From: an uncultured Dictyoglomota bacterium | Lineage (GTDB): Bacteria > Dictyoglomota > Dictyoglomia > Dictyoglomales > Dictyoglomaceae | DNA length: 64,000 nt | Assembly: GCA_964654465.1 (NCBI GenBank) | Contig: CAZZIO010000040.1 | Span: forward strand, 190,037-254,036 | Direction: 5' to 3' | In this document: piece after piece, positions 1-64,000 of the stretch | How the letters are laid out: each line of letters opens with the position of its first letter | How positions within the stretch are numbered: the stretch's first letter is position 1 | Position numbers and translations under genes: made by a program | Notes under the pieces: model-generated | Told to the model about the DNA's origin: nothing | Seen by the model: the letters and a program-made list of their open reading frames with translations, nothing else | The model's database searches: none

Positions 1-948
1 CTCATCTATATGATGTGGGGCATGATCTGTAGCAATAACATCTATAATATCTGACTCTAATGCTTCCCAAAGCACTTCCTGATCTTTCTCTGTTCTTAAA
101 GGAGGATTCATTTTAGTATTTGTATCATATCCACTTTCTTTAACATAATCCTCGGTAAGAACTAAATGATGAGGAGTAACCTCACATGTTACATTTATAC
201 CTTTTTCCTTTCCCCATCTGATCATTTCAACACTTTGCCAACAAGATATGTGGGCCAAATGTAATTTTCCCTCTGTCAATGATGCAAGAAAAATATCTCT
301 TGCTACTATACTAGCCTCTGCTACCCATGGCATCCCTTTTAATCCAAGGACTATAGCAGTTTTTCCCCAATTCATACTGCCTTCGGAGGTTAAGTTAGTA
401 TCTTCCGCATGTTCTATGATAGGAACATCAAAGGCCTTTGCATATTCTAAAGCACATCTTAATACTTCACTATTCAATACACATTTTCCATCATCTGAAA
501 AAGCTTTAGCACCTGCTAAAAACATATCTCCTATCTCTGAAATCTCTATACCTTCTCTCCCTTTAGTTATAGTTCCAATTGGATATATTCTTGCTAAACC
601 TATAATATTAGATTTTTCATATATATACCTCACAATCATTCTGTTATCTATAGGGGGATTTGTATTAGGCATACAAGCCACAGCAGTAAATCCACCAGCT
701 ACAGCTGCCATTGAACCTGTCTCCAGTGTTTCTTTCCATTCATAACCTGGTTCTCTAAAATGTACATGCATATCTATTAAAGTAGGCACAACAACTTTAT
801 TCTTACCATCCACAATCTCCACATTTTGGTCCAAATTTAACTCTTTTCCAATACCTCTAATATGACCGTCTTCTATGTATAGATCTCCAATCTCCTCTTT
901 ATTTTTATCTGTATGTAACAAAATAGCATTCTTAATTAATATTTTCAT
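1..948 (-). CDS. pyrC: Dihydroorotase (3' end runs off the window)
   Basis: Not in the ORF track; translated by hand from the ATG at 948: MKILIKNA...[18 protein letters not shown]...[15 protein letters not shown]...[10 protein letters not shown]. Has the amidohydrolase HxH and DHAPH motifs and overlaps the pyrB stop. Confidence 0.95.
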
Positions 949-1867
949 CTGACCTACCTCCCAACATAAGATAAAGAAGCGCCATTCTTACTGCTACACC
1001 ATTCGTTACCTGTTCATTAATCAAAGATAACGTACTATCGGCAACTTCTGAAGATATCTCTACACCCCTATTCATAGGACCAGGATGCATAATTAAAACA
1101 TCTTTTTTAGCCTTTTTTAAACGCTCTTCTGTAACTCCAAATAAAGCATGATATTCCCTTAAGCTTGGGAAAAGCCCTTTCTTTTGCCTTTCTAACTGAA
1201 GTCTTAAAATATATACAATATCGGCATCTTCAATAGCCTCATCTAAATTATATGTGACTTTAGCATTTAAATAATGAATATCCTTAGGAATTAAAGTAGG
1301 AGGGCCACATACTATAACAGAGCTTCCCAGCTTACTCCAAGCATATATATTAGATCTTGCAACTCTACTATGGAATATATCCCCAACTATAGCTATCTTT
1401 AATCCATCAACTCTATTCTTTTTTTCATAAACGGTAAAAACATCCAAGAGAGCCTGGGTGGGATGTTCATGCATTCCATCACCTGCATTTATAACTTTTG
1501 ACTTTATGTTTTTAGCAATAAAAAGGGGTACCCCAGAAGAACTATGTCTAATAACAAATAATTCTACCCCCATAGCCTCTATAGTCTTAACAGTATCAAG
1601 AAGAGTTTCACCTTTCTGTATACTACTTGTAGATGTTGCAATACTTATAGTATCAGCACTTAAATATTTTGCAGCAAGTTCAAAAGAGGAACGAGTTCTT
1701 GTGCTTGGTTCATAAAAAAGAGTACATATGGTTCTTCCTCTCAAAGTTGGTACTTTTTTAATCCTTCTATTCAATATATCTTTCATAGACTTTGCTGTTT
1801 CAATAATTAGTTCAATCTCCTCCTTTTTAAGTTCTTCAATACCTATTAAATCTTTTCTATCCCACAT
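932..1867 (-). CDS. pyrB: Aspartate carbamoyltransferase catalytic subunit
   Basis: [23 protein letters not shown] and [11 protein letters not shown] motifs. Start moved from 1885 to the ATG at 1867 (MWDRK), which follows a GGAGG. Confidence 0.96.
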
Positions 1868-1869
1868 TA

Positions 1870-2496
<627 letters not shown>

Positions 2497-2537
2497 CTTT
2501 ATAATCATTTATTTTTAATATTTTTTTCAATTTTCCT

Positions 2538-2570
2538 CCCTTTTTAGCCTCACTGGGCTAAATTAAAGGA
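2538..2570 (-). promoter_or_regulatory. PyrR RNA-binding loop (anti-antiterminator)
   Basis: Minus strand TCCTTTAATTTAGCCCAGTGAGGCTAAAAAGGG matches the PyrR site pattern (UUUAA plus ARUCCNGNGAGGYU, one mismatch) and is closed by CCUUU/AAAGG. Confidence 0.88.
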
Positions 2571-2577
2571 CCAATGT

Positions 2578-2606
2578 ATTATAAAAAATAAAAGACTAAG
2601 TGTCAA
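2578..2606 (-). promoter_or_regulatory. Sigma70/SigA promoter of the pyr operon
   Basis: Exact TTGACA (2606-2601), 17 bp spacer, TATAAT (2583-2578), immediately upstream of the PyrR site. Confidence 0.9.
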
Positions 2607-2612
2607 TTAAAA

Positions 2613-3650
2613 CTAATGATTTATAAATTCCTCAACAATCTCTTTTTTACATGTATTTTGTAAGATTTTCAGTTCATTAAATCTCTTATACAAACAAGAA
2701 AAAATAATAGCTATTGACTCATGTACACCATAAGTAGGATCTGGATCTGTTGCTTCATGTATTGATATCTTTAATTTATGGTCATTAAGATAAAGAGAGA
2801 TAAAAAACCTTTGTTTTAGGGAACCTTCTACTACGACAGTATCAATCAATATTTCATTTTTCCTTGAATAGAAACTTATATAATTAATTATCTTGTTATC
2901 CTTTTCATATATACCCTTAGGAAGAATGTTTAGAACTTCTTCTATTTTAAGATCTTTTTTTAATTCCATAATTATATAAGGCATAATAATCTCCTCCTTC
3001 TTTAACTTCAAAAGAGGATAAAAATCCTTAATCCATAACGGCATCTCTATTGTTTCCAATTTTTTATAGCCTATATAATAGATGGGAAGCCCAATAGATA
3101 TCCATTTTCTTGCATATTTCGTTTTATAATATTCAGGAAAATCGCTTATTATGCTTTTTTCCCATAAAGGTTTAAAAACTCCTATTTTTTCAAAAATATC
3201 TACAGTATAATTAGCATAATCTAAACTATCTGTCGCCATAATAAAATGCCCTTCTATTTCTAACCTATCTCCTAAGAGATAAATAAAAGCATCGTTTATA
3301 ATTCTTCTTTCTTTATGGGATTTTTTTGGCCAAGGATCAGGAAAATTCATATAGACAGCCTTTAAAGATTGGGAGTTAAATAGTTTGCAGAGAGCTTTAG
3401 CTCCTTCTATTCTTACAATTCTCAGATTTTCTAAATTGGCTTTATTTACTTTCCTTTCAGCTTTTTTAAGAATTTCTTTGGATACATCTATACCAATAAC
3501 GTTAATATGTGGATTATTTTGAGCAAGCCATATAGAAAACTCCCCATTCCCCATTCCAATTTCCAAGTAGAGAGGAGCTCTCTTTCCAAATATACTTTCC
3601 CAATCTGGAAAAAATCCTAAATCTTTCTCTTTTAATAATAAACTCTCCAT
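2613..3650 (-). CDS. trmB: tRNA (guanine-N7)-methyltransferase with C-terminal extension
   Basis: LEIGMGNGEF, NFPDPWPKKSHKERRI, ATD and TKYARKW motifs. At 345 aa it is longer than the ~200-240 aa core. Confidence 0.9.
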   Translation of the reverse strand: MESLLLKEKDLGFFPDWESIFGKRAPLYLEIGMGNGEFSIWLAQNNPHINVIGIDVSKEILKKAERKVNKANLENLRIVRIEGAKALCKLFNSQSLKAVYMNFPDPWPKKSHKERRIINDAFIYLLGDRLEIEGHFIMATDSLDYANYTVDIFEKIGVFKPLWEKSIISDFPEYYKTKYARKWISIGLPIYYIGYKKLETIEMPLWIKDFYPLLKLKKEEIIMPYIIMELKKDLKIEEVLNILPKGIYEKDNKIINYISFYSRKNEILIDTVVVEGSLKQRFFISLYLNDHKLKISIHEATDPDPTYGVHESIAIIFSCLYKRFNELKILQNTCKKEIVEEFINH

Positions 3651-3699
3651 ATTAAATGTTATGATATACTAATTTATAATTTGTGAAAAGGAGGTTAAA

Positions 3700-4470
3700 A
3701 TGAAAGAAAAAAGAGAGCCGATAGTATTAGAGAATTTCGGACAAAAAATTTTTGGAGTCCTTCATATACCCGAAAAAACACCTGCTCCTTTTGTGCTCTT
3801 TTGTCATGGTTTTACAGGTACAAAAGTAGAACCTCATAGAATTTTTGTAAATACAGCAGAAGCTCTTTCAAAAGAGGGAATTGGTGTATTGAGAATTGAT
3901 TTTCGTGGTTCTGGAGACAGTGAGGGTTCTTTCAAAGATATGACTGTGGAAGGTGAAGTCTCAGATGCTCTCATAGCTCTTGATTTTCTTAGACAAAATA
4001 ATTTAGTAGACAAGGAAAGAATAGGTATATTAGGTCTATCTATGGGTGGAGCAGTGGCCAGTATCGCTTCTGGAAGAAGTTCTATTGTAAAATCCTGTGT
4101 TTTGTGGTCCGCTGTATGTCATTTTGATATATTCTTTAACAGATCCCCAGAAGAAATGCAAAAAATTAAAGATTACGGGGATTTTATCGATCTTGGAGGA
4201 AATTCTGTAGGTAAAAAATTTTTAGCTGAAATAGTAGGAATAAAACCATTAGAAGAATTAAAAAAAAGAATATTGCCTGTATTAATTATTCATGGAAGTA
4301 GTGATCCTGTAGTACCAGTACAACATGCCTATGATTATTACGAAGGAATTAAGAAAACTCATAAAGCCAAACTAGAAATAATAGAAGGGGCAGATCATAC
4401 TTTTAACTCCATTGAATGGGAAAGAAAAGTCATAGACAGTACCTTAAAATGGTTTAAAGAGACATTATAA
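3700..4470 (+). CDS. Alpha/beta-fold hydrolase (esterase/peptidase-like)
   Basis: HGFTG, nucleophile elbow GLSMGG, HGSSDPVV and GADH motifs (Ser-Asp-His triad). Confidence 0.88.
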   Translation: MKEKREPIVLENFGQKIFGVLHIPEKTPAPFVLFCHGFTGTKVEPHRIFVNTAEALSKEGIGVLRIDFRGSGDSEGSFKDMTVEGEVSDALIALDFLRQNNLVDKERIGILGLSMGGAVASIASGRSSIVKSCVLWSAVCHFDIFFNRSPEEMQKIKDYGDFIDLGGNSVGKKFLAEIVGIKPLEELKKRILPVLIIHGSSDPVVPVQHAYDYYEGIKKTHKAKLEIIEGADHTFNSIEWERKVIDSTLKWFKETL

Positions 4471-4971
4471 AAAGGTAGATATAATTTCTTCTTTTATTTC
4501 CTTAAAAACCAGATCTCTAGTTTCAGGAGTAAGATAATATGTTTTACCATATTTCTTAAATGCAGTTATAAAGTCCCTATGTAAAGATGCAATTATATTT
4601 TGATCACTATTTAAGATTTCAAAAATCTTATCTCTAAATTTACGAGATAAAAACTCCATTTTCCCTATTTCATCTATAATAAATATATCTCCTTTTTGAC
4701 TAAATATATCCTCTATTATTTTCTCAAAACAATCTATATCTACAAAGTATTTCCCAAACCTATAAAGAGTAACATTATATACAGATGCAAAATTGACTCT
4801 CTCATTTGTTTTCAGTAAAATCATATCAAATCCAATTCTAAATTTTCCATCTCTAACCTCTTCCGTAACAAAACCACAAGTACTTATATTCCTTTCCCTA
4901 CAAAAGGCATCAACCCTCTTAAGTAAAGTAGTCTTTCCAACTCCAGGCTGTCCTGTCACAAAAATTTTCAT
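4465..4971 (-). CDS. Nucleoside triphosphatase (NTPase_1/THEP1 family)
   Basis: KIFVTGQPGVGKTT Walker A, GFVTEEVR..RIGF and IIDEIGKME. The start could instead be 4995. Confidence 0.88.
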   Translation of the reverse strand: MKIFVTGQPGVGKTTLLKRVDAFCRERNISTCGFVTEEVRDGKFRIGFDMILLKTNERVNFASVYNVTLYRFGKYFVDIDCFEKIIEDIFSQKGDIFIIDEIGKMEFLSRKFRDKIFEILNSDQNIIASLHRDFITAFKKYGKTYYLTPETRDLVFKEIKEEIISTFL

Positions 4972-5026
4972 CCTTGATTCACCATTGAATCTCATAAGTT
5001 TTTGTATTATAACATAAAAGAGTTAA

Positions 5027-6415
5027 ATGTATATTACAATAGATCTTGGAACCACAAATTTAAAAATAATTTTGTGGAACCATAAAGGAAAAATAGAAAA
5101 AAAGACAATTTTTCCTACTCCAATCTCATCTGACTATACAATTGATCCCTTAAAGATCATCCATCACCTCAATGATTTCTTCTCTAATTTAGAAAGAAAA
5201 TACAAAAAGGATATACAGGGTATAGCTGTTGGAGGAATGGGCGAAGCAGGTTTACTTATAGATAAATATGGAAATCCATTAACTCCAATCTTTTCATGGT
5301 TAAATGATAAGGGAAAAGAAGAAATAAAAATCCTCGAAAGTATTGGCAAAAAAGATGTATTTTATATCACTGGACTTAAAGTTCATCATAAATATTCATT
5401 GGCAAAGATTTTATGGCTTCAAAAAAAGGAAAAAGATATTTGGATGAAAGCATACAAATGGATAAATGCTGTGGACTTTATTAACTTTTATTTAAGTAAA
5501 AAATTAGTTACAGATTATTCTCTTGCTAGCAGAATGCTTCTCTTTGACATAAATAAAAAAACTTGGTCTGAAGAAATTTTAGGATTATGTAACATATCAC
5601 CTGAAAAATTACCTGATATTAAACCTACAGGATCTATAATTGGTGAAATTGATATCTTTATTAAAAATAAATTCTCATTAAATACATTTCCCATTATATT
5701 AGGCGGGCATGATCATCCCATAGGAAGCCTTATTTATAATCTTCAAAACTCAATATTTGATTCCTGGGGAACAGCTGAGGCCTTTATACTACACACTGAA
5801 AAACCTTTACTAAAAGAAGCAGTAAGAGAATTAGGGTTCTCGGTGGGATGCATAAAAAACTTCTATTATTTAATAGCAGGAATACACTTTTCGGGAGGAA
5901 TATTAAAATGGTTAAAAGATAATATGAAATGGAAATTAATCATTGAAGAATACACTCCAACTAATGTCCTATTTTTTCCATTCTTGTTAGGTAAAGATTC
6001 AAGAAAATATAAGGAAAACATTAAGGCAATTTTTTATGGGATAGATTTAAATACTCAGATAAAAGACCTTATCAAGGCAGTATGGGAAGGAGTTTTTTAT
6101 GAAAGTAGATATATATTAGAAAACATTGAAAATTTGGAAATACCAATAGAGAGAATCTATTTAAGTGGAGGTATGAGTAGATTTAAAAAAATCATTAAAT
6201 TAAAAGCAAATATATTAAACAAACCTATATATATTTCAAAAGAAAAGGAATCTACCTCAAAAGGTTTAGCACTTCTTATTGCTGAAAATTCAAATGTGGA
6301 AAATACAAAAAATTTTAAGGATTCTCCCTTTGATATTATATCACCAACATCTTCAAAGATTTTTGAGGATAATTATATAAGATACAAAAAAATCAGGGGG
6401 CTCCTGGGAGTATAG
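5027..6415 (+). CDS. FGGY-family carbohydrate kinase
   Basis: IDLGTTNLK, TDYSLASR, GGHDH, SWGT and LSGG motifs. Confidence 0.88.
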   Translation: MYITIDLGTTNLKIILWNHKGKIEKKTIFPTPISSDYTIDPLKIIHHLNDFFSNLERKYKKDIQGIAVGGMGEAGLLIDKYGNPLTPIFSWLNDKGKEEIKILESIGKKDVFYITGLKVHHKYSLAKILWLQKKEKDIWMKAYKWINAVDFINFYLSKKLVTDYSLASRMLLFDINKKTWSEEILGLCNISPEKLPDIKPTGSIIGEIDIFIKNKFSLNTFPIILGGHDHPIGSLIYNLQNSIFDSWGTAEAFILHTEKPLLKEAVRELGFSVGCIKNFYYLIAGIHFSGGILKWLKDNMKWKLIIEEYTPTNVLFFPFLLGKDSRKYKENIKAIFYGIDLNTQIKDLIKAVWEGVFYESRYILENIENLEIPIERIYLSGGMSRFKKIIKLKANILNKPIYISKEKESTSKGLALLIAENSNVENTKNFKDSPFDIISPTSSKIFEDNYIRYKKIRGLLGV

Positions 6416-6428
6416 CCAGAAGCCCCTC
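6386..6428 (-). terminator. Intrinsic terminator downstream of the SBP gene, between convergent genes
   Basis: Minus strand reads GGGGCTTCTGG-CTATACTC-CCAGGAGCCCC-CTGATTTTTTT. Confidence 0.7.
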
Positions 6429-6436
6429 TCTTTAGA

Positions 6437-7765
6437 TTATTTCAAACCTTCAAGAATTGCATTAATTGTTGCTTCAAACTTAGGTTTTAATGATTTTATA
6501 GACTTGGCAGGATTTGCTGGGTCAATCTGATCCATAAGCTCATTGAATCCAGGAATACCGGCAGCAGGATTAATAACTGTTCTTGTAGATGCGTCTATAA
6601 GTAAGTCATAAATCTCTTTTCCACCAACTCTCTCTATTTGATCTTTTACTATTAATTCCTTCTCTTTGTCTGTTGGCATTAGCATCCATATTAAGTATAA
6701 TGCTGCAAGTTCTGGATCCTTAGAAGAAGAAGCAATAGCCCATGCTGCATCATCACCTTCATCAGCACTTTTCTTCTTACTATCAGGCCCCTTTGGGAAT
6801 GGAACTATTCCAAGCTTCTTACCAAGGGCATTCCTCATATTAGTTAAATCCCATGGACCCCAATAATCCATACAGGTTATCCCTTTTTGAAATCTTCCTT
6901 GTGGATCTGTCCACCAGTCAGCAGGTCTCATCTTATATTTTGCATCCATATCATACAAGGCTTGGAATGCTCTATATGCCTTAGGATCATCTAAATTAAA
7001 TACAGGCCTACCACCTATATACTTTATAGGTAAAACATCGTTAGTCCATAAGAAAGGATGATAAGTTCTCCAACTTGCATAGGCATACTGATCTATTTTT
7101 CCATCACCATTGGTATCTTGTGTAAGTTGCTTCCCTAATTCAAAGAAGGTATCCCATGTCCATTTACCCTGCTTATACAACTCTAATGGATCTGGTAACC
7201 CTGCCATCTCAAATTTCTCTTTATTATAGTAAAGAATATATGGAAATACATTATCATTATATATATTTGTTACTGCATAAATTTGTCCTCTCCATGTGAA
7301 ATAATCTAAAATATTTTTCCTAAAACCTACAGCGTTCCAAAGATTTTTATCCTTAAAATTAATATACCTATCAAGAGGAAGAAGCATCTTCTTCATCATC
7401 CAAGTAGGTTTCTGTCTACTATCTATGTATACAATATCGGCTCCAGATCCAGACAAAATAGCAGCAGTTTGTTTTTCCACCTTGGTTTCCCATGTTACAT
7501 ATACAATTTTCACCTTTGCTCCAGTTATTTTTTCAAACTCTTCCCTTGATTGTTTAGGAGATCTTACACCAGGGATGTCACTTTTTTCCACCTCAGGCCA
7601 ATGTTGCCAAACATAAATAGTTTTACCTCTATACTTTTGTGTATCAATATTCAATGTATAATTCCCAACTTTTACTGTATATACTCTTTGCCCAAAGCCC
7701 GGGACAAAAGTCACAAAAGAAAAGAAAACTATAAAGAACAAAATAAACAGAGATTTTTTACTCAT
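6437..7765 (-). CDS. Sugar ABC transporter solute-binding protein (paralog A)
   Basis: Signal peptide without a lipobox; LYYNKEKFEMAGLPDP...WTWD, DTNGDGKIDQY and VPFPKGP motifs. Close paralog of 21160-22485. Confidence 0.9.
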   Translation of the reverse strand: MSKKSLFILFFIVFFSFVTFVPGFGQRVYTVKVGNYTLNIDTQKYRGKTIYVWQHWPEVEKSDIPGVRSPKQSREEFEKITGAKVKIVYVTWETKVEKQTAAILSGSGADIVYIDSRQKPTWMMKKMLLPLDRYINFKDKNLWNAVGFRKNILDYFTWRGQIYAVTNIYNDNVFPYILYYNKEKFEMAGLPDPLELYKQGKWTWDTFFELGKQLTQDTNGDGKIDQYAYASWRTYHPFLWTNDVLPIKYIGGRPVFNLDDPKAYRAFQALYDMDAKYKMRPADWWTDPQGRFQKGITCMDYWGPWDLTNMRNALGKKLGIVPFPKGPDSKKKSADEGDDAAWAIASSSKDPELAALYLIWMLMPTDKEKELIVKDQIERVGGKEIYDLLIDASTRTVINPAAGIPGFNELMDQIDPANPAKSIKSLKPKFEATINAILEGLK

Positions 7766-7942
7766 TCTTTAACCTCCCCTTTAATAAATTTAAATTAAAA
7801 GATATTTAAGTTTAAAAAGTTTTAATTCTTTCCGTATACCCCCTTTCTTTTGTAAATAGTTTCCATCGTGTTTGTTTACATAGTACATCATTTGAAAATA
7901 ATAACTAACATTATATTGACCTGAAATTGCAAAAATTTGCTC

Positions 7943-9589
7943 TCATAATACTGGTACAGTAGTATCCAATATCACACCTTCTGGGAAAAATTCAAAAATT
8001 ATTTTTAGATTTGTTCCACTCTGAAGATTTTCAAAAACTTGCTTTCTTATAACCACTTGTGATTCAACAACATTAAAGTCATCCCAACCTCTAAGATAAG
8101 GAGTCCATGAATCTCTAATAGGTCTACCAGTTTTGGCATCAAAAATCTTTATCGCACATAATTTTGTACCATTAAAATTAATAAGAAATTTTGCATCCAT
8201 TGGCACTCCACTAATAATATTAAATGGTTTATCTAATAAAACTGGGTCTTTGTATTGAATAATCTCTAAAGGATAGTCTACTCCTTTTGTGAATTTAAAC
8301 ATGAGAATTCCATTTCTTCCATATACACCAGGTTTAATTATTGTTTTTATTAAACTGGATTTCAGTAAAACTTGATCATTCTTAAGCAAAATATAATCTT
8401 TATTTAAATCTAATTTCCTTTCCCCTAAATATATACCTTCCAATTTATTCTCATTCAATTCTAAAGAGATTACTATATCTTTAATCTCTTGTTTCTCTTT
8501 TAAATAAAGTATCCCAGGATTTAAAAAGGCATTAGGATTCCCCATTGAAGCATTAATAATGATTTTCACAAGTACTTCATCCCTCCACATCCTATTTCTC
8601 CTATCATAATTATCAAAACCATTATCCCAATAAAAGGTTGCCATCTTATATTTTTTAGCTGTTCTTATAAGGTTATCAATAAAATACCACTCTGCTGGTT
8701 TATTCCCATTAGATACTCCAAACTCACCAATTATAAAAGCATGATTTGGAAATTTTTCTCTAACAATACGAATATCATTATCCATCTGTGCTTTATCTTT
8801 ATTGCTTCCCCATGTTTTCCTTCCCCACCAATTAGCCACAAAATCCCATGGCGAATAATAATGGATACCAATGATTATATTTTCATCCTTTGGAGGTATT
8901 AGGTATTTCTCAGCCTTATATGTATCTGTCAAGAGTGGAGGTATTACTAATAATCTTTTATCATTAAATCCTCCTGAATTTCTTATAAGTTTTAGAATTC
9001 TTTCATTTACTTCATTTTGAATTTTTCCAGCCTCTTCTTCGGAGAACCCCTCATAAGTAGGTTCATTTATTATCTCAAAAATCAGTTTCTCTGAATAATC
9101 CTTAAATCTTTTAGCTATCTGCTCCCACAATTTCTCTAATTTTCTCATTGTTTCTTCCTTATCCTGCTTCATTTCCTTACTTAACCATCTCCAAGAATCA
9201 TGATGAACATTTATTATTACAAAAAGATCCCTTTCAAGAGCCATATTCACAACCTCTTCTACCCTGTTCATCCAAGCCTCATCCACATTATAATCAGGAG
9301 CAGGCCCCATATGATCAACCCATGTAACAGGAATTCTCACACTTTTAAATCCTGTTTTCTTAATATCATCAAAGATGTATCCTTCAGTTTTAGGATTTCC
9401 CCAAGAAGTTTCATCAGGTATGGCATCCAGAGAATTTCCAAGATTCCATCCAGGATCCATTTCTTCTACTGCTTTATGAGGATCAATATAACTAAAACTT
9501 CCCTTATATGAACTTGCATATCCTTGATTACAAAAGATTATTAAGAAGAATAGTAAATTTAGCAAAACTATTACCCCAGTGATTTTCAT
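7943..9589 (-). CDS. Secreted GH5 endoglucanase/xyloglucanase, likely GH5_4 plus Ig-like and CBM46-like modules
   Basis: PGWNLGNSLDA, RIPVTW, INVHHD, FEIINEP (acid/base), HYYSP, IGEFG (nucleophile) and WDNG. The last ~200 aa resemble the Ig+CBM46 tail of Bacillus halodurans Cel5B-type enzymes, judged from memory. Confidence 0.88.
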   Translation of the reverse strand: MKITGVIVLLNLLFFLIIFCNQGYASSYKGSFSYIDPHKAVEEMDPGWNLGNSLDAIPDETSWGNPKTEGYIFDDIKKTGFKSVRIPVTWVDHMGPAPDYNVDEAWMNRVEEVVNMALERDLFVIINVHHDSWRWLSKEMKQDKEETMRKLEKLWEQIAKRFKDYSEKLIFEIINEPTYEGFSEEEAGKIQNEVNERILKLIRNSGGFNDKRLLVIPPLLTDTYKAEKYLIPPKDENIIIGIHYYSPWDFVANWWGRKTWGSNKDKAQMDNDIRIVREKFPNHAFIIGEFGVSNGNKPAEWYFIDNLIRTAKKYKMATFYWDNGFDNYDRRNRMWRDEVLVKIIINASMGNPNAFLNPGILYLKEKQEIKDIVISLELNENKLEGIYLGERKLDLNKDYILLKNDQVLLKSSLIKTIIKPGVYGRNGILMFKFTKGVDYPLEIIQYKDPVLLDKPFNIISGVPMDAKFLINFNGTKLCAIKIFDAKTGRPIRDSWTPYLRGWDDFNVVESQVVIRKQVFENLQSGTNLKIIFEFFPEGVILDTTVPVL

Positions 9590-9600
9590 AATACATCACC

Positions 9601-10179
9601 TTATTTTACAAATTTGATGTCATCCACATACAAAATAGTCTTTCCAGACGGAACCCCAGAAACCTCTATGCTCATCCCCCATATTCTTTTTAGATCTACA
9701 GTAACGAAAGACTTTAAAGGAATTGAAATTTTTGTCCAAGAAGTAGGCACTCCACCTGAAATGGTATATTTTTCAGAATAAACCTCTTTTCCTCCTTTTT
9801 CACTTGGTGCTTCTGCAAGAGTTATTAAAAGATTGTAATTATCAGTTTTCTCAGATTTAATATAAAACTCTAAAGTTTTATATTGAGATAGATCAAATAT
9901 TTTATCTTTATTATCAAAATTCCACTTTGCAAAATTAATTCCCATCCCAGCCCACCAGCTTTCCCAAACAAAGCTGATTTTAAGACTTCTCTTACCAGAA
10001 TATGCAATACCCTCTAATTCTTCAGCCTTACAACCTTCAGGAGCAACCCAAAAACCCAACGAAGACAAATTAGAATTGTCACTCTCTCCATCGTAGATTA
10101 ATAATACATTACCTATTTGAGAAAAAATCAATGTTACGACCATTAAAAAAAGAATAGAAATCTTTAAGAATCTCTTCAT
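9601..10179 (-). CDS. Secreted carbohydrate-binding-module-like beta-sandwich protein
   Basis: Signal peptide; WWAGMGI, DLSQYKTLEFYIK, WTKISIPLKSF and YVDDIKF pattern typical of CBM11/CIA30-like galactose-binding folds. Confidence 0.65.
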   Translation of the reverse strand: MKRFLKISILFLMVVTLIFSQIGNVLLIYDGESDNSNLSSLGFWVAPEGCKAEELEGIAYSGKRSLKISFVWESWWAGMGINFAKWNFDNKDKIFDLSQYKTLEFYIKSEKTDNYNLLITLAEAPSEKGGKEVYSEKYTISGGVPTSWTKISIPLKSFVTVDLKRIWGMSIEVSGVPSGKTILYVDDIKFVK

Positions 10180-10203
10180 ATAAATACCCCCTTTTAATTT
10201 TTT

Positions 10204-11160
10204 TTAACCAATTATTCCTGTTCTTTCCACACTCTCAACAAAAAACCTTTGGGTAAATATATAGAATATTAGCATAGGTAACATAACTAATACAGCTCCA
10301 GCATACTGCGGTGGCAATATTAGTAAAGGATCAAATATTTGTGTACCACCAGTAATAATGGATCTTATATTTGCTAAGTTTAAAGAAAGAGTATACTTAT
10401 CAAAATCACCAATAAAAACAGATGGCTCAAAAACATCATTCCAATGCCAAACCACCGAAAATAAGAAAACAGTCACTATTGCTGGTATAGAATTAGGAAT
10501 AAAAATTCTAAGATAGGTTTGAAAAGGAGAAGCACCATCCACATAAGCTGCCTCTTCTAACTCCTTAGACATACCTCTGAAAAACTGTCTAAAAATATAT
10601 ATAAATAGACCACTTCTTAAACCACCACCTAAGATGGTAGGAAGAATAATAGGATAATAGGAATTTAATAGATTTAGAGGTTCACCCCTTATTAATCCGA
10701 TAATATTTAAGATGTCAAACCTTTGATAAAACACATATAAAGGAATAAGCAAAACCTGGGGTGGAACTATAAGGGTAAATATAATAAGTGCAAATATAAT
10801 TTCCCTTTCTTTAAATTTAAATCTGGCAAGTCCGTATCCTATCATGGAACAAGCAATAACGTTAAAAATAGCAGGAATAATAGAAATAATAAGACTATTT
10901 TTAAAAGCATTAAAATAATTTAAAGATTTAAATGCCAATATAAAATTTTCAAGAGTTGGATGCTTTGGAATCCATACTACAGTAGGATCAATAAGATCTT
11001 CTCTACTTTTAAGTGCTGTACTAAACATAAAAAGAACCGGTCTTAATAATACGTAAGAAAGACCTATAAAAAGTAAGATTTTTAAAATATTATATGTCCA
11101 GACACTTATTTTATGCTTCCATATAAGAATTAATTCTTCTTTTTTATATTGTTTAAACAT
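10204..11160 (-). CDS. Carbohydrate ABC permease (MalG-like)
   Basis: Multiple TM segments; EAA loop ELEEAAYVDGAS; WHWND. Confidence 0.92.
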   Translation of the reverse strand: MFKQYKKEELILIWKHKISVWTYNILKILLFIGLSYVLLRPVLFMFSTALKSREDLIDPTVVWIPKHPTLENFILAFKSLNYFNAFKNSLIISIIPAIFNVIACSMIGYGLARFKFKEREIIFALIIFTLIVPPQVLLIPLYVFYQRFDILNIIGLIRGEPLNLLNSYYPIILPTILGGGLRSGLFIYIFRQFFRGMSKELEEAAYVDGASPFQTYLRIFIPNSIPAIVTVFLFSVVWHWNDVFEPSVFIGDFDKYTLSLNLANIRSIITGGTQIFDPLLILPPQYAGAVLVMLPMLIFYIFTQRFFVESVERTGIIG

Positions 11161-11172
11161 ATATTTTCCTCC

Positions 11173-12090
11173 TTACTCATTCATGTAAAATACCCGTTTA
11201 GATATAATCCAAATTAAAATAAGTAAAATAGCACCTACAATCAAGAAATAGAGCCATGCAATAGCTGCACTATAACCGTGATTTAATTGTCTAAAGGCCA
11301 CTTCAAGAATATATCTAAGCACATCATTACTATAATCAGTGAAAGAATCTATAACCGTATATATGACATTCACAAGAATAATAGGAGAAATCATAGGTAA
11401 TGTAATCTTCCAAAATACTTCCCAAGAAGTTGCTCCTTCTACTTGGGCTACCTCATATAACGATGAAGGAATAGATTGTAATCCAGCTAAAAATATAAGT
11501 ATCTGCACACCTGATTTCCAAATAATTTCATATATCCTATCAATGGCATTAATAACGGGCATTAAAAATGGAATATTACCTGTTATCCTTACTAAAAACA
11601 TTCTAAAATCTATACCTCTCAAAAAGGGTGAGTTAGACATAGCCATTCCTGCTTGGGCACCAATATTAAATTGCTCCAAAGAATTAGATTCAAAAACATA
11701 AAGTAATGCTCCCGACATAACGACAACAGGTAAGAAAAAAATAGCTCTTACTATAGTTCTTCCTTTAAATCTTTGGTTCAAAAGTATAGCAATAAATAAA
11801 GAAAACATTATTATTAAAGGAATATTTACCACAATATTTCCAATTTCAGTGGTCAGATATCTTATAAAATTAGGATCTTCCCTTAAAGCCTTTATAAAAT
11901 TACTCAATCCCACAAAAGTCAATTTATATCCTTCTGGAGAAACATCTAATTGACTAAAGGCAAAAATTATAGATTGAATAAAAGGCCATGCAAAAAAGAT
12001 CACAAATCCAACAAGCCATGGGTAAACAAATAATCTACCTATTCTTGCTTGTCTTTGAGCCAAAGTTTTAAATCTTTTTTGTTTTTTCAT
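11173..12090 (-). CDS. Carbohydrate ABC permease (MalF-like)
   Basis: TM segments; FLAGLQSIPSSLYEVAQVEGATSWEVFWKITLP. Confidence 0.92.
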   Translation of the reverse strand: MKKQKRFKTLAQRQARIGRLFVYPWLVGFVIFFAWPFIQSIIFAFSQLDVSPEGYKLTFVGLSNFIKALREDPNFIRYLTTEIGNIVVNIPLIIMFSLFIAILLNQRFKGRTIVRAIFFLPVVVMSGALLYVFESNSLEQFNIGAQAGMAMSNSPFLRGIDFRMFLVRITGNIPFLMPVINAIDRIYEIIWKSGVQILIFLAGLQSIPSSLYEVAQVEGATSWEVFWKITLPMISPIILVNVIYTVIDSFTDYSNDVLRYILEVAFRQLNHGYSAAIAWLYFLIVGAILLILIWIISKRVFYMNE

Positions 12091-12104
12091 AGATTATTTC
12101 CCCC

Positions 12105-14315
12105 TTATTTCTTTCCTAAGGAGAATAAAAAGTCTTCTCCTCTAACCATTTTACCTTTATATAGATAAGATGCTTTATTATAATTAACTACTATTTCAGC
12201 CCCATTCTCATACTCAACTCGATAAACCCCATCTGTAAGCTTATTATGGGACTTTATAGGAACATCATATATATTCAGATACAAATTCTTAACTTTATTG
12301 TATTCTTCTACTGCCTGTTCAATCCAATCCTTATAATTGGAACTTAACATTTCGTTATAAAAACTCTTTTTAAAATATGATGAATCTTTATAAATGAACA
12401 TATAATATGGTATAGCACCATACTCTACCATTCTTAAAAATTCTTTCTTTTGACTCTCTCTTAAATTTCCTGGTCTTCCACTAAAAGGAATATATCCATG
12501 AATAATCATTGGATAAAAAGGAATAGCTTCTGATTCTATTGAAAAATTACTACAATCAAGAGAAACATCAAGGAGCATAGAAGTATAAGGAAGAATATAA
12601 AGATTACCAGAGGTAAATATAAAGTTATATTTATCTATATTACTAGATAAAGCCTCTCTCCACAATGAAATTACCTCTTCTCTGGAGAGCAATCTTGGAA
12701 ATTTATTTTGAGAATAGACATACTCTCCCATCTTCTCGATTAAAGCATTATTTATTCCATATTTAGATATACCCTTCAAGAAATTATTTAGATAACTTGG
12801 AACCTTACTTGGAAGCACAATAAACCATGGATCATAATCTCTATTCTTCTTCTTAATAACAGGATCCCATTTATATAGAAAAGCAAGACCATTATTTAAA
12901 TATCTATTTCCATCTCTTGAAGGTGAAAAACCATTACCAGATTCGTGTATTTCTATAATTTCTGCAGTTAAATATAAAGGTATATTGTTCTTCTTACAAT
13001 AATCTAAAAGCCTTCTTAATCCATTGTCTCCTCCAATTCTTGCTTCTACTTTTACTCCATTTGTGATTTTACTCATATATCCCCCTGATTGATACCCTTT
13101 CAAAATAAGGTTTATATTATCAATACCTTTAGATTTTAATTCCTGTAATATCTTAATAGTCTCATCAAAAGTGGTAAGTGGAAAAAGATCAACAACAGGA
13201 ATTCCAGCCTTAGTAGTTTTTATTTTTATGCTATTAATAATTGTCAAATTAAAAGGTACTTTATCTACTTTTACAGATTTTTTATAAAGATATCCATTAT
13301 TGAGAAGATAATTCCTATATGTTCTTGCCATTAAAGAATAATCAACATCTTTACCGGTAAAAAGATAATAATTTATAACAATATCACTCTTAAGAGTATA
13401 AGGAGAAAACTTACTTACCAATACATCTACCACTTCTCCTGGCTGTCCTGTTGATGCCTCCCTTTCATAAAGTAAGAACTTATGAATCCTACGATAATTA
13501 AAGATTGGATAAACCCTATAATATGAAGTAGCATTACCCGCCATATAACAAGCCAAACTTGCATCAGCATCCCCACTCTCAATAATTCCCAAGATTCCTA
13601 AATCGTTTCTTTTCACTCCATATATAGGTAAATTTATATTCTCTGTTTTTGGAGGCATATTATATAAAGGGAGTCCATAATCTAAACCATATATTGGAAT
13701 TTCAAATCCTCTCTCATTTCCAGCCTTATGATCAAATCTTACTAAAGCTCCAGAACCATCAGGCAAAACAAGATAACCATTATCTCTTTTTTCACCATAT
13801 ATAAAATAAGGTAAAACCCAAATTCTATTTAACTTTAAATCTCCTTCTTCCTTTACAGAATCCATAGGTACTCTAACTTTTAATCCATACGAGGTCAAAT
13901 AAAACTCTATAGAAATAGATAAGCCCTGAGTAGAAAATTCATAATCAAATCTTATTCCATCCTTAATATTCTTCACTTTATAGTTTCCTCTCATAACTCC
14001 TAAAGCATAGGTATTATAAACAGTAATTTTCCCTTCTTGATCTGCCATCTCTACCACTAAATGAGACGGAATACTAAACTTAGTAACCCCCATAGAAGGA
14101 TCGTTTTCCCAATTTTCTGGAAATTGTCTAAAAATTTTTCCTGTTTTATTCTCCTTAATCATAACTTCAGCTGTTTGTCTATTAAGCAACATAGAGAATT
14201 TCTCATTTTGAGCTACAACTTTTAAACCATTATCTTGGCTATATAGAGGGATAATTAATAAAAGGATTATTATAACTACAAAAAAATTACTGTATTTCAA
14301 GAAGTATCTTTTCAT
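12105..14315 (-). CDS. Secreted DUF5696-like protein (possible glycoside-hydrolase-like fold)
   Basis: Signal peptide; GYLVLPDGSGAL, LPIYG, DYSLMARTYRNYL, LTTFDE, IPFYPMIIHGYIPFSG and LRMVEYGAIP motifs that I recognise from this family; 736 aa. Confidence 0.7.
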   Translation of the reverse strand: MKRYFLKYSNFFVVIIILLLIIPLYSQDNGLKVVAQNEKFSMLLNRQTAEVMIKENKTGKIFRQFPENWENDPSMGVTKFSIPSHLVVEMADQEGKITVYNTYALGVMRGNYKVKNIKDGIRFDYEFSTQGLSISIEFYLTSYGLKVRVPMDSVKEEGDLKLNRIWVLPYFIYGEKRDNGYLVLPDGSGALVRFDHKAGNERGFEIPIYGLDYGLPLYNMPPKTENINLPIYGVKRNDLGILGIIESGDADASLACYMAGNATSYYRVYPIFNYRRIHKFLLYEREASTGQPGEVVDVLVSKFSPYTLKSDIVINYYLFTGKDVDYSLMARTYRNYLLNNGYLYKKSVKVDKVPFNLTIINSIKIKTTKAGIPVVDLFPLTTFDETIKILQELKSKGIDNINLILKGYQSGGYMSKITNGVKVEARIGGDNGLRRLLDYCKKNNIPLYLTAEIIEIHESGNGFSPSRDGNRYLNNGLAFLYKWDPVIKKKNRDYDPWFIVLPSKVPSYLNNFLKGISKYGINNALIEKMGEYVYSQNKFPRLLSREEVISLWREALSSNIDKYNFIFTSGNLYILPYTSMLLDVSLDCSNFSIESEAIPFYPMIIHGYIPFSGRPGNLRESQKKEFLRMVEYGAIPYYMFIYKDSSYFKKSFYNEMLSSNYKDWIEQAVEEYNKVKNLYLNIYDVPIKSHNKLTDGVYRVEYENGAEIVVNYNKASYLYKGKMVRGEDFLFSLGKK

Positions 14316-14326
14316 CTTTTCACCTC

Positions 14327-16405
14327 TTAACCAATCATATATTTAATTTCTAAATAAACTGTATAGACAAATCTAATAAATTGTTGAAAAGTAGCAAAGA
14401 AAACCATACCTATAAACATAGCAAATATTATTCCACCTAAGGTTACTAAAGACGTTCCTATAGCTTTACTTAGGGTATATTCTTGGAGTTCCATCATGCC
14501 AGAAAGAATGATCCATATTGACCAAAGAGTTCCTATAGTACCTATGAAATAGTAAAATGCTGCCTCATCTAAGGTAAAAACATGACTCAATAAAGTTTGA
14601 GGCAAAATCAAAAGAGCCAGTGGGAAAATACCATATACTGTCATAATAAAAATCTCTCTCATTTTTGCCTTTCCTTCCATTATGGTGGTAACCGCCCAAT
14701 TTATAATCACCCATACTAAAATAGGAATTAACACTCTGCCTATCTCCCAGAGAATATTCAATTCTTCAGGTCGATATGGATTAAAATGAAAAGCAGTCAT
14801 TAACCTTTGTATTATAAAAGAGAGAATTATAAAAATTAATAAGATAAGAGCTCCTCTAAAAGCTTTAGGTTTCCTTCTTAACTCGTAGAATCCATCAAAA
14901 GGATGCCTAATCACATAAAAAACATACATTACAGTATAAAAAAGTTCATGATTTCTGAGAAAATTATGATAATGACTTCTAATAGTATTTCCCAAAAATC
15001 TGTTTATCAAATATAAAGCTAAGATCAACAAAAGTATAGTGTTCATTATTAATGTAAAATTCCTTCTCATATACTCTATTCTGTATCCTCTTAAGGCTTT
15101 TGAATATCCTGTAGGATAAAAACCAAGTCTAAAACTTTCCATTGCTTCTTTATATTTTTCTTCATGGAGATAGTTTTTGCCTATACCAATATAAGCAAGA
15201 TCATAATTGGCATCCATCTTAACAACTTTGTCCCATATATTAGCAGCTTTTCCATAATAACCTTGAACATAATAAGAATTCGCTTTTAATACTAAATCTC
15301 CAAAAGTGGTAGGTTTAAAAGTAGTTATTGTACCCTTATTCTCATCTAAAACAAAAACTTTTCCTTTATCTATATCTATAGCGGTTGGATATTGGAAGGT
15401 CCCCTTTTGATTTCCAATATCACCAAAAACAAAAAGATAATCACCAAGATTGTTATAAACAAAAACCCTACCTACTCTACCATCCAAAACATAAAGATTC
15501 TCAGAATCATCTACAGCAATATCCACAATTTCTCCTCTAACAGTAAAACCAAAATATAGATCACCATACATACCGCCCGTGCGACCTTCCTGTTTAATAA
15601 TATTGTCTCCTAAGGCATTTAATCTTTTAATTTGGTCATACCAAGCCCTTACACATCCATATATAAATCCATCTTTATCAGCTGTTACATTTCTATACTC
15701 AATCGGAATAAAAAGTACAAGTTGAGATCTTTGTTCTCTTGTAAGTACTCTTCTCCAGAAAAGTTCTACTGGATTTACCTCAACCCTATTACTTCCAAAA
15801 AATCTTTCAAAATTTCCATTTGGACTAAACTGTATTAAACCTTCAACCACATTCTCTGCTACCACATATATTCTTCCCAATTTATCCACAGCCACTTTTT
15901 TAGGAATATATACAAAATCCTTATGTATAACCTCTCCCACAGGTTTGCCTACAATTTTAAAAAGAGAACCATCTGGATTTAAAATCACAATTCTCGCATT
16001 CTGAGAGTCTGCTATATATAGTTTGCCCTCATCGGTTAAAAATAAACCTGTCGGTGCTTTAAATCCTTCTCTTTTACCATTATTGATAAAACCATCAATA
16101 ATTTTCTTAAGTTTAAAATCTTTATCTATAACAACAATTCTATTATTTCCTGTATCTGCCACATATACATCTCCATTCCTTTTATCTACGAAAAGATCTT
16201 CTGGTGAAGAAAAATCTTTGTCTAATCCTATAGTTTCACCCGTATAGATCTTTTCCGGCTCATAAGCAGGTAAAGAAGGAACTGGCCTACGTCGCTCATT
16301 ATAAATATAAGTGTGATAAGGTATACCTGCGTAAGTTACACAAATAATCAGAAAAAGAAAAACTATTAATCTAATGAAAAATCTTCTTTCTTTTCTCATA
16401 AACAA
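14327..16405 (-). CDS. NHL-repeat beta-propeller / TPR / Yip1-domain membrane protein
   Basis: NHL repeats (PEDLFVD..VYVADTGNNRIVV; PTGLFL..LYIADSQNARIV; PKKVAVD), a TPR-like stretch (AYIGIGKNYL..YKEAMESF), a TM helix, then HPFDGFYEL followed by ~5 TM segments (Yip1-like). Confidence 0.8.
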   Translation of the reverse strand: MFMRKERRFFIRLIVFLFLIICVTYAGIPYHTYIYNERRRPVPSLPAYEPEKIYTGETIGLDKDFSSPEDLFVDKRNGDVYVADTGNNRIVVIDKDFKLKKIIDGFINNGKREGFKAPTGLFLTDEGKLYIADSQNARIVILNPDGSLFKIVGKPVGEVIHKDFVYIPKKVAVDKLGRIYVVAENVVEGLIQFSPNGNFERFFGSNRVEVNPVELFWRRVLTREQRSQLVLFIPIEYRNVTADKDGFIYGCVRAWYDQIKRLNALGDNIIKQEGRTGGMYGDLYFGFTVRGEIVDIAVDDSENLYVLDGRVGRVFVYNNLGDYLFVFGDIGNQKGTFQYPTAIDIDKGKVFVLDENKGTITTFKPTTFGDLVLKANSYYVQGYYGKAANIWDKVVKMDANYDLAYIGIGKNYLHEEKYKEAMESFRLGFYPTGYSKALRGYRIEYMRRNFTLIMNTILLLILALYLINRFLGNTIRSHYHNFLRNHELFYTVMYVFYVIRHPFDGFYELRRKPKAFRGALILLIFIILSFIIQRLMTAFHFNPYRPEELNILWEIGRVLIPILVWVIINWAVTTIMEGKAKMREIFIMTVYGIFPLALLILPQTLLSHVFTLDEAAFYYFIGTIGTLWSIWIILSGMMELQEYTLSKAIGTSLVTLGGIIFAMFIGMVFFATFQQFIRFVYTVYLEIKYMIG

Positions 16406-17257
16406 TTACTCCTTAATACCTGCAGATTTCATAGTTTCTACTACATTGCTTTGGGTCACTATAAAAATAATTAAAGAAGGTAACATCATAAGAATAGCAG
16501 CAGCTGCTGCCGCTCCGGCTCTTACAAAGCCTCCTTGTTGAATATAGGTAAGTGCTAAGGAAAAAGGCTTCATAGCCTCATTATGTATATATAATGAAGG
16601 AGTGTATGTATCATTCCATGTATCTCTAAAAGCAAATAATATAAGAGTAAGCCATGCAGGCTTCACATTAGGCATAACCACATACCACCATATCTTAAAC
16701 TCATTTGCCCCATCAATCCTAGCAGATTCAATATAGGAATCTGGAATCTGTTCCATAAACTGTTTCATCAAGAACAAACCTAAGGTAGCCCCTATATAGG
16801 GGAGAATAAGAGAAAAATATGTATCTAAAAGTCGCAATTTAGCCATTATAATAAACCTTGGAATATTGGTAACATAACCTGAAAACATTAAAGAAAATAT
16901 CACAAGATTGAACAAAAACTTACTTCCTGGAAATTTATGTTTAGCCAAAGGGTAGGCAGCCATAGAAGCAATAAGCACATGTCCTAATGTGCTCATAAAA
17001 CTGATAAAAATACTATTAAAAAGATATCTTGAAAAAGGCACAAAAGAATTACTCATGAGATAAAAGAGATCAGAAAAATTCTTTAAGGTTGGTCTTCTAA
17101 CAAATAATCTGGGTGGAAAAAGAAATAATTCATCCAATGGTTTAAAAGCATTCATTATAGAATACACAAGGGGTAGAGCCATAAATACTGCTACAATTCC
17201 AAGTACAATTATTAGTATCAAATTTCCCCACCAAGATCTATTAATTCTTGATTTCAT
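16406..17257 (-). CDS. Carbohydrate ABC permease (MalG-like)
   Basis: TM segments; IPDSYIESARIDGANEFKIWW. Confidence 0.92.
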   Translation of the reverse strand: MKSRINRSWWGNLILIIVLGIVAVFMALPLVYSIMNAFKPLDELFLFPPRLFVRRPTLKNFSDLFYLMSNSFVPFSRYLFNSIFISFMSTLGHVLIASMAAYPLAKHKFPGSKFLFNLVIFSLMFSGYVTNIPRFIIMAKLRLLDTYFSLILPYIGATLGLFLMKQFMEQIPDSYIESARIDGANEFKIWWYVVMPNVKPAWLTLILFAFRDTWNDTYTPSLYIHNEAMKPFSLALTYIQQGGFVRAGAAAAAAILMMLPSLIIFIVTQSNVVETMKSAGIKE

Positions 17258-17284
17258 TTTAAAAGTAAAACCTCCTTATGAATA

Positions 17285-18184
17285 TTAATCAGGCCTAATT
17301 AATTTTCTAACTCCTTGGTTAATACTCACTGTTATTAAGAATAAAATTACTGCTATTGCTGATGCATATCCCATTTCATATCTAATACTTCCATAATCCC
17401 ACATATGAAGAACTATAGTATGAGCCGAATATAAAGGACTTGGAAAGCCAATCAATTGAGCAGATATGTCAGCCACAGCAAAGGACGCAGTAACTTGCAT
17501 TATAGCCCCGAAAATAAGTTGAGGTTTCATAGAAGGTAAAGTTATATACCACAATTCTTGCCATCTATTTCTGATCCCATCTACTGCTCCTGCCTCATAC
17601 AGACTTCTGTCTATAGTTTGAAATCCTGCAATAAAGGCTAAAAAGCTTGTCCCCAAACTCATCCAAAGTTGAATCACCATAAGCACGTATAGATTAATAC
17701 GAGAATCCTGTAACCAATATATTGGTTCCTTTATTATGCCTAAATTCATTAGAATACCATTTAGCAATCCATATACATCACCAGAAAAGATGTAAGTCCA
17801 TATGAAGAAAATTGCAGAAGATAGAGCAGGAGCATAAAAAAGTAAAGTTAAAAAAGCTCTAATTTTTGGGGGTAGTTCATTTATAAGCCAAGCAAAAAAT
17901 AAGCAAGCAAGATAACTCAATGGTCCAGTAATTAAAGCAAACTTAAAGGTATTTTGTAAAGCAATTAGAAAAACGTCATCCTCTAAAAAGAGTCTTTTGT
18001 AGTTATTCCATCCAACGAATCTAGGCATCTGTATTACATTATAATTGGTAAAACTAAGGATAGCTCCTACAATAACAGGAATTACAGTGAAAGTAAAAAA
18101 TAATATAAAATAAGGAAGAACTAAATAATAAGATTCTTTATTCTTTTTAATTTCCTTCCATAAATCTTTAAATTTTCCTCTCAT
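17285..18184 (-). CDS. Carbohydrate ABC permease (MalF-like)
   Basis: TM segments; IDRSLYEAGAVDGIRNRWQELWYITLP; YEMGYASAIA. Confidence 0.92.
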   Translation of the reverse strand: MRGKFKDLWKEIKKNKESYYLVLPYFILFFTFTVIPVIVGAILSFTNYNVIQMPRFVGWNNYKRLFLEDDVFLIALQNTFKFALITGPLSYLACLFFAWLINELPPKIRAFLTLLFYAPALSSAIFFIWTYIFSGDVYGLLNGILMNLGIIKEPIYWLQDSRINLYVLMVIQLWMSLGTSFLAFIAGFQTIDRSLYEAGAVDGIRNRWQELWYITLPSMKPQLIFGAIMQVTASFAVADISAQLIGFPSPLYSAHTIVLHMWDYGSIRYEMGYASAIAVILFLITVSINQGVRKLIRPD

Positions 18185-18202
18185 TTTAAATTCTCCCTCT
18201 AA

Positions 18203-21070
18203 TTATTCTTTTGCTAATTCAAGTCCAAACTCTTCTCGTTTTCTATCAATTTCCTTATTAATCTCTTTAGTATATTTCTCTATGGCTTCTCTTGGTATCT
18301 CTCCAAGCATAACTACTTCCCTAAAAGCATTATCTAAATGTCTATATGTATAGTAGCTACCAGGAACATTAGGAATCTCCTTAAGATATTTCCATTGCTC
18401 AGAAAGGACCTTATAGTCTGAAGAAGGCCATGGTAAATAACTCATAGCTTCTACATTAGCAGTGTTATATCTTGCACCTGCCCCTAAAACAGCTTCTAAT
18501 TCCCTACCAAACCTTGCTTGTACATCAGATGATAACCACCACTTAACAAATTCCCATGCCTCAAGGATTTTTTTGGATTGAGCAAATATTAATACTGCGT
18601 TACCACCACCAGCAACACTTCTATCTATACTACCATCTGATTTTCTTCTTCCTGGAACAGGTGCTATTCCCCATAATCCACTTATTTCCGGAGCTGCTAC
18701 TTTAAATTGATTATACATAGTATAAGGACCAATACCTAAGGGCATCTCTCCTGTTCTAAATCTGTTAAAGAAATCATAATAAAGCGGTATTCCATAGAGA
18801 ACATATAAATTTGTCCACTCTCTAAATGCATCTACACCTTCCTCATTATTTAGTACACACCTTTTACCATCTTCTGTATAATATTTTCCTCCCCTTTGTA
18901 GAAGCAACATGTTGAAAATATCAAAACTTGTACCACCTGTTCCTGCAGCAAATTGTAAATTATAACTCTGAAGCTTTGCGATAGTTTTGTAAAGCTCATC
19001 CCATGTATCTGGAATCTCAATGTTTAGACGACCAAGGATATCTGCCCTATAAAACATTATTGGAAAATCTTGAGTCATTGGCAAACCGTATACTTTTCCT
19101 CCGAAACCATATGGAACAAGAGCATACTTAGCAAATCTACTTTTTACTTCTTCAAAACCGGGTAATTTTGAAACATCTACCAATGCCCCACGTATTCCAT
19201 AATCTACAGCAAGACCTCGAGATACATTAAGAGCCACATCTGGAGGATTCTCTTTTGATGCAACCGAGAAAAGTAGTGCAGCCTCAGTAGTTATAATATT
19301 AATGTTTACACCTATTCCTGTTTTTGGAGTAAACTCAGTATCTATTAACATCTTCAAGGTTTCAGCTTGATCTCTACCCATTTGTACCCACACATTAATA
19401 GCCTTATCCTTTTCATATACAGTACCAATTAAGTTATAATCTTCAATAAAAGATATGAAAAACTTTTTAGTTGCATCAATAACCCTTTCAAATATATTGG
19501 GATTTATCCTTGGTACTTGTGCATCTTGTGAGGCTATTACAATATAATCAATATCTAATGGCTGTTCTCTAATTGTAAGAACCCACGCAGATAATGAAGA
19601 TAAGTTATCTCTATATCTTTGCAATCTTTGAGCAATTGTTTCTGGCTCTCTTGCCATTCCTTCCAATTGAATTGCCACAGTTTCCAAGGTAGCTGCTTCA
19701 CTTGCCTTTTCACCACCAATTTTCCTTATCTTTTCTGCATTTTCTCTCAATAATTTTGCATTTTTAAGGAGAGTATCTATAAGATCAGGAATATTTTGCT
19801 CTAACAGATAATCCCTGTAAGGGTCTGGATTAGGAGAAGTAATCATAACAATTTTTGTATATAATTGAGATAAATCAATAGAACATTGAAGTACATTTCT
19901 TATTATATCTGCAATGCTTTCATAAGTAACTTTAAGACGCAGGGTATGTTCACCCTTTTTTAAATAAAATAAATACGGATCTTTATCATTTCCCAAATAT
20001 GAAAATTGCCAGTGAGTATTATATTTAAACTTAATATTTTTAACCTCTTCAAAAGGAATTTTTCCATCTATATAAAGAGTTCTTTCTGATGGTATTCCTG
20101 GATTAGCATTCTGTCTATATTTAATTCCTATTTTATATAAACCATCTTCAGGTACATTAAACTTCCACTCAATCCACTGACCTGCAGATCTCCAATTATA
20201 TCCCCCTATGATATTTAATACTTTTCTTCTAGAATCATAAGGTTCGTTAAGGGGATTAGACCTATCAGAGATTGGATAAAGAGTAGGCTCCGATTTTAAG
20301 GTAGCATTTTCACCTTGTACCTTTATAAAAATACCGCTTAGTTTCTTATCTTCCCTATTTTTTTGTGAAACTTCTTCATATTTTAGTTTTTTTTCTTCGT
20401 TAAAAATCTTTATATAATCAATAACCATAGGTTCTTTCACTGATACAAATCTTATAGTATGTTTTCCTGGTGAAAAATAAAAAAGGAAAGGATCAGCATA
20501 TAAACCATCAGGATCCTCTAAAATCTTTTCTACCCAAATAGGATTTTCCACCTGTATAGGTCTAAGTTCATTACCCCTGTTGTCTTTTAAAGCAGGTCCT
20601 CCATCTTTCCATATTCTTTCAAATCTCAAAATCCTGGCTTCATTAAAAGGTCTTTTTCCATCAATAAGAAGTTCTCTTTCAATACTTGAATTTTTACCTT
20701 TTATAGGGAAATATTTAACTGCTATGTTATATAAACCTTCCTCTTTTATATTAAAAGTCCACTCTATATATCCATTCTCTCCAGTAAGTATAACTGGATG
20801 TTTGTCAGAGGTTAGATCAGTTAAGACTTTTAAATTTAAATCTTTAGAAAAACTAGAATATTTCACACCAGGAATAATAATAACTGATTTAGGTCTTGGT
20901 TTATCTACATATTTCGATATGTAAGTTTCATAAGAATTTTCTCTACTTATAAGTTCAAAAATAACATTTAATTTATAATTCTGATTTTGAGCAAAAGAAA
21001 ATGAAAGCAAGAAATTAACAATAAATATGAAGGTAACCACTTTCAGAAAAGTTTTCATCACCTTTTCCAA
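18203..21070 (-). CDS. Large multidomain solute-binding protein (N-terminal CBM-like domains, C-terminal sugar SBP)
   Basis: The ORF-track start (21127) falls inside a hairpin; the TTG at 21070 follows GGAGG (alternative ATG at 21058). Signal peptide, two repeats of IEWxFxxxExGLYxIxxKY...GxHTxR, a helical linker, and a C-terminal SBP (MFYRADIL, PDTWDEL, FRTGEMP, AWEFVKWW). Confidence 0.85.
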   Translation of the reverse strand: MEKVMKTFLKVVTFIFIVNFLLSFSFAQNQNYKLNVIFELISRENSYETYISKYVDKPRPKSVIIIPGVKYSSFSKDLNLKVLTDLTSDKHPVILTGENGYIEWTFNIKEEGLYNIAVKYFPIKGKNSSIERELLIDGKRPFNEARILRFERIWKDGGPALKDNRGNELRPIQVENPIWVEKILEDPDGLYADPFLFYFSPGKHTIRFVSVKEPMVIDYIKIFNEEKKLKYEEVSQKNREDKKLSGIFIKVQGENATLKSEPTLYPISDRSNPLNEPYDSRRKVLNIIGGYNWRSAGQWIEWKFNVPEDGLYKIGIKYRQNANPGIPSERTLYIDGKIPFEEVKNIKFKYNTHWQFSYLGNDKDPYLFYLKKGEHTLRLKVTYESIADIIRNVLQCSIDLSQLYTKIVMITSPNPDPYRDYLLEQNIPDLIDTLLKNAKLLRENAEKIRKIGGEKASEAATLETVAIQLEGMAREPETIAQRLQRYRDNLSSLSAWVLTIREQPLDIDYIVIASQDAQVPRINPNIFERVIDATKKFFISFIEDYNLIGTVYEKDKAINVWVQMGRDQAETLKMLIDTEFTPKTGIGVNINIITTEAALLFSVASKENPPDVALNVSRGLAVDYGIRGALVDVSKLPGFEEVKSRFAKYALVPYGFGGKVYGLPMTQDFPIMFYRADILGRLNIEIPDTWDELYKTIAKLQSYNLQFAAGTGGTSFDIFNMLLLQRGGKYYTEDGKRCVLNNEEGVDAFREWTNLYVLYGIPLYYDFFNRFRTGEMPLGIGPYTMYNQFKVAAPEISGLWGIAPVPGRRKSDGSIDRSVAGGGNAVLIFAQSKKILEAWEFVKWWLSSDVQARFGRELEAVLGAGARYNTANVEAMSYLPWPSSDYKVLSEQWKYLKEIPNVPGSYYTYRHLDNAFREVVMLGEIPREAIEKYTKEINKEIDRKREEFGLELAKE

Positions 21071-21113
21071 TTTACATTCCTCCACTTTTTTGTAAACAAT
21101 TTTATATCTTTTT

Positions 21114-21149
21114 GGGAGAGAAGACAAGTATTTTATTGTCTTCTCTCCC
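21114..21149. repeat. Perfect 14-bp inverted repeat (stem-loop without U-tract) between SBP B and the large SBP
   Basis: GGGAGAGAAGACAA-GTATTTTA-TTGTCTTCTCTCCC. Confidence 0.85.
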
Positions 21150-21159
21150 TAAGACTAAA

Positions 21160-22485
21160 CTACTTCAACCCTTCTAAAATAGCATCAATAGCAGCTTGGA
21201 ATTTAGGTTTCAAGGCCTTTATAGATTTAGCAGGATTAGCCACATCAATTTGATTAATTAGATCCCAAAAACCAGGAATTCCAGATATAGGATCAATAAC
21301 TGCTCTCGTAGAAGCATCTAAAAGCAAATCATAAATCTCCTTTCCGCCAACCCTTTCTATCTGATCTTTCACTATTAATTCCTTCTCTCTGTCTGTTGGC
21401 ATTAGCATCCATATTAAGTATAGGGCTGCAAGCTCTGGATATTTAGAAGAAGAAGCAATAGCCCATGCGCCACCATCTGCCATATCTGCACTCTTTTTCT
21501 TACTATTAGGTCCCTTTGGGAATGGAACTATTCCAAGCTTTTTACCAAGAGCATTTCTCATTCCACTAAGTTCCCATGGACCCCAATAATCCATACAAGT
21601 TATCCCCTTTTGAAATCTTCCCTGTGGATCTGTCCACCAGTCAGCAGGTCTCATCTTATATTTTGCATCCATTTCATATATAGCTTGAAATGCCCTATAT
21701 GCCTTTTGATCATCCATTGCAAAAACAGGCCTTCCTCCAATATATTTCACAACTTCCACATCATTAGTAAAAAGGAATGGTTGTATAACTGCCCATGTAG
21801 CATAAGCATACTGATCTATTTTTCCATCACCATTGGTGTCTTGTGTAAGTTGCTTCCCTGCATTAAAAAAAGCCTCCCATGTCCATTTACCCTGCTTATA
21901 TAACTCTAATGGATCTGGTAACCCTGCCATCTCAAATTTCTCTTTGTTATAATAAAGAATAAAAGGGAATACGTTGTCACTATATATATTTGCTACTGCA
22001 TAAACTTGCCCTCTCCATGTGAAGAAGTCTACAGTACTTTTCCTAAAACCTACAGCATTCCAAAGATTTTTGTCTTTAAAGTCAATATATCTATTAAGAG
22101 GAAGGAGCATCTTCTTCATCATCCAAGTAGGTTTTTCACCTGCACCAATATACACTACATCTGCTCCTGCTCCCGACAATATGGCTGCACTTAATTTAGG
22201 TGTGTAGTTTTCCCATGTCGTATATACGATCTGTACTTTAGCACCAGTTATTTTTTCAAATTCTTCTCTTACTTGCTTTGCTGATCGAATACCTGGAATA
22301 CTACTTTTTTCTTCTTCTGGCCAAAATTGCCAGACATAAATAGTCTTACCCCTGTACTTTTGCGTATCAATATTTAATGTATAATTCCCAACCTTTACTG
22401 TATATACCTTTTGACCAAAAGACGGAACTATAGCAGTTACAGATAAAAACATAAAAATTAAACAAAAGAGAAAAAATTTTTTCAT
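21160..22485 (-). CDS. Sugar ABC transporter solute-binding protein (paralog B)
   Basis: Same motifs as 6437-7765, with long identical blocks; signal peptide without a lipobox. Confidence 0.9.
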   Translation of the reverse strand: MKKFFLFCLIFMFLSVTAIVPSFGQKVYTVKVGNYTLNIDTQKYRGKTIYVWQFWPEEEKSSIPGIRSAKQVREEFEKITGAKVQIVYTTWENYTPKLSAAILSGAGADVVYIGAGEKPTWMMKKMLLPLNRYIDFKDKNLWNAVGFRKSTVDFFTWRGQVYAVANIYSDNVFPFILYYNKEKFEMAGLPDPLELYKQGKWTWEAFFNAGKQLTQDTNGDGKIDQYAYATWAVIQPFLFTNDVEVVKYIGGRPVFAMDDQKAYRAFQAIYEMDAKYKMRPADWWTDPQGRFQKGITCMDYWGPWELSGMRNALGKKLGIVPFPKGPNSKKKSADMADGGAWAIASSSKYPELAALYLIWMLMPTDREKELIVKDQIERVGGKEIYDLLLDASTRAVIDPISGIPGFWDLINQIDVANPAKSIKALKPKFQAAIDAILEGLK

Positions 22486-22689
22486 GGCTTAAACCTCCCA
22501 CCTAAAAAAATCATACCTTTCAAGTTAATTTTATCTTTAATAAAATTTTACCTTCTACTACAATTTTGGTAAAAAATAAAAATATTTTGCTTTATATTAA
22601 AATTCCATTAAAAACATGAATGGATTAATTATAGATTGAAAATTAAATGTTTATAATGATTTTGAGTATTTATAAATACCTTTATAAAT

Positions 22690-23550
22690 TTAATAATTTT
22701 GCTTTCTAAATTTGAGGGGCGTTATCTGCATATATCTCTTGAATACCTTAATAAAATAACTTATGTTATTAAAACCACATTCTAAAGCTATTTCAGATAC
22801 GCTCAAATCAGTGTTTCTAAGTAATTCTATAGCTTTCTCTACTCTTACTTTATTTATATATTCCACCGGACTCATTTTAAGATTATCTTTAAATAATCTA
22901 CAAAGATAAAATTTACTCATATCTACTTCTTTACTTAACTCTTCCAATGTAAGATCTTTGTTATAATTTTTGTTTATATAATTTAATACATCTTTTATCC
23001 TCTCTAATTTATAACCTAATCTACCATCAGTTTTAATAGGTTGTACATAATATCTAAAAAGTCTTCCAAAAATATTAAAAAGCAAGCCTTTAATAAAAAG
23101 TTCATAGCCATAGGGTTTTTCTATAAAAACTTCAATAATATCTTCCACATCTCTTCTTATTTTGTCATCGTTTATCAAATTTGGTATATATATTTTTTTA
23201 TTAACAAGAGGCATAAAGTACTCATATTTACAATAATCTGGTTCCTCCGAATAAAGAATTCCAAGATCAAATACAATTGCATATCCTATTGTTCTTCTTA
23301 TAAGTTCCTCTCCAGAATGAATTGCACCACCATTGACAAAGAGATACTCTCCTTCCTTTATTTTATACTCATAGCTATCAATATAAAATCTACCTATACC
23401 TTTTTTTATATAAAGTATTTCAAATTCATTATGCCAATGAGGATCTATCTTACCATTTTTATAGACAAATATATCCTCATGTACAAAAAGATGAAAATCT
23501 GGTGTTCCATGGTCAATGTCTTCTATTAAATCTGCTTTCCTATGACCCAT
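22690..23550 (-). CDS. AraC-family transcriptional regulator
   Basis: N-terminal cupin (PHWHNEFEILY) and C-terminal double HTH (SVSEIALECGFNNISYFIKVFKR..TPLKFR). Confidence 0.93.
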   Translation of the reverse strand: MGHRKADLIEDIDHGTPDFHLFVHEDIFVYKNGKIDPHWHNEFEILYIKKGIGRFYIDSYEYKIKEGEYLFVNGGAIHSGEELIRRTIGYAIVFDLGILYSEEPDYCKYEYFMPLVNKKIYIPNLINDDKIRRDVEDIIEVFIEKPYGYELFIKGLLFNIFGRLFRYYVQPIKTDGRLGYKLERIKDVLNYINKNYNKDLTLEELSKEVDMSKFYLCRLFKDNLKMSPVEYINKVRVEKAIELLRNTDLSVSEIALECGFNNISYFIKVFKRYMQITPLKFRKQNY

Positions 23551-23632
23551 ATCTACCTCATTACATTTAATTAAAATTCTTATTATTTATTATAGACTAT
23601 AAGCACAAATTCGGTTAAAATTTCATTTTAGT

Positions 23633-24250
23633 ATGGGAGAAATATATCTGATAAGACACGGAGAAACAGATTGGAATAGGGATGGAAGATTTCAGGGAAG
23701 AACAGATGTTCCCTTAAATGAAAAGGGCAAAAAACAAGCCCAAATATTGTCTGAATATTTAATTAGGGAAAATATTGATTTTATTTATTCAAGTCCCTTA
23801 AAAAGAGCTTATGAAACAGCTCTTCCTCTATCGCAAAAGTTAAATAAGGAGATTATCATAAGAAAAAATTGGATAGAGTTTGATTTTGGTGAATGGGAAG
23901 GACTTACTGTAAAAGAAGTACATGAAAAATATCCTATAGAGAGAGATTTATGGTTATATCATACTGAGAGAGGAAGAATTCCTAAAGGTGAAAGTTTTAA
24001 AAATGCCTATGAAAGATTAAAATTAGAAAAAGAATTTATCTTAGAAGAGCATCAAGAACATAAAATAGCAATATTTACTCATGGAGCAATAATAAGAGCA
24101 GCTTTATATGTTTTTTTAGAAATTCCTTACTTAGGTTTTGGAAGAGTTACTGTTAGCTCTTGCTCAGTCACTCATTTTAAAATAAATAAAGGCAAATTTA
24201 TTCTTACTAGGTTAAACTATTTATTCCCACACGAAATCTTTGAGATTTAG
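23633..24250 (+). CDS. Histidine phosphatase family protein
   Basis: LIRHGETDWN, YSSPLKRA, EFDFGEWEG and THG motifs. Confidence 0.92.
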   Translation: MGEIYLIRHGETDWNRDGRFQGRTDVPLNEKGKKQAQILSEYLIRENIDFIYSSPLKRAYETALPLSQKLNKEIIIRKNWIEFDFGEWEGLTVKEVHEKYPIERDLWLYHTERGRIPKGESFKNAYERLKLEKEFILEEHQEHKIAIFTHGAIIRAALYVFLEIPYLGFGRVTVSSCSVTHFKINKGKFILTRLNYLFPHEIFEI

Positions 24251-24266
24251 GTTCTAAAGATTTTTA

Positions 24267-24363
<97 letters not shown>

Positions 24364-24434
24364 AAGCATTGAAGATTATACCATAGGGTATTAACAAAAA
24401 GCAATATTAATGAAAAGCCCTTAATTTGAGTTAA

Positions 24435-24854
24435 CTATCTTTGAAGTTCCTTAATTATTTTATCTAAATTTACTCCTTGTGAACTAAGAATTTTACTAGC
24501 AAAAGATGTATTTTCTTTTAATATTCCTAAAAGTAAATGCTCAGAATCTATAGCATCATCACCAAATTTTTTTGCAAAATCCTGAGCATAATCTAAAATT
24601 TTTGACAATCTTGGGCTTATCGGATACATTTCATACTTTTCAGTTTTGAGATTCTTAATTTCTTTTTCTAGTTCTGTTTTTATTCTCTTTAAATCTACTC
24701 CTACCCTTTTAAGAATTCCACCAACGATGCTATTTTCTTCTTTTATTAATCCTAAAAGTAAATGCTCTACATCAACACAAGGAGAACTATAAGCTAATGC
24801 AATCTCTTGAGCATAAATCAAAAATTTATCAGCCCTAATTTTAAAAGTCTTCAT
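24435..24854 (-). CDS. Stand-alone Clp protease N-terminal (Clp_N x2) domain protein
   Basis: Two repeats, VDVEHLLLGLIKE and IDSEHLLLGILKE; no AAA+ domain; 139 aa. Confidence 0.85.
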   Translation of the reverse strand: MKTFKIRADKFLIYAQEIALAYSSPCVDVEHLLLGLIKEENSIVGGILKRVGVDLKRIKTELEKEIKNLKTEKYEMYPISPRLSKILDYAQDFAKKFGDDAIDSEHLLLGILKENTSFASKILSSQGVNLDKIIKELQR

Positions 24855-25007
24855 AAAATTTCCCTCCCTCTACCCATCACCATTTTAGATATTTTACAAT
24901 ATCTAAAAACTACTTACAAGATATAAAGTATCAAAAAGAAAATACTTAAATCTTATTTAACAAATTTGAGTATCCTATACAAAAACTATTAATGATATAA
25001 TAAGAAT

Positions 25008-26750
25008 ATGAAGAACAGAGATGTAGCTCAAATATTAGATGAGATAGCCACCCTTTTAGAGATAAAGGGAGAAAATAGATATAAAGTTGCAGCTTATCAA
25101 GAGGCTGCAAGAAGAATAGAGAATTTACCAGAAGACATAGAAAAATTATTTAAAGAAGGGAAATTGTATCAAATAAAGGGGATTGGAGAAAGTATTGGGC
25201 AAAAGATAAAAGAATATTTAACTACAGGAAAAGTAACTTATTTAGAAGAATTACGAAAAGAAATACCTCCAGAAATCCTTGAACTTCTAAAAATACCAGG
25301 AATCGGTCCCAAACTCGCTTATAGACTTTACACAGAACTTGGAATAAAAGATTTAGAATCCTTAGAGAAGGCAGCAAAAGAAGGTAAAATAAGGCTGTTA
25401 CCAAGACTTGGACCAAAAGTTGAGCAAAATATATTAGAAGCCATAAAAGAATACAAAGAGAAACAGCAAGTATCAGAAAGAATACCTTTAGGAGTAGCCT
25501 TACCCTTAGTGGAAGAAATCGTAAATTACCTATCTCAATATCCCTTTGTAACAGACATAGTACCAGCAGGAAGTATAAGAAGAAGAAAAGAAACCATAGG
25601 AGACATTGATATTCTTATAACCACTAATGATATGGAAAAAGTAAACCAAGTTTTAAAAAGTTTACCTATATTAAGAAACATACTTGCAGCCGGAACAACT
25701 AAAACAAGTATCATTGTAGAACCCGGAATCCAAGTAGATTTTAGAGTTGTAGACAAAGGCTCCTTTGGATCTGCCCTCCAATATTTCACAGGATCTAAAG
25801 CTCATAATATAAAACTAAGAGAAATAGCTATAAAGAAGGGATTAAAAATCAATGAATATGGAGTTTTTAGAATTAGCGATAACAAAAAGTTATGTGGAGA
25901 AAAAGAAGAGGAAATTTACGAGTTATTAGGTCTACAGTTTATACCCCCTGAACTCAGAGAAGATCAAGGCGAGATAGAATCAGCAATGGAAGGTAAACTA
26001 CCAGAGTTAATTGAGGAAAAAGATATTTTAGGAGATATGCATGTACATACAGACTGGAGTGATGGAGCAAATACCTTGGAAGAAATGGTAGAGACAGCAT
26101 ATAGATTAGGATACAAATATGTAGTAATATCAGATCATAGTCAAGCACTTGGAGTTGCAGGTGGCTTAACTCCAGAACAAATTGAAAAGCAGAGACAAAG
26201 AATCAATGAATTAAATAGAAAATATAAGGATTTTAAAATTTTACATAGTATCGAAGCTAACATATTAAGCGATGGTAGCATAGATTTACCAGAGGAAGTT
26301 TTAAAGAACTTTGATCTTGTCATTGCAGGATTACATTCTGGCTTTAAACAGCCAAAAGAGAAAATAACTGAGAGATTGATTTCTGCTATCAAAAATCCAT
26401 GGGTAGATATAATAAGCCATCCTACAGGAAGATTAATAAATAAGAGACCAGCCTATGAAGTGGATTTTCCTGCTATTCTTTATTGGGCTAAAGAAACAGG
26501 TACCGTACTAGAAATAAATGCTCAACCCGATAGACTTGATTTATGCGATATAGATGCTAGGATAGCTCGTGAGAAATATGGCATTTATTTATCTATAGGA
26601 ACAGATAGTCATGATATTCGTAGTTATTCACTTATAAATTATGGAATCTATGTAGCAAGAAGGGCTTGGCTTAAAAAAGAAGATGTTATAAATACATATC
26701 CTTGGGAAGAAGCAAAACTTAAACTTAAAAGATATAAAGAGAAAAGATGA
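25008..26750 (+). CDS. polX: DNA polymerase X family with PHP domain
   Basis: HhH motifs (IKGIGESI, IPGIGPK), AGSIRR..TIGDIDIL, QVDFR, YFTGSKAHN; PHP motifs GDMHVHTDWSDG, SDHS, SHPTGR and TDSH. Confidence 0.95.
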   Translation: MKNRDVAQILDEIATLLEIKGENRYKVAAYQEAARRIENLPEDIEKLFKEGKLYQIKGIGESIGQKIKEYLTTGKVTYLEELRKEIPPEILELLKIPGIGPKLAYRLYTELGIKDLESLEKAAKEGKIRLLPRLGPKVEQNILEAIKEYKEKQQVSERIPLGVALPLVEEIVNYLSQYPFVTDIVPAGSIRRRKETIGDIDILITTNDMEKVNQVLKSLPILRNILAAGTTKTSIIVEPGIQVDFRVVDKGSFGSALQYFTGSKAHNIKLREIAIKKGLKINEYGVFRISDNKKLCGEKEEEIYELLGLQFIPPELREDQGEIESAMEGKLPELIEEKDILGDMHVHTDWSDGANTLEEMVETAYRLGYKYVVISDHSQALGVAGGLTPEQIEKQRQRINELNRKYKDFKILHSIEANILSDGSIDLPEEVLKNFDLVIAGLHSGFKQPKEKITERLISAIKNPWVDIISHPTGRLINKRPAYEVDFPAILYWAKETGTVLEINAQPDRLDLCDIDARIAREKYGIYLSIGTDSHDIRSYSLINYGIYVARRAWLKKEDVINTYPWEEAKLKLKRYKEKR

Positions 26751-27610
26751 AAATAAGAAGAAAAGGAAAACTCTCCGAAGGCGAATGGGTTATCCTTTGG
26801 GAAAGTAAAAGACGGTATCTTATTCAATTAGAAAAAGACAAGACCTTCCATTACCACAAGGGTTATGTACGACATAATGACATAATAGGACTCGAAGAAG
26901 GAAGTATCATAAAATCATCCCATGGTGGAAATCTATTAGTTTTAAGACCAACCTATGCAGACTATATCCTTGAAATGCCAAGAGGTGCCCAAATTATATA
27001 TCCTAAGGATATAGGCACTATATTAGTATGGGGAGACATCTATCCTGGAGCAAGAGTATTAGAGGCTGGTATAGGATCTGGAGCTCTTACCATAGCACTT
27101 TTACAAGCAGTAGGAGAAACAGGAGTAGTTATATCCTACGAGATAAGAGAGGATTTTGCAAAGAGAGCACTTATAAATATAGAAAATTTCTTAGGAAGAA
27201 GAGATAATCATATATTAAGATTAAAGGATATATATCAAGAAATAGACGAAGAAGATAAAGATATAGATAGAGTTATTCTTGATCTCCCAGAACCATGGAG
27301 AGCTATTAAACATATTGATAAAGTTTTAAGACCAGGTGGAATACTTGTAATTTATACACCTACCATATTACAAGTTCAAAAAACAGTAGAATGCTTAGAA
27401 AGCTTTAAATCTTTCACCCTTATTGAAACAATAGAAACCCTTCTTAGACCATGGCAGATAGAGAGTCTATCTGTAAGACCTTATCATAGAATGGTAGCAC
27501 ATACTGCTTTTCTAACTATAGCAAGGAAAGTACTTATAAAAGAAGAGAATATATTTCAGAAGGCTTTGCCTTCTGTAGAAACTGAAGAAAATTTTGAACC
27601 AAATTGGTAA
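26747..27610 (+). CDS. trmI: tRNA (adenine-N1)-methyltransferase (m1A58)
   Basis: MPRGAQIIYPKD, LEAGIGSGALT, LDLPEPW and RMVAHTAFL; ATGA overlap with polX. Confidence 0.93.
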   Translation: MKIRRKGKLSEGEWVILWESKRRYLIQLEKDKTFHYHKGYVRHNDIIGLEEGSIIKSSHGGNLLVLRPTYADYILEMPRGAQIIYPKDIGTILVWGDIYPGARVLEAGIGSGALTIALLQAVGETGVVISYEIREDFAKRALINIENFLGRRDNHILRLKDIYQEIDEEDKDIDRVILDLPEPWRAIKHIDKVLRPGGILVIYTPTILQVQKTVECLESFKSFTLIETIETLLRPWQIESLSVRPYHRMVAHTAFLTIARKVLIKEENIFQKALPSVETEENFEPNW

Positions 27611-30011
27611 ATATTTCCCTTTCTTCTTTTTCTAAATATGGTAATTTTTCTTGCATCCTCTTATAACCTTCAATAAACTCATCTTTTCCGAAAAGCAAAA
27701 TAATATGTCGACCAAACCTTGACCACTTGATAAACTCTAAGTCTGTGAGAGGAGGTTTTAAAAATACCAAATATTTATATATTTTGTTTGGTATCTTGTT
27801 AGGATAAAAATATACATCTCTTCCTTCAAAAGATCTAATATCTTTATCTCTTGTTTTAGAAAACCTTGCATCTGTAAAAGAAGGCGTATATACCTTATTA
27901 GGTAAACGAAGATTTTTTATTCCTAAAAGATCTGAAAGCATTAATCTTTTTTCCTCATTTTTAAGGTAAGAAATAAAAATAATAGGATTTTTTAAATTCT
28001 TAACAGTTTCTAAAAATTTTTGAAAAACTTGTTCCTTCAAAAATAACTCTGAATCATCCCATAATAAAATTGTATCTTTGTTAATTTGAATTGATTCTAA
28101 ACTCCATGGAGAACACAAATTTAATTCCCCAAAATTTTCATTCCAATTAGGAGATACTATGATATAATCTCTTTCTCTTTTCTTTATCTCATCTATAAGA
28201 TTTAACACTTCAAATATATTATCAACAAAATATAATATATACTTAATTTTGTCTCTTTTAATACTCTTTAAGGATTCTTCAGATTCTTTCCACTCCTCAA
28301 GATAGAAATTAAAATATTCTCTCCCTTGATACCCTTCTTTCTCTATTTTTAAAACAATATCTACTGTCTTAGGAATATCCTTAAAAGTCTCTTCTCCTAT
28401 ACTGAGGGAAAAGATGGGAGCCGAAAAAACTCTTCCTGTTATATCTCCTATCTTTATTTTATATCTTGCACCATTACCCATCTTTTCAAAATTTGTAAAA
28501 GTTGTAGAATTTATCTTAAATCTTGGCTCCTCATTACCAGGGCCAAAAGGCGGTAATAAATCAAGCTCAGAAAGAAATTTGGATAAAAATTCTTTGCTGA
28601 CCTTATCTAAAGATATTTCAGCATCTATTTTTACTTTAGGTGTAAAATCCAAGTCTTTCCAAAGATTGTTTGCAGTATTTATTGCCTCTAATTTAAAATC
28701 TACATAATCTTTATTTAGAATAGAGAACCCAACCGCACCTTTATGCCCACCATAATTTATTAAGTATGAGGATAGCCTAGATATATAATCAAACAAATCT
28801 ACCTCTTCCACTCCTCTACCTGAGAAGACAATCATTTCACCCTCTTTTCTTCCAAGAAAGAATGGAAGGTTATATTCCTCACTTAACATTGAGGCAACAA
28901 CCCCTATAACTCCTCCTACCTCTTTTCCCCAATTTTCACTATACAAAAAAACTACACGATTTTTCTCTAAATCCTCATACTTTACTAATTCTTTTGCCAT
29001 CTCATAGACTCTTTCTACTTCCTCTTTTCGTTTCCTATTAAATTCATCAAGCTTATCTGCCAAAGACTCTGCTTCATCTGCATCTTCGGTTAGAAAAAGT
29101 CTTACTGCTTCCTCTACTTCCTTAAATCTTCCTACTGCATTTATTCTGGGAGTAATGCTAAAGATTATATCTTTAGTACTTATCAGGGTATTGCGATCCA
29201 AGCCAGCCTTCCTAATTAGAGCTCTCAAACCTAAAATATCCGAATTTAAGATCTTTTCTAATCCATATTTCACAAGTATTCTGTTTTCATCCTTTAATTC
29301 CATCATATCTCCCAGGGTGCCTAAGGTTACAAGTTCTAATACACCTTTTTCATTATAAATATTTTTACCTATAGCATCCCCTAAAACCTTTAAAAACTTA
29401 AATGCTACTCCTACACCCGCCATATATGGGTATGGATAATTATTTAAATAAGGATCAAAAACCAATAAAGCATCTGGAATACATGTTTCATCTGGAATAT
29501 GGTGATCCGTCACAATTACCTCAATACCATTCTTTCTTAAATAATCTATTTCTTTTTTATTCTTAATACCACAATCTGCAGTCAATATAAGCCTTACAAA
29601 TTCATTTTGAGTTAAAGCTCTCTTAATACTTTTTTCTTTAAGTCCATATCCCTCTTCTAATCTATGAGGAATATAATAAGAAACATTAAAACCCCAATTG
29701 GATAATACACTATAAAGAATAGTTGTAGCTGTAATACCATCAACATCATAATCTCCAAAGATAAGAATTTTGCCATTTATTTCCCGAAGCTTTAATAAAT
29801 ATTTAATAGCCTTTTCAAAATCTGAAAAAAAGAAAGAAGGATCATATAAGTCTTCCATTTTGGGGTAAAGAAACTTTTTTGCTTTGTTTACCTCATTAAT
29901 TCCTCTATTTATAAGAAGACGGGCAAGAAGAGATGAAACTCCAAGTTTTCTTGCAAGATCCTCTTCCTGCCCTTTATTTTCTTCAAAAAGAAGAATCCAT
30001 TTTCTCATCAT
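27534..30011 (-). CDS. recJ: Single-stranded-DNA exonuclease RecJ with long C-terminal extension
   Basis: GDYDVDG, PHRLEEGYG, TDHH, PRINAVGR, GGH and PFGPGNEEP motifs. Confidence 0.93.
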   Translation of the reverse strand: MMRKWILLFEENKGQEEDLARKLGVSSLLARLLINRGINEVNKAKKFLYPKMEDLYDPSFFFSDFEKAIKYLLKLREINGKILIFGDYDVDGITATTILYSVLSNWGFNVSYYIPHRLEEGYGLKEKSIKRALTQNEFVRLILTADCGIKNKKEIDYLRKNGIEVIVTDHHIPDETCIPDALLVFDPYLNNYPYPYMAGVGVAFKFLKVLGDAIGKNIYNEKGVLELVTLGTLGDMMELKDENRILVKYGLEKILNSDILGLRALIRKAGLDRNTLISTKDIIFSITPRINAVGRFKEVEEAVRLFLTEDADEAESLADKLDEFNRKRKEEVERVYEMAKELVKYEDLEKNRVVFLYSENWGKEVGGVIGVVASMLSEEYNLPFFLGRKEGEMIVFSGRGVEEVDLFDYISRLSSYLINYGGHKGAVGFSILNKDYVDFKLEAINTANNLWKDLDFTPKVKIDAEISLDKVSKEFLSKFLSELDLLPPFGPGNEEPRFKINSTTFTNFEKMGNGARYKIKIGDITGRVFSAPIFSLSIGEETFKDIPKTVDIVLKIEKEGYQGREYFNFYLEEWKESEESLKSIKRDKIKYILYFVDNIFEVLNLIDEIKKRERDYIIVSPNWNENFGELNLCSPWSLESIQINKDTILLWDDSELFLKEQVFQKFLETVKNLKNPIIFISYLKNEEKRLMLSDLLGIKNLRLPNKVYTPSFTDARFSKTRDKDIRSFEGRDVYFYPNKIPNKIYKYLVFLKPPLTDLEFIKWSRFGRHIILLFGKDEFIEGYKRMQEKLPYLEKEEREIFTNLVQNFLQFLQKAKPSEIYSLLL

Positions 30012-30887
30012 CTATGAACTATGTATATCTTTCCACTCACAAAGTAAAGATGTAGCTATGTATATAGTACTATAAGTACCTATTATTATTCCAAAATACA
30101 AAGCAATTATAAAAGATCTTAAAACTGATCCACCCCATATAAGAAAAGGTGTTATTGCTAATAAAGTAGTTAAAACTGTATATATAGTTCTTGCCAGGGT
30201 TTGATTAATACTTTTGTTAGCAAGAGTTGTAAAATTTTCTTTTGGATTCTGTTTCATATTCTCCCTTATTCTATCGAATATTATTATATTATCATTAATA
30301 GCATAACCTAAAAGAGTTAATATAGCTGCTATAAAGGATGGACTAACTTCCCATTGGAAAATAGAAAATAGAGAGATAGTAGCCAAAAGAACAAAAGCTT
30401 CACTTACAATAGCAGAAATTGCAAAATCAAATCTAAATCTTATAGTTATATACACAAGCATTATGATTATTGCTAAAATAGATGCAAGAATAGCCTTTTC
30501 TCTGAGTTCTTTGCTTATAGTTGGCTCAATAGTAGTTAGTTCTCTACCCTCATATTTCCCCAAAACTTTCTCAATCTCTGAAGAAAGTTTTTTAACATCT
30601 TCTTCATTTAAAAATTTCGTTCTTATCCAAATCTCTTTACCCTCCGATCCTGTCTGTACTGTGGCTTTGTCATAAAGGCTTTTCGCTATATTTCTTATCT
30701 TTGAAATCTGATCAGAAGATAGAGGAGAAGACAATTTATAATAAATAACACTTCCGCTTTGAAAATCAATACTATAATTCAACCCCTTTGTAAAAAAGAA
30801 CACCATTCCAACTATTATAAAAATGAGAGACATGATAAGAAAAAATCTTCTCACATTTTTCCCCAAAAAATTTATTTCCCTTTTCAC
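30012..30887 (-). CDS. secF: Protein translocase subunit SecF
   Basis: GLNYSIDFQSG, GYAINDNIIIFDRIREN and GTYST. Confidence 0.95.
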   Translation of the reverse strand: MKREINFLGKNVRRFFLIMSLIFIIVGMVFFFTKGLNYSIDFQSGSVIYYKLSSPLSSDQISKIRNIAKSLYDKATVQTGSEGKEIWIRTKFLNEEDVKKLSSEIEKVLGKYEGRELTTIEPTISKELREKAILASILAIIIMLVYITIRFRFDFAISAIVSEAFVLLATISLFSIFQWEVSPSFIAAILTLLGYAINDNIIIFDRIRENMKQNPKENFTTLANKSINQTLARTIYTVLTTLLAITPFLIWGGSVLRSFIIALYFGIIIGTYSTIYIATSLLCEWKDIHSS

Positions 30888-30904
30888 GATTTTTCCTCCC
30901 TTCC

Positions 30905-32104
30905 CTAAAATCCAAGTAACTTTGATGCTTTTTTAAATATAGGAAGCGATAACAAATTCTCAAGAAGAGTTCTTGTCACTACAATAGATGTAAACATACT
31001 AAGAGCCACACCTAATGACAATGTTACTGCAAATCCTCTTATAGGTCCTGTCCCAAAATAGAAAAGTATTAATGCTGCAAGGATAGTGGTAACATTACTA
31101 TCAATAATAGCCCTTAAGGCATTCCTAAAGCCAGAATCTAAAGCTGCTATAGGAGTTTTACCCTTTGCATATTCTTCTCTCATTCTTGCAAAAATTAAAC
31201 AATTAGCATCTACAGCCATACCTATAGAGAGAATAATACCTGCAATACCTGGTAAAGTTAAAGTGGCATTTAAAAGCTTAAGAGCAGCAAGATCTAATAC
31301 TATATAGACTAAAAGAGCAATATCTGCTACAAGTCCCATCATTCTAAAAACAAGAATCATAAACAAGATAACAAGGATTCCACCTATAATTCCATTCCTA
31401 TAAGCAGACTCCATAGTATCCTTTCCTAAGGTTGGATCGATAGTTCTATTTTCAATAACCTTTACAGGTACAGGTAAAGCTCCAGCCCTAAGAAGTATTG
31501 CAAGTTTTTGTGCCTCATCAAAAGTAAATCTTCCTGTTATCACTCCCACTCCTTCAGTTATAGGCTCTTTTATTACAGGATTGGATATTACCTTACCATC
31601 AAGTACAATAAAAACCTGCTTTCCTACATTTTTAGCAGTAAAATCTGCGAATATCTTAGCACCCTCAGGGTTCATCTCTACCCTGACCATAGGTTGTCCA
31701 ACTTGATCAAATTCCACTTTTGCACTCTTTAACGCAGAACCAGTCAGTATAGTATTTCCTTTTTCATCTTTGAATTCAAGTAAAGCAGTCTGACCAATAA
31801 TTTCCAGTGCTCTTTCTGGATCTTTTATACCAGGAAGCTCTACTACAATCTTATCTGTACCCTCTTTATAGATAGAAGGTTCTGTAACTCCTAATTGATC
31901 TATACGATTTCTAATGACCTCGATAGTTCTTCTCACAGCATCATCTGTAATCTCAACTCCTTCTGCCTTTTGACATTGTAATGTAACCCTAATACCGCCC
32001 CTAATATCTAATCCAAATCTAAATGGAAAAGTAAGGAGAATCCAGATGGCTACACCCAAAAGAAGTACAATAAAAGCTGTTTTATATTCTGTCCTTATAT
32101 TCAT
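30905..32104 (-). CDS. secD: Protein translocase subunit SecD
   Basis: GLDIRGG, RIDQLGVTEP, LRAGALP, GMAVDAN and DSNVTT. Confidence 0.96.
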   Translation of the reverse strand: MNIRTEYKTAFIVLLLGVAIWILLTFPFRFGLDIRGGIRVTLQCQKAEGVEITDDAVRRTIEVIRNRIDQLGVTEPSIYKEGTDKIVVELPGIKDPERALEIIGQTALLEFKDEKGNTILTGSALKSAKVEFDQVGQPMVRVEMNPEGAKIFADFTAKNVGKQVFIVLDGKVISNPVIKEPITEGVGVITGRFTFDEAQKLAILLRAGALPVPVKVIENRTIDPTLGKDTMESAYRNGIIGGILVILFMILVFRMMGLVADIALLVYIVLDLAALKLLNATLTLPGIAGIILSIGMAVDANCLIFARMREEYAKGKTPIAALDSGFRNALRAIIDSNVTTILAALILFYFGTGPIRGFAVTLSLGVALSMFTSIVVTRTLLENLLSLPIFKKASKLLGF

Positions 32105-32128
32105 TATTTCATATCTCCCCTTTCTCTG

Positions 32129-34573
<2,445 letters not shown>

Positions 34574-34583
<10 letters not shown>

Positions 34584-35662
34584 TTAACAACATCCACTCC
34601 TTGATAATAGTATTTTAAAATCTCTCTATAATTATAACCTTTTTCTGCCAAAAATTTTGCGCCTTTCTGAGAAAGACCTACCCCATGTCCATTCCCTCTA
34701 CCCACAATTAAGATTTGACCGCAACTATTCAAGGAAAAATTAAATAAAGTACTTGGTAGATTAAATAAATATCTAAAAGTCGTACCTTTAACATAATATA
34801 CTCCGTAGTCATCCTTAAAAATTATATTATATACTCTATTTGATGGCGTTTTCTCTACTTCTATAGAAAATTCATTACTCAAAGAAATTCCTAAAGATCT
34901 TATTTTGACCAAAAGATCTCCTAAAGTTACCTCTCTTGTCCATGCGTCTAATAAAAGTTCATCCACGTCTTTAACACTTTGCAAATATGGTAAATCTTGT
35001 CCCCAAACATATTTACAAGCTTCGGTACAACCACCTGAAGATGAATGGAAAAAAGCTTTTATAGGAGTACCATTATATACAATTACCTCTCCCTTGGTGT
35101 CCATTACTGCTTTTGTAGATTTCTCATTCTCTTTTTTCATCCCTTTATAGACTTGACAATGAGTAGTATTGCAAAGATCAAATTCTTCATGTCTACCTAT
35201 ATTAGCTAAAGCATAAGTTCGTGAAGCAACTGCTTGTGCTTTTAAAGCTTCCAAGGGATAGTAAGCAGGCATCTCTGATGGTACTACTGACAACAAATAA
35301 TCTTCCGTATTTATCACATTTATTAACCATCCACTTTTTGATATCTCCATATATCCACGATAAAAATCGTTATTATAATTTAAATAATACCCATCCGGGT
35401 AGATTTTAATTGGCAAAGTAGTTGTAAGTATACCATTTTCTGCTTCTATAATAGCACTACCATCCTTAACTATAATCTTTATAATCCCCTTACCTTCAAC
35501 CTTAATGTTAAGATAATCTGTAATAATCTCACCTATATTTGAGAAGAAAACCTCACCATCAATCTTTTCAATACCAATTCTTAAAGTTGGAACCTCTTGA
35601 GAATAGGATAAACTAAAAAGGGATAAAGAAAAAAGAATAAACAATAGTAAAAGTATCCTCAT
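34574..35662 (-). CDS. SpoIID/LytB-domain protein (lytic transglycosylase-like)
   Basis: Signal peptide; VVPSEMP...EALKAQAVASRTYA, CQVY, GHGVGLSQ.GA and ILKYYY. Confidence 0.9.
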
Positions 35663-35674
35663 TTTAACATAACT

Positions 35675-35896
35675 TTACTTTTTGAGTCTCAATATGATAT
35701 TTATGATTATGGTAAGGAAAAGACTCAAAAGAATAGAGGTAGTCAATGGAAAATAAAAAACAAAATTCTTCCTCTCTATTCTAATATCTCCAGGAAGTTT
35801 ACCTAATAAAGGAATTTTATCTACAAAGAGAAAAACTAATCCTAAAATTATAAGTAAAATTCCCAAAAAAATAAGTACTTTACCCATAAAGTCCAC
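35675..35896 (-). CDS. DUF2905-family small membrane protein
   Basis: LGKLPGDIRIERKNFVFYFPLTTSILLS signature; two TM segments. Confidence 0.85.
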   Translation of the reverse strand: MDFMGKVLIFLGILLIILGLVFLFVDKIPLLGKLPGDIRIERKNFVFYFPLTTSILLSLFLTIIINIILRLKK

Positions 35897-35898
35897 AG

Positions 35899-36765
35899 TT
35901 ACATACCCCCTATAATCTTTTGAAATTTATGCATTGTTTTAAAGGTAATCTCGTTTCTTGTTATAAGCTCACCATCATAACTAATTATAAGTTCACTATC
36001 TGATTTTATTGTTACTTCTTTACTCCTATAAAATTTTACATGAGGATTAATGGTATGTTTTCCTATATATACAAGAGGAAAAGTAGCAATCAACTCCGCA
36101 GTATGAATCTTTTGAGCAATAGCTATATCAAGAAAACCATCATCCACCTTAGAATTAGGAAGTAATTTCATACCACCACCATAATACATCGTATTTCCCA
36201 AAGCCACCAACGTAATTCTACCTTTCCAAGTTATAGAGTCAAAAAAAATCTCGCACTCTGGATATTTGAACCCCTTTAATGTGGTAAAAACAGAAATAAC
36301 ATACCCTTTAAATCCTGTCAAATTCAGCTTATTCGAATTATAATTTACATCTCCTACAAAACCAGTTCCTGCTATACCCACAAAATATCTTCCATCTAAT
36401 ACTCCAATATCCACTTCTCTTATATTCTGGGATTTTAAAAGTTTTATAGATTTTTCTATATTTCTTGGGATACCATAGGATATAGCTATATCATTACCTC
36501 TTCCAAGAGGGATTATTCCTAAAATTCCTCTACCCTTAAGCCCATTAACCACCTCATTTATAGTACCATCACCCCCAGCTGCAACTACCACATCTACTCC
36601 TTTATCCAATGCCTTCTCCACCTGTTCAAAAGTTTTTTTACCACCAATAGTATATTCTATTGAATAATCTAATCCCTCTCTATCTAAAATATCTATAAGT
36701 CTTGGATATATTTTTTCAGCCTTTCCTCTATTAGAAGTAGGATTAAACAAAATATGATATTTCAT
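35899..36765 (-). CDS. Diacylglycerol/lipid kinase family protein (YegS/DagK-like)
   Basis: NPTS, GGDGTINEVVNG, PLGRGND and YYGGG. Start set to the ATG at 36765 (ATGA overlap with the queH stop). Confidence 0.88.
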   Translation of the reverse strand: MKYHILFNPTSNRGKAEKIYPRLIDILDREGLDYSIEYTIGGKKTFEQVEKALDKGVDVVVAAGGDGTINEVVNGLKGRGILGIIPLGRGNDIAISYGIPRNIEKSIKLLKSQNIREVDIGVLDGRYFVGIAGTGFVGDVNYNSNKLNLTGFKGYVISVFTTLKGFKYPECEIFFDSITWKGRITLVALGNTMYYGGGMKLLPNSKVDDGFLDIAIAQKIHTAELIATFPLVYIGKHTINPHVKFYRSKEVTIKSDSELIISYDGELITRNEITFKTMHKFQKIIGGM

Positions 36766-37310
36766 TTTTTTCCTTCCCTCCAATATCTGTCTTTTTCACT
36801 ATATATACATCCGCAATATTTCTGTCTATAAAGACCATACTCCTTAGAAAGCTTGACTCCCTCACTATATCCCACTCTAAAATCTTTATAATAAAATTCT
36901 AAACCAAATTCCTTTGCTAAAAGATAGCCTATATCTTTTATTAAATCATGTTTTTGATAAGGGCTTACCAATAAAGTGGTAGAAAAGAGCTTATATCCAA
37001 GTTCTTTTGCTTTTTGGGCTGTCCTTTTAAGCCTCATGTAATAACAAACAGGGCATCTATTATCTTCTCTATAAACTACTTGTCTTATAAATTCCTCTAA
37101 AGCGTAATCATCCTCATACACTACTTGTAAATTCTGACTTTCTGCAAAGGATTTAAGAGTAGAAAGTCTGAGAGAATATTCGGTATAAGGATGAATATTG
37201 GGATTATACCAAAAACCAGTAATTTCATAACCTTCCTCTCTAAGAACTTTCAAAGGATAAGTAAGACAAGGAGCACAACATATATGAAGAAATATTCTTT
37301 TATCCTCCAT
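36762..37310 (-). CDS. queH: Epoxyqueuosine reductase QueH (DUF208)
   Basis: HICCAPC, YNPNIHP, CPVCYYMRL and YRQKYCGC; in the same string as queA and tgt. Confidence 0.9.
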   Translation of the reverse strand: MEDKRIFLHICCAPCLTYPLKVLREEGYEITGFWYNPNIHPYTEYSLRLSTLKSFAESQNLQVVYEDDYALEEFIRQVVYREDNRCPVCYYMRLKRTAQKAKELGYKLFSTTLLVSPYQKHDLIKDIGYLLAKEFGLEFYYKDFRVGYSEGVKLSKEYGLYRQKYCGCIYSEKDRYWREGKK

Positions 37311-38304
37311 CAGAGCACCTCATTAAATGAGAAAGTCCAAGGGGAGTTATTATTCTTCCTCTTGGTGTCCTTTGAATAAAACCTATTCTTAAAAGATATG
37401 GCTCATAAACTACCTCAATAGTTTCAGGAGACTCATTAAGAACAGCAGCTAAGGTTTTTATACCTACAGGTCCACCAGAAAACTTATCTCTAAGGGTAAA
37501 AAGGATCTTTCTATCTAAATCATCTAAACCCTTATCATCTATCCCCATAAGGTCAAGAATTTTTTTCACTTCTTCTTTATCTATAATTCCCATTTCCTCC
37601 ACTTCTATATAATCTCTTATTCTTTTTAAAAGACGATTTGCAATTCTTGGTACTCCTCTTGATCTTTTAGCAACCTCATGTACGCCTTCCTCAGAAAGCT
37701 CTATACCAAGTAATTTTTGAGACCTCTTAATAATTTCTACCATCTCATCATGAGAATAATAATCAAGAGAGGCAATAAAACCAAAGCGATCCCTCAAAGG
37801 ATTACTAAGAAGCGCAGGTCTTGTAGTAGCACCTACTAAGGTAAAAGGAGGAAGCTTAAAATTAAGTACTCTTGCTCCAGGTCCCTTGCCAGCAATAAAA
37901 CTTATACTTCTATCTTCCATGGCAGAATACAATATCTCTTCCAAAGATGAAGATAATCTATGGATTTCATCTATAAAAACAATTCCATTTTCTGGAGCAT
38001 TTGTCAAAAGAGCTACAAGATCCCCTATTTTTTGTAAAGAAGGAGCCGAAATAGCTTTTATTGAAACCTTTTGCTCTTCTGCTAAAATAAAAGCAAGAGT
38101 AGTTTTACCAACACCAGGAGGACCTACAAATAGTATATGATCTATAGGTTCTTTTCTTTTTTTAGCACCGTTTATTATCAAACTAAGTCTTTCTTTTATC
38201 TTTTTTTGTCCAATAAACTCAGAAAGATTTTTAGGTCTTAAAATATTATCTAAGAGAGGTTCCCTCTGAGTTAAAGAAGAGGCTGGAATCTTTCTCATTT
38301 TCAT
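37300..38304 (-). CDS. ruvB: Holliday junction helicase RuvB
   Basis: LRP..FIGQ, GPPGVGKTT, FIDEIHRL, PLRDRFG and RTPRGR. Confidence 0.97.
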   Translation of the reverse strand: MKMRKIPASSLTQREPLLDNILRPKNLSEFIGQKKIKERLSLIINGAKKRKEPIDHILFVGPPGVGKTTLAFILAEEQKVSIKAISAPSLQKIGDLVALLTNAPENGIVFIDEIHRLSSSLEEILYSAMEDRSISFIAGKGPGARVLNFKLPPFTLVGATTRPALLSNPLRDRFGFIASLDYYSHDEMVEIIKRSQKLLGIELSEEGVHEVAKRSRGVPRIANRLLKRIRDYIEVEEMGIIDKEEVKKILDLMGIDDKGLDDLDRKILFTLRDKFSGGPVGIKTLAAVLNESPETIEVVYEPYLLRIGFIQRTPRGRIITPLGLSHLMRCSDGG

Positions 38305-38876
38305 AATTCCTTAGATAATCTTTGTAGAGCAAATTTAATAATCTCTTCTATATTCTCAAAATCTTTAAATTTTTTTCTAATCTCTTTCATAACCTCATTA
38401 ACCTCTTCTTTATTATAACCTAAGTTATATAAAGCTTTCCTTATAGTACTTTCCTCCTTTTTCTCCTTGGGCAATAACCCATTCTTTTCCAAGAATATTT
38501 TTTGAGCCACTTTTTTGCCAATTCCCGGAACTCTTAGTAGAGAATTTATATCTTCATTTTCTAAGATTTCATTAAATTCCTCTGGAGAGAAATAATTTAC
38601 AATCCTTAATGCTATTTTCTCCCCTACCCCTTTTATACGTTTAAGATCTTCAAAAAGATCTCTTTTATTCTCATCCAAAAAACCAAAGATCTTAATCTCT
38701 TCCTTATCGATACTTTCAGAGATATAAATCTTTACTTTTTGACCTATATTATTACCCAAAAGGATCAGGTCCTTTTCTCCCAAAATAATCCTAAAACTAA
38801 AAAAATCCAAACTCACTACCACAAAATTATCATATATCTTATCTAATTTCCCTTCTATTGAATGAAAAAATGACAA
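38301..38876 (-). CDS. ruvA: Holliday junction DNA-binding protein RuvA
   Basis: HhH motifs IKGVGEK and VPGIGKKVA; ALYNLGY; lies between ruvC and ruvB. Confidence 0.93.
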   Translation of the reverse strand: MSFFHSIEGKLDKIYDNFVVVSLDFFSFRIILGEKDLILLGNNIGQKVKIYISESIDKEEIKIFGFLDENKRDLFEDLKRIKGVGEKIALRIVNYFSPEEFNEILENEDINSLLRVPGIGKKVAQKIFLEKNGLLPKEKKEESTIRKALYNLGYNKEEVNEVMKEIRKKFKDFENIEEIIKFALQRLSKEL

Positions 38877-39356
38877 TTAAATATTCTCCCCTCTGCTATA
38901 AATATATGCTAATGCAATAGCTAAAGCATCAGCAGTATCATCTGGTTTAGGAATATCTTTCAAATTTAAGACTTCTTTGACCATATATTGGATTTGGCTT
39001 TTGGATGCCCTTCCATATCCAACTATTGATAATTTAACCTCTAAAGGACTAAACATAAATATCTCTTTTTGGTGTTGGTAAACAGCAAGCAAAATTATAC
39101 CTTGGGATTGCCCAATACTTATAGCAGTTTTTACATTTTTATTAAAAAATATATTCTCCATCACAACAATGTCAGGATCATAACTCTCTAATAGAGCTGA
39201 GATTTGATCATATAAATAATTTAATCTCCTTCCTAAACTCCAATTAGAAGGAGTTATTAGAGCCCCATAATCTATAACATTAATATAGTCTTCTTCCTTA
39301 TTTAAAATGCCAAAACCAGTTATAGCTGTTCCAGGATCAAGTCCTAAAACTTTCAT
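38877..39356 (-). CDS. ruvC: Crossover junction endodeoxyribonuclease RuvC
   Basis: LGLDPG, GYGRASKSQI and DDTADALAIA. Confidence 0.96.
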   Translation of the reverse strand: MKVLGLDPGTAITGFGILNKEEDYINVIDYGALITPSNWSLGRRLNYLYDQISALLESYDPDIVVMENIFFNKNVKTAISIGQSQGIILLAVYQHQKEIFMFSPLEVKLSIVGYGRASKSQIQYMVKEVLNLKDIPKPDDTADALAIALAYIYSRGENI

Positions 39357-40106
39357 CTAAGATAGAGCTTGTAAGATCTCGTCAGGTATATCAAAATTAG
39401 CATAAGTCTTTTGTACATCATCATGATCCTCAAGCTCTTCCATAAGCTTAAGAAGTTTTTCTGCATCTGGACCTTCTACTGGAACTAAATTCTTCGGAAC
39501 TTTTGTTACTTCAGCTTGAGTTATTACATATCCTTTTTCTTGTAATTTAGCTTTAACTTCAGAAAAGTTTTGGGGGTCTGTTATTATTTCAACACTATCA
39601 CTACTTATTTGAACATCTTCTGCGCCAGCTTCTAAAGCATCACTAATTAATTGATCCTCATCCTTAACACATTCCTTATCAATAAAAATGCTACCTTTAT
39701 CTTCAAATATCCATGCCACACATCCTGCCTCTCCTAAACTTCCACCGTGTTTCGTAAATATTCTTCTTATTTCCGAAGCAGTTCTATTTTTATTGTCTGT
39801 AACTACTTCTACCATTATAGCTACACCGCCTGGTCCATATCCTTCATAGGTAACCTCTTCATATGTTACACCAGGAATCTCTCCTGTACCTCTCTTTATA
39901 GCCCTTTCAATATTCTCCTTTGGCATATTAGCTTCTCTTGCTCTCTCAATTGCAGCTCTTAAACGGGGGTTAGTTTCTGGATTTCCTCCGCCTTGTTTAG
40001 CTGCAATAATAATCTCCTTACTTAAAGCTGAAAAAAGTTTTCCTTTTTTAGCATCTGCTGCAGCTTTTCTGTGTTTAATATTTGCCCACTTAGAATGTCC
40101 TGACAT
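39357..40106 (-). CDS. yebC: YebC/PmpR family protein
   Basis: [22 protein letters not shown] and TDNKNRT. Confidence 0.96.
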
Positions 40107-40178
40107 AATCTTCGCCTCCTTAGTTTAAAGACTTGAATATTAGTGTTTTCAATGGCATTCTACAATATTTTATAAAGT

Positions 40179-40207
40179 TTGACAAGAATCATAATTTTCG
40201 ATAAACT
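40179..40207 (+). promoter_or_regulatory. SigA-type promoter for the HAD gene
   Basis: TTGACA (40179-40184), 17 bp spacer, TAAACT (40202-40207); ATG 8 nt downstream. Confidence 0.65.
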
Positions 40208-40215
40208 TTCATACC

Positions 40216-40929
40216 ATGGATATAAAATTGATATTAACAGATATAGAAGGATGTATAACCAAAGATAAAGGATATCCCTTAGACTTAGATGGGCTAAAAT
40301 GGATTAGAGACCATCTTAAACTTCTTCCTCCTATATCTTTAAACACAGGAAGATCAAAACCATATATAGAAGCAATGCTTCAAGCAATAGGCCAATTTGA
40401 GGATTCTATAGGAGAAAATGGATGCATTATATATCTAATTGATAAAGATGATATAATTTTGCATCCCAAAATAAAAGAAGAATTTTTAAGGCAGAGAGAA
40501 GAACTCAAAAAATTTTTAAAAGAGAAATTAAAAGGCTATGGACATATAGAGCCAGGTAAAGAAGTTTGTGTATCCATATTTCCAGAAAAAGATATTCCTG
40601 TACCAGAATTAGCAAAAATGTCTCAAGAATTAATCGAAACAAATTTTCCAAACTTTCAATTAGTTTATTCCTCTGTTGCAGTAGATATTACTCCTAAAGG
40701 AATAGATAAAGGAGCAGGAATGGATCTCCTTTTGGAAATAAAAGGATTAGACTATGATGAGGTATTAGGTATAGGAGATAGTTTAGGAGATCTCCCCTTT
40801 TTAAGTAAATTAAAATATAAAGCAACACCATATAATGGACATCCACAATTAAAAGAAATAGCAAATTATGTGGCAAAAGAAGAAGATATTTTAGGTCTAA
40901 TAGAGATTTTTAAATACTTTTTCCTTTAA
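40216..40929 (+). CDS. HAD-superfamily (subfamily IIB) phosphatase
   Basis: TDIEGCI, NTGR, ENG, DKG and GIGDSLGD. Confidence 0.85.
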   Translation: MDIKLILTDIEGCITKDKGYPLDLDGLKWIRDHLKLLPPISLNTGRSKPYIEAMLQAIGQFEDSIGENGCIIYLIDKDDIILHPKIKEEFLRQREELKKFLKEKLKGYGHIEPGKEVCVSIFPEKDIPVPELAKMSQELIETNFPNFQLVYSSVAVDITPKGIDKGAGMDLLLEIKGLDYDEVLGIGDSLGDLPFLSKLKYKATPYNGHPQLKEIANYVAKEEDILGLIEIFKYFFL

Positions 40930-42451
40930 AGATTTCCATAAAAATATCTGGAAGAAAATCTATAATATCTGACGAAATCATACCGTAATTTCCTCTATTT
41001 CTCTTCCAAAAATTAACAGAAAATCCATGAATATAGTTCCCTAAAATACATGCATTATTCTCACTAAGGCCTTGGGCTAAAAGACTTGCTAAAATACCAG
41101 TAAGAACATCACCAGATCCTGCAGTAGCAAGTAAAGAATCTGCAAAAGGATTTACATAAATTTGTCCTTCTTTGGTAAAGGTTAAAGAATAAGGACCTTT
41201 AAGTATTAAGTTTATTTTGTGTTTTCTTACAAAGTCTTCACCAATCAAGAATCTATTTTTCTGTATATAACCAACGGGAAGATTTAAAATTTTTGACATC
41301 TCTCCATAATGAGGTGTAATAATTATCTTTTTTCCTTTTATCTCTTCCAAAATATCCTTGATATATACTAAAGCATCAGCATCTACCACTATAGGAATAT
41401 CTACTTTAGTAATAAGTCCTTTGACAAAAAAACTAGTGTCTGAATATAATCCGATACCAGGTCCTAAACCTATAGCATCAATTTCATAGCTATTTATAAA
41501 CTCAATAATATAATCTAAATTTTCCGAAGAAATATAACCATCAATTTCTTTAAGAGGAATATATATTATTTCGGGATATAAAGCCCTGTAAATCATATGA
41601 ATACTTTCTGGTACAGAAAGATAGACCATACCTGCCCCACTTCTTAAAGCGGATAAAGCAGAAAGAATCGGTGCTCCTGTATATTTCAAAGATCCCCCAA
41701 TAATTAATACTTTTCCTTTTTTTCCTTTATAAACCATCTTAGTATGAACAGGAATTAACTTTTGTACCATATTTTCATCCACAAGCTCCATATTACTTTT
41801 TACTATAGAATCCAAAAACATATCCCCAAAGTTAAGTCTACCTACTACTAAATTTCCAATATACTCTATAGCAGGATATTCAAAAAATCCCTTTTTAGGA
41901 TAAAACATAGTTAAAGTATATGAGGACTTTATAGCAGAACCCCTAATTTCACCAGTATCAGAGTCAATTCCAGAAGGGACATCTATAGAAATTACAAATT
42001 TTTTTAATTCATTTATATATTCGAAAATATTTTTAAGATTATCTTCGATATCTCTTTTTAACCCAATTCCAAATATTCCATCTACAATAATATCAAACAA
42101 GCTTAGATCTTTATAATTAGCCTTTAAATCTAATATAAGAACATCATTTATAAGGCTCAGTTGAATTTTTAAAAGATCTGATATTTTTTTATCCCAAAAA
42201 TAAGAAAACACGTATACATTTTTCACACCATAATTTAGAAGGTGCCTAACTAAAGCAACACCATCTCCCCCATTATTCCCAGGACCACAAAGAATAGCCA
42301 CATTCTTGCTTTTTAAATCTGGGATATTATCTTTTAAGAAATTAAAAAGAAAGATCGAGGCATTCTCCATCAACATAAGAGTTGGAATCTTATATTGCTC
42401 TTCTAAAATTTTCTCCAAATTTCTTATATCTTCAGAATTTACAATTTTCAT
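40910..42451 (-). CDS. nnr: Bifunctional NAD(P)HX epimerase/dehydratase
   Basis: CGPGNNGGDG and DVPSG (YjeF-N); GPGIG, VDADAL, TPHYGE and ATAGSGDVLTG (YjeF-C). Confidence 0.93.
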   Translation of the reverse strand: MKIVNSEDIRNLEKILEEQYKIPTLMLMENASIFLFNFLKDNIPDLKSKNVAILCGPGNNGGDGVALVRHLLNYGVKNVYVFSYFWDKKISDLLKIQLSLINDVLILDLKANYKDLSLFDIIVDGIFGIGLKRDIEDNLKNIFEYINELKKFVISIDVPSGIDSDTGEIRGSAIKSSYTLTMFYPKKGFFEYPAIEYIGNLVVGRLNFGDMFLDSIVKSNMELVDENMVQKLIPVHTKMVYKGKKGKVLIIGGSLKYTGAPILSALSALRSGAGMVYLSVPESIHMIYRALYPEIIYIPLKEIDGYISSENLDYIIEFINSYEIDAIGLGPGIGLYSDTSFFVKGLITKVDIPIVVDADALVYIKDILEEIKGKKIIITPHYGEMSKILNLPVGYIQKNRFLIGEDFVRKHKINLILKGPYSLTFTKEGQIYVNPFADSLLATAGSGDVLTGILASLLAQGLSENNACILGNYIHGFSVNFWKRNRGNYGMISSDIIDFLPDIFMEIFKGKSI

Positions 42452-42454
42452 ATT

Positions 42455-42802
42455 CTACCTCTCAAGAGTTATTATAACTCTATTAGGTAAGCAAACAATG
42501 CTTTCTCCCGTTTTATTTATAAATCCTTGTTTTATGCATATTTTATCAGGGCAAGGGGATGAGATCATATGTACTCCTTTTCCTTCTATATATTCAAAAA
42601 TACTATCTCCTAAGGGGCCTTTTACTTTATATTTATCACCACTTTTAAGTTTTGTTAGGGGTATTCTTAATACTTCTCTATTTTCTACTTGTATAACTAA
42701 AAATTTGGTTTCGCCTTTCGGTAGAAATAAATATATAATACTTATAATAGAAGAAATTAAAAGAATAAAAATTAACAAATTTGCTTTTTTCATATTCATC
42801 AT
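42455..42802 (-). CDS. NusG domain II-like (DUF1312) membrane-anchored protein
   Basis: N-terminal TM; SPCPDKICIKQGFI...IVCLPNRV. The true start may be 42799. Confidence 0.82.
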   Translation of the reverse strand: MMNMKKANLLIFILLISSIISIIYLFLPKGETKFLVIQVENREVLRIPLTKLKSGDKYKVKGPLGDSIFEYIEGKGVHMISSPCPDKICIKQGFINKTGESIVCLPNRVIITLER

Positions 42803-42874
42803 AAAAATTATACCACATCATCATATCACAAAGAGTACTTCAGAAATTTTATTTCTTTGATATAATTTATAATC

Positions 42875-43498
42875 ATGGTAAAGCTAAATAATTTTCAGAA
42901 TAAAAATATCAAGCTACCAACACCTATTTGTAAAGGTCATTTATCCATAGAAGAAGCATTACTTTTAAGAAGGTCGGTAAGAACATATAAAGAGAACCCC
43001 ATTAATTTACAAGATTTATCTCAAATATTATGGTCTGCCCAAGGAATAACAGAAAAGAATTACAAATTTAGGACATGTCCTTCTGCAGGTGCTACTTTTC
43101 CATTAGAAATATATGTCTTTGCTTATAAAGTTCATGATTTAGATATAGGAATTTACAAGTATATTCCTGAGAGCCATGAATTAAATCTCCATTTAAAAGG
43201 TGATAAGAGAGAAGATCTTTTTATCGCATGTTTAAGACAAGAATGGATTAGGAGAGCCCCAGTTATTATCATAATATCAGCTAATTACTATAAAACCACT
43301 GCAAGATATGGGGAAAGAGGAATAAGATATGTATTTATGGAAGCAGGACATTGTGCCCAAAATATTTATTTACAATGTGTATCTCTGAACTTGGGAACTG
43401 TAGCAGTAGGAGCCTTTAATGATGAAGATGTAAAAAGAATAATACATCTTCCTAAAAATGAGTTTCCTCTATATTTACTGCCTATTGGAAAGATTTAG
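42875..43498 (+). CDS. Nitroreductase-family (SagB/ThcOx-like) FMN oxidoreductase
   Basis: RRSVR, RTCPSAGATFPLE and EAGHCAQNIYL. Confidence 0.88.
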   Translation: MVKLNNFQNKNIKLPTPICKGHLSIEEALLLRRSVRTYKENPINLQDLSQILWSAQGITEKNYKFRTCPSAGATFPLEIYVFAYKVHDLDIGIYKYIPESHELNLHLKGDKREDLFIACLRQEWIRRAPVIIIISANYYKTTARYGERGIRYVFMEAGHCAQNIYLQCVSLNLGTVAVGAFNDEDVKRIIHLPKNEFPLYLLPIGKI

Positions 43499-43507
43499 TA
43501 AACATAG

Positions 43508-43537
43508 TTGATAAAATAAGCTAAGATGTGTTAGACT
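43508..43537 (+). promoter_or_regulatory. Candidate promoter for the 43571-53156 operon
   Basis: TTGATA, 18 bp spacer, TAGACT with an extended TG; strong AGGAGG RBS downstream. Confidence 0.5.
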
Positions 43538-43570
43538 TATCCAAAAAGAGTATTAGGAGGGTGAATAATA

Positions 43571-44602
43571 ATGAATAAATTTATGATTAAAGAGATTAGA
43601 GAAAGTTTTCAAATTATTAAGGGATACAAGGAAAGGGTAGAAGAATTTAAAAATATATCCGACGAACTCAAGAAGTATAATTTTAATCATGTGGTCTTCG
43701 TAGCAAGAGGTTCATCTGATAACGCTGCTATATGGGGAAAATATTATATAGAGTCTCATATAGGAATACCTGTTTCATTATGTGCCCCTTCCCTCTTCAC
43801 CATCTACAAAAGACCCCCAAACCTAAAAAATTCCTTAGTTATAGCCATATCTCAATCGGGAGAAAGTGATGATATATGTGAAGTAATAAGAACCGCTAAT
43901 GAACAAGGTACATTAACTATTGGAATAACAAATAATCCAGAAGGCAAATTAGCAAAACTTGCCAAAATCAATATATTTACCAATGCTGGACAAGAAAAAA
44001 GTGTGGCAGCCACAAAAACATATCTATCTCAACTTGTTTCTCTGTATTTTCTTATAAATTCTATAAAGGGTAGAATTTATATGGATGAATTTGATAAAAT
44101 ATTAAAGGCTATGGATACAATTTTGGGTATGGAAGAGAAAATAAAAGAAGAGGTAAAACCCTTTAAATATATGGAACATTGCGCTGTGTTAGGAAGAGGT
44201 TTTAACCTTTCCACAGCATTAGAAACAGCATTAAAATTCAAGGAGACTTCCTATATTATAGCCCAACCATATTCTTCCGCTGATTTTATGCACGGCCCCT
44301 TAGCTCTCGCCACTGAAGGTTTTCCTGTATTCTTCTTTGCCCCAAAAGGGGAGAGCTTAAACCATTCCTTAGAAATACTATCTATATTAAAAGAAAAGGG
44401 TACCGACATATATTTATTCAGTAACGAACCTAATCTTCATAAAGATTACCAAGGCTTCTTTATTGACTGTGATATTCCTGAAGATGTGTCTCCTATATTG
44501 TTAATATATCCAGCTCAATTCTTTGCTTATTATTTAGCTGAATTAAAAGGTAGAGATCCGGATAATCCAAGAAATATAAGAAAGGTGACCATAACACGGT
44601 AG
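43571..44602 (+). CDS. SIS-domain sugar-phosphate isomerase/deaminase (GlmS C-terminal-like; possible GlcN-6-P deaminase)
   Basis: ARGSSDNA, ISQSGES, EKSVAATKTY, ETALKFKE, HGP and DPDNPRNIRKVT; no glutaminase domain. Confidence 0.85.
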   Translation: MNKFMIKEIRESFQIIKGYKERVEEFKNISDELKKYNFNHVVFVARGSSDNAAIWGKYYIESHIGIPVSLCAPSLFTIYKRPPNLKNSLVIAISQSGESDDICEVIRTANEQGTLTIGITNNPEGKLAKLAKINIFTNAGQEKSVAATKTYLSQLVSLYFLINSIKGRIYMDEFDKILKAMDTILGMEEKIKEEVKPFKYMEHCAVLGRGFNLSTALETALKFKETSYIIAQPYSSADFMHGPLALATEGFPVFFFAPKGESLNHSLEILSILKEKGTDIYLFSNEPNLHKDYQGFFIDCDIPEDVSPILLIYPAQFFAYYLAELKGRDPDNPRNIRKVTITR

Positions 44603-44604
44603 AT

Positions 44605-45069
44605 ATGATAAAAATAGTTATTGATCTAATTAACAATCCAATTTTCATTATTCCTTTCCTCGTAGTAATAATTACTCAAGGGCTGAAGGGTATTATAAAA
44701 ATTATTCAAGAAAAAAAGTTTTTATGGATAGCCTTCTTTGAGTGGGGAGGAATGCCAAGTTCTCACTCAGCCCTTGTTGTATCTTTATCATTAATAATAG
44801 GTATAAAGGAAGGTTTTAATTCTACCATTTTTATATTATCTATGTTCTTAGCTGGAATAGTAATTGCAGATGCAATCGGAGTAAGACTTGCTACAGAAGA
44901 GCAAGCAAAAGTAATAAATAAGATAATTCAAAGGGAGTTAAAAGATCCAGAATTAAAAGAGATAAATCTGAAAGAATCTATTGGACATACCCCTATAGAA
45001 GCTATAGTCGGAGGAATAATTGGTTTAATCTTAGGACATCTTCTATATTACGGGATATTTCATAGATGA
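44605..45069 (+). CDS. Divergent PAP2 family (DUF212) membrane protein
   Basis: GGMPSSHSA, DAIGVR and GHTPIEA. Confidence 0.88.
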   Translation: MIKIVIDLINNPIFIIPFLVVIITQGLKGIIKIIQEKKFLWIAFFEWGGMPSSHSALVVSLSLIIGIKEGFNSTIFILSMFLAGIVIADAIGVRLATEEQAKVINKIIQRELKDPELKEINLKESIGHTPIEAIVGGIIGLILGHLLYYGIFHR

Positions 45070-46271
45070 AAATAGGATTCTTTAGTGATACCTATAAACC
45101 TCAAAAGAACGGTGTAGCTACCGCCCTATTTTTTCAGAAGAAAACCTTAGAAGAAGAAGGTCATGAAGTACATCTATTTATTCCTTATATACCTAAAATC
45201 TTACCAGAAAAACATGTCTATCAGCTTTTTTCTATTACTTTTCCATTTCAAAAAGAACATAGAATAGCAACTCCTTTTTCTGCAAATTATGATCTATATC
45301 TTAACAATCTTAAATTGGATGTAATTCATACCCATACTCCTTTTTCCTTAGGAATTTTTGGAGCTTATGAAGCTAAAAAAAGAAAAATCCCCCTTATACA
45401 TACCTACCACACCTTGCTTACTGAATACGCCTACTACATATGGGATCATTTTCCAGATATGGTCAAAAAACATATAATAACTGAGGAAAGAGCAAAAGAT
45501 ATAGCAATATGGATTAGTAGATCTTATTGCAACCTCTGTGATACTGTAATCGCCCCTTCCACAAAGATTAAAAAACTACTTATTGATTTTGGAGTTAAGA
45601 AACCTATAGAAATAATTCCTAATGGTTTAGATTTGAGGAATTTTCATCCCATTGATAAAAAAGTAGCAAGAGATAGATTACATCTTCCTACTGATGCATA
45701 TATTTTACTATTTGTGGGAAGGTTAGGAAAAGAAAAGAACATAGAATTTTTATTGAAAGTTATGAATAAATTAAAAAATTATCCCAAAATCTACCTTCTC
45801 ATTGTAGGAGATAACCCTGACAAGAGAGTAATAAATAATCTAAAAGAAGAAGCTAAAAACCTTAATATTGAAGATAGGGTAATATTTACTGGCTATCTTG
45901 ATTACGATAAAGTAATAGAGGCCTACTATTCTTCAGATATATTTGTCTTCTCGTCTTTGTCCGAGACCCAAGGTTTAGTAGTGTTAGAAGCTCTTACAGC
46001 TGGGCTTCCTGTAATTGCTTTAGAAGATGAGGCTATTGCAGATTTTGTAAAAGATGAAACAAATGGTTTTCTAATACCCTTCAAAACTTCTAACATAGAG
46101 GAAAGTATTATCTTATTTTCAAATAAAGTTATAGAATTATTAGAAAACTATAACTTATATAAAAAATTATCAGAAAATGCCATAAGTAGTGCCCAAAATT
46201 TCAGTGTTCAAAAGATTAATAAAAAACTCCTTGACTTGTATAACAACCTTATCAAAGAATATAATATTTAA
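45066..46271 (+). CDS. GT4 glycosyltransferase, monoglucosyldiacylglycerol-synthase-like
   Basis: FSDTYKPQKNGV, HTHTPFSLG, HTYHT, VGRLGKEKNI and SETQGLVVLEA. Confidence 0.85.
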   Translation: MKIGFFSDTYKPQKNGVATALFFQKKTLEEEGHEVHLFIPYIPKILPEKHVYQLFSITFPFQKEHRIATPFSANYDLYLNNLKLDVIHTHTPFSLGIFGAYEAKKRKIPLIHTYHTLLTEYAYYIWDHFPDMVKKHIITEERAKDIAIWISRSYCNLCDTVIAPSTKIKKLLIDFGVKKPIEIIPNGLDLRNFHPIDKKVARDRLHLPTDAYILLFVGRLGKEKNIEFLLKVMNKLKNYPKIYLLIVGDNPDKRVINNLKEEAKNLNIEDRVIFTGYLDYDKVIEAYYSSDIFVFSSLSETQGLVVLEALTAGLPVIALEDEAIADFVKDETNGFLIPFKTSNIEESIILFSNKVIELLENYNLYKKLSENAISSAQNFSVQKINKKLLDLYNNLIKEYNI

Positions 46272-46273
46272 AA

Positions 46274-47386
46274 ATGCCTGAATTTATTTCTCTTTTTATA
46301 GAAGAGTTAAACAGAAAAAAAGAAAAAATAAATAATCTTTTTTTCAAAAAAGATATAAAAGATAGGTCTTTTTTTGTAAACTTTGTAGAAACTCTATGGC
46401 ATAAAATACCAGAAAATTTACAAAGTAATGGTCATAAAATCTTTGCTATTGATGCCTCACAAAGAACCCTATCCTTTTCTCTTGGTCCGTATCTTCTTTT
46501 AACTCAAGGTTTAGCTATAGGTACTGAAGGTTATGAGAAAGCTACCATCTCATTAGATCCAATACCCGCATCAATTTCTGAAAATCAATTGGCATGGATA
46601 CGGGATTTAATAATGCAAAAAATAGAAACTGAACTTGCCCTTAAAATTATAGAAGAAATTAAACCCCCCTTCATCTTATTTATTGATGGCTCTATCATCT
46701 CACGACTTTCATATCTATTAAGATATATAAATCTTATAGAGGAAGAGCCTTACAAAGACTTGGCTCTTAATGTTTTAAATACCACCATAGAACTCATTCT
46801 AAAATCCAAAAATAAAAATATAGAATTAATATCTATATCAAAATCAAGTAGAAACACCTTTTTCTTTCAAATTTTATCAATAGACCATCCTGAATTAAAA
46901 GAAGAACTTCCCTACACCCCTATTGACGCAGAATTTTTAAATATCCTTTCCTGGGAGCCAGGATATAGTACTCCCCTACTAATAGGAGCAGAAATGGGAC
47001 TTGGTCATAATCAAATAGAGCTCATAGAGAAAGATCCTAATCTTCAAACCTTGCTAAAAGATATACCAGCTTTTATTACTTTCTATGTAAGACTCATTCC
47101 AAGAGACCAAATTTTAAGAATTGATATACCAAACTACTTAATAGAGGATTCAACCACACTTTTAGAAGTAAACTTTCATTGGGAAAAAGATGTAAATATA
47201 GATAATATCCTTGCTATACTTAGAGAAAATTGTATAAACTCTCAAATATATCAAACTCCTTTGTATTTAGTAGATAACATTGTCAGAATTAAAAAAACCC
47301 CCGATTTAGAAAGGTATATAATGATTCTTAAAAAAGAATTTCCTGACATCTTAGAATTAGATAGATCTCAAAGGAGGTTTTTCTAA
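46274..47386 (+). CDS. nurA: NurA-family nuclease
   Basis: FAIDAS, LFIDGSI, ISISKSS, RIDIP and YQTPLYLVDNIVRI pattern; directly upstream of herA. Confidence 0.78.
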   Translation: MPEFISLFIEELNRKKEKINNLFFKKDIKDRSFFVNFVETLWHKIPENLQSNGHKIFAIDASQRTLSFSLGPYLLLTQGLAIGTEGYEKATISLDPIPASISENQLAWIRDLIMQKIETELALKIIEEIKPPFILFIDGSIISRLSYLLRYINLIEEEPYKDLALNVLNTTIELILKSKNKNIELISISKSSRNTFFFQILSIDHPELKEELPYTPIDAEFLNILSWEPGYSTPLLIGAEMGLGHNQIELIEKDPNLQTLLKDIPAFITFYVRLIPRDQILRIDIPNYLIEDSTTLLEVNFHWEKDVNIDNILAILRENCINSQIYQTPLYLVDNIVRIKKTPDLERYIMILKKEFPDILELDRSQRRFF

Positions 47387-47392
47387 ATAATC

Positions 47393-49072
47393 ATGGACTT
47401 AAAATGTGTAGGATACTTGGTGGGTGAAAGTTTTTGCGATAGTTTTCAATTTATTACTAATGAAGAATTAGCCCCTAAAAGATTGGAATATGTCATAATT
47501 AAAGGAACTGCTGCATCGGATGAAGAGGTAGACGTATTAGCTCAAGTAGAAAGTCTAAAGGCTTTTTCAGATATATTAACAGAAGATCAGGAATATGATG
47601 CAACCACAAGACTTTTAGAATTAAATTACAAAATACCACTAAAGCTCATTGCTACAGCCAGAGTTTTAGGCTATTTAGATATTGGTGATAATATTCAGCT
47701 TCCAAGATCAGTTTCCTTACCAGGTTCTCCGGTTTTTTTAGCTCCTGATGATCTTCTTAGAAGATTCTTCACTCATAAAAAGGCCACCGCTATAGAAATT
47801 GGAACCTTACTTTATAGGCCTAATGTCAAAGTAACTCTTGATCCCAATGGACTTAGGAGACATCTGGCCATAATTGCTCAAACAGGAGCAGGTAAATCTT
47901 ATCTTACAGGATTACTTTTAGAGAAACTTGTAAAACTTGGTGCTACTATTTTAGTATTTGATCCTAATAGTGACTATGTCTTACTAAGAAGGAAAAGAAA
48001 TAATTTAAAAGAATTTTCATCTATTGCCCAACAAGTTAACATTTATAGAATACCTCAAGTAAAAGGGAGATTTACGGATGATATCATTGGGGGTGTAATA
48101 CCCTATTCAATCAGATTTAGTGAGTTAGAAAACGAACAAATAGCAGAAATATTAGGAATCTCAGAATATAGTAACATAAGAGATGCAGTTGAAACAGCTA
48201 TAGAGGAACTTAGAAAAGAAGGTGTTGATTTTACCCCAAAGGAACTTTATGAAAAATTACAATCTATGGCAGGTATAGACGAGGAAGAGGAAAAAGAAGA
48301 AATATTAGATTTTGACGACTATGAAAAAAAATATGTAAAAAAAATAGAGAAAAAGAATAAAAAATACTCTGAAGAAACAATGATTGGAGCAAGAAAAGCA
48401 TTAAAATATGTAAAATGGATAAAAGATTATCCAATATGGGGATTTAAAGATATAAAGATTGAGGAAATTCTAAAACCTGCTCAGATATCTGTCATAGATT
48501 TGGCAGGTATAGAGAAGAACCTACAAGATTTAGTAGTAAGTAAATTGTTAAATGATATATGGACTAAAGCAAAATCAGAAGGACTTACATATCCCTTATT
48601 TATTGTATTAGAAGAAGCCCATAATTTAGTGCCAAAAGAGAAAGCAGAGAAATTAAGAAGTGCTAAGATAATAAATTCAATTGCAGCGGAAGGACGAAAA
48701 TTTAAAGTATTTCTTATTGTGGTCACACAAAGGCCCTATAAAATAAGCAGTAATACTTTATCCCAATGTGGAAGCCAGATAATAATGAGATTAACCAATC
48801 CTACAGATCAAAACGCAGTAAAAGAAGCATCAGAAGCTCTTTCAGAAAACTTATTTAATGATCTTCCTGGATTAAACATTGGAGAAGCTATTATCTTAGG
48901 AAGATTAACCCGTATTCCTGTAATGGTAAAGATTGGGGAAAGAGAAACTGCAGAAGGAGGTTTTGATATAGACATAGATGAAGAATTTGAAAAAGCTCTA
49001 AAAGATGCTCAAAATAGAGATATATTCGAAGATATTATAACCGATCTCCCTGATATTGGGAGTGAAATCTAA
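47393..49072 (+). CDS. herA: HerA-family DNA translocase/helicase
   Basis: N-terminal HAS-barrel-like region; RHLAIIAQTGAGKSY, FDPNSDY, VLEEAHN and EGRKFKVFLIVVTQRP. Confidence 0.9.
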   Translation: MDLKCVGYLVGESFCDSFQFITNEELAPKRLEYVIIKGTAASDEEVDVLAQVESLKAFSDILTEDQEYDATTRLLELNYKIPLKLIATARVLGYLDIGDNIQLPRSVSLPGSPVFLAPDDLLRRFFTHKKATAIEIGTLLYRPNVKVTLDPNGLRRHLAIIAQTGAGKSYLTGLLLEKLVKLGATILVFDPNSDYVLLRRKRNNLKEFSSIAQQVNIYRIPQVKGRFTDDIIGGVIPYSIRFSELENEQIAEILGISEYSNIRDAVETAIEELRKEGVDFTPKELYEKLQSMAGIDEEEEKEEILDFDDYEKKYVKKIEKKNKKYSEETMIGARKALKYVKWIKDYPIWGFKDIKIEEILKPAQISVIDLAGIEKNLQDLVVSKLLNDIWTKAKSEGLTYPLFIVLEEAHNLVPKEKAEKLRSAKIINSIAAEGRKFKVFLIVVTQRPYKISSNTLSQCGSQIIMRLTNPTDQNAVKEASEALSENLFNDLPGLNIGEAIILGRLTRIPVMVKIGERETAEGGFDIDIDEEFEKALKDAQNRDIFEDIITDLPDIGSEI

Positions 49073-49074
49073 AC

Positions 49075-50250
49075 ATGATAAAAATTCTTATAACTGCTGA
49101 TAACCATTTAGGTAAATACTACAAAAAGTTAGTACCAGAAAGACTAAACGAAAGAAGAAGAAAGATAAGAGAAGCATTTAAAAAAACAGTAGATTATGCC
49201 ATTGAAGAAAAGGTAGATATATTTATACAAGCTGGAGATTTATTTGATTCTACAAATCCCAGGAATCAAGATTTGGCCTTTGTTGCTCGAGAGTTTTCAA
49301 GATTAAAAAGAAACTATATTCAAATTTATACTATTGGTGGAAACCACGATGCTCCAAATATGATAGATAGTGATGCCTTTCCCATGAAAATTTATGAAGA
49401 AGTAGGTTTAATAAAATCTTTTTTATCTCAATCTAATATTAACGTAGATATATTTGAGAAGGATCAGAAATTAATTATATCTGGTTTATCCCATGATCCA
49501 AGAAAAAAGGGAAGAATTGATCCCTTAGAAAATATAAAATTATCAGATTCTATACCTCAAGATAATAATATATGGAAAATCCTAATTCTCCATTACTCCT
49601 TTGAAAAATATGCTCATCCAAAATCTTCTGAGCCTCAAGTATCACTACATACTTTATATAGCCTCCCCTTTAATATTTATATATTGGGACACCTCCATGA
49701 GAAGAATATTTATAAATTTGGAGATAAAATACTAATAATACCAGGAAGTACTGAAAGATTTGATTTTGGAGAAATAGATCTTACTCCAGGTTTTTACCTA
49801 TTAAAAATAGAAGGAAAAAAGATTGACATAATTCACGAAAAAATAGAACCACAACCTATGAAAATCATGGAAATAAAACTTTCAGAAATTACAGAAAAAG
49901 ATTATACCAATGCTATTATTGAAAAAATATTAAGAGAATCTCAAAAAGATCTTATGTTAAAATGCAAAATTGTAGGAGAAATTCCTATATCTATATATAG
50001 TTCCATAAATTTTAGCAAGATACTAGACGAAGGACTTAAAGCTAATTTCTTATTTGACTTAGATACGCAAAATTTGAGAATAAAAGGGAAAGAGATATCA
50101 ATAATACCATCAGAAGATTTCAGTTTTGAAAAGAATCTGTCTAAAATAACAGAAAAATACTTGGAAGAAAACAAAGAAGATCAAGAAGCTATAATAGAAG
50201 CAGTTAAATGGATAAGAGAAGAGTTAAAAATTAGAGGAGAGTTCTTATGA
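49075..50250 (+). CDS. sbcD: Mre11/SbcD-family nuclease
   Basis: ADNHLG, AGDLFD, GGNHD, GHLH and PGSTER metallophosphoesterase motifs. Confidence 0.9.
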   Translation: MIKILITADNHLGKYYKKLVPERLNERRRKIREAFKKTVDYAIEEKVDIFIQAGDLFDSTNPRNQDLAFVAREFSRLKRNYIQIYTIGGNHDAPNMIDSDAFPMKIYEEVGLIKSFLSQSNINVDIFEKDQKLIISGLSHDPRKKGRIDPLENIKLSDSIPQDNNIWKILILHYSFEKYAHPKSSEPQVSLHTLYSLPFNIYILGHLHEKNIYKFGDKILIIPGSTERFDFGEIDLTPGFYLLKIEGKKIDIIHEKIEPQPMKIMEIKLSEITEKDYTNAIIEKILRESQKDLMLKCKIVGEIPISIYSSINFSKILDEGLKANFLFDLDTQNLRIKGKEISIIPSEDFSFEKNLSKITEKYLEENKEDQEAIIEAVKWIREELKIRGEFL

Positions 50251-53156
50251 TAAAACTTGTGAGCTTAAAACTTAGAAATTTTAAACAATATGAAATAGCA
50301 TCTCTAAATTTTCCAGATCAGGGAAGAATACTTATAAAAGGGAGGAATGAGGCAGGAAAAAGTAGTATATTTGAGGCAATTTATTTTGCACTTTTTGGGG
50401 AAGGACTCGAGCACAATAATAGTGATCTTATAAGATTTGGAACTAACGAAACAACAGTAGAGCTTACTGTAAAAACTAATGATAAATTAATAACCATAAG
50501 AAGAGTCCTTCCTCTTAATAAAAACCAAGACGCCTCTTTGGTTATAAAAAATATAAATGAGCAAACTACAAAACAAGAAATAGTAAAAGGACCAAGAATT
50601 GTAAACAGTAGAATAGTTAAAGAGATAGGTCTTGATGGAGATATATTATTAAACACATGTCTTGTAGCACAAAAAAAATTAGATGCCTTAGAAACTTTAA
50701 AGGCTGGAGACAGAAGAGAAATAATATCCAAATTATTTAACTTGGATTATCTTTTGAATATTTCTGAGAAGGCAAAACAGATCAAAAATGAACTTGAGAA
50801 ACAAAAACCCCAATATGAACTTTTGAAGAAAGCAGCTGAGGCTAAAAGAGTTTTACCAGAAATTGAAGAGGAATTAGATAAAATCCATATAGAAATAGGA
50901 AGGATTGAAAAAATCGAAAAATCTAAAAATATATACAATTTGGAATTAACTTTAAATAATCTTAAAGAAGAAATTAGAGGCTTGGAACAAAATCTTGAAA
51001 ACCTAAAAAATAAAGTAGAAACCTTAGAATTCTTAAGAGAAGAAAAAAGAAAAATAGAAGAAATAACAAGCATTAAAGAAAAACTTCAAATATTAGAAAA
51101 TCAGAGAGAAAAGCTTCAAAAAGAAATAACTAATTTAGAAGAAAGAATAACTAAAGAAAAGGAACTTTCAACTCAACTTGAAGGGCTTAATAATGTTATT
51201 AAGATAAAGCAAGAAATTGAAAAATTAGAAAAAGTATTAAGTGATGGAAATAATTTAATATCAAACCTTCAAGAAAAATTCACAAAATATAAGGAATTAG
51301 AAAACAAAACATCAAAAGAAAAAGAATTACAGGAGGAGAAAGATAAGCTCCAAAAAGAAGAGAGAAACTCACTTCTTAAGAAAAATCTGTTAGAATTAAG
51401 AATTAAGAAACTAAGAGATATATTAGGAAAAATACAAGAAATACCTCAAATAGAAGATACATATAAAAGGGCTTTAGAATATCATCAACAAAAGAATAAG
51501 GTTTATGAATTAATTTATAAAGTACAAAAAACTAAAAAATACTTTGTTACCTCATCATTCATTACACTACTATCTTTAACATTAGCTATCCTTTTATCAA
51601 AAATATTTTTTATCACTACAGGAATATTAACCATTTTATCCATCTACTTTTATCAGAATTATGCAAAGATCAATAAAGAGTTTACCAAAGAAAAAAATCT
51701 TCAAGAATATATTGAGAAAGACATTCCTCTCGAACTCAAAGAAAAGAATCAAGAAGAGTTAGCCTTAATATTAAATAAAATTAAAGAGAAAAAAACATAT
51801 AAAAAGGAACAAATAGAAAGATTAGAAGAAAAACTTAAAATGAAACTTAATCAAACCAATAATTTAATTACAGAAATAGTACAAAAGAAAGCTCACATAG
51901 AAAGTGAACTTAAAAATATTGATTCTTACAAAAATGAAATCCATAAATTATCCTTAGAATTCCAAGAAAAATTAAAAGAAAGTAACTTGGACAAAATAGA
52001 AGAGAAGTTAAAAAAGTTATCAGACACCCTTAAAAAGAAGGAAGAAGAATTAATCTCCTTAAGAGAAAAGGATACTATGCCTGAAAAGGAACTATCTTAT
52101 CTCATTTCTCAAAAAGGCTCTATAGAAAACGAGCTTGAAAATATAAGGAGATTAAAAGAGGAATTAGAAAGGAAAAAAAGAGACCACAAAAATATTGAAA
52201 ACGAAATATCAAAAGAACAGGCAAATTTAGAAGCAAAGATAAACGAATTAAGAAGAAGTGATGATAAGTATATGTCAGAAATAGAAGAATTAATAAGACA
52301 GCTGGAAAATGATAGAGTAAAAGAAGAATATGAAAAAATTGCTCAAGAACTAAACAAGAAAAAGGGCGAAAAAAACTCTATAGAGAAAAATTATCAGGAT
52401 CTAATAACTGAATTTTCCAAAAGATTTGTAGAGGATTGGAGAAACTACATAAATGAAGTATTTGATGAAAATTTAAAAGAGAAATTAATAATAAAAGAAA
52501 AAGAACTCCTTCAACAAAAAGGTGAAAAAGAAGGAATACTAAAAGAATATGAGCTAAAAACAGGAAGTAAAAGAGAAGATTTAGACCCAGAAAGGATAAA
52601 TCAAGAATATATTAAATTAGAAAAAGAAATTATTAAAATGAACTATGCAATGAAGATTGCAGATACCACAAGAGAAACTATATTAAAAGCAATTAGACCA
52701 AGAACAGAATCCTTCATGCAAAAAATATTACCCATTTTAACCTCAGATAGATATCATTATGTAGAGATTGGGGACGATTACAAATTAAAAGTTTACACAA
52801 GTTTCAAAAAGGAACCCTTAGAAAAAAACATTTTTAGCGGAGGAACACAAGATCAACTTTCCTTAGCTTTAAGACTTGCTTTTGCTATGGCCACGTTACC
52901 TCAAGATAAGGGTATACAGCCCAAATTTATATTCTTAGATGAACCTCTTGGATCTTTTGATGAGGACAGAGCAAAAGGCTTATTATACCTTCTCACTGAA
53001 GGAGAAGTAGCAGAGCATTTTGATCAAATCTTTCTTATAACACATGTTCCTATCGATGAATCTATTTTTGATGAAATCTACTATGTAGAAAATGGTAAAA
53101 TAACAAAAGTACAGGAAAACATTACTCAATCTTTAGATTACGAAGATAATTCTTAA
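50247..53156 (+). CDS. sbcC: Rad50/SbcC-like SMC ATPase with a central hydrophobic segment and no Zn hook
   Basis: LRNFK, Walker A GRNEAGKSS, long coiled coil, signature FSGGTQDQ, FIFLDEPLGSFD and LITH. Confidence 0.88.
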   Translation: MIKLVSLKLRNFKQYEIASLNFPDQGRILIKGRNEAGKSSIFEAIYFALFGEGLEHNNSDLIRFGTNETTVELTVKTNDKLITIRRVLPLNKNQDASLVIKNINEQTTKQEIVKGPRIVNSRIVKEIGLDGDILLNTCLVAQKKLDALETLKAGDRREIISKLFNLDYLLNISEKAKQIKNELEKQKPQYELLKKAAEAKRVLPEIEEELDKIHIEIGRIEKIEKSKNIYNLELTLNNLKEEIRGLEQNLENLKNKVETLEFLREEKRKIEEITSIKEKLQILENQREKLQKEITNLEERITKEKELSTQLEGLNNVIKIKQEIEKLEKVLSDGNNLISNLQEKFTKYKELENKTSKEKELQEEKDKLQKEERNSLLKKNLLELRIKKLRDILGKIQEIPQIEDTYKRALEYHQQKNKVYELIYKVQKTKKYFVTSSFITLLSLTLAILLSKIFFITTGILTILSIYFYQNYAKINKEFTKEKNLQEYIEKDIPLELKEKNQEELALILNKIKEKKTYKKEQIERLEEKLKMKLNQTNNLITEIVQKKAHIESELKNIDSYKNEIHKLSLEFQEKLKESNLDKIEEKLKKLSDTLKKKEEELISLREKDTMPEKELSYLISQKGSIENELENIRRLKEELERKKRDHKNIENEISKEQANLEAKINELRRSDDKYMSEIEELIRQLENDRVKEEYEKIAQELNKKKGEKNSIEKNYQDLITEFSKRFVEDWRNYINEVFDENLKEKLIIKEKELLQQKGEKEGILKEYELKTGSKREDLDPERINQEYIKLEKEIIKMNYAMKIADTTRETILKAIRPRTESFMQKILPILTSDRYHYVEIGDDYKLKVYTSFKKEPLEKNIFSGGTQDQLSLALRLAFAMATLPQDKGIQPKFIFLDEPLGSFDEDRAKGLLYLLTEGEVAEHFDQIFLITHVPIDESIFDEIYYVENGKITKVQENITQSLDYEDNS

Positions 53157-53988
53157 ATTGTTCTCCTAAATCTTCTCTCTGAAGAGCAAGTTCTACTGAA
53201 GCCTTTAAAAAACCAAGTTTACTTCCAGTATCATATCTCTTTCCCTTAAATTCATAAGCATATATAGCTTCCTTCTCTAATAATAATTTAAGTCCATCAG
53301 TAAGTTGTATCTCTCCCCCCCTTCCTGGCCTTACCTTCTCAAGCATATTAAAGATTTCAGGAGTTAATATGTATCTCCCAACAATAGCTAAATTAGAAGG
53401 AGCTTCTTCCACGGAGGGTTTCTCTACCAGATCTGTTACTTGATAAATCCCTTCTTCAATCTCTCTTCCAGAAATAATACCATAGTTTTTAACCTCATTC
53501 CTTGGCACCCTTTCCACTGCAACAATAGAACACTTATATCTCTCGTAAATCTCTATCATTTGCTTTATACATGGAATATTACTGACTATTAAATCATCAC
53601 TCAAAATAACAGCAAAAGGTTCATCTTTCACTAATGCCTTTGTTACAAGCACAGCATGACCAAGACCCAAAGGTTCCTTCTGTCTTATATAATAAACTGT
53701 ACCAAGCTCTGATATTTCCCTAACTTGTCTTAAAAGATCTAAATCACCTTTCTTTTGAAGAAAATATTCCAACTCAAAAGATATATCAAAATGATCCTCA
53801 ATAGCCCTTTTATTCCTACCAGTTACTATTATGATTTCTTCAATTCCTGAATTTACAGCCTCTTCTACAGCATATTGTATTATAGGTTTATCAACTACTG
53901 GAAGCATCTCTTTAGGCTGAGCCTTTGTAGCAGGTAAAAATCTGGTACCAAGACCAGCAGCAGGAAAAACAGCTTTCTTAATACTCAT
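53122..53988 (-). CDS. galU: UTP--glucose-1-phosphate uridylyltransferase
   Basis: AVFPAAGLGTRFLPATKAQPKEMLP, VEKP and GEIQLTD. Confidence 0.96.
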   Translation of the reverse strand: MSIKKAVFPAAGLGTRFLPATKAQPKEMLPVVDKPIIQYAVEEAVNSGIEEIIIVTGRNKRAIEDHFDISFELEYFLQKKGDLDLLRQVREISELGTVYYIRQKEPLGLGHAVLVTKALVKDEPFAVILSDDLIVSNIPCIKQMIEIYERYKCSIVAVERVPRNEVKNYGIISGREIEEGIYQVTDLVEKPSVEEAPSNLAIVGRYILTPEIFNMLEKVRPGRGGEIQLTDGLKLLLEKEAIYAYEFKGKRYDTGSKLGFLKASVELALQREDLGEQFKNYLRNLKIE

Positions 53989-54003
53989 CTTTGAGTTCCT
54001 CCT

Positions 54004-54357
54004 CTAATTTTCAGGAATTTTAACTATAACTAAAGTTAAACTCTCATTTTCTACTCTAAGCTGATGACAAATCCCAGCGGGAATTATTAAGACATCACCA
54101 TCTTTTATATTTATCTCCTCTGGTTCTATAATTTCACATTTTCTTATTTCTCCTTCCTCAATCTCTGTACCCCCACTATATTTATCACTTAATAATACTT
54201 TCCCTCTCCCTTTAAATACGATATACATATCATTGACTCTTTTATGAACCTCTGTATCACTTATAAAAGTTGGAGAAAAGTTTAAAAACCTAACCATAAA
54301 ATTACCTTTTTTATAATCTTCCAAATTCCCTTCAGAAAGTGAAAATTTTCTAAACAT
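54004..54357 (-). CDS. Cupin-domain protein
   Basis: EVHKRVNDMYIVFKGRG...GDVLIIPAGICHQ. Start moved to the ATG at 54357, which follows GGGGAGG. Confidence 0.75.
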   Translation of the reverse strand: MFRKFSLSEGNLEDYKKGNFMVRFLNFSPTFISDTEVHKRVNDMYIVFKGRGKVLLSDKYSGGTEIEEGEIRKCEIIEPEEINIKDGDVLIIPAGICHQLRVENESLTLVIVKIPEN

Positions 54358-54477
54358 ATCATTCCTCCCCAAAAAGTTTAACAAACCTCTAATTATTCTA
54401 TACATTAAAGATTATTTAAGCAACTTTTTTTAATTACAATTTTGTGCTAAAATTAAATGGAAAAGCTGATAAAAATC

Positions 54478-54518
54478 GCAAAGGTGCTTTGGACGAAAGG
54501 GGCCAAAGCACCTTTTTT
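54478..54518 (+). terminator. Leader terminator (attenuator-like) upstream of the NifV-like gene
   Basis: AAAGGTGCTTTGG-ACGAAAGGGG-CCAAAGCACCTTT-TTT lies between a TGnTAAAAT -10 (54445-54453) and the RBS; no upstream + strand gene needs terminating here. Confidence 0.75.
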
Positions 54519-54564
54519 AGTTTTTAGTGAAAGATAAATATTTAAACAAGGAGGCGTATAAAAT

Positions 54565-55713
54565 ATGAAGGATACAGAAATAAAGATAGTAGATACAACA
54601 TTGAGAGATGGAGAACAAACAGCTGGAGTAGTATTCTCAAAAGCTGAAAAACTCCAAATAGCAAGAATGCTTGACGAAATAGGAGTACATCAGATCGAGG
54701 CTGGTATCCCTGTCATGGGAGGAGATGAGGAGGAAGCAATAAAGGCTATAGTAAAGGCTGGCCTCAAAGCCAGTATTATGGGATGGAATAGAGCTGTTAT
54801 AAGTGATATTGAGGCATCATTGAGATGTGGTGTGGATGCAGTAGCTATTTCTATTTCTACTTCCGATATCCATATAAAATATAAACTTAAAAAGACAAGA
54901 GAATGGGTTTTGGAAAATATGGTTAAAGCTACAGAATTTGCCAAGAAACATGGAGTATATATATCGGTAAACGCAGAAGATGCCTCAAGAACAGACTTAG
55001 AATTCCTACTCCAGTTTGCAAAAGCAGCCAAAGAAGCAGGCGCAGACAGATTGCGATTTTGTGATACTGTTGGAATAATGGAACCTTTCACAATATACGA
55101 GATTGTTAAGACCATTATAGAAAAGGTAGGAATTCCTGTAGAAATGCATACCCATAATGATTTTGGTATGGCTACTGCCAATGCTTTAGCAGGAGTAAGA
55201 GCTGGGGCAACCTATGTAGGCGTAACTGTAAATGGACTTGGTGAAAGAGCTGGAAATGCAGCATTGGAAGAAGTGGTCATGGCCTTGAAGTATATTTATA
55301 ACATAGATGTAGGAATTAAAACTTATAAATTGAAAGAATTATGTGAGTATGTAGCAAAAGCTTCTGCAAGAGAATTACCTGTAAATAAAGCTATAGTAGG
55401 TAAAAATATATTTGCTCATGAATCTGGCATACATGCAGATGGTGTAATTAAATATCCTAAAACATATGAAGTATTCTCTCCAGAAGAGGTAGGAGGAGAA
55501 AGACAGATAGTAATTGGTAAACATTCAGGTACTCATGCTCTTATAAGAAAATTCCAAGAATATGGAATCACTTTATCTGAAGAGGATGCCCAAGAATTAC
55601 TTAAAAAGGTAAGAGCTCTTGCTGTAGAACTTAAAAGACCTTTATTTGATAAAGAATTAATGTATCTTTATAATGACTATCTAAAAGAAAAATTAGAAAA
55701 AGAAGGAGTGTAA
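54565..55713 (+). CDS. NifV/homocitrate-synthase-like 2-oxoacid:acetyl-CoA condensing enzyme (possibly Re-citrate synthase)
   Basis: DTTLRDGEQ, HTHNDFGMA, GLGERAGNA and HESGIH; 382 aa, lacking the LeuA regulatory domain. Confidence 0.85.
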   Translation: MKDTEIKIVDTTLRDGEQTAGVVFSKAEKLQIARMLDEIGVHQIEAGIPVMGGDEEEAIKAIVKAGLKASIMGWNRAVISDIEASLRCGVDAVAISISTSDIHIKYKLKKTREWVLENMVKATEFAKKHGVYISVNAEDASRTDLEFLLQFAKAAKEAGADRLRFCDTVGIMEPFTIYEIVKTIIEKVGIPVEMHTHNDFGMATANALAGVRAGATYVGVTVNGLGERAGNAALEEVVMALKYIYNIDVGIKTYKLKELCEYVAKASARELPVNKAIVGKNIFAHESGIHADGVIKYPKTYEVFSPEEVGGERQIVIGKHSGTHALIRKFQEYGITLSEEDAQELLKKVRALAVELKRPLFDKELMYLYNDYLKEKLEKEGV

Positions 55714-55715
55714 AG

Positions 55716-56972
55716 ATGGGAAAAACCATAGTAGAAAAAATTTTTTCTAAGCATGCTGGTAAAGATGTTAGAGCAGGAGATATTGTTATTGCTAAATTAG
55801 ATGCTTTAATGGGACAAGATGGCACATCCCCATTAGCAATAAAAGTCTTTGAGGAATTAGGAGGAACAAGAGTTGTAAATGCAGAAAAAGTACTTATTGT
55901 TATGGACCACTCTGTTCCTCCCCCTAACGAAGGAGTGGCTAACCTTCACAAGTTAATGAGAGAATTTGCAGAAAAATATGGAACTCAGATTACGGAATTT
56001 GGAGAAGGGGTATGTCACCAAGTTTTTATGGAAAGAGGTTTAGCTATTCCAGGAAGTCTGGTAATTGGGGCGGACTCCCATACATGCACTTATGGGGCAT
56101 TAAACTGCTTTTCCACTGGGGTAGGATCCAGTGAGCTTGCAGCAGCAATGTATACGGGTAAATTGTGGTTTAAAGTTCCAAATACTGTTAAAATCAATCT
56201 CAATGGCAAACTTCCTAAGTGGGTTGTTTCAAAGGATATCATATTATACTTAGTAGGATACTTTAAAGCTGATGGATTAACATACAAAGCAATTGAATTT
56301 GATGGAGAAACTATTAGAGACCTTTCTATAGATGGAAGAGCTACAATAACTAATATGGTCGTAGAAATGGGTGCAAAAGCTGGTATTATGCCATTTGATG
56401 AAAAAACAAGGGAATTTTTTAAAAACATAGGAATGGATATAAATAGTGGTATTGAAGCAGACAAAGACGCAGAATATGAGGCTGTTTATAATTTTGATAT
56501 TTCTAATTTAGAGCCACAAGTAGCCTTACCCCATACTGTGGACAATGTATATCCCATATCTCAAATAGAGAAAATAAAAATTCATGAAGCTTTTATAGGA
56601 ACATGTACTAATGGTAGATTGGAAGATTTAAGATATGCAGCTCAGATATTAAAGGGGAAAAAGGTAGATAAAAATGTTAAACTTATAATCACTCCAGCAT
56701 CTAAGCGAATATATACGCAAGCCTTAAAAGAAGGACTTATTGAAATATTTTTAAATGCAGGAGCTATAGTTACAAATCCTGGTTGTGGTCCATGTGTAGG
56801 AACACATCAAGGAGTACCAGCTGATGGAGAGAATGTTATATCTACTGCAAATAGAAATTTTAAAGGAAGAATGGGAAACAATAAAGCCTTAATTTACCTT
56901 GCATCTCCTTTAACAGTAGCTGCCTCAGCGATAAAGGGAGAAATTACTGATCCTCGTGAATTTTTAAATTAG
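55716..56972 (+). CDS. LeuC/HacA-like (homo)aconitase/isopropylmalate dehydratase large subunit
   Basis: DHSVP, GVCHQ, GADSHTCT, IGTCTNGR, PGCGPCVG and NRNFKGRMG. Confidence 0.9.
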   Translation: MGKTIVEKIFSKHAGKDVRAGDIVIAKLDALMGQDGTSPLAIKVFEELGGTRVVNAEKVLIVMDHSVPPPNEGVANLHKLMREFAEKYGTQITEFGEGVCHQVFMERGLAIPGSLVIGADSHTCTYGALNCFSTGVGSSELAAAMYTGKLWFKVPNTVKINLNGKLPKWVVSKDIILYLVGYFKADGLTYKAIEFDGETIRDLSIDGRATITNMVVEMGAKAGIMPFDEKTREFFKNIGMDINSGIEADKDAEYEAVYNFDISNLEPQVALPHTVDNVYPISQIEKIKIHEAFIGTCTNGRLEDLRYAAQILKGKKVDKNVKLIITPASKRIYTQALKEGLIEIFLNAGAIVTNPGCGPCVGTHQGVPADGENVISTANRNFKGRMGNNKALIYLASPLTVAASAIKGEITDPREFLN

Positions 56973-56987
56973 GAGGAAAGAATAAAA

Positions 56988-57488
56988 ATGATATTAAAAG
57001 GTAAAGCTCATAAATTCGGAGACGATATAAATACTGATTATATTATATCTGGAAAATACAAATTTAAATCCTTAGACTTTAATGAGATGTCAAAACATCT
57101 CTTTGAAGATTTAGATCCAGAATTTTATAAAAAGATAAACCCAGGGGATATAATAGTGGCTGGAAAGAATTTCGGATGTGGCTCCTCAAGAGAACAAGCC
57201 CCTTTAGTTATAAAATATGCAGGAATAAGTTTAGTAATTGCCAAAAGTTTTGCAAGAATATTTTACAGGAATTCAATTAATATTGGTCTTCCCCTCATAG
57301 AAGCTAATACTGATGAAATAGATAATGGAGATGAACTAGAGGTAGATTTATTTCAGGGAAAAATTTATAATAAGACTAAAAACATAACCATATTATCTAA
57401 GAGTACATTTCCAGATATCATGGTAAAAATATTACAAGCAGGAGGATTAGTAGAGTACCTTAAAAAAGAGGGAGATTTTAAAATATAA
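56988..57488 (+). CDS. LeuD/HacB-like dehydratase small subunit
   Basis: [21 protein letters not shown] and SFARIFYRN. Confidence 0.9.
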
Positions 57489-58640
57489 ATGCAGAATTTT
57501 TCTTTTTATCTACCTGTAAAGATTAAATTCGGTATAGGACTCTGGGAAAGAATTCCCGAAGAGTCCTATGCTTTGGGAGCCAAAAAGATACTCTTAGTAA
57601 CTGGTAGAAAGCATCTAAAAAATACAGGAATTTTAGATAAATTACTTCATCTTTTTAATAATTATCAAGTAGAAGTAATCGTTTTTGATGATGTACCTCC
57701 AGAACCACCATATTATGTAGTAGATAATGGTGCTGAGATTGCAAAATCAAAAGAAGTAGATTTAATTGTAGGAATAGGAGGTGGAAGTGTCTTAGATGTT
57801 GCAAAAGCTATAGCTTTAAAGATAAATCTTCCAGGTTCTATATGGGACTATATAGGTGAAAAAAGTGAAAAAATCTCTACACAAAGTATACCATGTATAT
57901 TAGTCCCTACTACAGCGGGTACAGCAAGCGAAGTAACTAAGGTATCAGTACTTATTAACCCAGACACTAAAGAAAAACTAAGTATAAGGCATGATAGTTT
58001 ATATGGAAAAATTGCTATTGTGGATCCTTTACTTACTTTATCCATGCCAAGAGAAAATACTATCTATAGTGGCTTAGATGCCTTTATTCATTCATTAGAA
58101 TCTTTTTTATCACTAAATAGCAACATTTTAACTGATCCCATTTCCATTAATTCTCTTAAAATTGTTTATAAATATTTGCCAAGAGTAATTGAAAATTTAG
58201 AAAGAATAGACTTAAGGGAAAAATTACTTTATGCAAGCACTATTAGTGGAGTGGCTTTCTCTCAAACAGGACTTGGAGGCATTCATGCCTTAGCCCATCC
58301 TATAGGAGTATATGCTAATATACCTCATGGTCTTGCATGTGCTCTCGTTACCCTTCCAATGCTAGAATATAATTTGGATATTTTACCAAGAGAGAAAATC
58401 TCAACCCTTGGCAGAGCTGTAGGGGTCTATTCTTTGAGATCTGCAAAGGAGAAAATTTTGAAAAAAATAGAAGAATTTTTAAAAACTTTAGATATAAAAT
58501 TAGGGCTCAGAAATTACGGAATATCAAAGGAACAGCTATCAATTATTGCTAAAGAAGCTCCAAAGACAGGCTCTTACAAAACGAATCCTCGAGCCCTAAA
58601 CTATGAAGTAATCTTAGAAATTCTCAAAAAAGCTTGGTAA
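57489..58640 (+). CDS. Iron-containing alcohol dehydrogenase
   Basis: GGGSVLDVAK, PTTAGTASE, DAFIHSLE and HALAH...PHG. Confidence 0.92.
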   Translation: MQNFSFYLPVKIKFGIGLWERIPEESYALGAKKILLVTGRKHLKNTGILDKLLHLFNNYQVEVIVFDDVPPEPPYYVVDNGAEIAKSKEVDLIVGIGGGSVLDVAKAIALKINLPGSIWDYIGEKSEKISTQSIPCILVPTTAGTASEVTKVSVLINPDTKEKLSIRHDSLYGKIAIVDPLLTLSMPRENTIYSGLDAFIHSLESFLSLNSNILTDPISINSLKIVYKYLPRVIENLERIDLREKLLYASTISGVAFSQTGLGGIHALAHPIGVYANIPHGLACALVTLPMLEYNLDILPREKISTLGRAVGVYSLRSAKEKILKKIEEFLKTLDIKLGLRNYGISKEQLSIIAKEAPKTGSYKTNPRALNYEVILEILKKAW

Positions 58641-58643
58641 ATC

Positions 58644-59339
58644 CTATTTTAAGCTAACTATATCTAAATCAGGTTTAAATTTTACTATTGAATTAGAAGG
58701 GAAATACCCTCTTACAGAAGCATTAGGATAAACTAGTACTTTTTTACCTAATATGGTGCCAGGATTTAAAACAGAATTACAACCTGTCTCACTCTCATCT
58801 CCTACAATTGCTCCCAATTTCCTTAATCCGGTATCATAAACTTCACCATTTACACTTATTCTTACTGTAGAGGAAGGTCCCATCTTTAAATTAGATATTT
58901 TTGTCCCAGCCCCTAAATTAACCTTATGACCTAAAATACTATCACCAACATAATTGAAATGAGGGGCTTTTGCACCATTTAGTAATATGCTATTTTTAAC
59001 CTCTGTACAATGCCCCACTACACAATTATCCCCTATATAAACATTTCCTCGTATATATGCACCTTGTCTTATCTCACAATTTTTTCCTATATAGGCAGGA
59101 CCCTTTATATATACAAATGGTTCTACGACTGTACCTTCACCTATATATACTGGACCCTCTATGAAAACTCCTCCCTGAATAATACCCTCTATATCTGGCT
59201 TTATATACTTTTCAAGAAAAGTTTTTAGATTTTTTAAGGCTTCCCAAACATATTCAACATTTTTAAAGAGATCTTCCTCTATTCCATCAATTTCAAAAAA
59301 ATCTTCTGGTGCCCACATAGACATATCCTCCTTTACCAT
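58644..59339 (-). CDS. Hexapeptide-repeat (left-handed beta-helix) acyltransferase, GlmU C-terminal-like
   Basis: IEGPVYIGEG..IKGPAYIGKN..IRGNVYIGDN repeats; EVKNS, HFNYVGDS and GLRKLGA; no nucleotidyltransferase domain. Confidence 0.82.
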   Translation of the reverse strand: MVKEDMSMWAPEDFFEIDGIEEDLFKNVEYVWEALKNLKTFLEKYIKPDIEGIIQGGVFIEGPVYIGEGTVVEPFVYIKGPAYIGKNCEIRQGAYIRGNVYIGDNCVVGHCTEVKNSILLNGAKAPHFNYVGDSILGHKVNLGAGTKISNLKMGPSSTVRISVNGEVYDTGLRKLGAIVGDESETGCNSVLNPGTILGKKVLVYPNASVRGYFPSNSIVKFKPDLDIVSLK

Positions 59340-60199
59340 CTTAATATATTCATAACTTCTATAATATCTGATGGCTTAGATGCAAGAAAATGAACACCAT
59401 TAACCAACTTACTTTCTTTAATTTTACTACATAAATCTACACAAAGTTCAATACCAATATTTTTTATGTTATCTTTTCTCTCAAATTTTTCTAAAATATA
59501 CCTTGGTATTTTTATGCCTGGCACATTATTTATCATATAGTCAATCATCTCCAAGGATTTAAAAATAGTAACTCCAACGATTATCTTTACCCCACTACCT
59601 ACCTTTTCTCTTACCCTTTCCATTATTGATAGATCAAATACCAATTGGGTTTGAAAAAACTCAGCTCCTGCTAAAATTTTCTTTTTCATCTTTAAAATCT
59701 CAATATCTAAAGGAGTAAGATTAGGATTAAAGACTGCTCCCAAGAAAAAATTAGGACTTTTATTTAATTTTTTTCCTGCAAAATCTTCCCCTGATTCTAA
59801 CATCTTTGCTATCTTTAATATATTTACTGCGTCTAAATCAAACACAGGTTTAGCACTTTTAGATATACCAGTGGTTGTATAATCCCCCGTTAAAACTAAA
59901 ACATTTTTTATACCAAGGGTATACGCACTTAATAGCTCACCCGAAATGGCAACCCTATTCCTATCCCTGGCTGTAATTTGAAAGATAGGCTCTATTCCCT
60001 CTTTTAACAACAAATAGCTTCCTACTAAAGAGGTGATTCTAACACCTACATTTTGGAAATCAGTAACATTTACTGCATCTACTCTATCTTTTAACATTAA
60101 AGTCTTGCTAACAAAAGAAGAAACATCCACTCCTCTCGGAGGACTGACTTCTGCTGTAATTATGAATTTTCCCGATTTTAATTTTTCCTCAAAATTCAT
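59333..60199 (-). CDS. metF: Methylenetetrahydrofolate reductase
   Basis: TAEVSPP, NVTD, RDRNR, LTGD and GAEFFQTQ. Confidence 0.9.
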   Translation of the reverse strand: MNFEEKLKSGKFIITAEVSPPRGVDVSSFVSKTLMLKDRVDAVNVTDFQNVGVRITSLVGSYLLLKEGIEPIFQITARDRNRVAISGELLSAYTLGIKNVLVLTGDYTTTGISKSAKPVFDLDAVNILKIAKMLESGEDFAGKKLNKSPNFFLGAVFNPNLTPLDIEILKMKKKILAGAEFFQTQLVFDLSIMERVREKVGSGVKIIVGVTIFKSLEMIDYMINNVPGIKIPRYILEKFERKDNIKNIGIELCVDLCSKIKESKLVNGVHFLASKPSDIIEVMNILRW

Positions 60200-60804
60200 T
60201 CTTGTAAAAGTATTTTACTAAAATCTTTTGGTGGAACAATCTTGAGGAAATCTTCTTCAGATATTCTATTTGTTCTAAACAAAATTACCCAAGGACATAA
60301 TCTCTCGTAAACCTCACATATCCCATCTTCTGCTCCACCACAAGGTCCATTTCTCATCTTTTTAGGACATAACTTTTCCATACAAAGATTCCCTGTATAA
60401 TAAATCCAACATTCTCCACAAGCAGAACATAATCTTGCAAAACTACCCAATGATCTACCAGGTTCGATCTTCAGGGTATTAGTAGCTGGGATAACAGGTT
60501 TCTTAATATAATTTGGTAATATTTGAGGTAATCCCCCACAAGTAAATGTCAAAATATTATCAGCTCTACTTATATCAATCCCAATCTCATCTATTATCCT
60601 CTTTAAACTACCCACATTACACTTATCCTTAGTAAGATCATAAACTCTCACTATATCTATTTCTAACTCAGACAAATAAGAAAATATCTCTTTATTCTTT
60701 TTCTCAATACTTTCAAAACCACAATTATCACAAGAGAAAATAAATATTTTTTCTCCTGATATTAAATTTTTTATTTCTTCTATCTTTTTAATTTCGATCT
60801 TCAT
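60196..60804 (-). CDS. metV: MetV-like Cys-rich partner of MTHFR
   Basis: CDNC...C...CG; CSACGEC...C..CPKKMRNGPCGG..GICEV...CPW; ATGA overlap with metF. Confidence 0.8.
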   Translation of the reverse strand: MKIEIKKIEEIKNLISGEKIFIFSCDNCGFESIEKKNKEIFSYLSELEIDIVRVYDLTKDKCNVGSLKRIIDEIGIDISRADNILTFTCGGLPQILPNYIKKPVIPATNTLKIEPGRSLGSFARLCSACGECWIYYTGNLCMEKLCPKKMRNGPCGGAEDGICEVYERLCPWVILFRTNRISEEDFLKIVPPKDFSKILLQE

Positions 60805-61639
60805 TCTTTTCTATAGCCTTTAATAAATTTAACGCCAATATTCTCGTGGTTATTACCCCTACTCCACCTGGAACAGGAGTTATAGCTTCAACCTTATTCT
60901 TTACGCTCTCAAAATCAACATCACCTACTAATTTTCCATCTAACACATTAGTTCCTATATCAATTACAATCCCATTCTCTTTTACCATATCATCTGTAAT
61001 TATACCAGGTTTACCTACAGCTACCATCAAGATATCTGCCATCTTAGTATAAAACTTTAGATCTATTGTTTTTGAGTGACATATTGTTACAGTTGCATTT
61101 CTTTGCAAAAGAAGAAGGGATAAAGGTCTTCCCACAGAAATACTTCTACCTACAACTACTACATTTTTACCCTCTATAGGAATATTATAAAAGTCAAGAA
61201 GTTCGATAACCGCCTGTGGTGTACAAGGAAAAAATGTATCTTCACCAGCCATCAATTTACCTAAGTTCTCATAAGTTATTCCTTCCACATCTTTTGAAGG
61301 CGGAATATACTGGAAAGCCTTCAATTTTTCTAAATTTTGAGAAAGAGGTCTGAGAAGCAAAATCCCATGAATATCTTTATTTATACCAAGCAAATTTATT
61401 TCGTTAATAAAATTATCTATAGAGATATTTTCATCAAGATTTATATTATTTATTTTTATTCCAAATTTTTTAAAGATCTTTTCTATACTATTTGCATAAG
61501 CCTCTGCTTCAGGATTATTACCCACTCTAACTACACAAAGAGTTGGAGTAATTCCCTTTTCTATATATTTTCTTACCTTTTCTATAATTTTTCCTTCCAA
61601 ATTTTCTGCCACACTCTTTCCATATAAAATCTTCGCCAT
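60788..61639 (-). CDS. folD: Methylene-THF dehydrogenase/cyclohydrolase
   Basis: KDVEG, PCTP, VGRSISVGRP and TPVPGGVG. Confidence 0.95.
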   Translation of the reverse strand: MAKILYGKSVAENLEGKIIEKVRKYIEKGITPTLCVVRVGNNPEAEAYANSIEKIFKKFGIKINNINLDENISIDNFINEINLLGINKDIHGILLLRPLSQNLEKLKAFQYIPPSKDVEGITYENLGKLMAGEDTFFPCTPQAVIELLDFYNIPIEGKNVVVVGRSISVGRPLSLLLLQRNATVTICHSKTIDLKFYTKMADILMVAVGKPGIITDDMVKENGIVIDIGTNVLDGKLVGDVDFESVKNKVEAITPVPGGVGVITTRILALNLLKAIEKNEDRN

Positions 61640-61648
61640 TTTACCCTC

Positions 61649-63283
61649 CTAAATCACTCCCTTAATATCCCCATTATCATCAATATCCATTTTACAAGCT
61701 GATGGTATCTTAGGTAATCCTGGCATTGTCATTATATTTCCAGTATATACAACTATAAATCCTGCCCCTCCAGAAATCTTTATTCTTTGCACATTTATTA
61801 CAAAATTCTCTGGCTTTCCAATAAGCTTAGGATTATCTGAGAGAGAAAATTGGGTTTTTGCCATACAAACAGGTAATCTTTTAAATCCCCATTTTTCTAT
61901 TTTTTTAAGATCTTCTTTTGCCTCGTCTAAAAACACAACATCTTTTGCTCCATAGACATTTACTGCAATCTTACGGATTTTATCCTCATAAGGTTCATCA
62001 AGATCATAAAGAAAAGCAAAGTTATTTGGATCATTTTCAATAGCAAAAAGAACTTCTTTTGCTAATTCTAATCCACCTTTTCCACCCTTTTCATATACTT
62101 CAGAAACAGCAACCCTTATACCTTTTTCCTTTAACATCTTCATTACAAAATTTATCTCTTTTTCTGTATCTGTAGGAAACCTGTTTATCGCTACAACAAC
62201 TGGCAAACCAAATACTTCCTTGACAATATAAACATGGTGGAGAAGATTAGGAAGTCCTTTTTCTAAAGCATCTATATTTTCCTTATCCCAATCTTTTTTT
62301 AATCCACCATGATACTTCAAAGCTCTTATTGTTGCAACTAAAACTACCACATTGGGTTTTATATCACCTATTCTACATTTTATATTAAAAAACTTTTCAG
62401 CTCCCAGATCCGCCCCAAAACCAGCCTCAGTAACCACAAAATCAGCAAGCCTCAAGGCCATCTCCGTAGATATAAGAGAATTACAACCATGAGCAATATT
62501 AGCAAAAGGACCCCCATGTACAAAGGCAGGAGATCCTTCTAAGGTTTGTACCAAATTGGGAGATAAGGCATCTTTTAAAAGTACTGCCATAGATTTATGA
62601 GCTTCTAAATCCCTACTAAAAACAGGATCTCCTTTTTTGTTTATACCAACAACAATATTGCTAAGTCTCTCCTTTAGTTCCTGAATATCTCTTGAAAGAG
62701 AAAGAATAGCCATAACCTCAGAAGCAGCAGTTATATCAAATCCATCTTCCCTTGGTATGCCATTGCCTTTTCCTCCAAGTCCACTTACTATAAATCTTAG
62801 TTGGCGATCATTCATATCTAAACATCTTTTCCAGAAAATTTGATTAATGTCTATTCCAAGTCCATTTCCTTGATATATGTGATTATCTAACATAGCAGAC
62901 AACAAATTATTAGCAGAAGTTACTGCATGAATATCACCTGTGAAATGTAAATTTATATTTTCCTCTGGAATAACCTTGGCCTTACCACCCCCAACAGCTC
63001 CCCCCTTAACTCCAAAAATAGGACCCATAGAAGGCTCTCTTATACATATAATGGTTTTATAAGATAAAAAATTTAAAGCATCACCAAGTCCTATAGTTGT
63101 TGTGGTTTTTCCCTCACCTAAAGGGGTAGGATTCATAGCACTTACAAGAATCAATTTCCCCTTTTCTTTATCTTTAAGTCTACTTAAAACCCTCCAATTA
63201 ACTTTTCCTATATACCATCCATAAGGCAAGATATCTTTTTCGGAAAGTCCCAATTCTGATACAAGATCAAAAATCTTCTTCAC
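61649..63283 (-). CDS. fhs: Formate--tetrahydrofolate ligase
   Basis: PTPLGEGKTT, NLHFTGD, HGGPFANIAHGCNS, TEAGFGADLGAEKF and MTMPGLP. Confidence 0.97.
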   Translation of the reverse strand: MKKIFDLVSELGLSEKDILPYGWYIGKVNWRVLSRLKDKEKGKLILVSAMNPTPLGEGKTTTTIGLGDALNFLSYKTIICIREPSMGPIFGVKGGAVGGGKAKVIPEENINLHFTGDIHAVTSANNLLSAMLDNHIYQGNGLGIDINQIFWKRCLDMNDRQLRFIVSGLGGKGNGIPREDGFDITAASEVMAILSLSRDIQELKERLSNIVVGINKKGDPVFSRDLEAHKSMAVLLKDALSPNLVQTLEGSPAFVHGGPFANIAHGCNSLISTEMALRLADFVVTEAGFGADLGAEKFFNIKCRIGDIKPNVVVLVATIRALKYHGGLKKDWDKENIDALEKGLPNLLHHVYIVKEVFGLPVVVAINRFPTDTEKEINFVMKMLKEKGIRVAVSEVYEKGGKGGLELAKEVLFAIENDPNNFAFLYDLDEPYEDKIRKIAVNVYGAKDVVFLDEAKEDLKKIEKWGFKRLPVCMAKTQFSLSDNPKLIGKPENFVINVQRIKISGGAGFIVVYTGNIMTMPGLPKIPSACKMDIDDNGDIKGVI

Positions 63284-63801
63284 TCTATACCTCCAAGATT
63301 CAGGTCTATAGTAATTATTTCTCCCCAGACCTTATCTCCATCTATATAAAGATAACCTATAGTATTTTTATCAGTAAAAAATCTATCTGTTGGAGATCCT
63401 GGATTGAAAAAGAAAATTTTATCATCCCATTCCATAAGAGCATGATGAGTATGCCCAAAGACAATAACATTAATATTCTCTAAATCTTCTTCAAAAACCT
63501 TCTTGACCCTGTCTTTAATTCCCCATGGAGCACCGCTACCATGAGTGATTCCAACCTTTACTCTTTCAAGAGTAATAATCCTTTTAGAAGGTAAAACTTT
63601 TTTCACTTCCCATGAATCCATATTTCCATGTACACCAATAACATCAGCTATTTTTTTAAGTTCAGGAAGAAAGAAAAGCTCTTCCCAATCACCAGCATGC
63701 AATATAAGATCAACTCCTACTAATTTTTCTAAAATAATTTTAGGAAGATACGGAAAACGAGAAGGAAGATGTGTATCAGAAATTACTCCAATTTTTAACA
63801 T
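63280..63801 (-). CDS. YfcE-family metallophosphoesterase
   Basis: ISDTH, HAGD, GNMD, THG, FGHTH and NPGS; the ATG at 63801 follows GGAGG. Confidence 0.9.
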   Translation of the reverse strand: MLKIGVISDTHLPSRFPYLPKIILEKLVGVDLILHAGDWEELFFLPELKKIADVIGVHGNMDSWEVKKVLPSKRIITLERVKVGITHGSGAPWGIKDRVKKVFEEDLENINVIVFGHTHHALMEWDDKIFFFNPGSPTDRFFTDKNTIGYLYIDGDKVWGEIITIDLNLGGIE

Positions 63802-63850
63802 TCGTTCCTCCAACGTTAGAGAAACATTTTTAAAATATATAATAAAAAAT

Positions 63851-63940
63851 TGGCGGGGAGGGTGGGACTCGAACCCACATGGCCGCGAAGGCCTTACCGG
63901 TTTTCAAGACCGGCCCCTTAGCCAATTCGGACACCTCCCC
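63851..63940 (-). tRNA. tRNA-Ser(TGA)
   Basis: Reverse complement GGGGAGG...CCGGT-CTTGAAA-ACCGG, long variable arm, GTGGG-TTCGAGT-CCCAC-CCTCCCC-GCCA. Confidence 0.97.
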
Positions 63941-64000
63941 GATGTCCAAGAAAATTATACCATAAAAATTTTTAATTTTGTTTAAAATCTTGTGATATAA

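Follow-up and report, generated by a model that had tools for sequence, protein, structure and literature searches.

Gene content and layout of the operon

The minus strand of the window, by which we mean the whole stretch of 64,000 nucleotides that was analysed, carries twelve co-directional genes which run from an AraC-family regulator to a terminator-like hairpin (ORF calls and Pfam); all features described below lie on that strand. The host is a hot-spring bacterium, and its copy of the cassette is intact. A preliminary description had reported a co-directional run from a solute-binding protein (SBP) gene to a GH5 gene, with gaps of 0-27 bp from a giant SBP onward. ORF calls and Pfam bear out this run and its gene content, the gaps being 18, 27, 0, 11, 14, 12, 24 and 11 bp, but the regulator, a second small SBP and the hairpin had been left out.

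The regulator (22690..23550; cupin sensor and HTH_18 by Pfam) is encoded directly upstream of the operon on the same strand and likely controls it. A fragment of such a regulator is found at the equivalent place in six of seven Dictyoglomaceae loci; the remaining locus, L017, ends too early. At the other end, the hairpin (6397..6426; 11 pairs, 8 of them G-C, and a T-run) starts 10 bp past the stop codon of the second small SBP and is the sole strong minus-strand terminator-like site within 6000-24500. It is the probable end of the operon, though a pattern match only, as terminator-like sites are in total not more numerous than in shuffled sequence. Contigs of 90-95% similarity from an RNA-labelled metatranscriptome extend over each of the 30 bins and run across four gene junctions, which hints at expression of the operon, with DNA carry-over in the RNA library being possible.

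The first small SBP, SBP_a (21160..22485; 441 aa; SBP_bac_1 and SBP_bac_8 by Pfam), has a signal peptide with an N-terminal hydrophobic helix at residues 5-23, and its closest solved relative is the arabino-oligosaccharide SBP 6rjy (E 1.1e-30). Its paralogue SBP_b (6437..7765) is 82% identical to it over 421 residues, and is present in three of the six Dictyoglomaceae loci reaching that far and missing from the other three.

The giant SBP (18203..21127; SBP_bac_1 at residues 587-871 by Pfam) comprises 974 aa with a TTG start and 951 aa with an ATG start at 21058, the latter being more likely because a signal-like helix comes after that ATG. In its AlphaFold2 model (pLDDT 87.2, pTM 0.77) an N-terminal helix is followed by two beta-sandwich domains, a four-helix bundle and, last, an SBP domain of MalE type. 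Structure comparison covered the SBP part, which resembles 3uor (Z 39.1) and the beta-1,2-glucooligosaccharide SBP 5ysb (Z 37.6, 26% identity), while the beta-sandwich and helical parts are known from the model. The earlier label of this protein as CBM-CBM-SBP holds as far as two beta-sandwich domains are present; every CBM family in Pfam stays below threshold, Golvesin_C scores 25.4 bits (cut-off 31.6), and all Atlas leads are <0.8.

All four permeases, F1 (17285..18184; MalF/UgpA-like), G1 (16406..17257; MalG/UgpE-like), F2 (11173..12090) and G2 (10204..11160), match BPD_transp_1 in Pfam, and each carries a loop which we take to be the EAA coupling motif (read from the sequence as EAGAVDG, ESARIDGA, EVAQVEGA and EAAYVDGA, respectively). 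F1/G1 are assigned to module A and F2/G2, previously termed F' and G', to module B. As had been stated before, there is no ATPase gene locally: no ABC ATPase domain was detected among the 56 ORFs scanned over the whole window. The genome, which contains 53 BPD_transp_1 matches, encodes a single OB_MalK-type ATPase on another contig than the operon (C18), and this protein belongs to the UgpC/MalK subfamily (497 bits, cut-off 432).

Downstream of G2 lie genes for a secreted CBM-like protein of 192 aa (9601..10179; signal-like N-terminus) and for a secreted GH5 endoglucanase with CBM_X2 and a C-terminal domain (7943..9589; Cellulase and CBM_X2 by Pfam). The CBM-like protein matches CBM30 and CBM11 under the cut-offs (25.3 bits vs 27). 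It is found in seven of seven Dictyoglomaceae loci and its profile matched none of the loci of two other phyla, so that it appears to be a Dictyoglomaceae-specific add-on. Residues 32-540 of the GH5 protein match 4yzp, a "cellulose hydrolase", with an E-value of 1.1e-133; this enzyme is a substrate-specific add-on of the present cassette copy.

The two proteins encoded between the permease pairs

The NHL-TPR-Yip1 protein (14327..16405; NHL, TPR_2 and Yip1 by Pfam) is the product of the sole Yip1 gene in the genome, with scores of 72.8 bits for NHL and 48 bits for Yip1 (cut-off 28.6). According to hydropathy, transmembrane segments at residues 10-28 and 450-468 enclose an ectodomain (29-449), formed by an NHL beta-propeller and TPR, and the helices of the C-terminal five-helix Yip1 domain follow at 518-671. 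Complex prediction, which covered the F2/G2 pair, gave an ipSAE of 0.54 for residues 440-692 together with F2/G2 (scores 0.54, 0.55 and 0.50), in a band where the predictions of this tool mostly fail unless the proposed contact was likely beforehand. When G2 was swapped for an unrelated protein the value dropped from 0.54 to 0.01 (best control 0.01). Of the one physical complex envisaged in the preliminary description, this weakly suggests one part, a docking of the Yip1 domain on F2/G2, and we propose the protein as the membrane scaffold of module B.

The neighbouring protein of 736 aa (12105..14315), described before as DUF5696-like, is a true member of PF18952 (E 1.6e-179). Its model (pLDDT 91.0, pTM 0.90) shows an N-terminal hydrophobic helix, a beta-sandwich, a TIM barrel and a C-terminal beta domain. 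It shares this three-domain architecture and profile-level homology with GH129 and GH129-like enzymes, namely NagBb (5wzn; Z 29.6, 566 aligned residues) and DagB (5opq, 8rzk; Z 28.1, 582 aligned residues), and matches a GH129-type PDB profile with E 1.7e-8. In contrast to these enzymes it is anchored by its N-terminal helix and always encoded beside ABC permeases. The Pfam scan gave no match to PF11308, whereas hhalign related the two families with a probability of 98.6%. The catalytic residues were mapped by profile-profile alignment and sequence anchors, not by superposed coordinates; in this mapping the invariant D410 and E454 of PF11308 correspond to E527 in the nucleophile column and T568 in the acid/base column. 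Acids at both columns occur in only 4 of 149 DUF5696 relatives (26 of 149 with one column of slack). The protein thus seems to keep a GH129-like fold but to have lost the catalytic pair of nucleophile and acid/base residue conserved in that family, and because the GH129 catalytic columns are not conserved the trimming of glycans ascribed to it earlier is doubtful.

Nevertheless, it may be an active enzyme that represents a new glycoside hydrolase family and trims oligosaccharides to the size taken up by F2/G2. Besides the complete GH129 fold, such a reading can draw on D186 (97% conserved in the family) and D212 (88%), both in loops of the N-terminal domain, and perhaps E631 (92% D/E), which could form a different, non-canonical active site, on cleft columns that are invariant among Dictyoglomaceae, and on a P-D-G-S-G-A loop whose counterpart in the PF11308 alignment is the conserved P-x-G-E-G loop. 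DagB offers a precedent: it is active although one of the two NagBb catalytic residues is not conserved in it, and Asp202 of its N-terminal domain is required for activity (PMC5698469). However, not only the lost catalytic columns argue against an enzyme. All close structural relatives cleave alpha-linkages while the cassette contexts mostly concern beta-linked glycans, and chemically unrelated substrates are served by one cassette design. On balance we regard an active enzyme as rather unlikely, yet as the most probable of the rival readings.

Distribution and modularity of the cassette

The core gene order is identical in seven of seven other Dictyoglomaceae loci. In a broad sample of 401 genomes PF18952 was found in 17; a distant small-genome phylum has it in 70 of 399 genomes and a second phylum in 21 of 301. 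From the small-genome phylum 40 loci were fetched, and all 38 with at least 8.9 kb on either side (fully flanked) start with the giant SBP, continue with two permeases, NHL/TPR, Yip1 and DUF5696 in this order, and end with two or more further permeases. Since the gene order repeats in distant genomes, the cassette is not a chance arrangement. The neighbourhood survey thereby confirms a strong co-occurrence of Yip1, DUF5696, both permease pairs and the large SBP, and the statement in the preliminary description that other biomass degraders have similar gene orders proved correct.

The second phylum is different. There, ten of 20 loci keep the full order, six hold module B only and four have B before A; among 19 informative further giant-SBP loci, 14 are full cassettes and four consist of the giant SBP, F and G alone. 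F1 accompanies the giant SBP in the swapped-order and stand-alone loci, and small SBPs border module B where it occurs without A. The loci with a single module stem from two or three related families with many cassette copies per genome and therefore represent few independent events. In two variant loci (L023, L024) the NHL-TPR-Yip1 and DUF5696 genes are combined with a second Yip1, HlyD, MacB_PCD and one permease pair.

The preliminary description had pictured four permeases wrapped around a single supramolecular complex, that is one obligate machine in which the giant SBP, NHL-TPR-Yip1, DUF5696 and the two permease pairs jointly take polymer or long oligomers from capture through trimming to import. 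The fixed order in the 38 flanked and seven Dictyoglomaceae loci, the short gaps and the weak in-silico docking of Yip1 on F2/G2 speak for it, as does the finding that all 21 DUF5696 genomes of the second phylum also strongly match the N-terminal part of the giant SBP. But the second phylum splits the cassette into two mobile units, and as the modules occur alone or swapped such a machine is improbable. The single permease pair of the L023/L024 variant and the equal number of SBP kinds and permease pairs also count against it, and type I ABC importers function with two membrane subunits. The B-only, swapped and A-alone loci are most simply read as a pair of importers that have an SBP each and usually occur together; a tighter coupling than that could lie behind the strict A-B order of the 38 loci in one phylum.

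It is highly improbable that the two accessory proteins are unconnected with transport and, though encoded in the same operon, have a different role in the envelope, for example in sensing or surface maintenance. The indication of contact is a weak prediction, and an AraC regulator, not a membrane sensor, probably controls the present copy. But in every fully flanked cassette locus of three phyla, Dictyoglomaceae included, a permease pair directly follows DUF5696 and Yip1/NHL-TPR directly precedes it (except in L097, where no Yip1 ORF was called). The DUF5696 proteins outside the cassette (L018, L025, L026, L027) are divergent outliers.

The flanking catabolic genes vary among loci and include GH16, a GH144-like protein with GH94 phosphorylase and GH3, NAGPA, alpha-amylase, NamZ with GH3, a kinase, a MurQ-like protein and NagB, and here GH5. 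Depending on the locus they point to beta-1,2-, beta-1,3- or beta-1,4-glucan or to MurNAc salvage.

Two proposed importer modules in the light of known systems

In the best explanation of the whole, which we hold with slightly better than even confidence, the cassette combines two separable CUT1-type ABC importer modules with a common ATPase encoded elsewhere. Module A would comprise F1/G1 and the giant, N-terminally tethered SBP with its beta-sandwich domains, helical stalk and MalE-like oligosaccharide-binding domain; module B would consist of F2/G2, a small SBP, NHL-TPR-Yip1 and the membrane-anchored DUF5696 protein. Gene content, folds, conservation, module separability and the lack of an ATPase gene nearby are observed, while we infer the substrates, the pairing of SBPs with permeases (SBP_a with F2/G2), the contacts between the proteins and what DUF5696 does. 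The secreted GH5 would cut the polymer, and long fragments would be held at the membrane by the giant SBP and loaded onto F1/G1. The Yip1 domain would contact F2/G2 much as YknW associates with the YknXYZ ABC pump, placing the propeller/TPR ectodomain and DUF5696 above this pair. DUF5696 would mainly offer a cleft that binds glycans, or else be a non-canonical enzyme, with the products passing to the small SBP and F2/G2. The single MalK/UgpC-type ATPase would drive both pairs.

Gram-positive CUT1 importers (TC 3.A.1.1; MalEFGK2 type) share an orphan MsmX/MsmK/MalK-type ATPase. The cassette resembles them in its two BPD_transp_1 permeases with EAA loops per module, its MalE-like SBPs and an operon that lacks an ATPase gene, the genome's one ATPase of MalK/UgpC type being encoded on another contig. 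Unlike the described CUT1 systems it has two permease pairs in fixed order, an SBP with about 500 extra N-terminal residues, and one pair with two constant companions, a membrane protein of the Yip1 family and a GH129-like protein.

The original work on YknWXYZ is reportedly that of Yamada et al. 2012. YknWXYZ of Bacillus is a four-component ABC pump whose assembly is modulated by the Yip1-family protein YknW (PMC4887032). YknYZ is an exporter of MacB type that has an ATPase of its own and a membrane-fusion protein. Common to both systems is a Yip1-family membrane protein encoded beside an ABC transporter and proposed to act on it, and the L023/L024 variant even has Yip1-HlyD-MacB_PCD adjoining DUF5696. 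In the cassette, by contrast, Yip1 is fused to an NHL/TPR ectodomain and would act on a permease pair of a type I importer; the Pfam scan found no HlyD or MacB part in the window.

As in Gram-positive polysaccharide utilisation loci and the SusCD systems of Bacteroidota, a regulator, a secreted endo-enzyme, binding proteins and a transporter are encoded together and the platform is re-used with different enzymes. Unlike in SusCD, capture would be due to SBP-borne beta-sandwich domains and the DUF5696 cleft. The proposed SusCD analogue built on ABC parts remains functional speculation, and the domain scan of ORFs found no homologues of SusC/TonB-dependent transporters or SusD in the window.

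Literature searches found no paper on the cassette, which is widespread yet unstudied and whose accessory proteins have workings that we infer. Judged from its varying neighbourhoods it appears to be a generic uptake platform, re-used with different enzymes, whose job in the present bacterium is likely the uptake of beta-glucan or xyloglucan-type oligosaccharides, the presumed substrates.

Gene content and transporter class

Both the gene content that the preliminary description had listed and the intergenic gaps of 0–27 bp from the giant SBP onward were confirmed by ORF calling and Pfam. The operon is real and intact, and comprises twelve co-directional ORFs on the minus strand from 23550 to 6397. 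According to Pfam, an AraC regulator is encoded first, followed by a small SBP of 441 aa (21160–22485) and by the giant SBP of 974 aa, for which a length of 951 aa from an ATG at 21058 is likelier and which carries SBP_bac_1 within its final 400 residues. Next are two BPD_transp_1 permeases (F1 and G1), an NHL/TPR/Yip1 protein of 692 aa, a DUF5696 protein of 736 aa (E 1.6e-179), two further permeases (F2 and G2), a 192-aa protein with sub-threshold matches to CBM30 and CBM11, and a GH5 protein with CBM_X2. The last gene (6437–7765) encodes a second small SBP, which is 82% identical to the first. The two small SBPs bracket the operon; the downstream copy is absent in one Dictyoglomaceae genus (loci L014–L016). 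Every secreted protein of the cassette starts with a hydrophobic helix, and none of the cassette proteins is named by NCBIfam above cut-off. The sole strong terminator-like hairpin of the minus strand is located at 6397–6426, 3' of the last SBP. It is the only site that stands out. Promoter-like and terminator-like sites overall are not more frequent than in shuffled sequence.

The GH5 protein (Pfam Cellulase 178 bits, CBM_X2 52.8 bits) has 4yzp as its best solved relative (E 1.1e-133, residues 32–540). Due to its catalytic domain, CBM_X2, C-terminal domain and full-length similarity it is predicted to be a 4yzp-type endoglucanase.

The window DNA is present in hot-spring metagenomes. In the RNA-labelled metatranscriptome X19, contigs which are 90–95% alike cover 30 of 30 bins of 6300–22700 and bridge the GH5/CBM-like/G2, DUF5696/NHL, NHL/G1 and F1/giant-SBP junctions, with depth highest over the two small SBPs; since genes cannot be ranked by the depth of contigs and DNA may have been carried over, expression levels were not drawn from these data.

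An EAA-type coupling loop is readable in all four BPD_transp_1 proteins, and three cassette proteins match SBP_bac_1 and SBP_bac_8 in Pfam. Pfam detected no ABC ATPase domain in the 56 ORFs of the window that were scanned, in agreement with the earlier claim that an ATPase gene is missing. The genome encodes a single OB_MalK-type ATPase, on a contig other than that of the window (C18), which reaches 497 bits against the UgpC/MalK subfamily (cut-off 432). As 53 permease-domain matches are found genome-wide, ATPase sharing is the rule in this genome, and the ATPase on C18 presumably serves the cassette permeases. The MalF/MalG-type subunits, the MalE-like cluster-B SBP and the MalK/MsmX-type ATPase elsewhere in the genome are features of the CUT1 type (TC 3.A.1.1). 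By its sequences the cassette is a variant of the CUT1 uptake systems, with predicted sugar uptake and with accessory proteins that are undescribed. A role as exporter or in exopolysaccharide production was rejected on the grounds that each of the four membrane subunits belongs to the type I importers and has an SBP encoded nearby. In contrast to SusCD-type PULs the cassette is devoid of a SusC/SusD lipoprotein pair; Pfam detected neither the SusC (TonB-dependent) nor the SusD families among the 56 scanned window ORFs.

Several other gene groups of the window deserve mention. On the plus strand, genes for NurA, HerA (DUF87), an Mre11-like metallophosphoesterase and a Rad50/SMC-like ATPase are arranged in tandem (46274–53156), an end-resection operon of archaeal style in a bacterial genome, and a family X DNA polymerase with pol beta-like thumb and palm and a PHP domain is followed by a TrmI/GCD14-type tRNA methyltransferase (25008–26750). 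The minus strand contains one run of formate-tetrahydrofolate ligase, FolD and MTHFR with its DUF5981 partner (58644–63283), which represents the methyl branch of one-carbon metabolism. A SpoIID-domain protein (34574–35662, minus strand) adjoins queuosine genes (TGT, QueA, QueH) and RuvABC; to our knowledge sporulation is not known in this phylum.

Structure of the giant SBP and the accessory proteins

The model of the giant SBP (pLDDT 87.2, pTM 0.77) consists of a helix (residues 2–35), two beta-sandwiches (60–219 and 244–377), a four-helix bundle (380–497) and the SBP domain (501–943). The C-terminal part aligns to MalE 3uor with Z 39.1, and the SBP domain to the beta-1,2-glucooligosaccharide SBP 5ysb with Z 37.6 at 26% identity and to CbpB with Z 35.7; as modelled, the SBP part resembles oligosaccharide SBPs. 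A fold search with the whole model yielded SBP matches only, which cover model residues 549–947. In an Atlas look-up the beta-sandwich and helical part matched fragments from its own family, together with GH115_C and CBM_35 leads, all of the leads below 0.8. Lipoboxes are rare in both large secreted proteins (10 of 74 giant SBPs and 9 of 87 DUF5696 proteins), so that the N-terminal helix is the likely tether of both, as far as the sequences indicate.

The DUF5696 protein matches PF18952 over profile positions 2–612 of 612 with 598.8 bits (cut-off 25.6). Its AlphaFold2 model, based on a 30-sequence alignment (pLDDT 91.0, pTM 0.90), comprises an N-terminal helix, a beta-sandwich, a TIM barrel and a C-terminal beta domain. 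Foldseek placed DagB (5opq, E 9.8e-37) and NagBb on top, followed by GH101, GH31 and GH36. In VIA-align, NagBb (5wzq) scored Z 29.6 with an rmsd of 3.5 over 566 residues and DagB (5opq) Z 28.1, and the next matches were barrel-only alpha-amylases with Z of 19.5 or less. The sequence profile also reaches NagBb (E 1.7e-8), and the three-domain fold of GH129 (NagBb type) is present in the model. PF18952 is the only Pfam match of the protein, which is not assigned to PF11308, and the genome contains no PF11308 match at E <= 1e-20.

According to the passages available from PMC5698469, the activity of DagB requires D202, D486, E517 and E531, and D435 and E478 are the catalytic residues of NagBb. In an alignment of 20 PF11308 sequences the acids D332, D410 and E454 are invariant. 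The hhalign comparison of this alignment with the DUF5696 profile (probability 98.6%, 472 columns) maps D410 onto E527, E454 onto T568 and D420 onto Q536 of the window protein; the mapping relies on this profile alignment and two sequence anchors rather than on superposed coordinates. For the NagBb numbering, the PF11308 homologue L072 was queried against the PDB and gave no match, and the homologue L070 matched short DagB segments only. Among 149 DUF5696 sequences, D or E occupies the nucleophile column in 45 (D in 15) and the acid/base column in 57. Four of the 149 have acids at both columns, and a tolerance of one column raises this number to 26. On this profile-alignment mapping, the GH129 pair of Asp nucleophile and Glu acid/base is not conserved in DUF5696. 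The sole acids conserved throughout the family are D186 (97%), D212 (88%) and E631 (92% D/E), of which D186 is part of a P-D-G-S-G-A loop aligned by hhalign to the conserved PF11308 loop P-x-G-E-G. Because acids are rarely found at the mapped catalytic columns, we read DUF5696 as a GH129-fold protein that probably lacks the canonical catalytic pair. Alternatively, the protein may possess an active site of a non-canonical kind.

In the third of these proteins, the NHL/TPR ectodomain (residues 29–449) is flanked by two membrane helices according to hydropathy, with the Yip1 helices behind. The Yip1 match (PF04893, 48 bits, cut-off 28.6) extends over residues 497–663, and the hydropathy peaks within 518–671 agree with a five-helix domain. 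The one described bacterial precedent for Yip1 that was found is YknW, which modulates the assembly of the YknXYZ ABC pump (PMC4887032, passages available). In contrast to YknWXYZ, no HlyD-type membrane-fusion protein, MacB-type permease or dedicated ATPase was detected beside Yip1 among the 56 window ORFs; the variant loci L023 and L024 are the only ones with HlyD and MacB_PCD.

A multimer prediction of Yip1 with the permeases had been proposed, and was made for the pair F2/G2 as three chains together with Yip1 residues 440–692. The ipSAE values were 0.54, 0.55 and 0.50, the best control reaching 0.01; the runs had at least 91% of their contacts in common, the pLDDT of the partner was at least 71, and replacement of G2 abolished the score. 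Of 80 solved complexes 58 attain the mark for this score, as do 2 of 110 mismatched pairs, and values up to 0.60, such as those obtained here, are found for only seven of the 80 solved complexes and for both of the passing mismatches. By the grading of the method, the prediction lends weak support to docking of the Yip1 domain on F2/G2.

Conservation and modular composition

A survey of DUF5696 neighbourhoods had likewise been suggested, and co-occurrence with Yip1, four permeases and the giant SBP was indeed seen. All seven other Dictyoglomaceae loci share the identical cassette order; six of them reach as far as the second small SBP, which three possess and three lack. In a broad sample PF18952 was found in 17 of 401 genomes, eight of them Dictyoglomaceae, and 63 of 109 predicted neighbour proteins were analysed with Pfam. 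The full cassette order is found in two unrelated genomes, at locus L020, with NHL/TPR and Yip1 as separate genes, and at locus L021, with a GH16 at the end. L022 is a truncated locus consistent with that order, and at two loci a divergent DUF5696 adjoins an SBP only.

The small-genome phylum to which L021 belongs has PF18952 in 70 of 399 scored genomes. From these, 40 genomes of eleven families were picked non-randomly with one locus each. In 38 of the 38 loci with at least 8.9 kb on both sides, the giant SBP is followed by two permeases and then, in turn, by NHL/TPR, Yip1, DUF5696 and a minimum of two more permeases; one Yip1 was missed by a distance filter but is visible in the other scan of the loci. 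The two truncated loci fit the order as far as their sequence extends.

Some loci show unusual gene structures. In L023 (6061–12953) and L024 (7030–13964), from genomes G063 and G229, a propeller-TPR-Yip1 protein, DUF5696, a stand-alone Yip1, HlyD, MacB_PCD and one CUT1 permease pair are encoded, so that YknW/X/Z-like parts are joined to an importer pair, and the giant SBP and the ATPase are absent nearby. The N-terminus of some F' permeases is extended by about 600 residues without a Pfam match (L061, 6217–8964; L062, 11044–13818), and in L064 (10724–12574) F' and G' are fused to one protein of 617 aa.

In the second phylum, that of L020, PF18952 was found in 21 of 301 genomes, and one locus was taken from each of the 20 genomes other than that of L020. 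The full order is present at 10 of the 20 loci, at one of which permease G is interrupted by an opposite-strand ORF. At this locus (L084, genome G921) it is permease G of module A that is split by an ORF of 442 aa, which may be an insertion element, and the rest of the cassette is complete. Six of the 20 loci contain NHL-TPR-Yip1, DUF5696, F'G' and small SBPs without the giant SBP-F-G, and at the other four the giant SBP-F-G lies downstream of F'G'. The N-terminal profile of the giant SBP matched strongly in 23 of 301 genomes of this phylum, which are all 21 genomes with DUF5696 plus two fragmented ones. Twenty further giant-SBP loci comprise 14 full cassettes, one of them without a called Yip1 ORF, four loci with giant SBP-F-G alone, one odd and one truncated locus.

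These loci bear on the initial reading of the cassette as one supramolecular machine of four permeases, Yip1, DUF5696 and giant SBP. The gene content and the conserved order agree with it, and the separability of the two halves (6/20 without giant SBP-F-G, 4/20 rearranged, four giant SBP-F-G alone) speaks against a single machine. Across the loci the giant SBP travels with F and G as module A, and a second unit, module B, unites Yip1, DUF5696, F'G' and a small SBP. Since the exceptions stem from a small number of related families rich in cassette copies, the number of independent events behind them is low. The single four-permease machine is accordingly weakened in favour of two cooperating modules; the way in which the accessory proteins work is something we infer.

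The named relatives of the DUF5696 protein are 60–94% identical in Dictyoglomus and Dictyoglomaceae, 46% in a Caldicellulosiruptoraceae bacterium, and 20–37% in Paenibacillus, Amphibacillus, Clostridia, Lachnospiraceae and Oscillospiraceae. In a midpoint-rooted FastTree of 149 DUF5696 proteins, from which three divergent rows had been removed before building, the 23 Dictyoglomaceae-type sequences form one clade (support 1.0), sister to the Caldicellulosiruptoraceae sequence. As this clade is nested among Clostridia-type sequences, the tree suggests a transfer between thermophilic Clostridia and the ancestor of Dictyoglomaceae, in a direction that is unproven.

Gene surroundings and biological meaning

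Pfam analysis of 48 flank proteins from 15 loci and of the broad-sample neighbours revealed different enzyme sets beside the cassette. The partner enzyme in the window is GH5. Elsewhere GH16, NAGPA, GHL10 with DUF4127, or an alpha-amylase are each found at some loci, and another set consists of GH144-like 'Glycoamylase' proteins, a GH94-type phosphorylase and GH3. The cassette is a generic uptake platform which is re-used next to different enzyme sets. A further set with NamZ, GH3, a BadF-type kinase, a MurQ-like SIS protein and NagB is, judged from its families, one for MurNAc/peptidoglycan salvage, and by gene-size pattern it is the commonest in the small-genome phylum. In L039 (1121–7015) genes for DUF624, NamZ exo-muramidase, GH3, BadF-type kinase, MurQ-like SIS protein and NagB come after the cassette, and this gene-size pattern is repeated in about 14 loci (e.g. 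L033, L038, L042–L048, L052) of small-genome, apparently wall-less bacteria. The position of the salvage set beside the cassette suggests that these bacteria import wall fragments of other bacteria.

No paper was found on 'DUF5696', and the search for Yip1 with ABC transporters led to the YknW work only. For Yip1 or NHL repeats with sugar ABC transporters or polysaccharide utilisation nothing relevant was found, and the main-text passages available of the D. turgidum genome paper (PMC5167688) do not discuss the cassette. Three cassette proteins are without a described function in the literature found.

The cassette is common, DUF5696 being present in 70/399 and 21/301 genomes of the two phyla, and its loci concern wall glycans of plants, fungi and bacteria. 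Should the accessory proteins prove to be subunits of the transporter, the textbook CUT1 picture of an SBP, two permeases and an ATPase would lack components in a large proportion of the Firmicutes that degrade glycans, of wall-less gut bacteria and of Dictyoglomota. All the proteins are available in thermostable form from the Dictyoglomaceae copy, and Dictyoglomus strains exist in culture, which is convenient for biochemistry and cryo-EM.

A bolder reading, which we consider rather unlikely, would make module B an ABC importer of a new class. Yip1 as a scaffold and a clamp with GH129 fold but no catalytic activity would sit on the permease pair and feed it long glycan chains, and the polymer would be reeled in by module A through its giant SBP, which would bear CBMs. 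If true, this ABC-based counterpart of SusCD would allow single-membrane, wall-less and Dictyoglomus-type cells to import chains instead of small oligomers, and the same device would serve in turn for beta-glucans, for xylan and for fragments of peptidoglycan.
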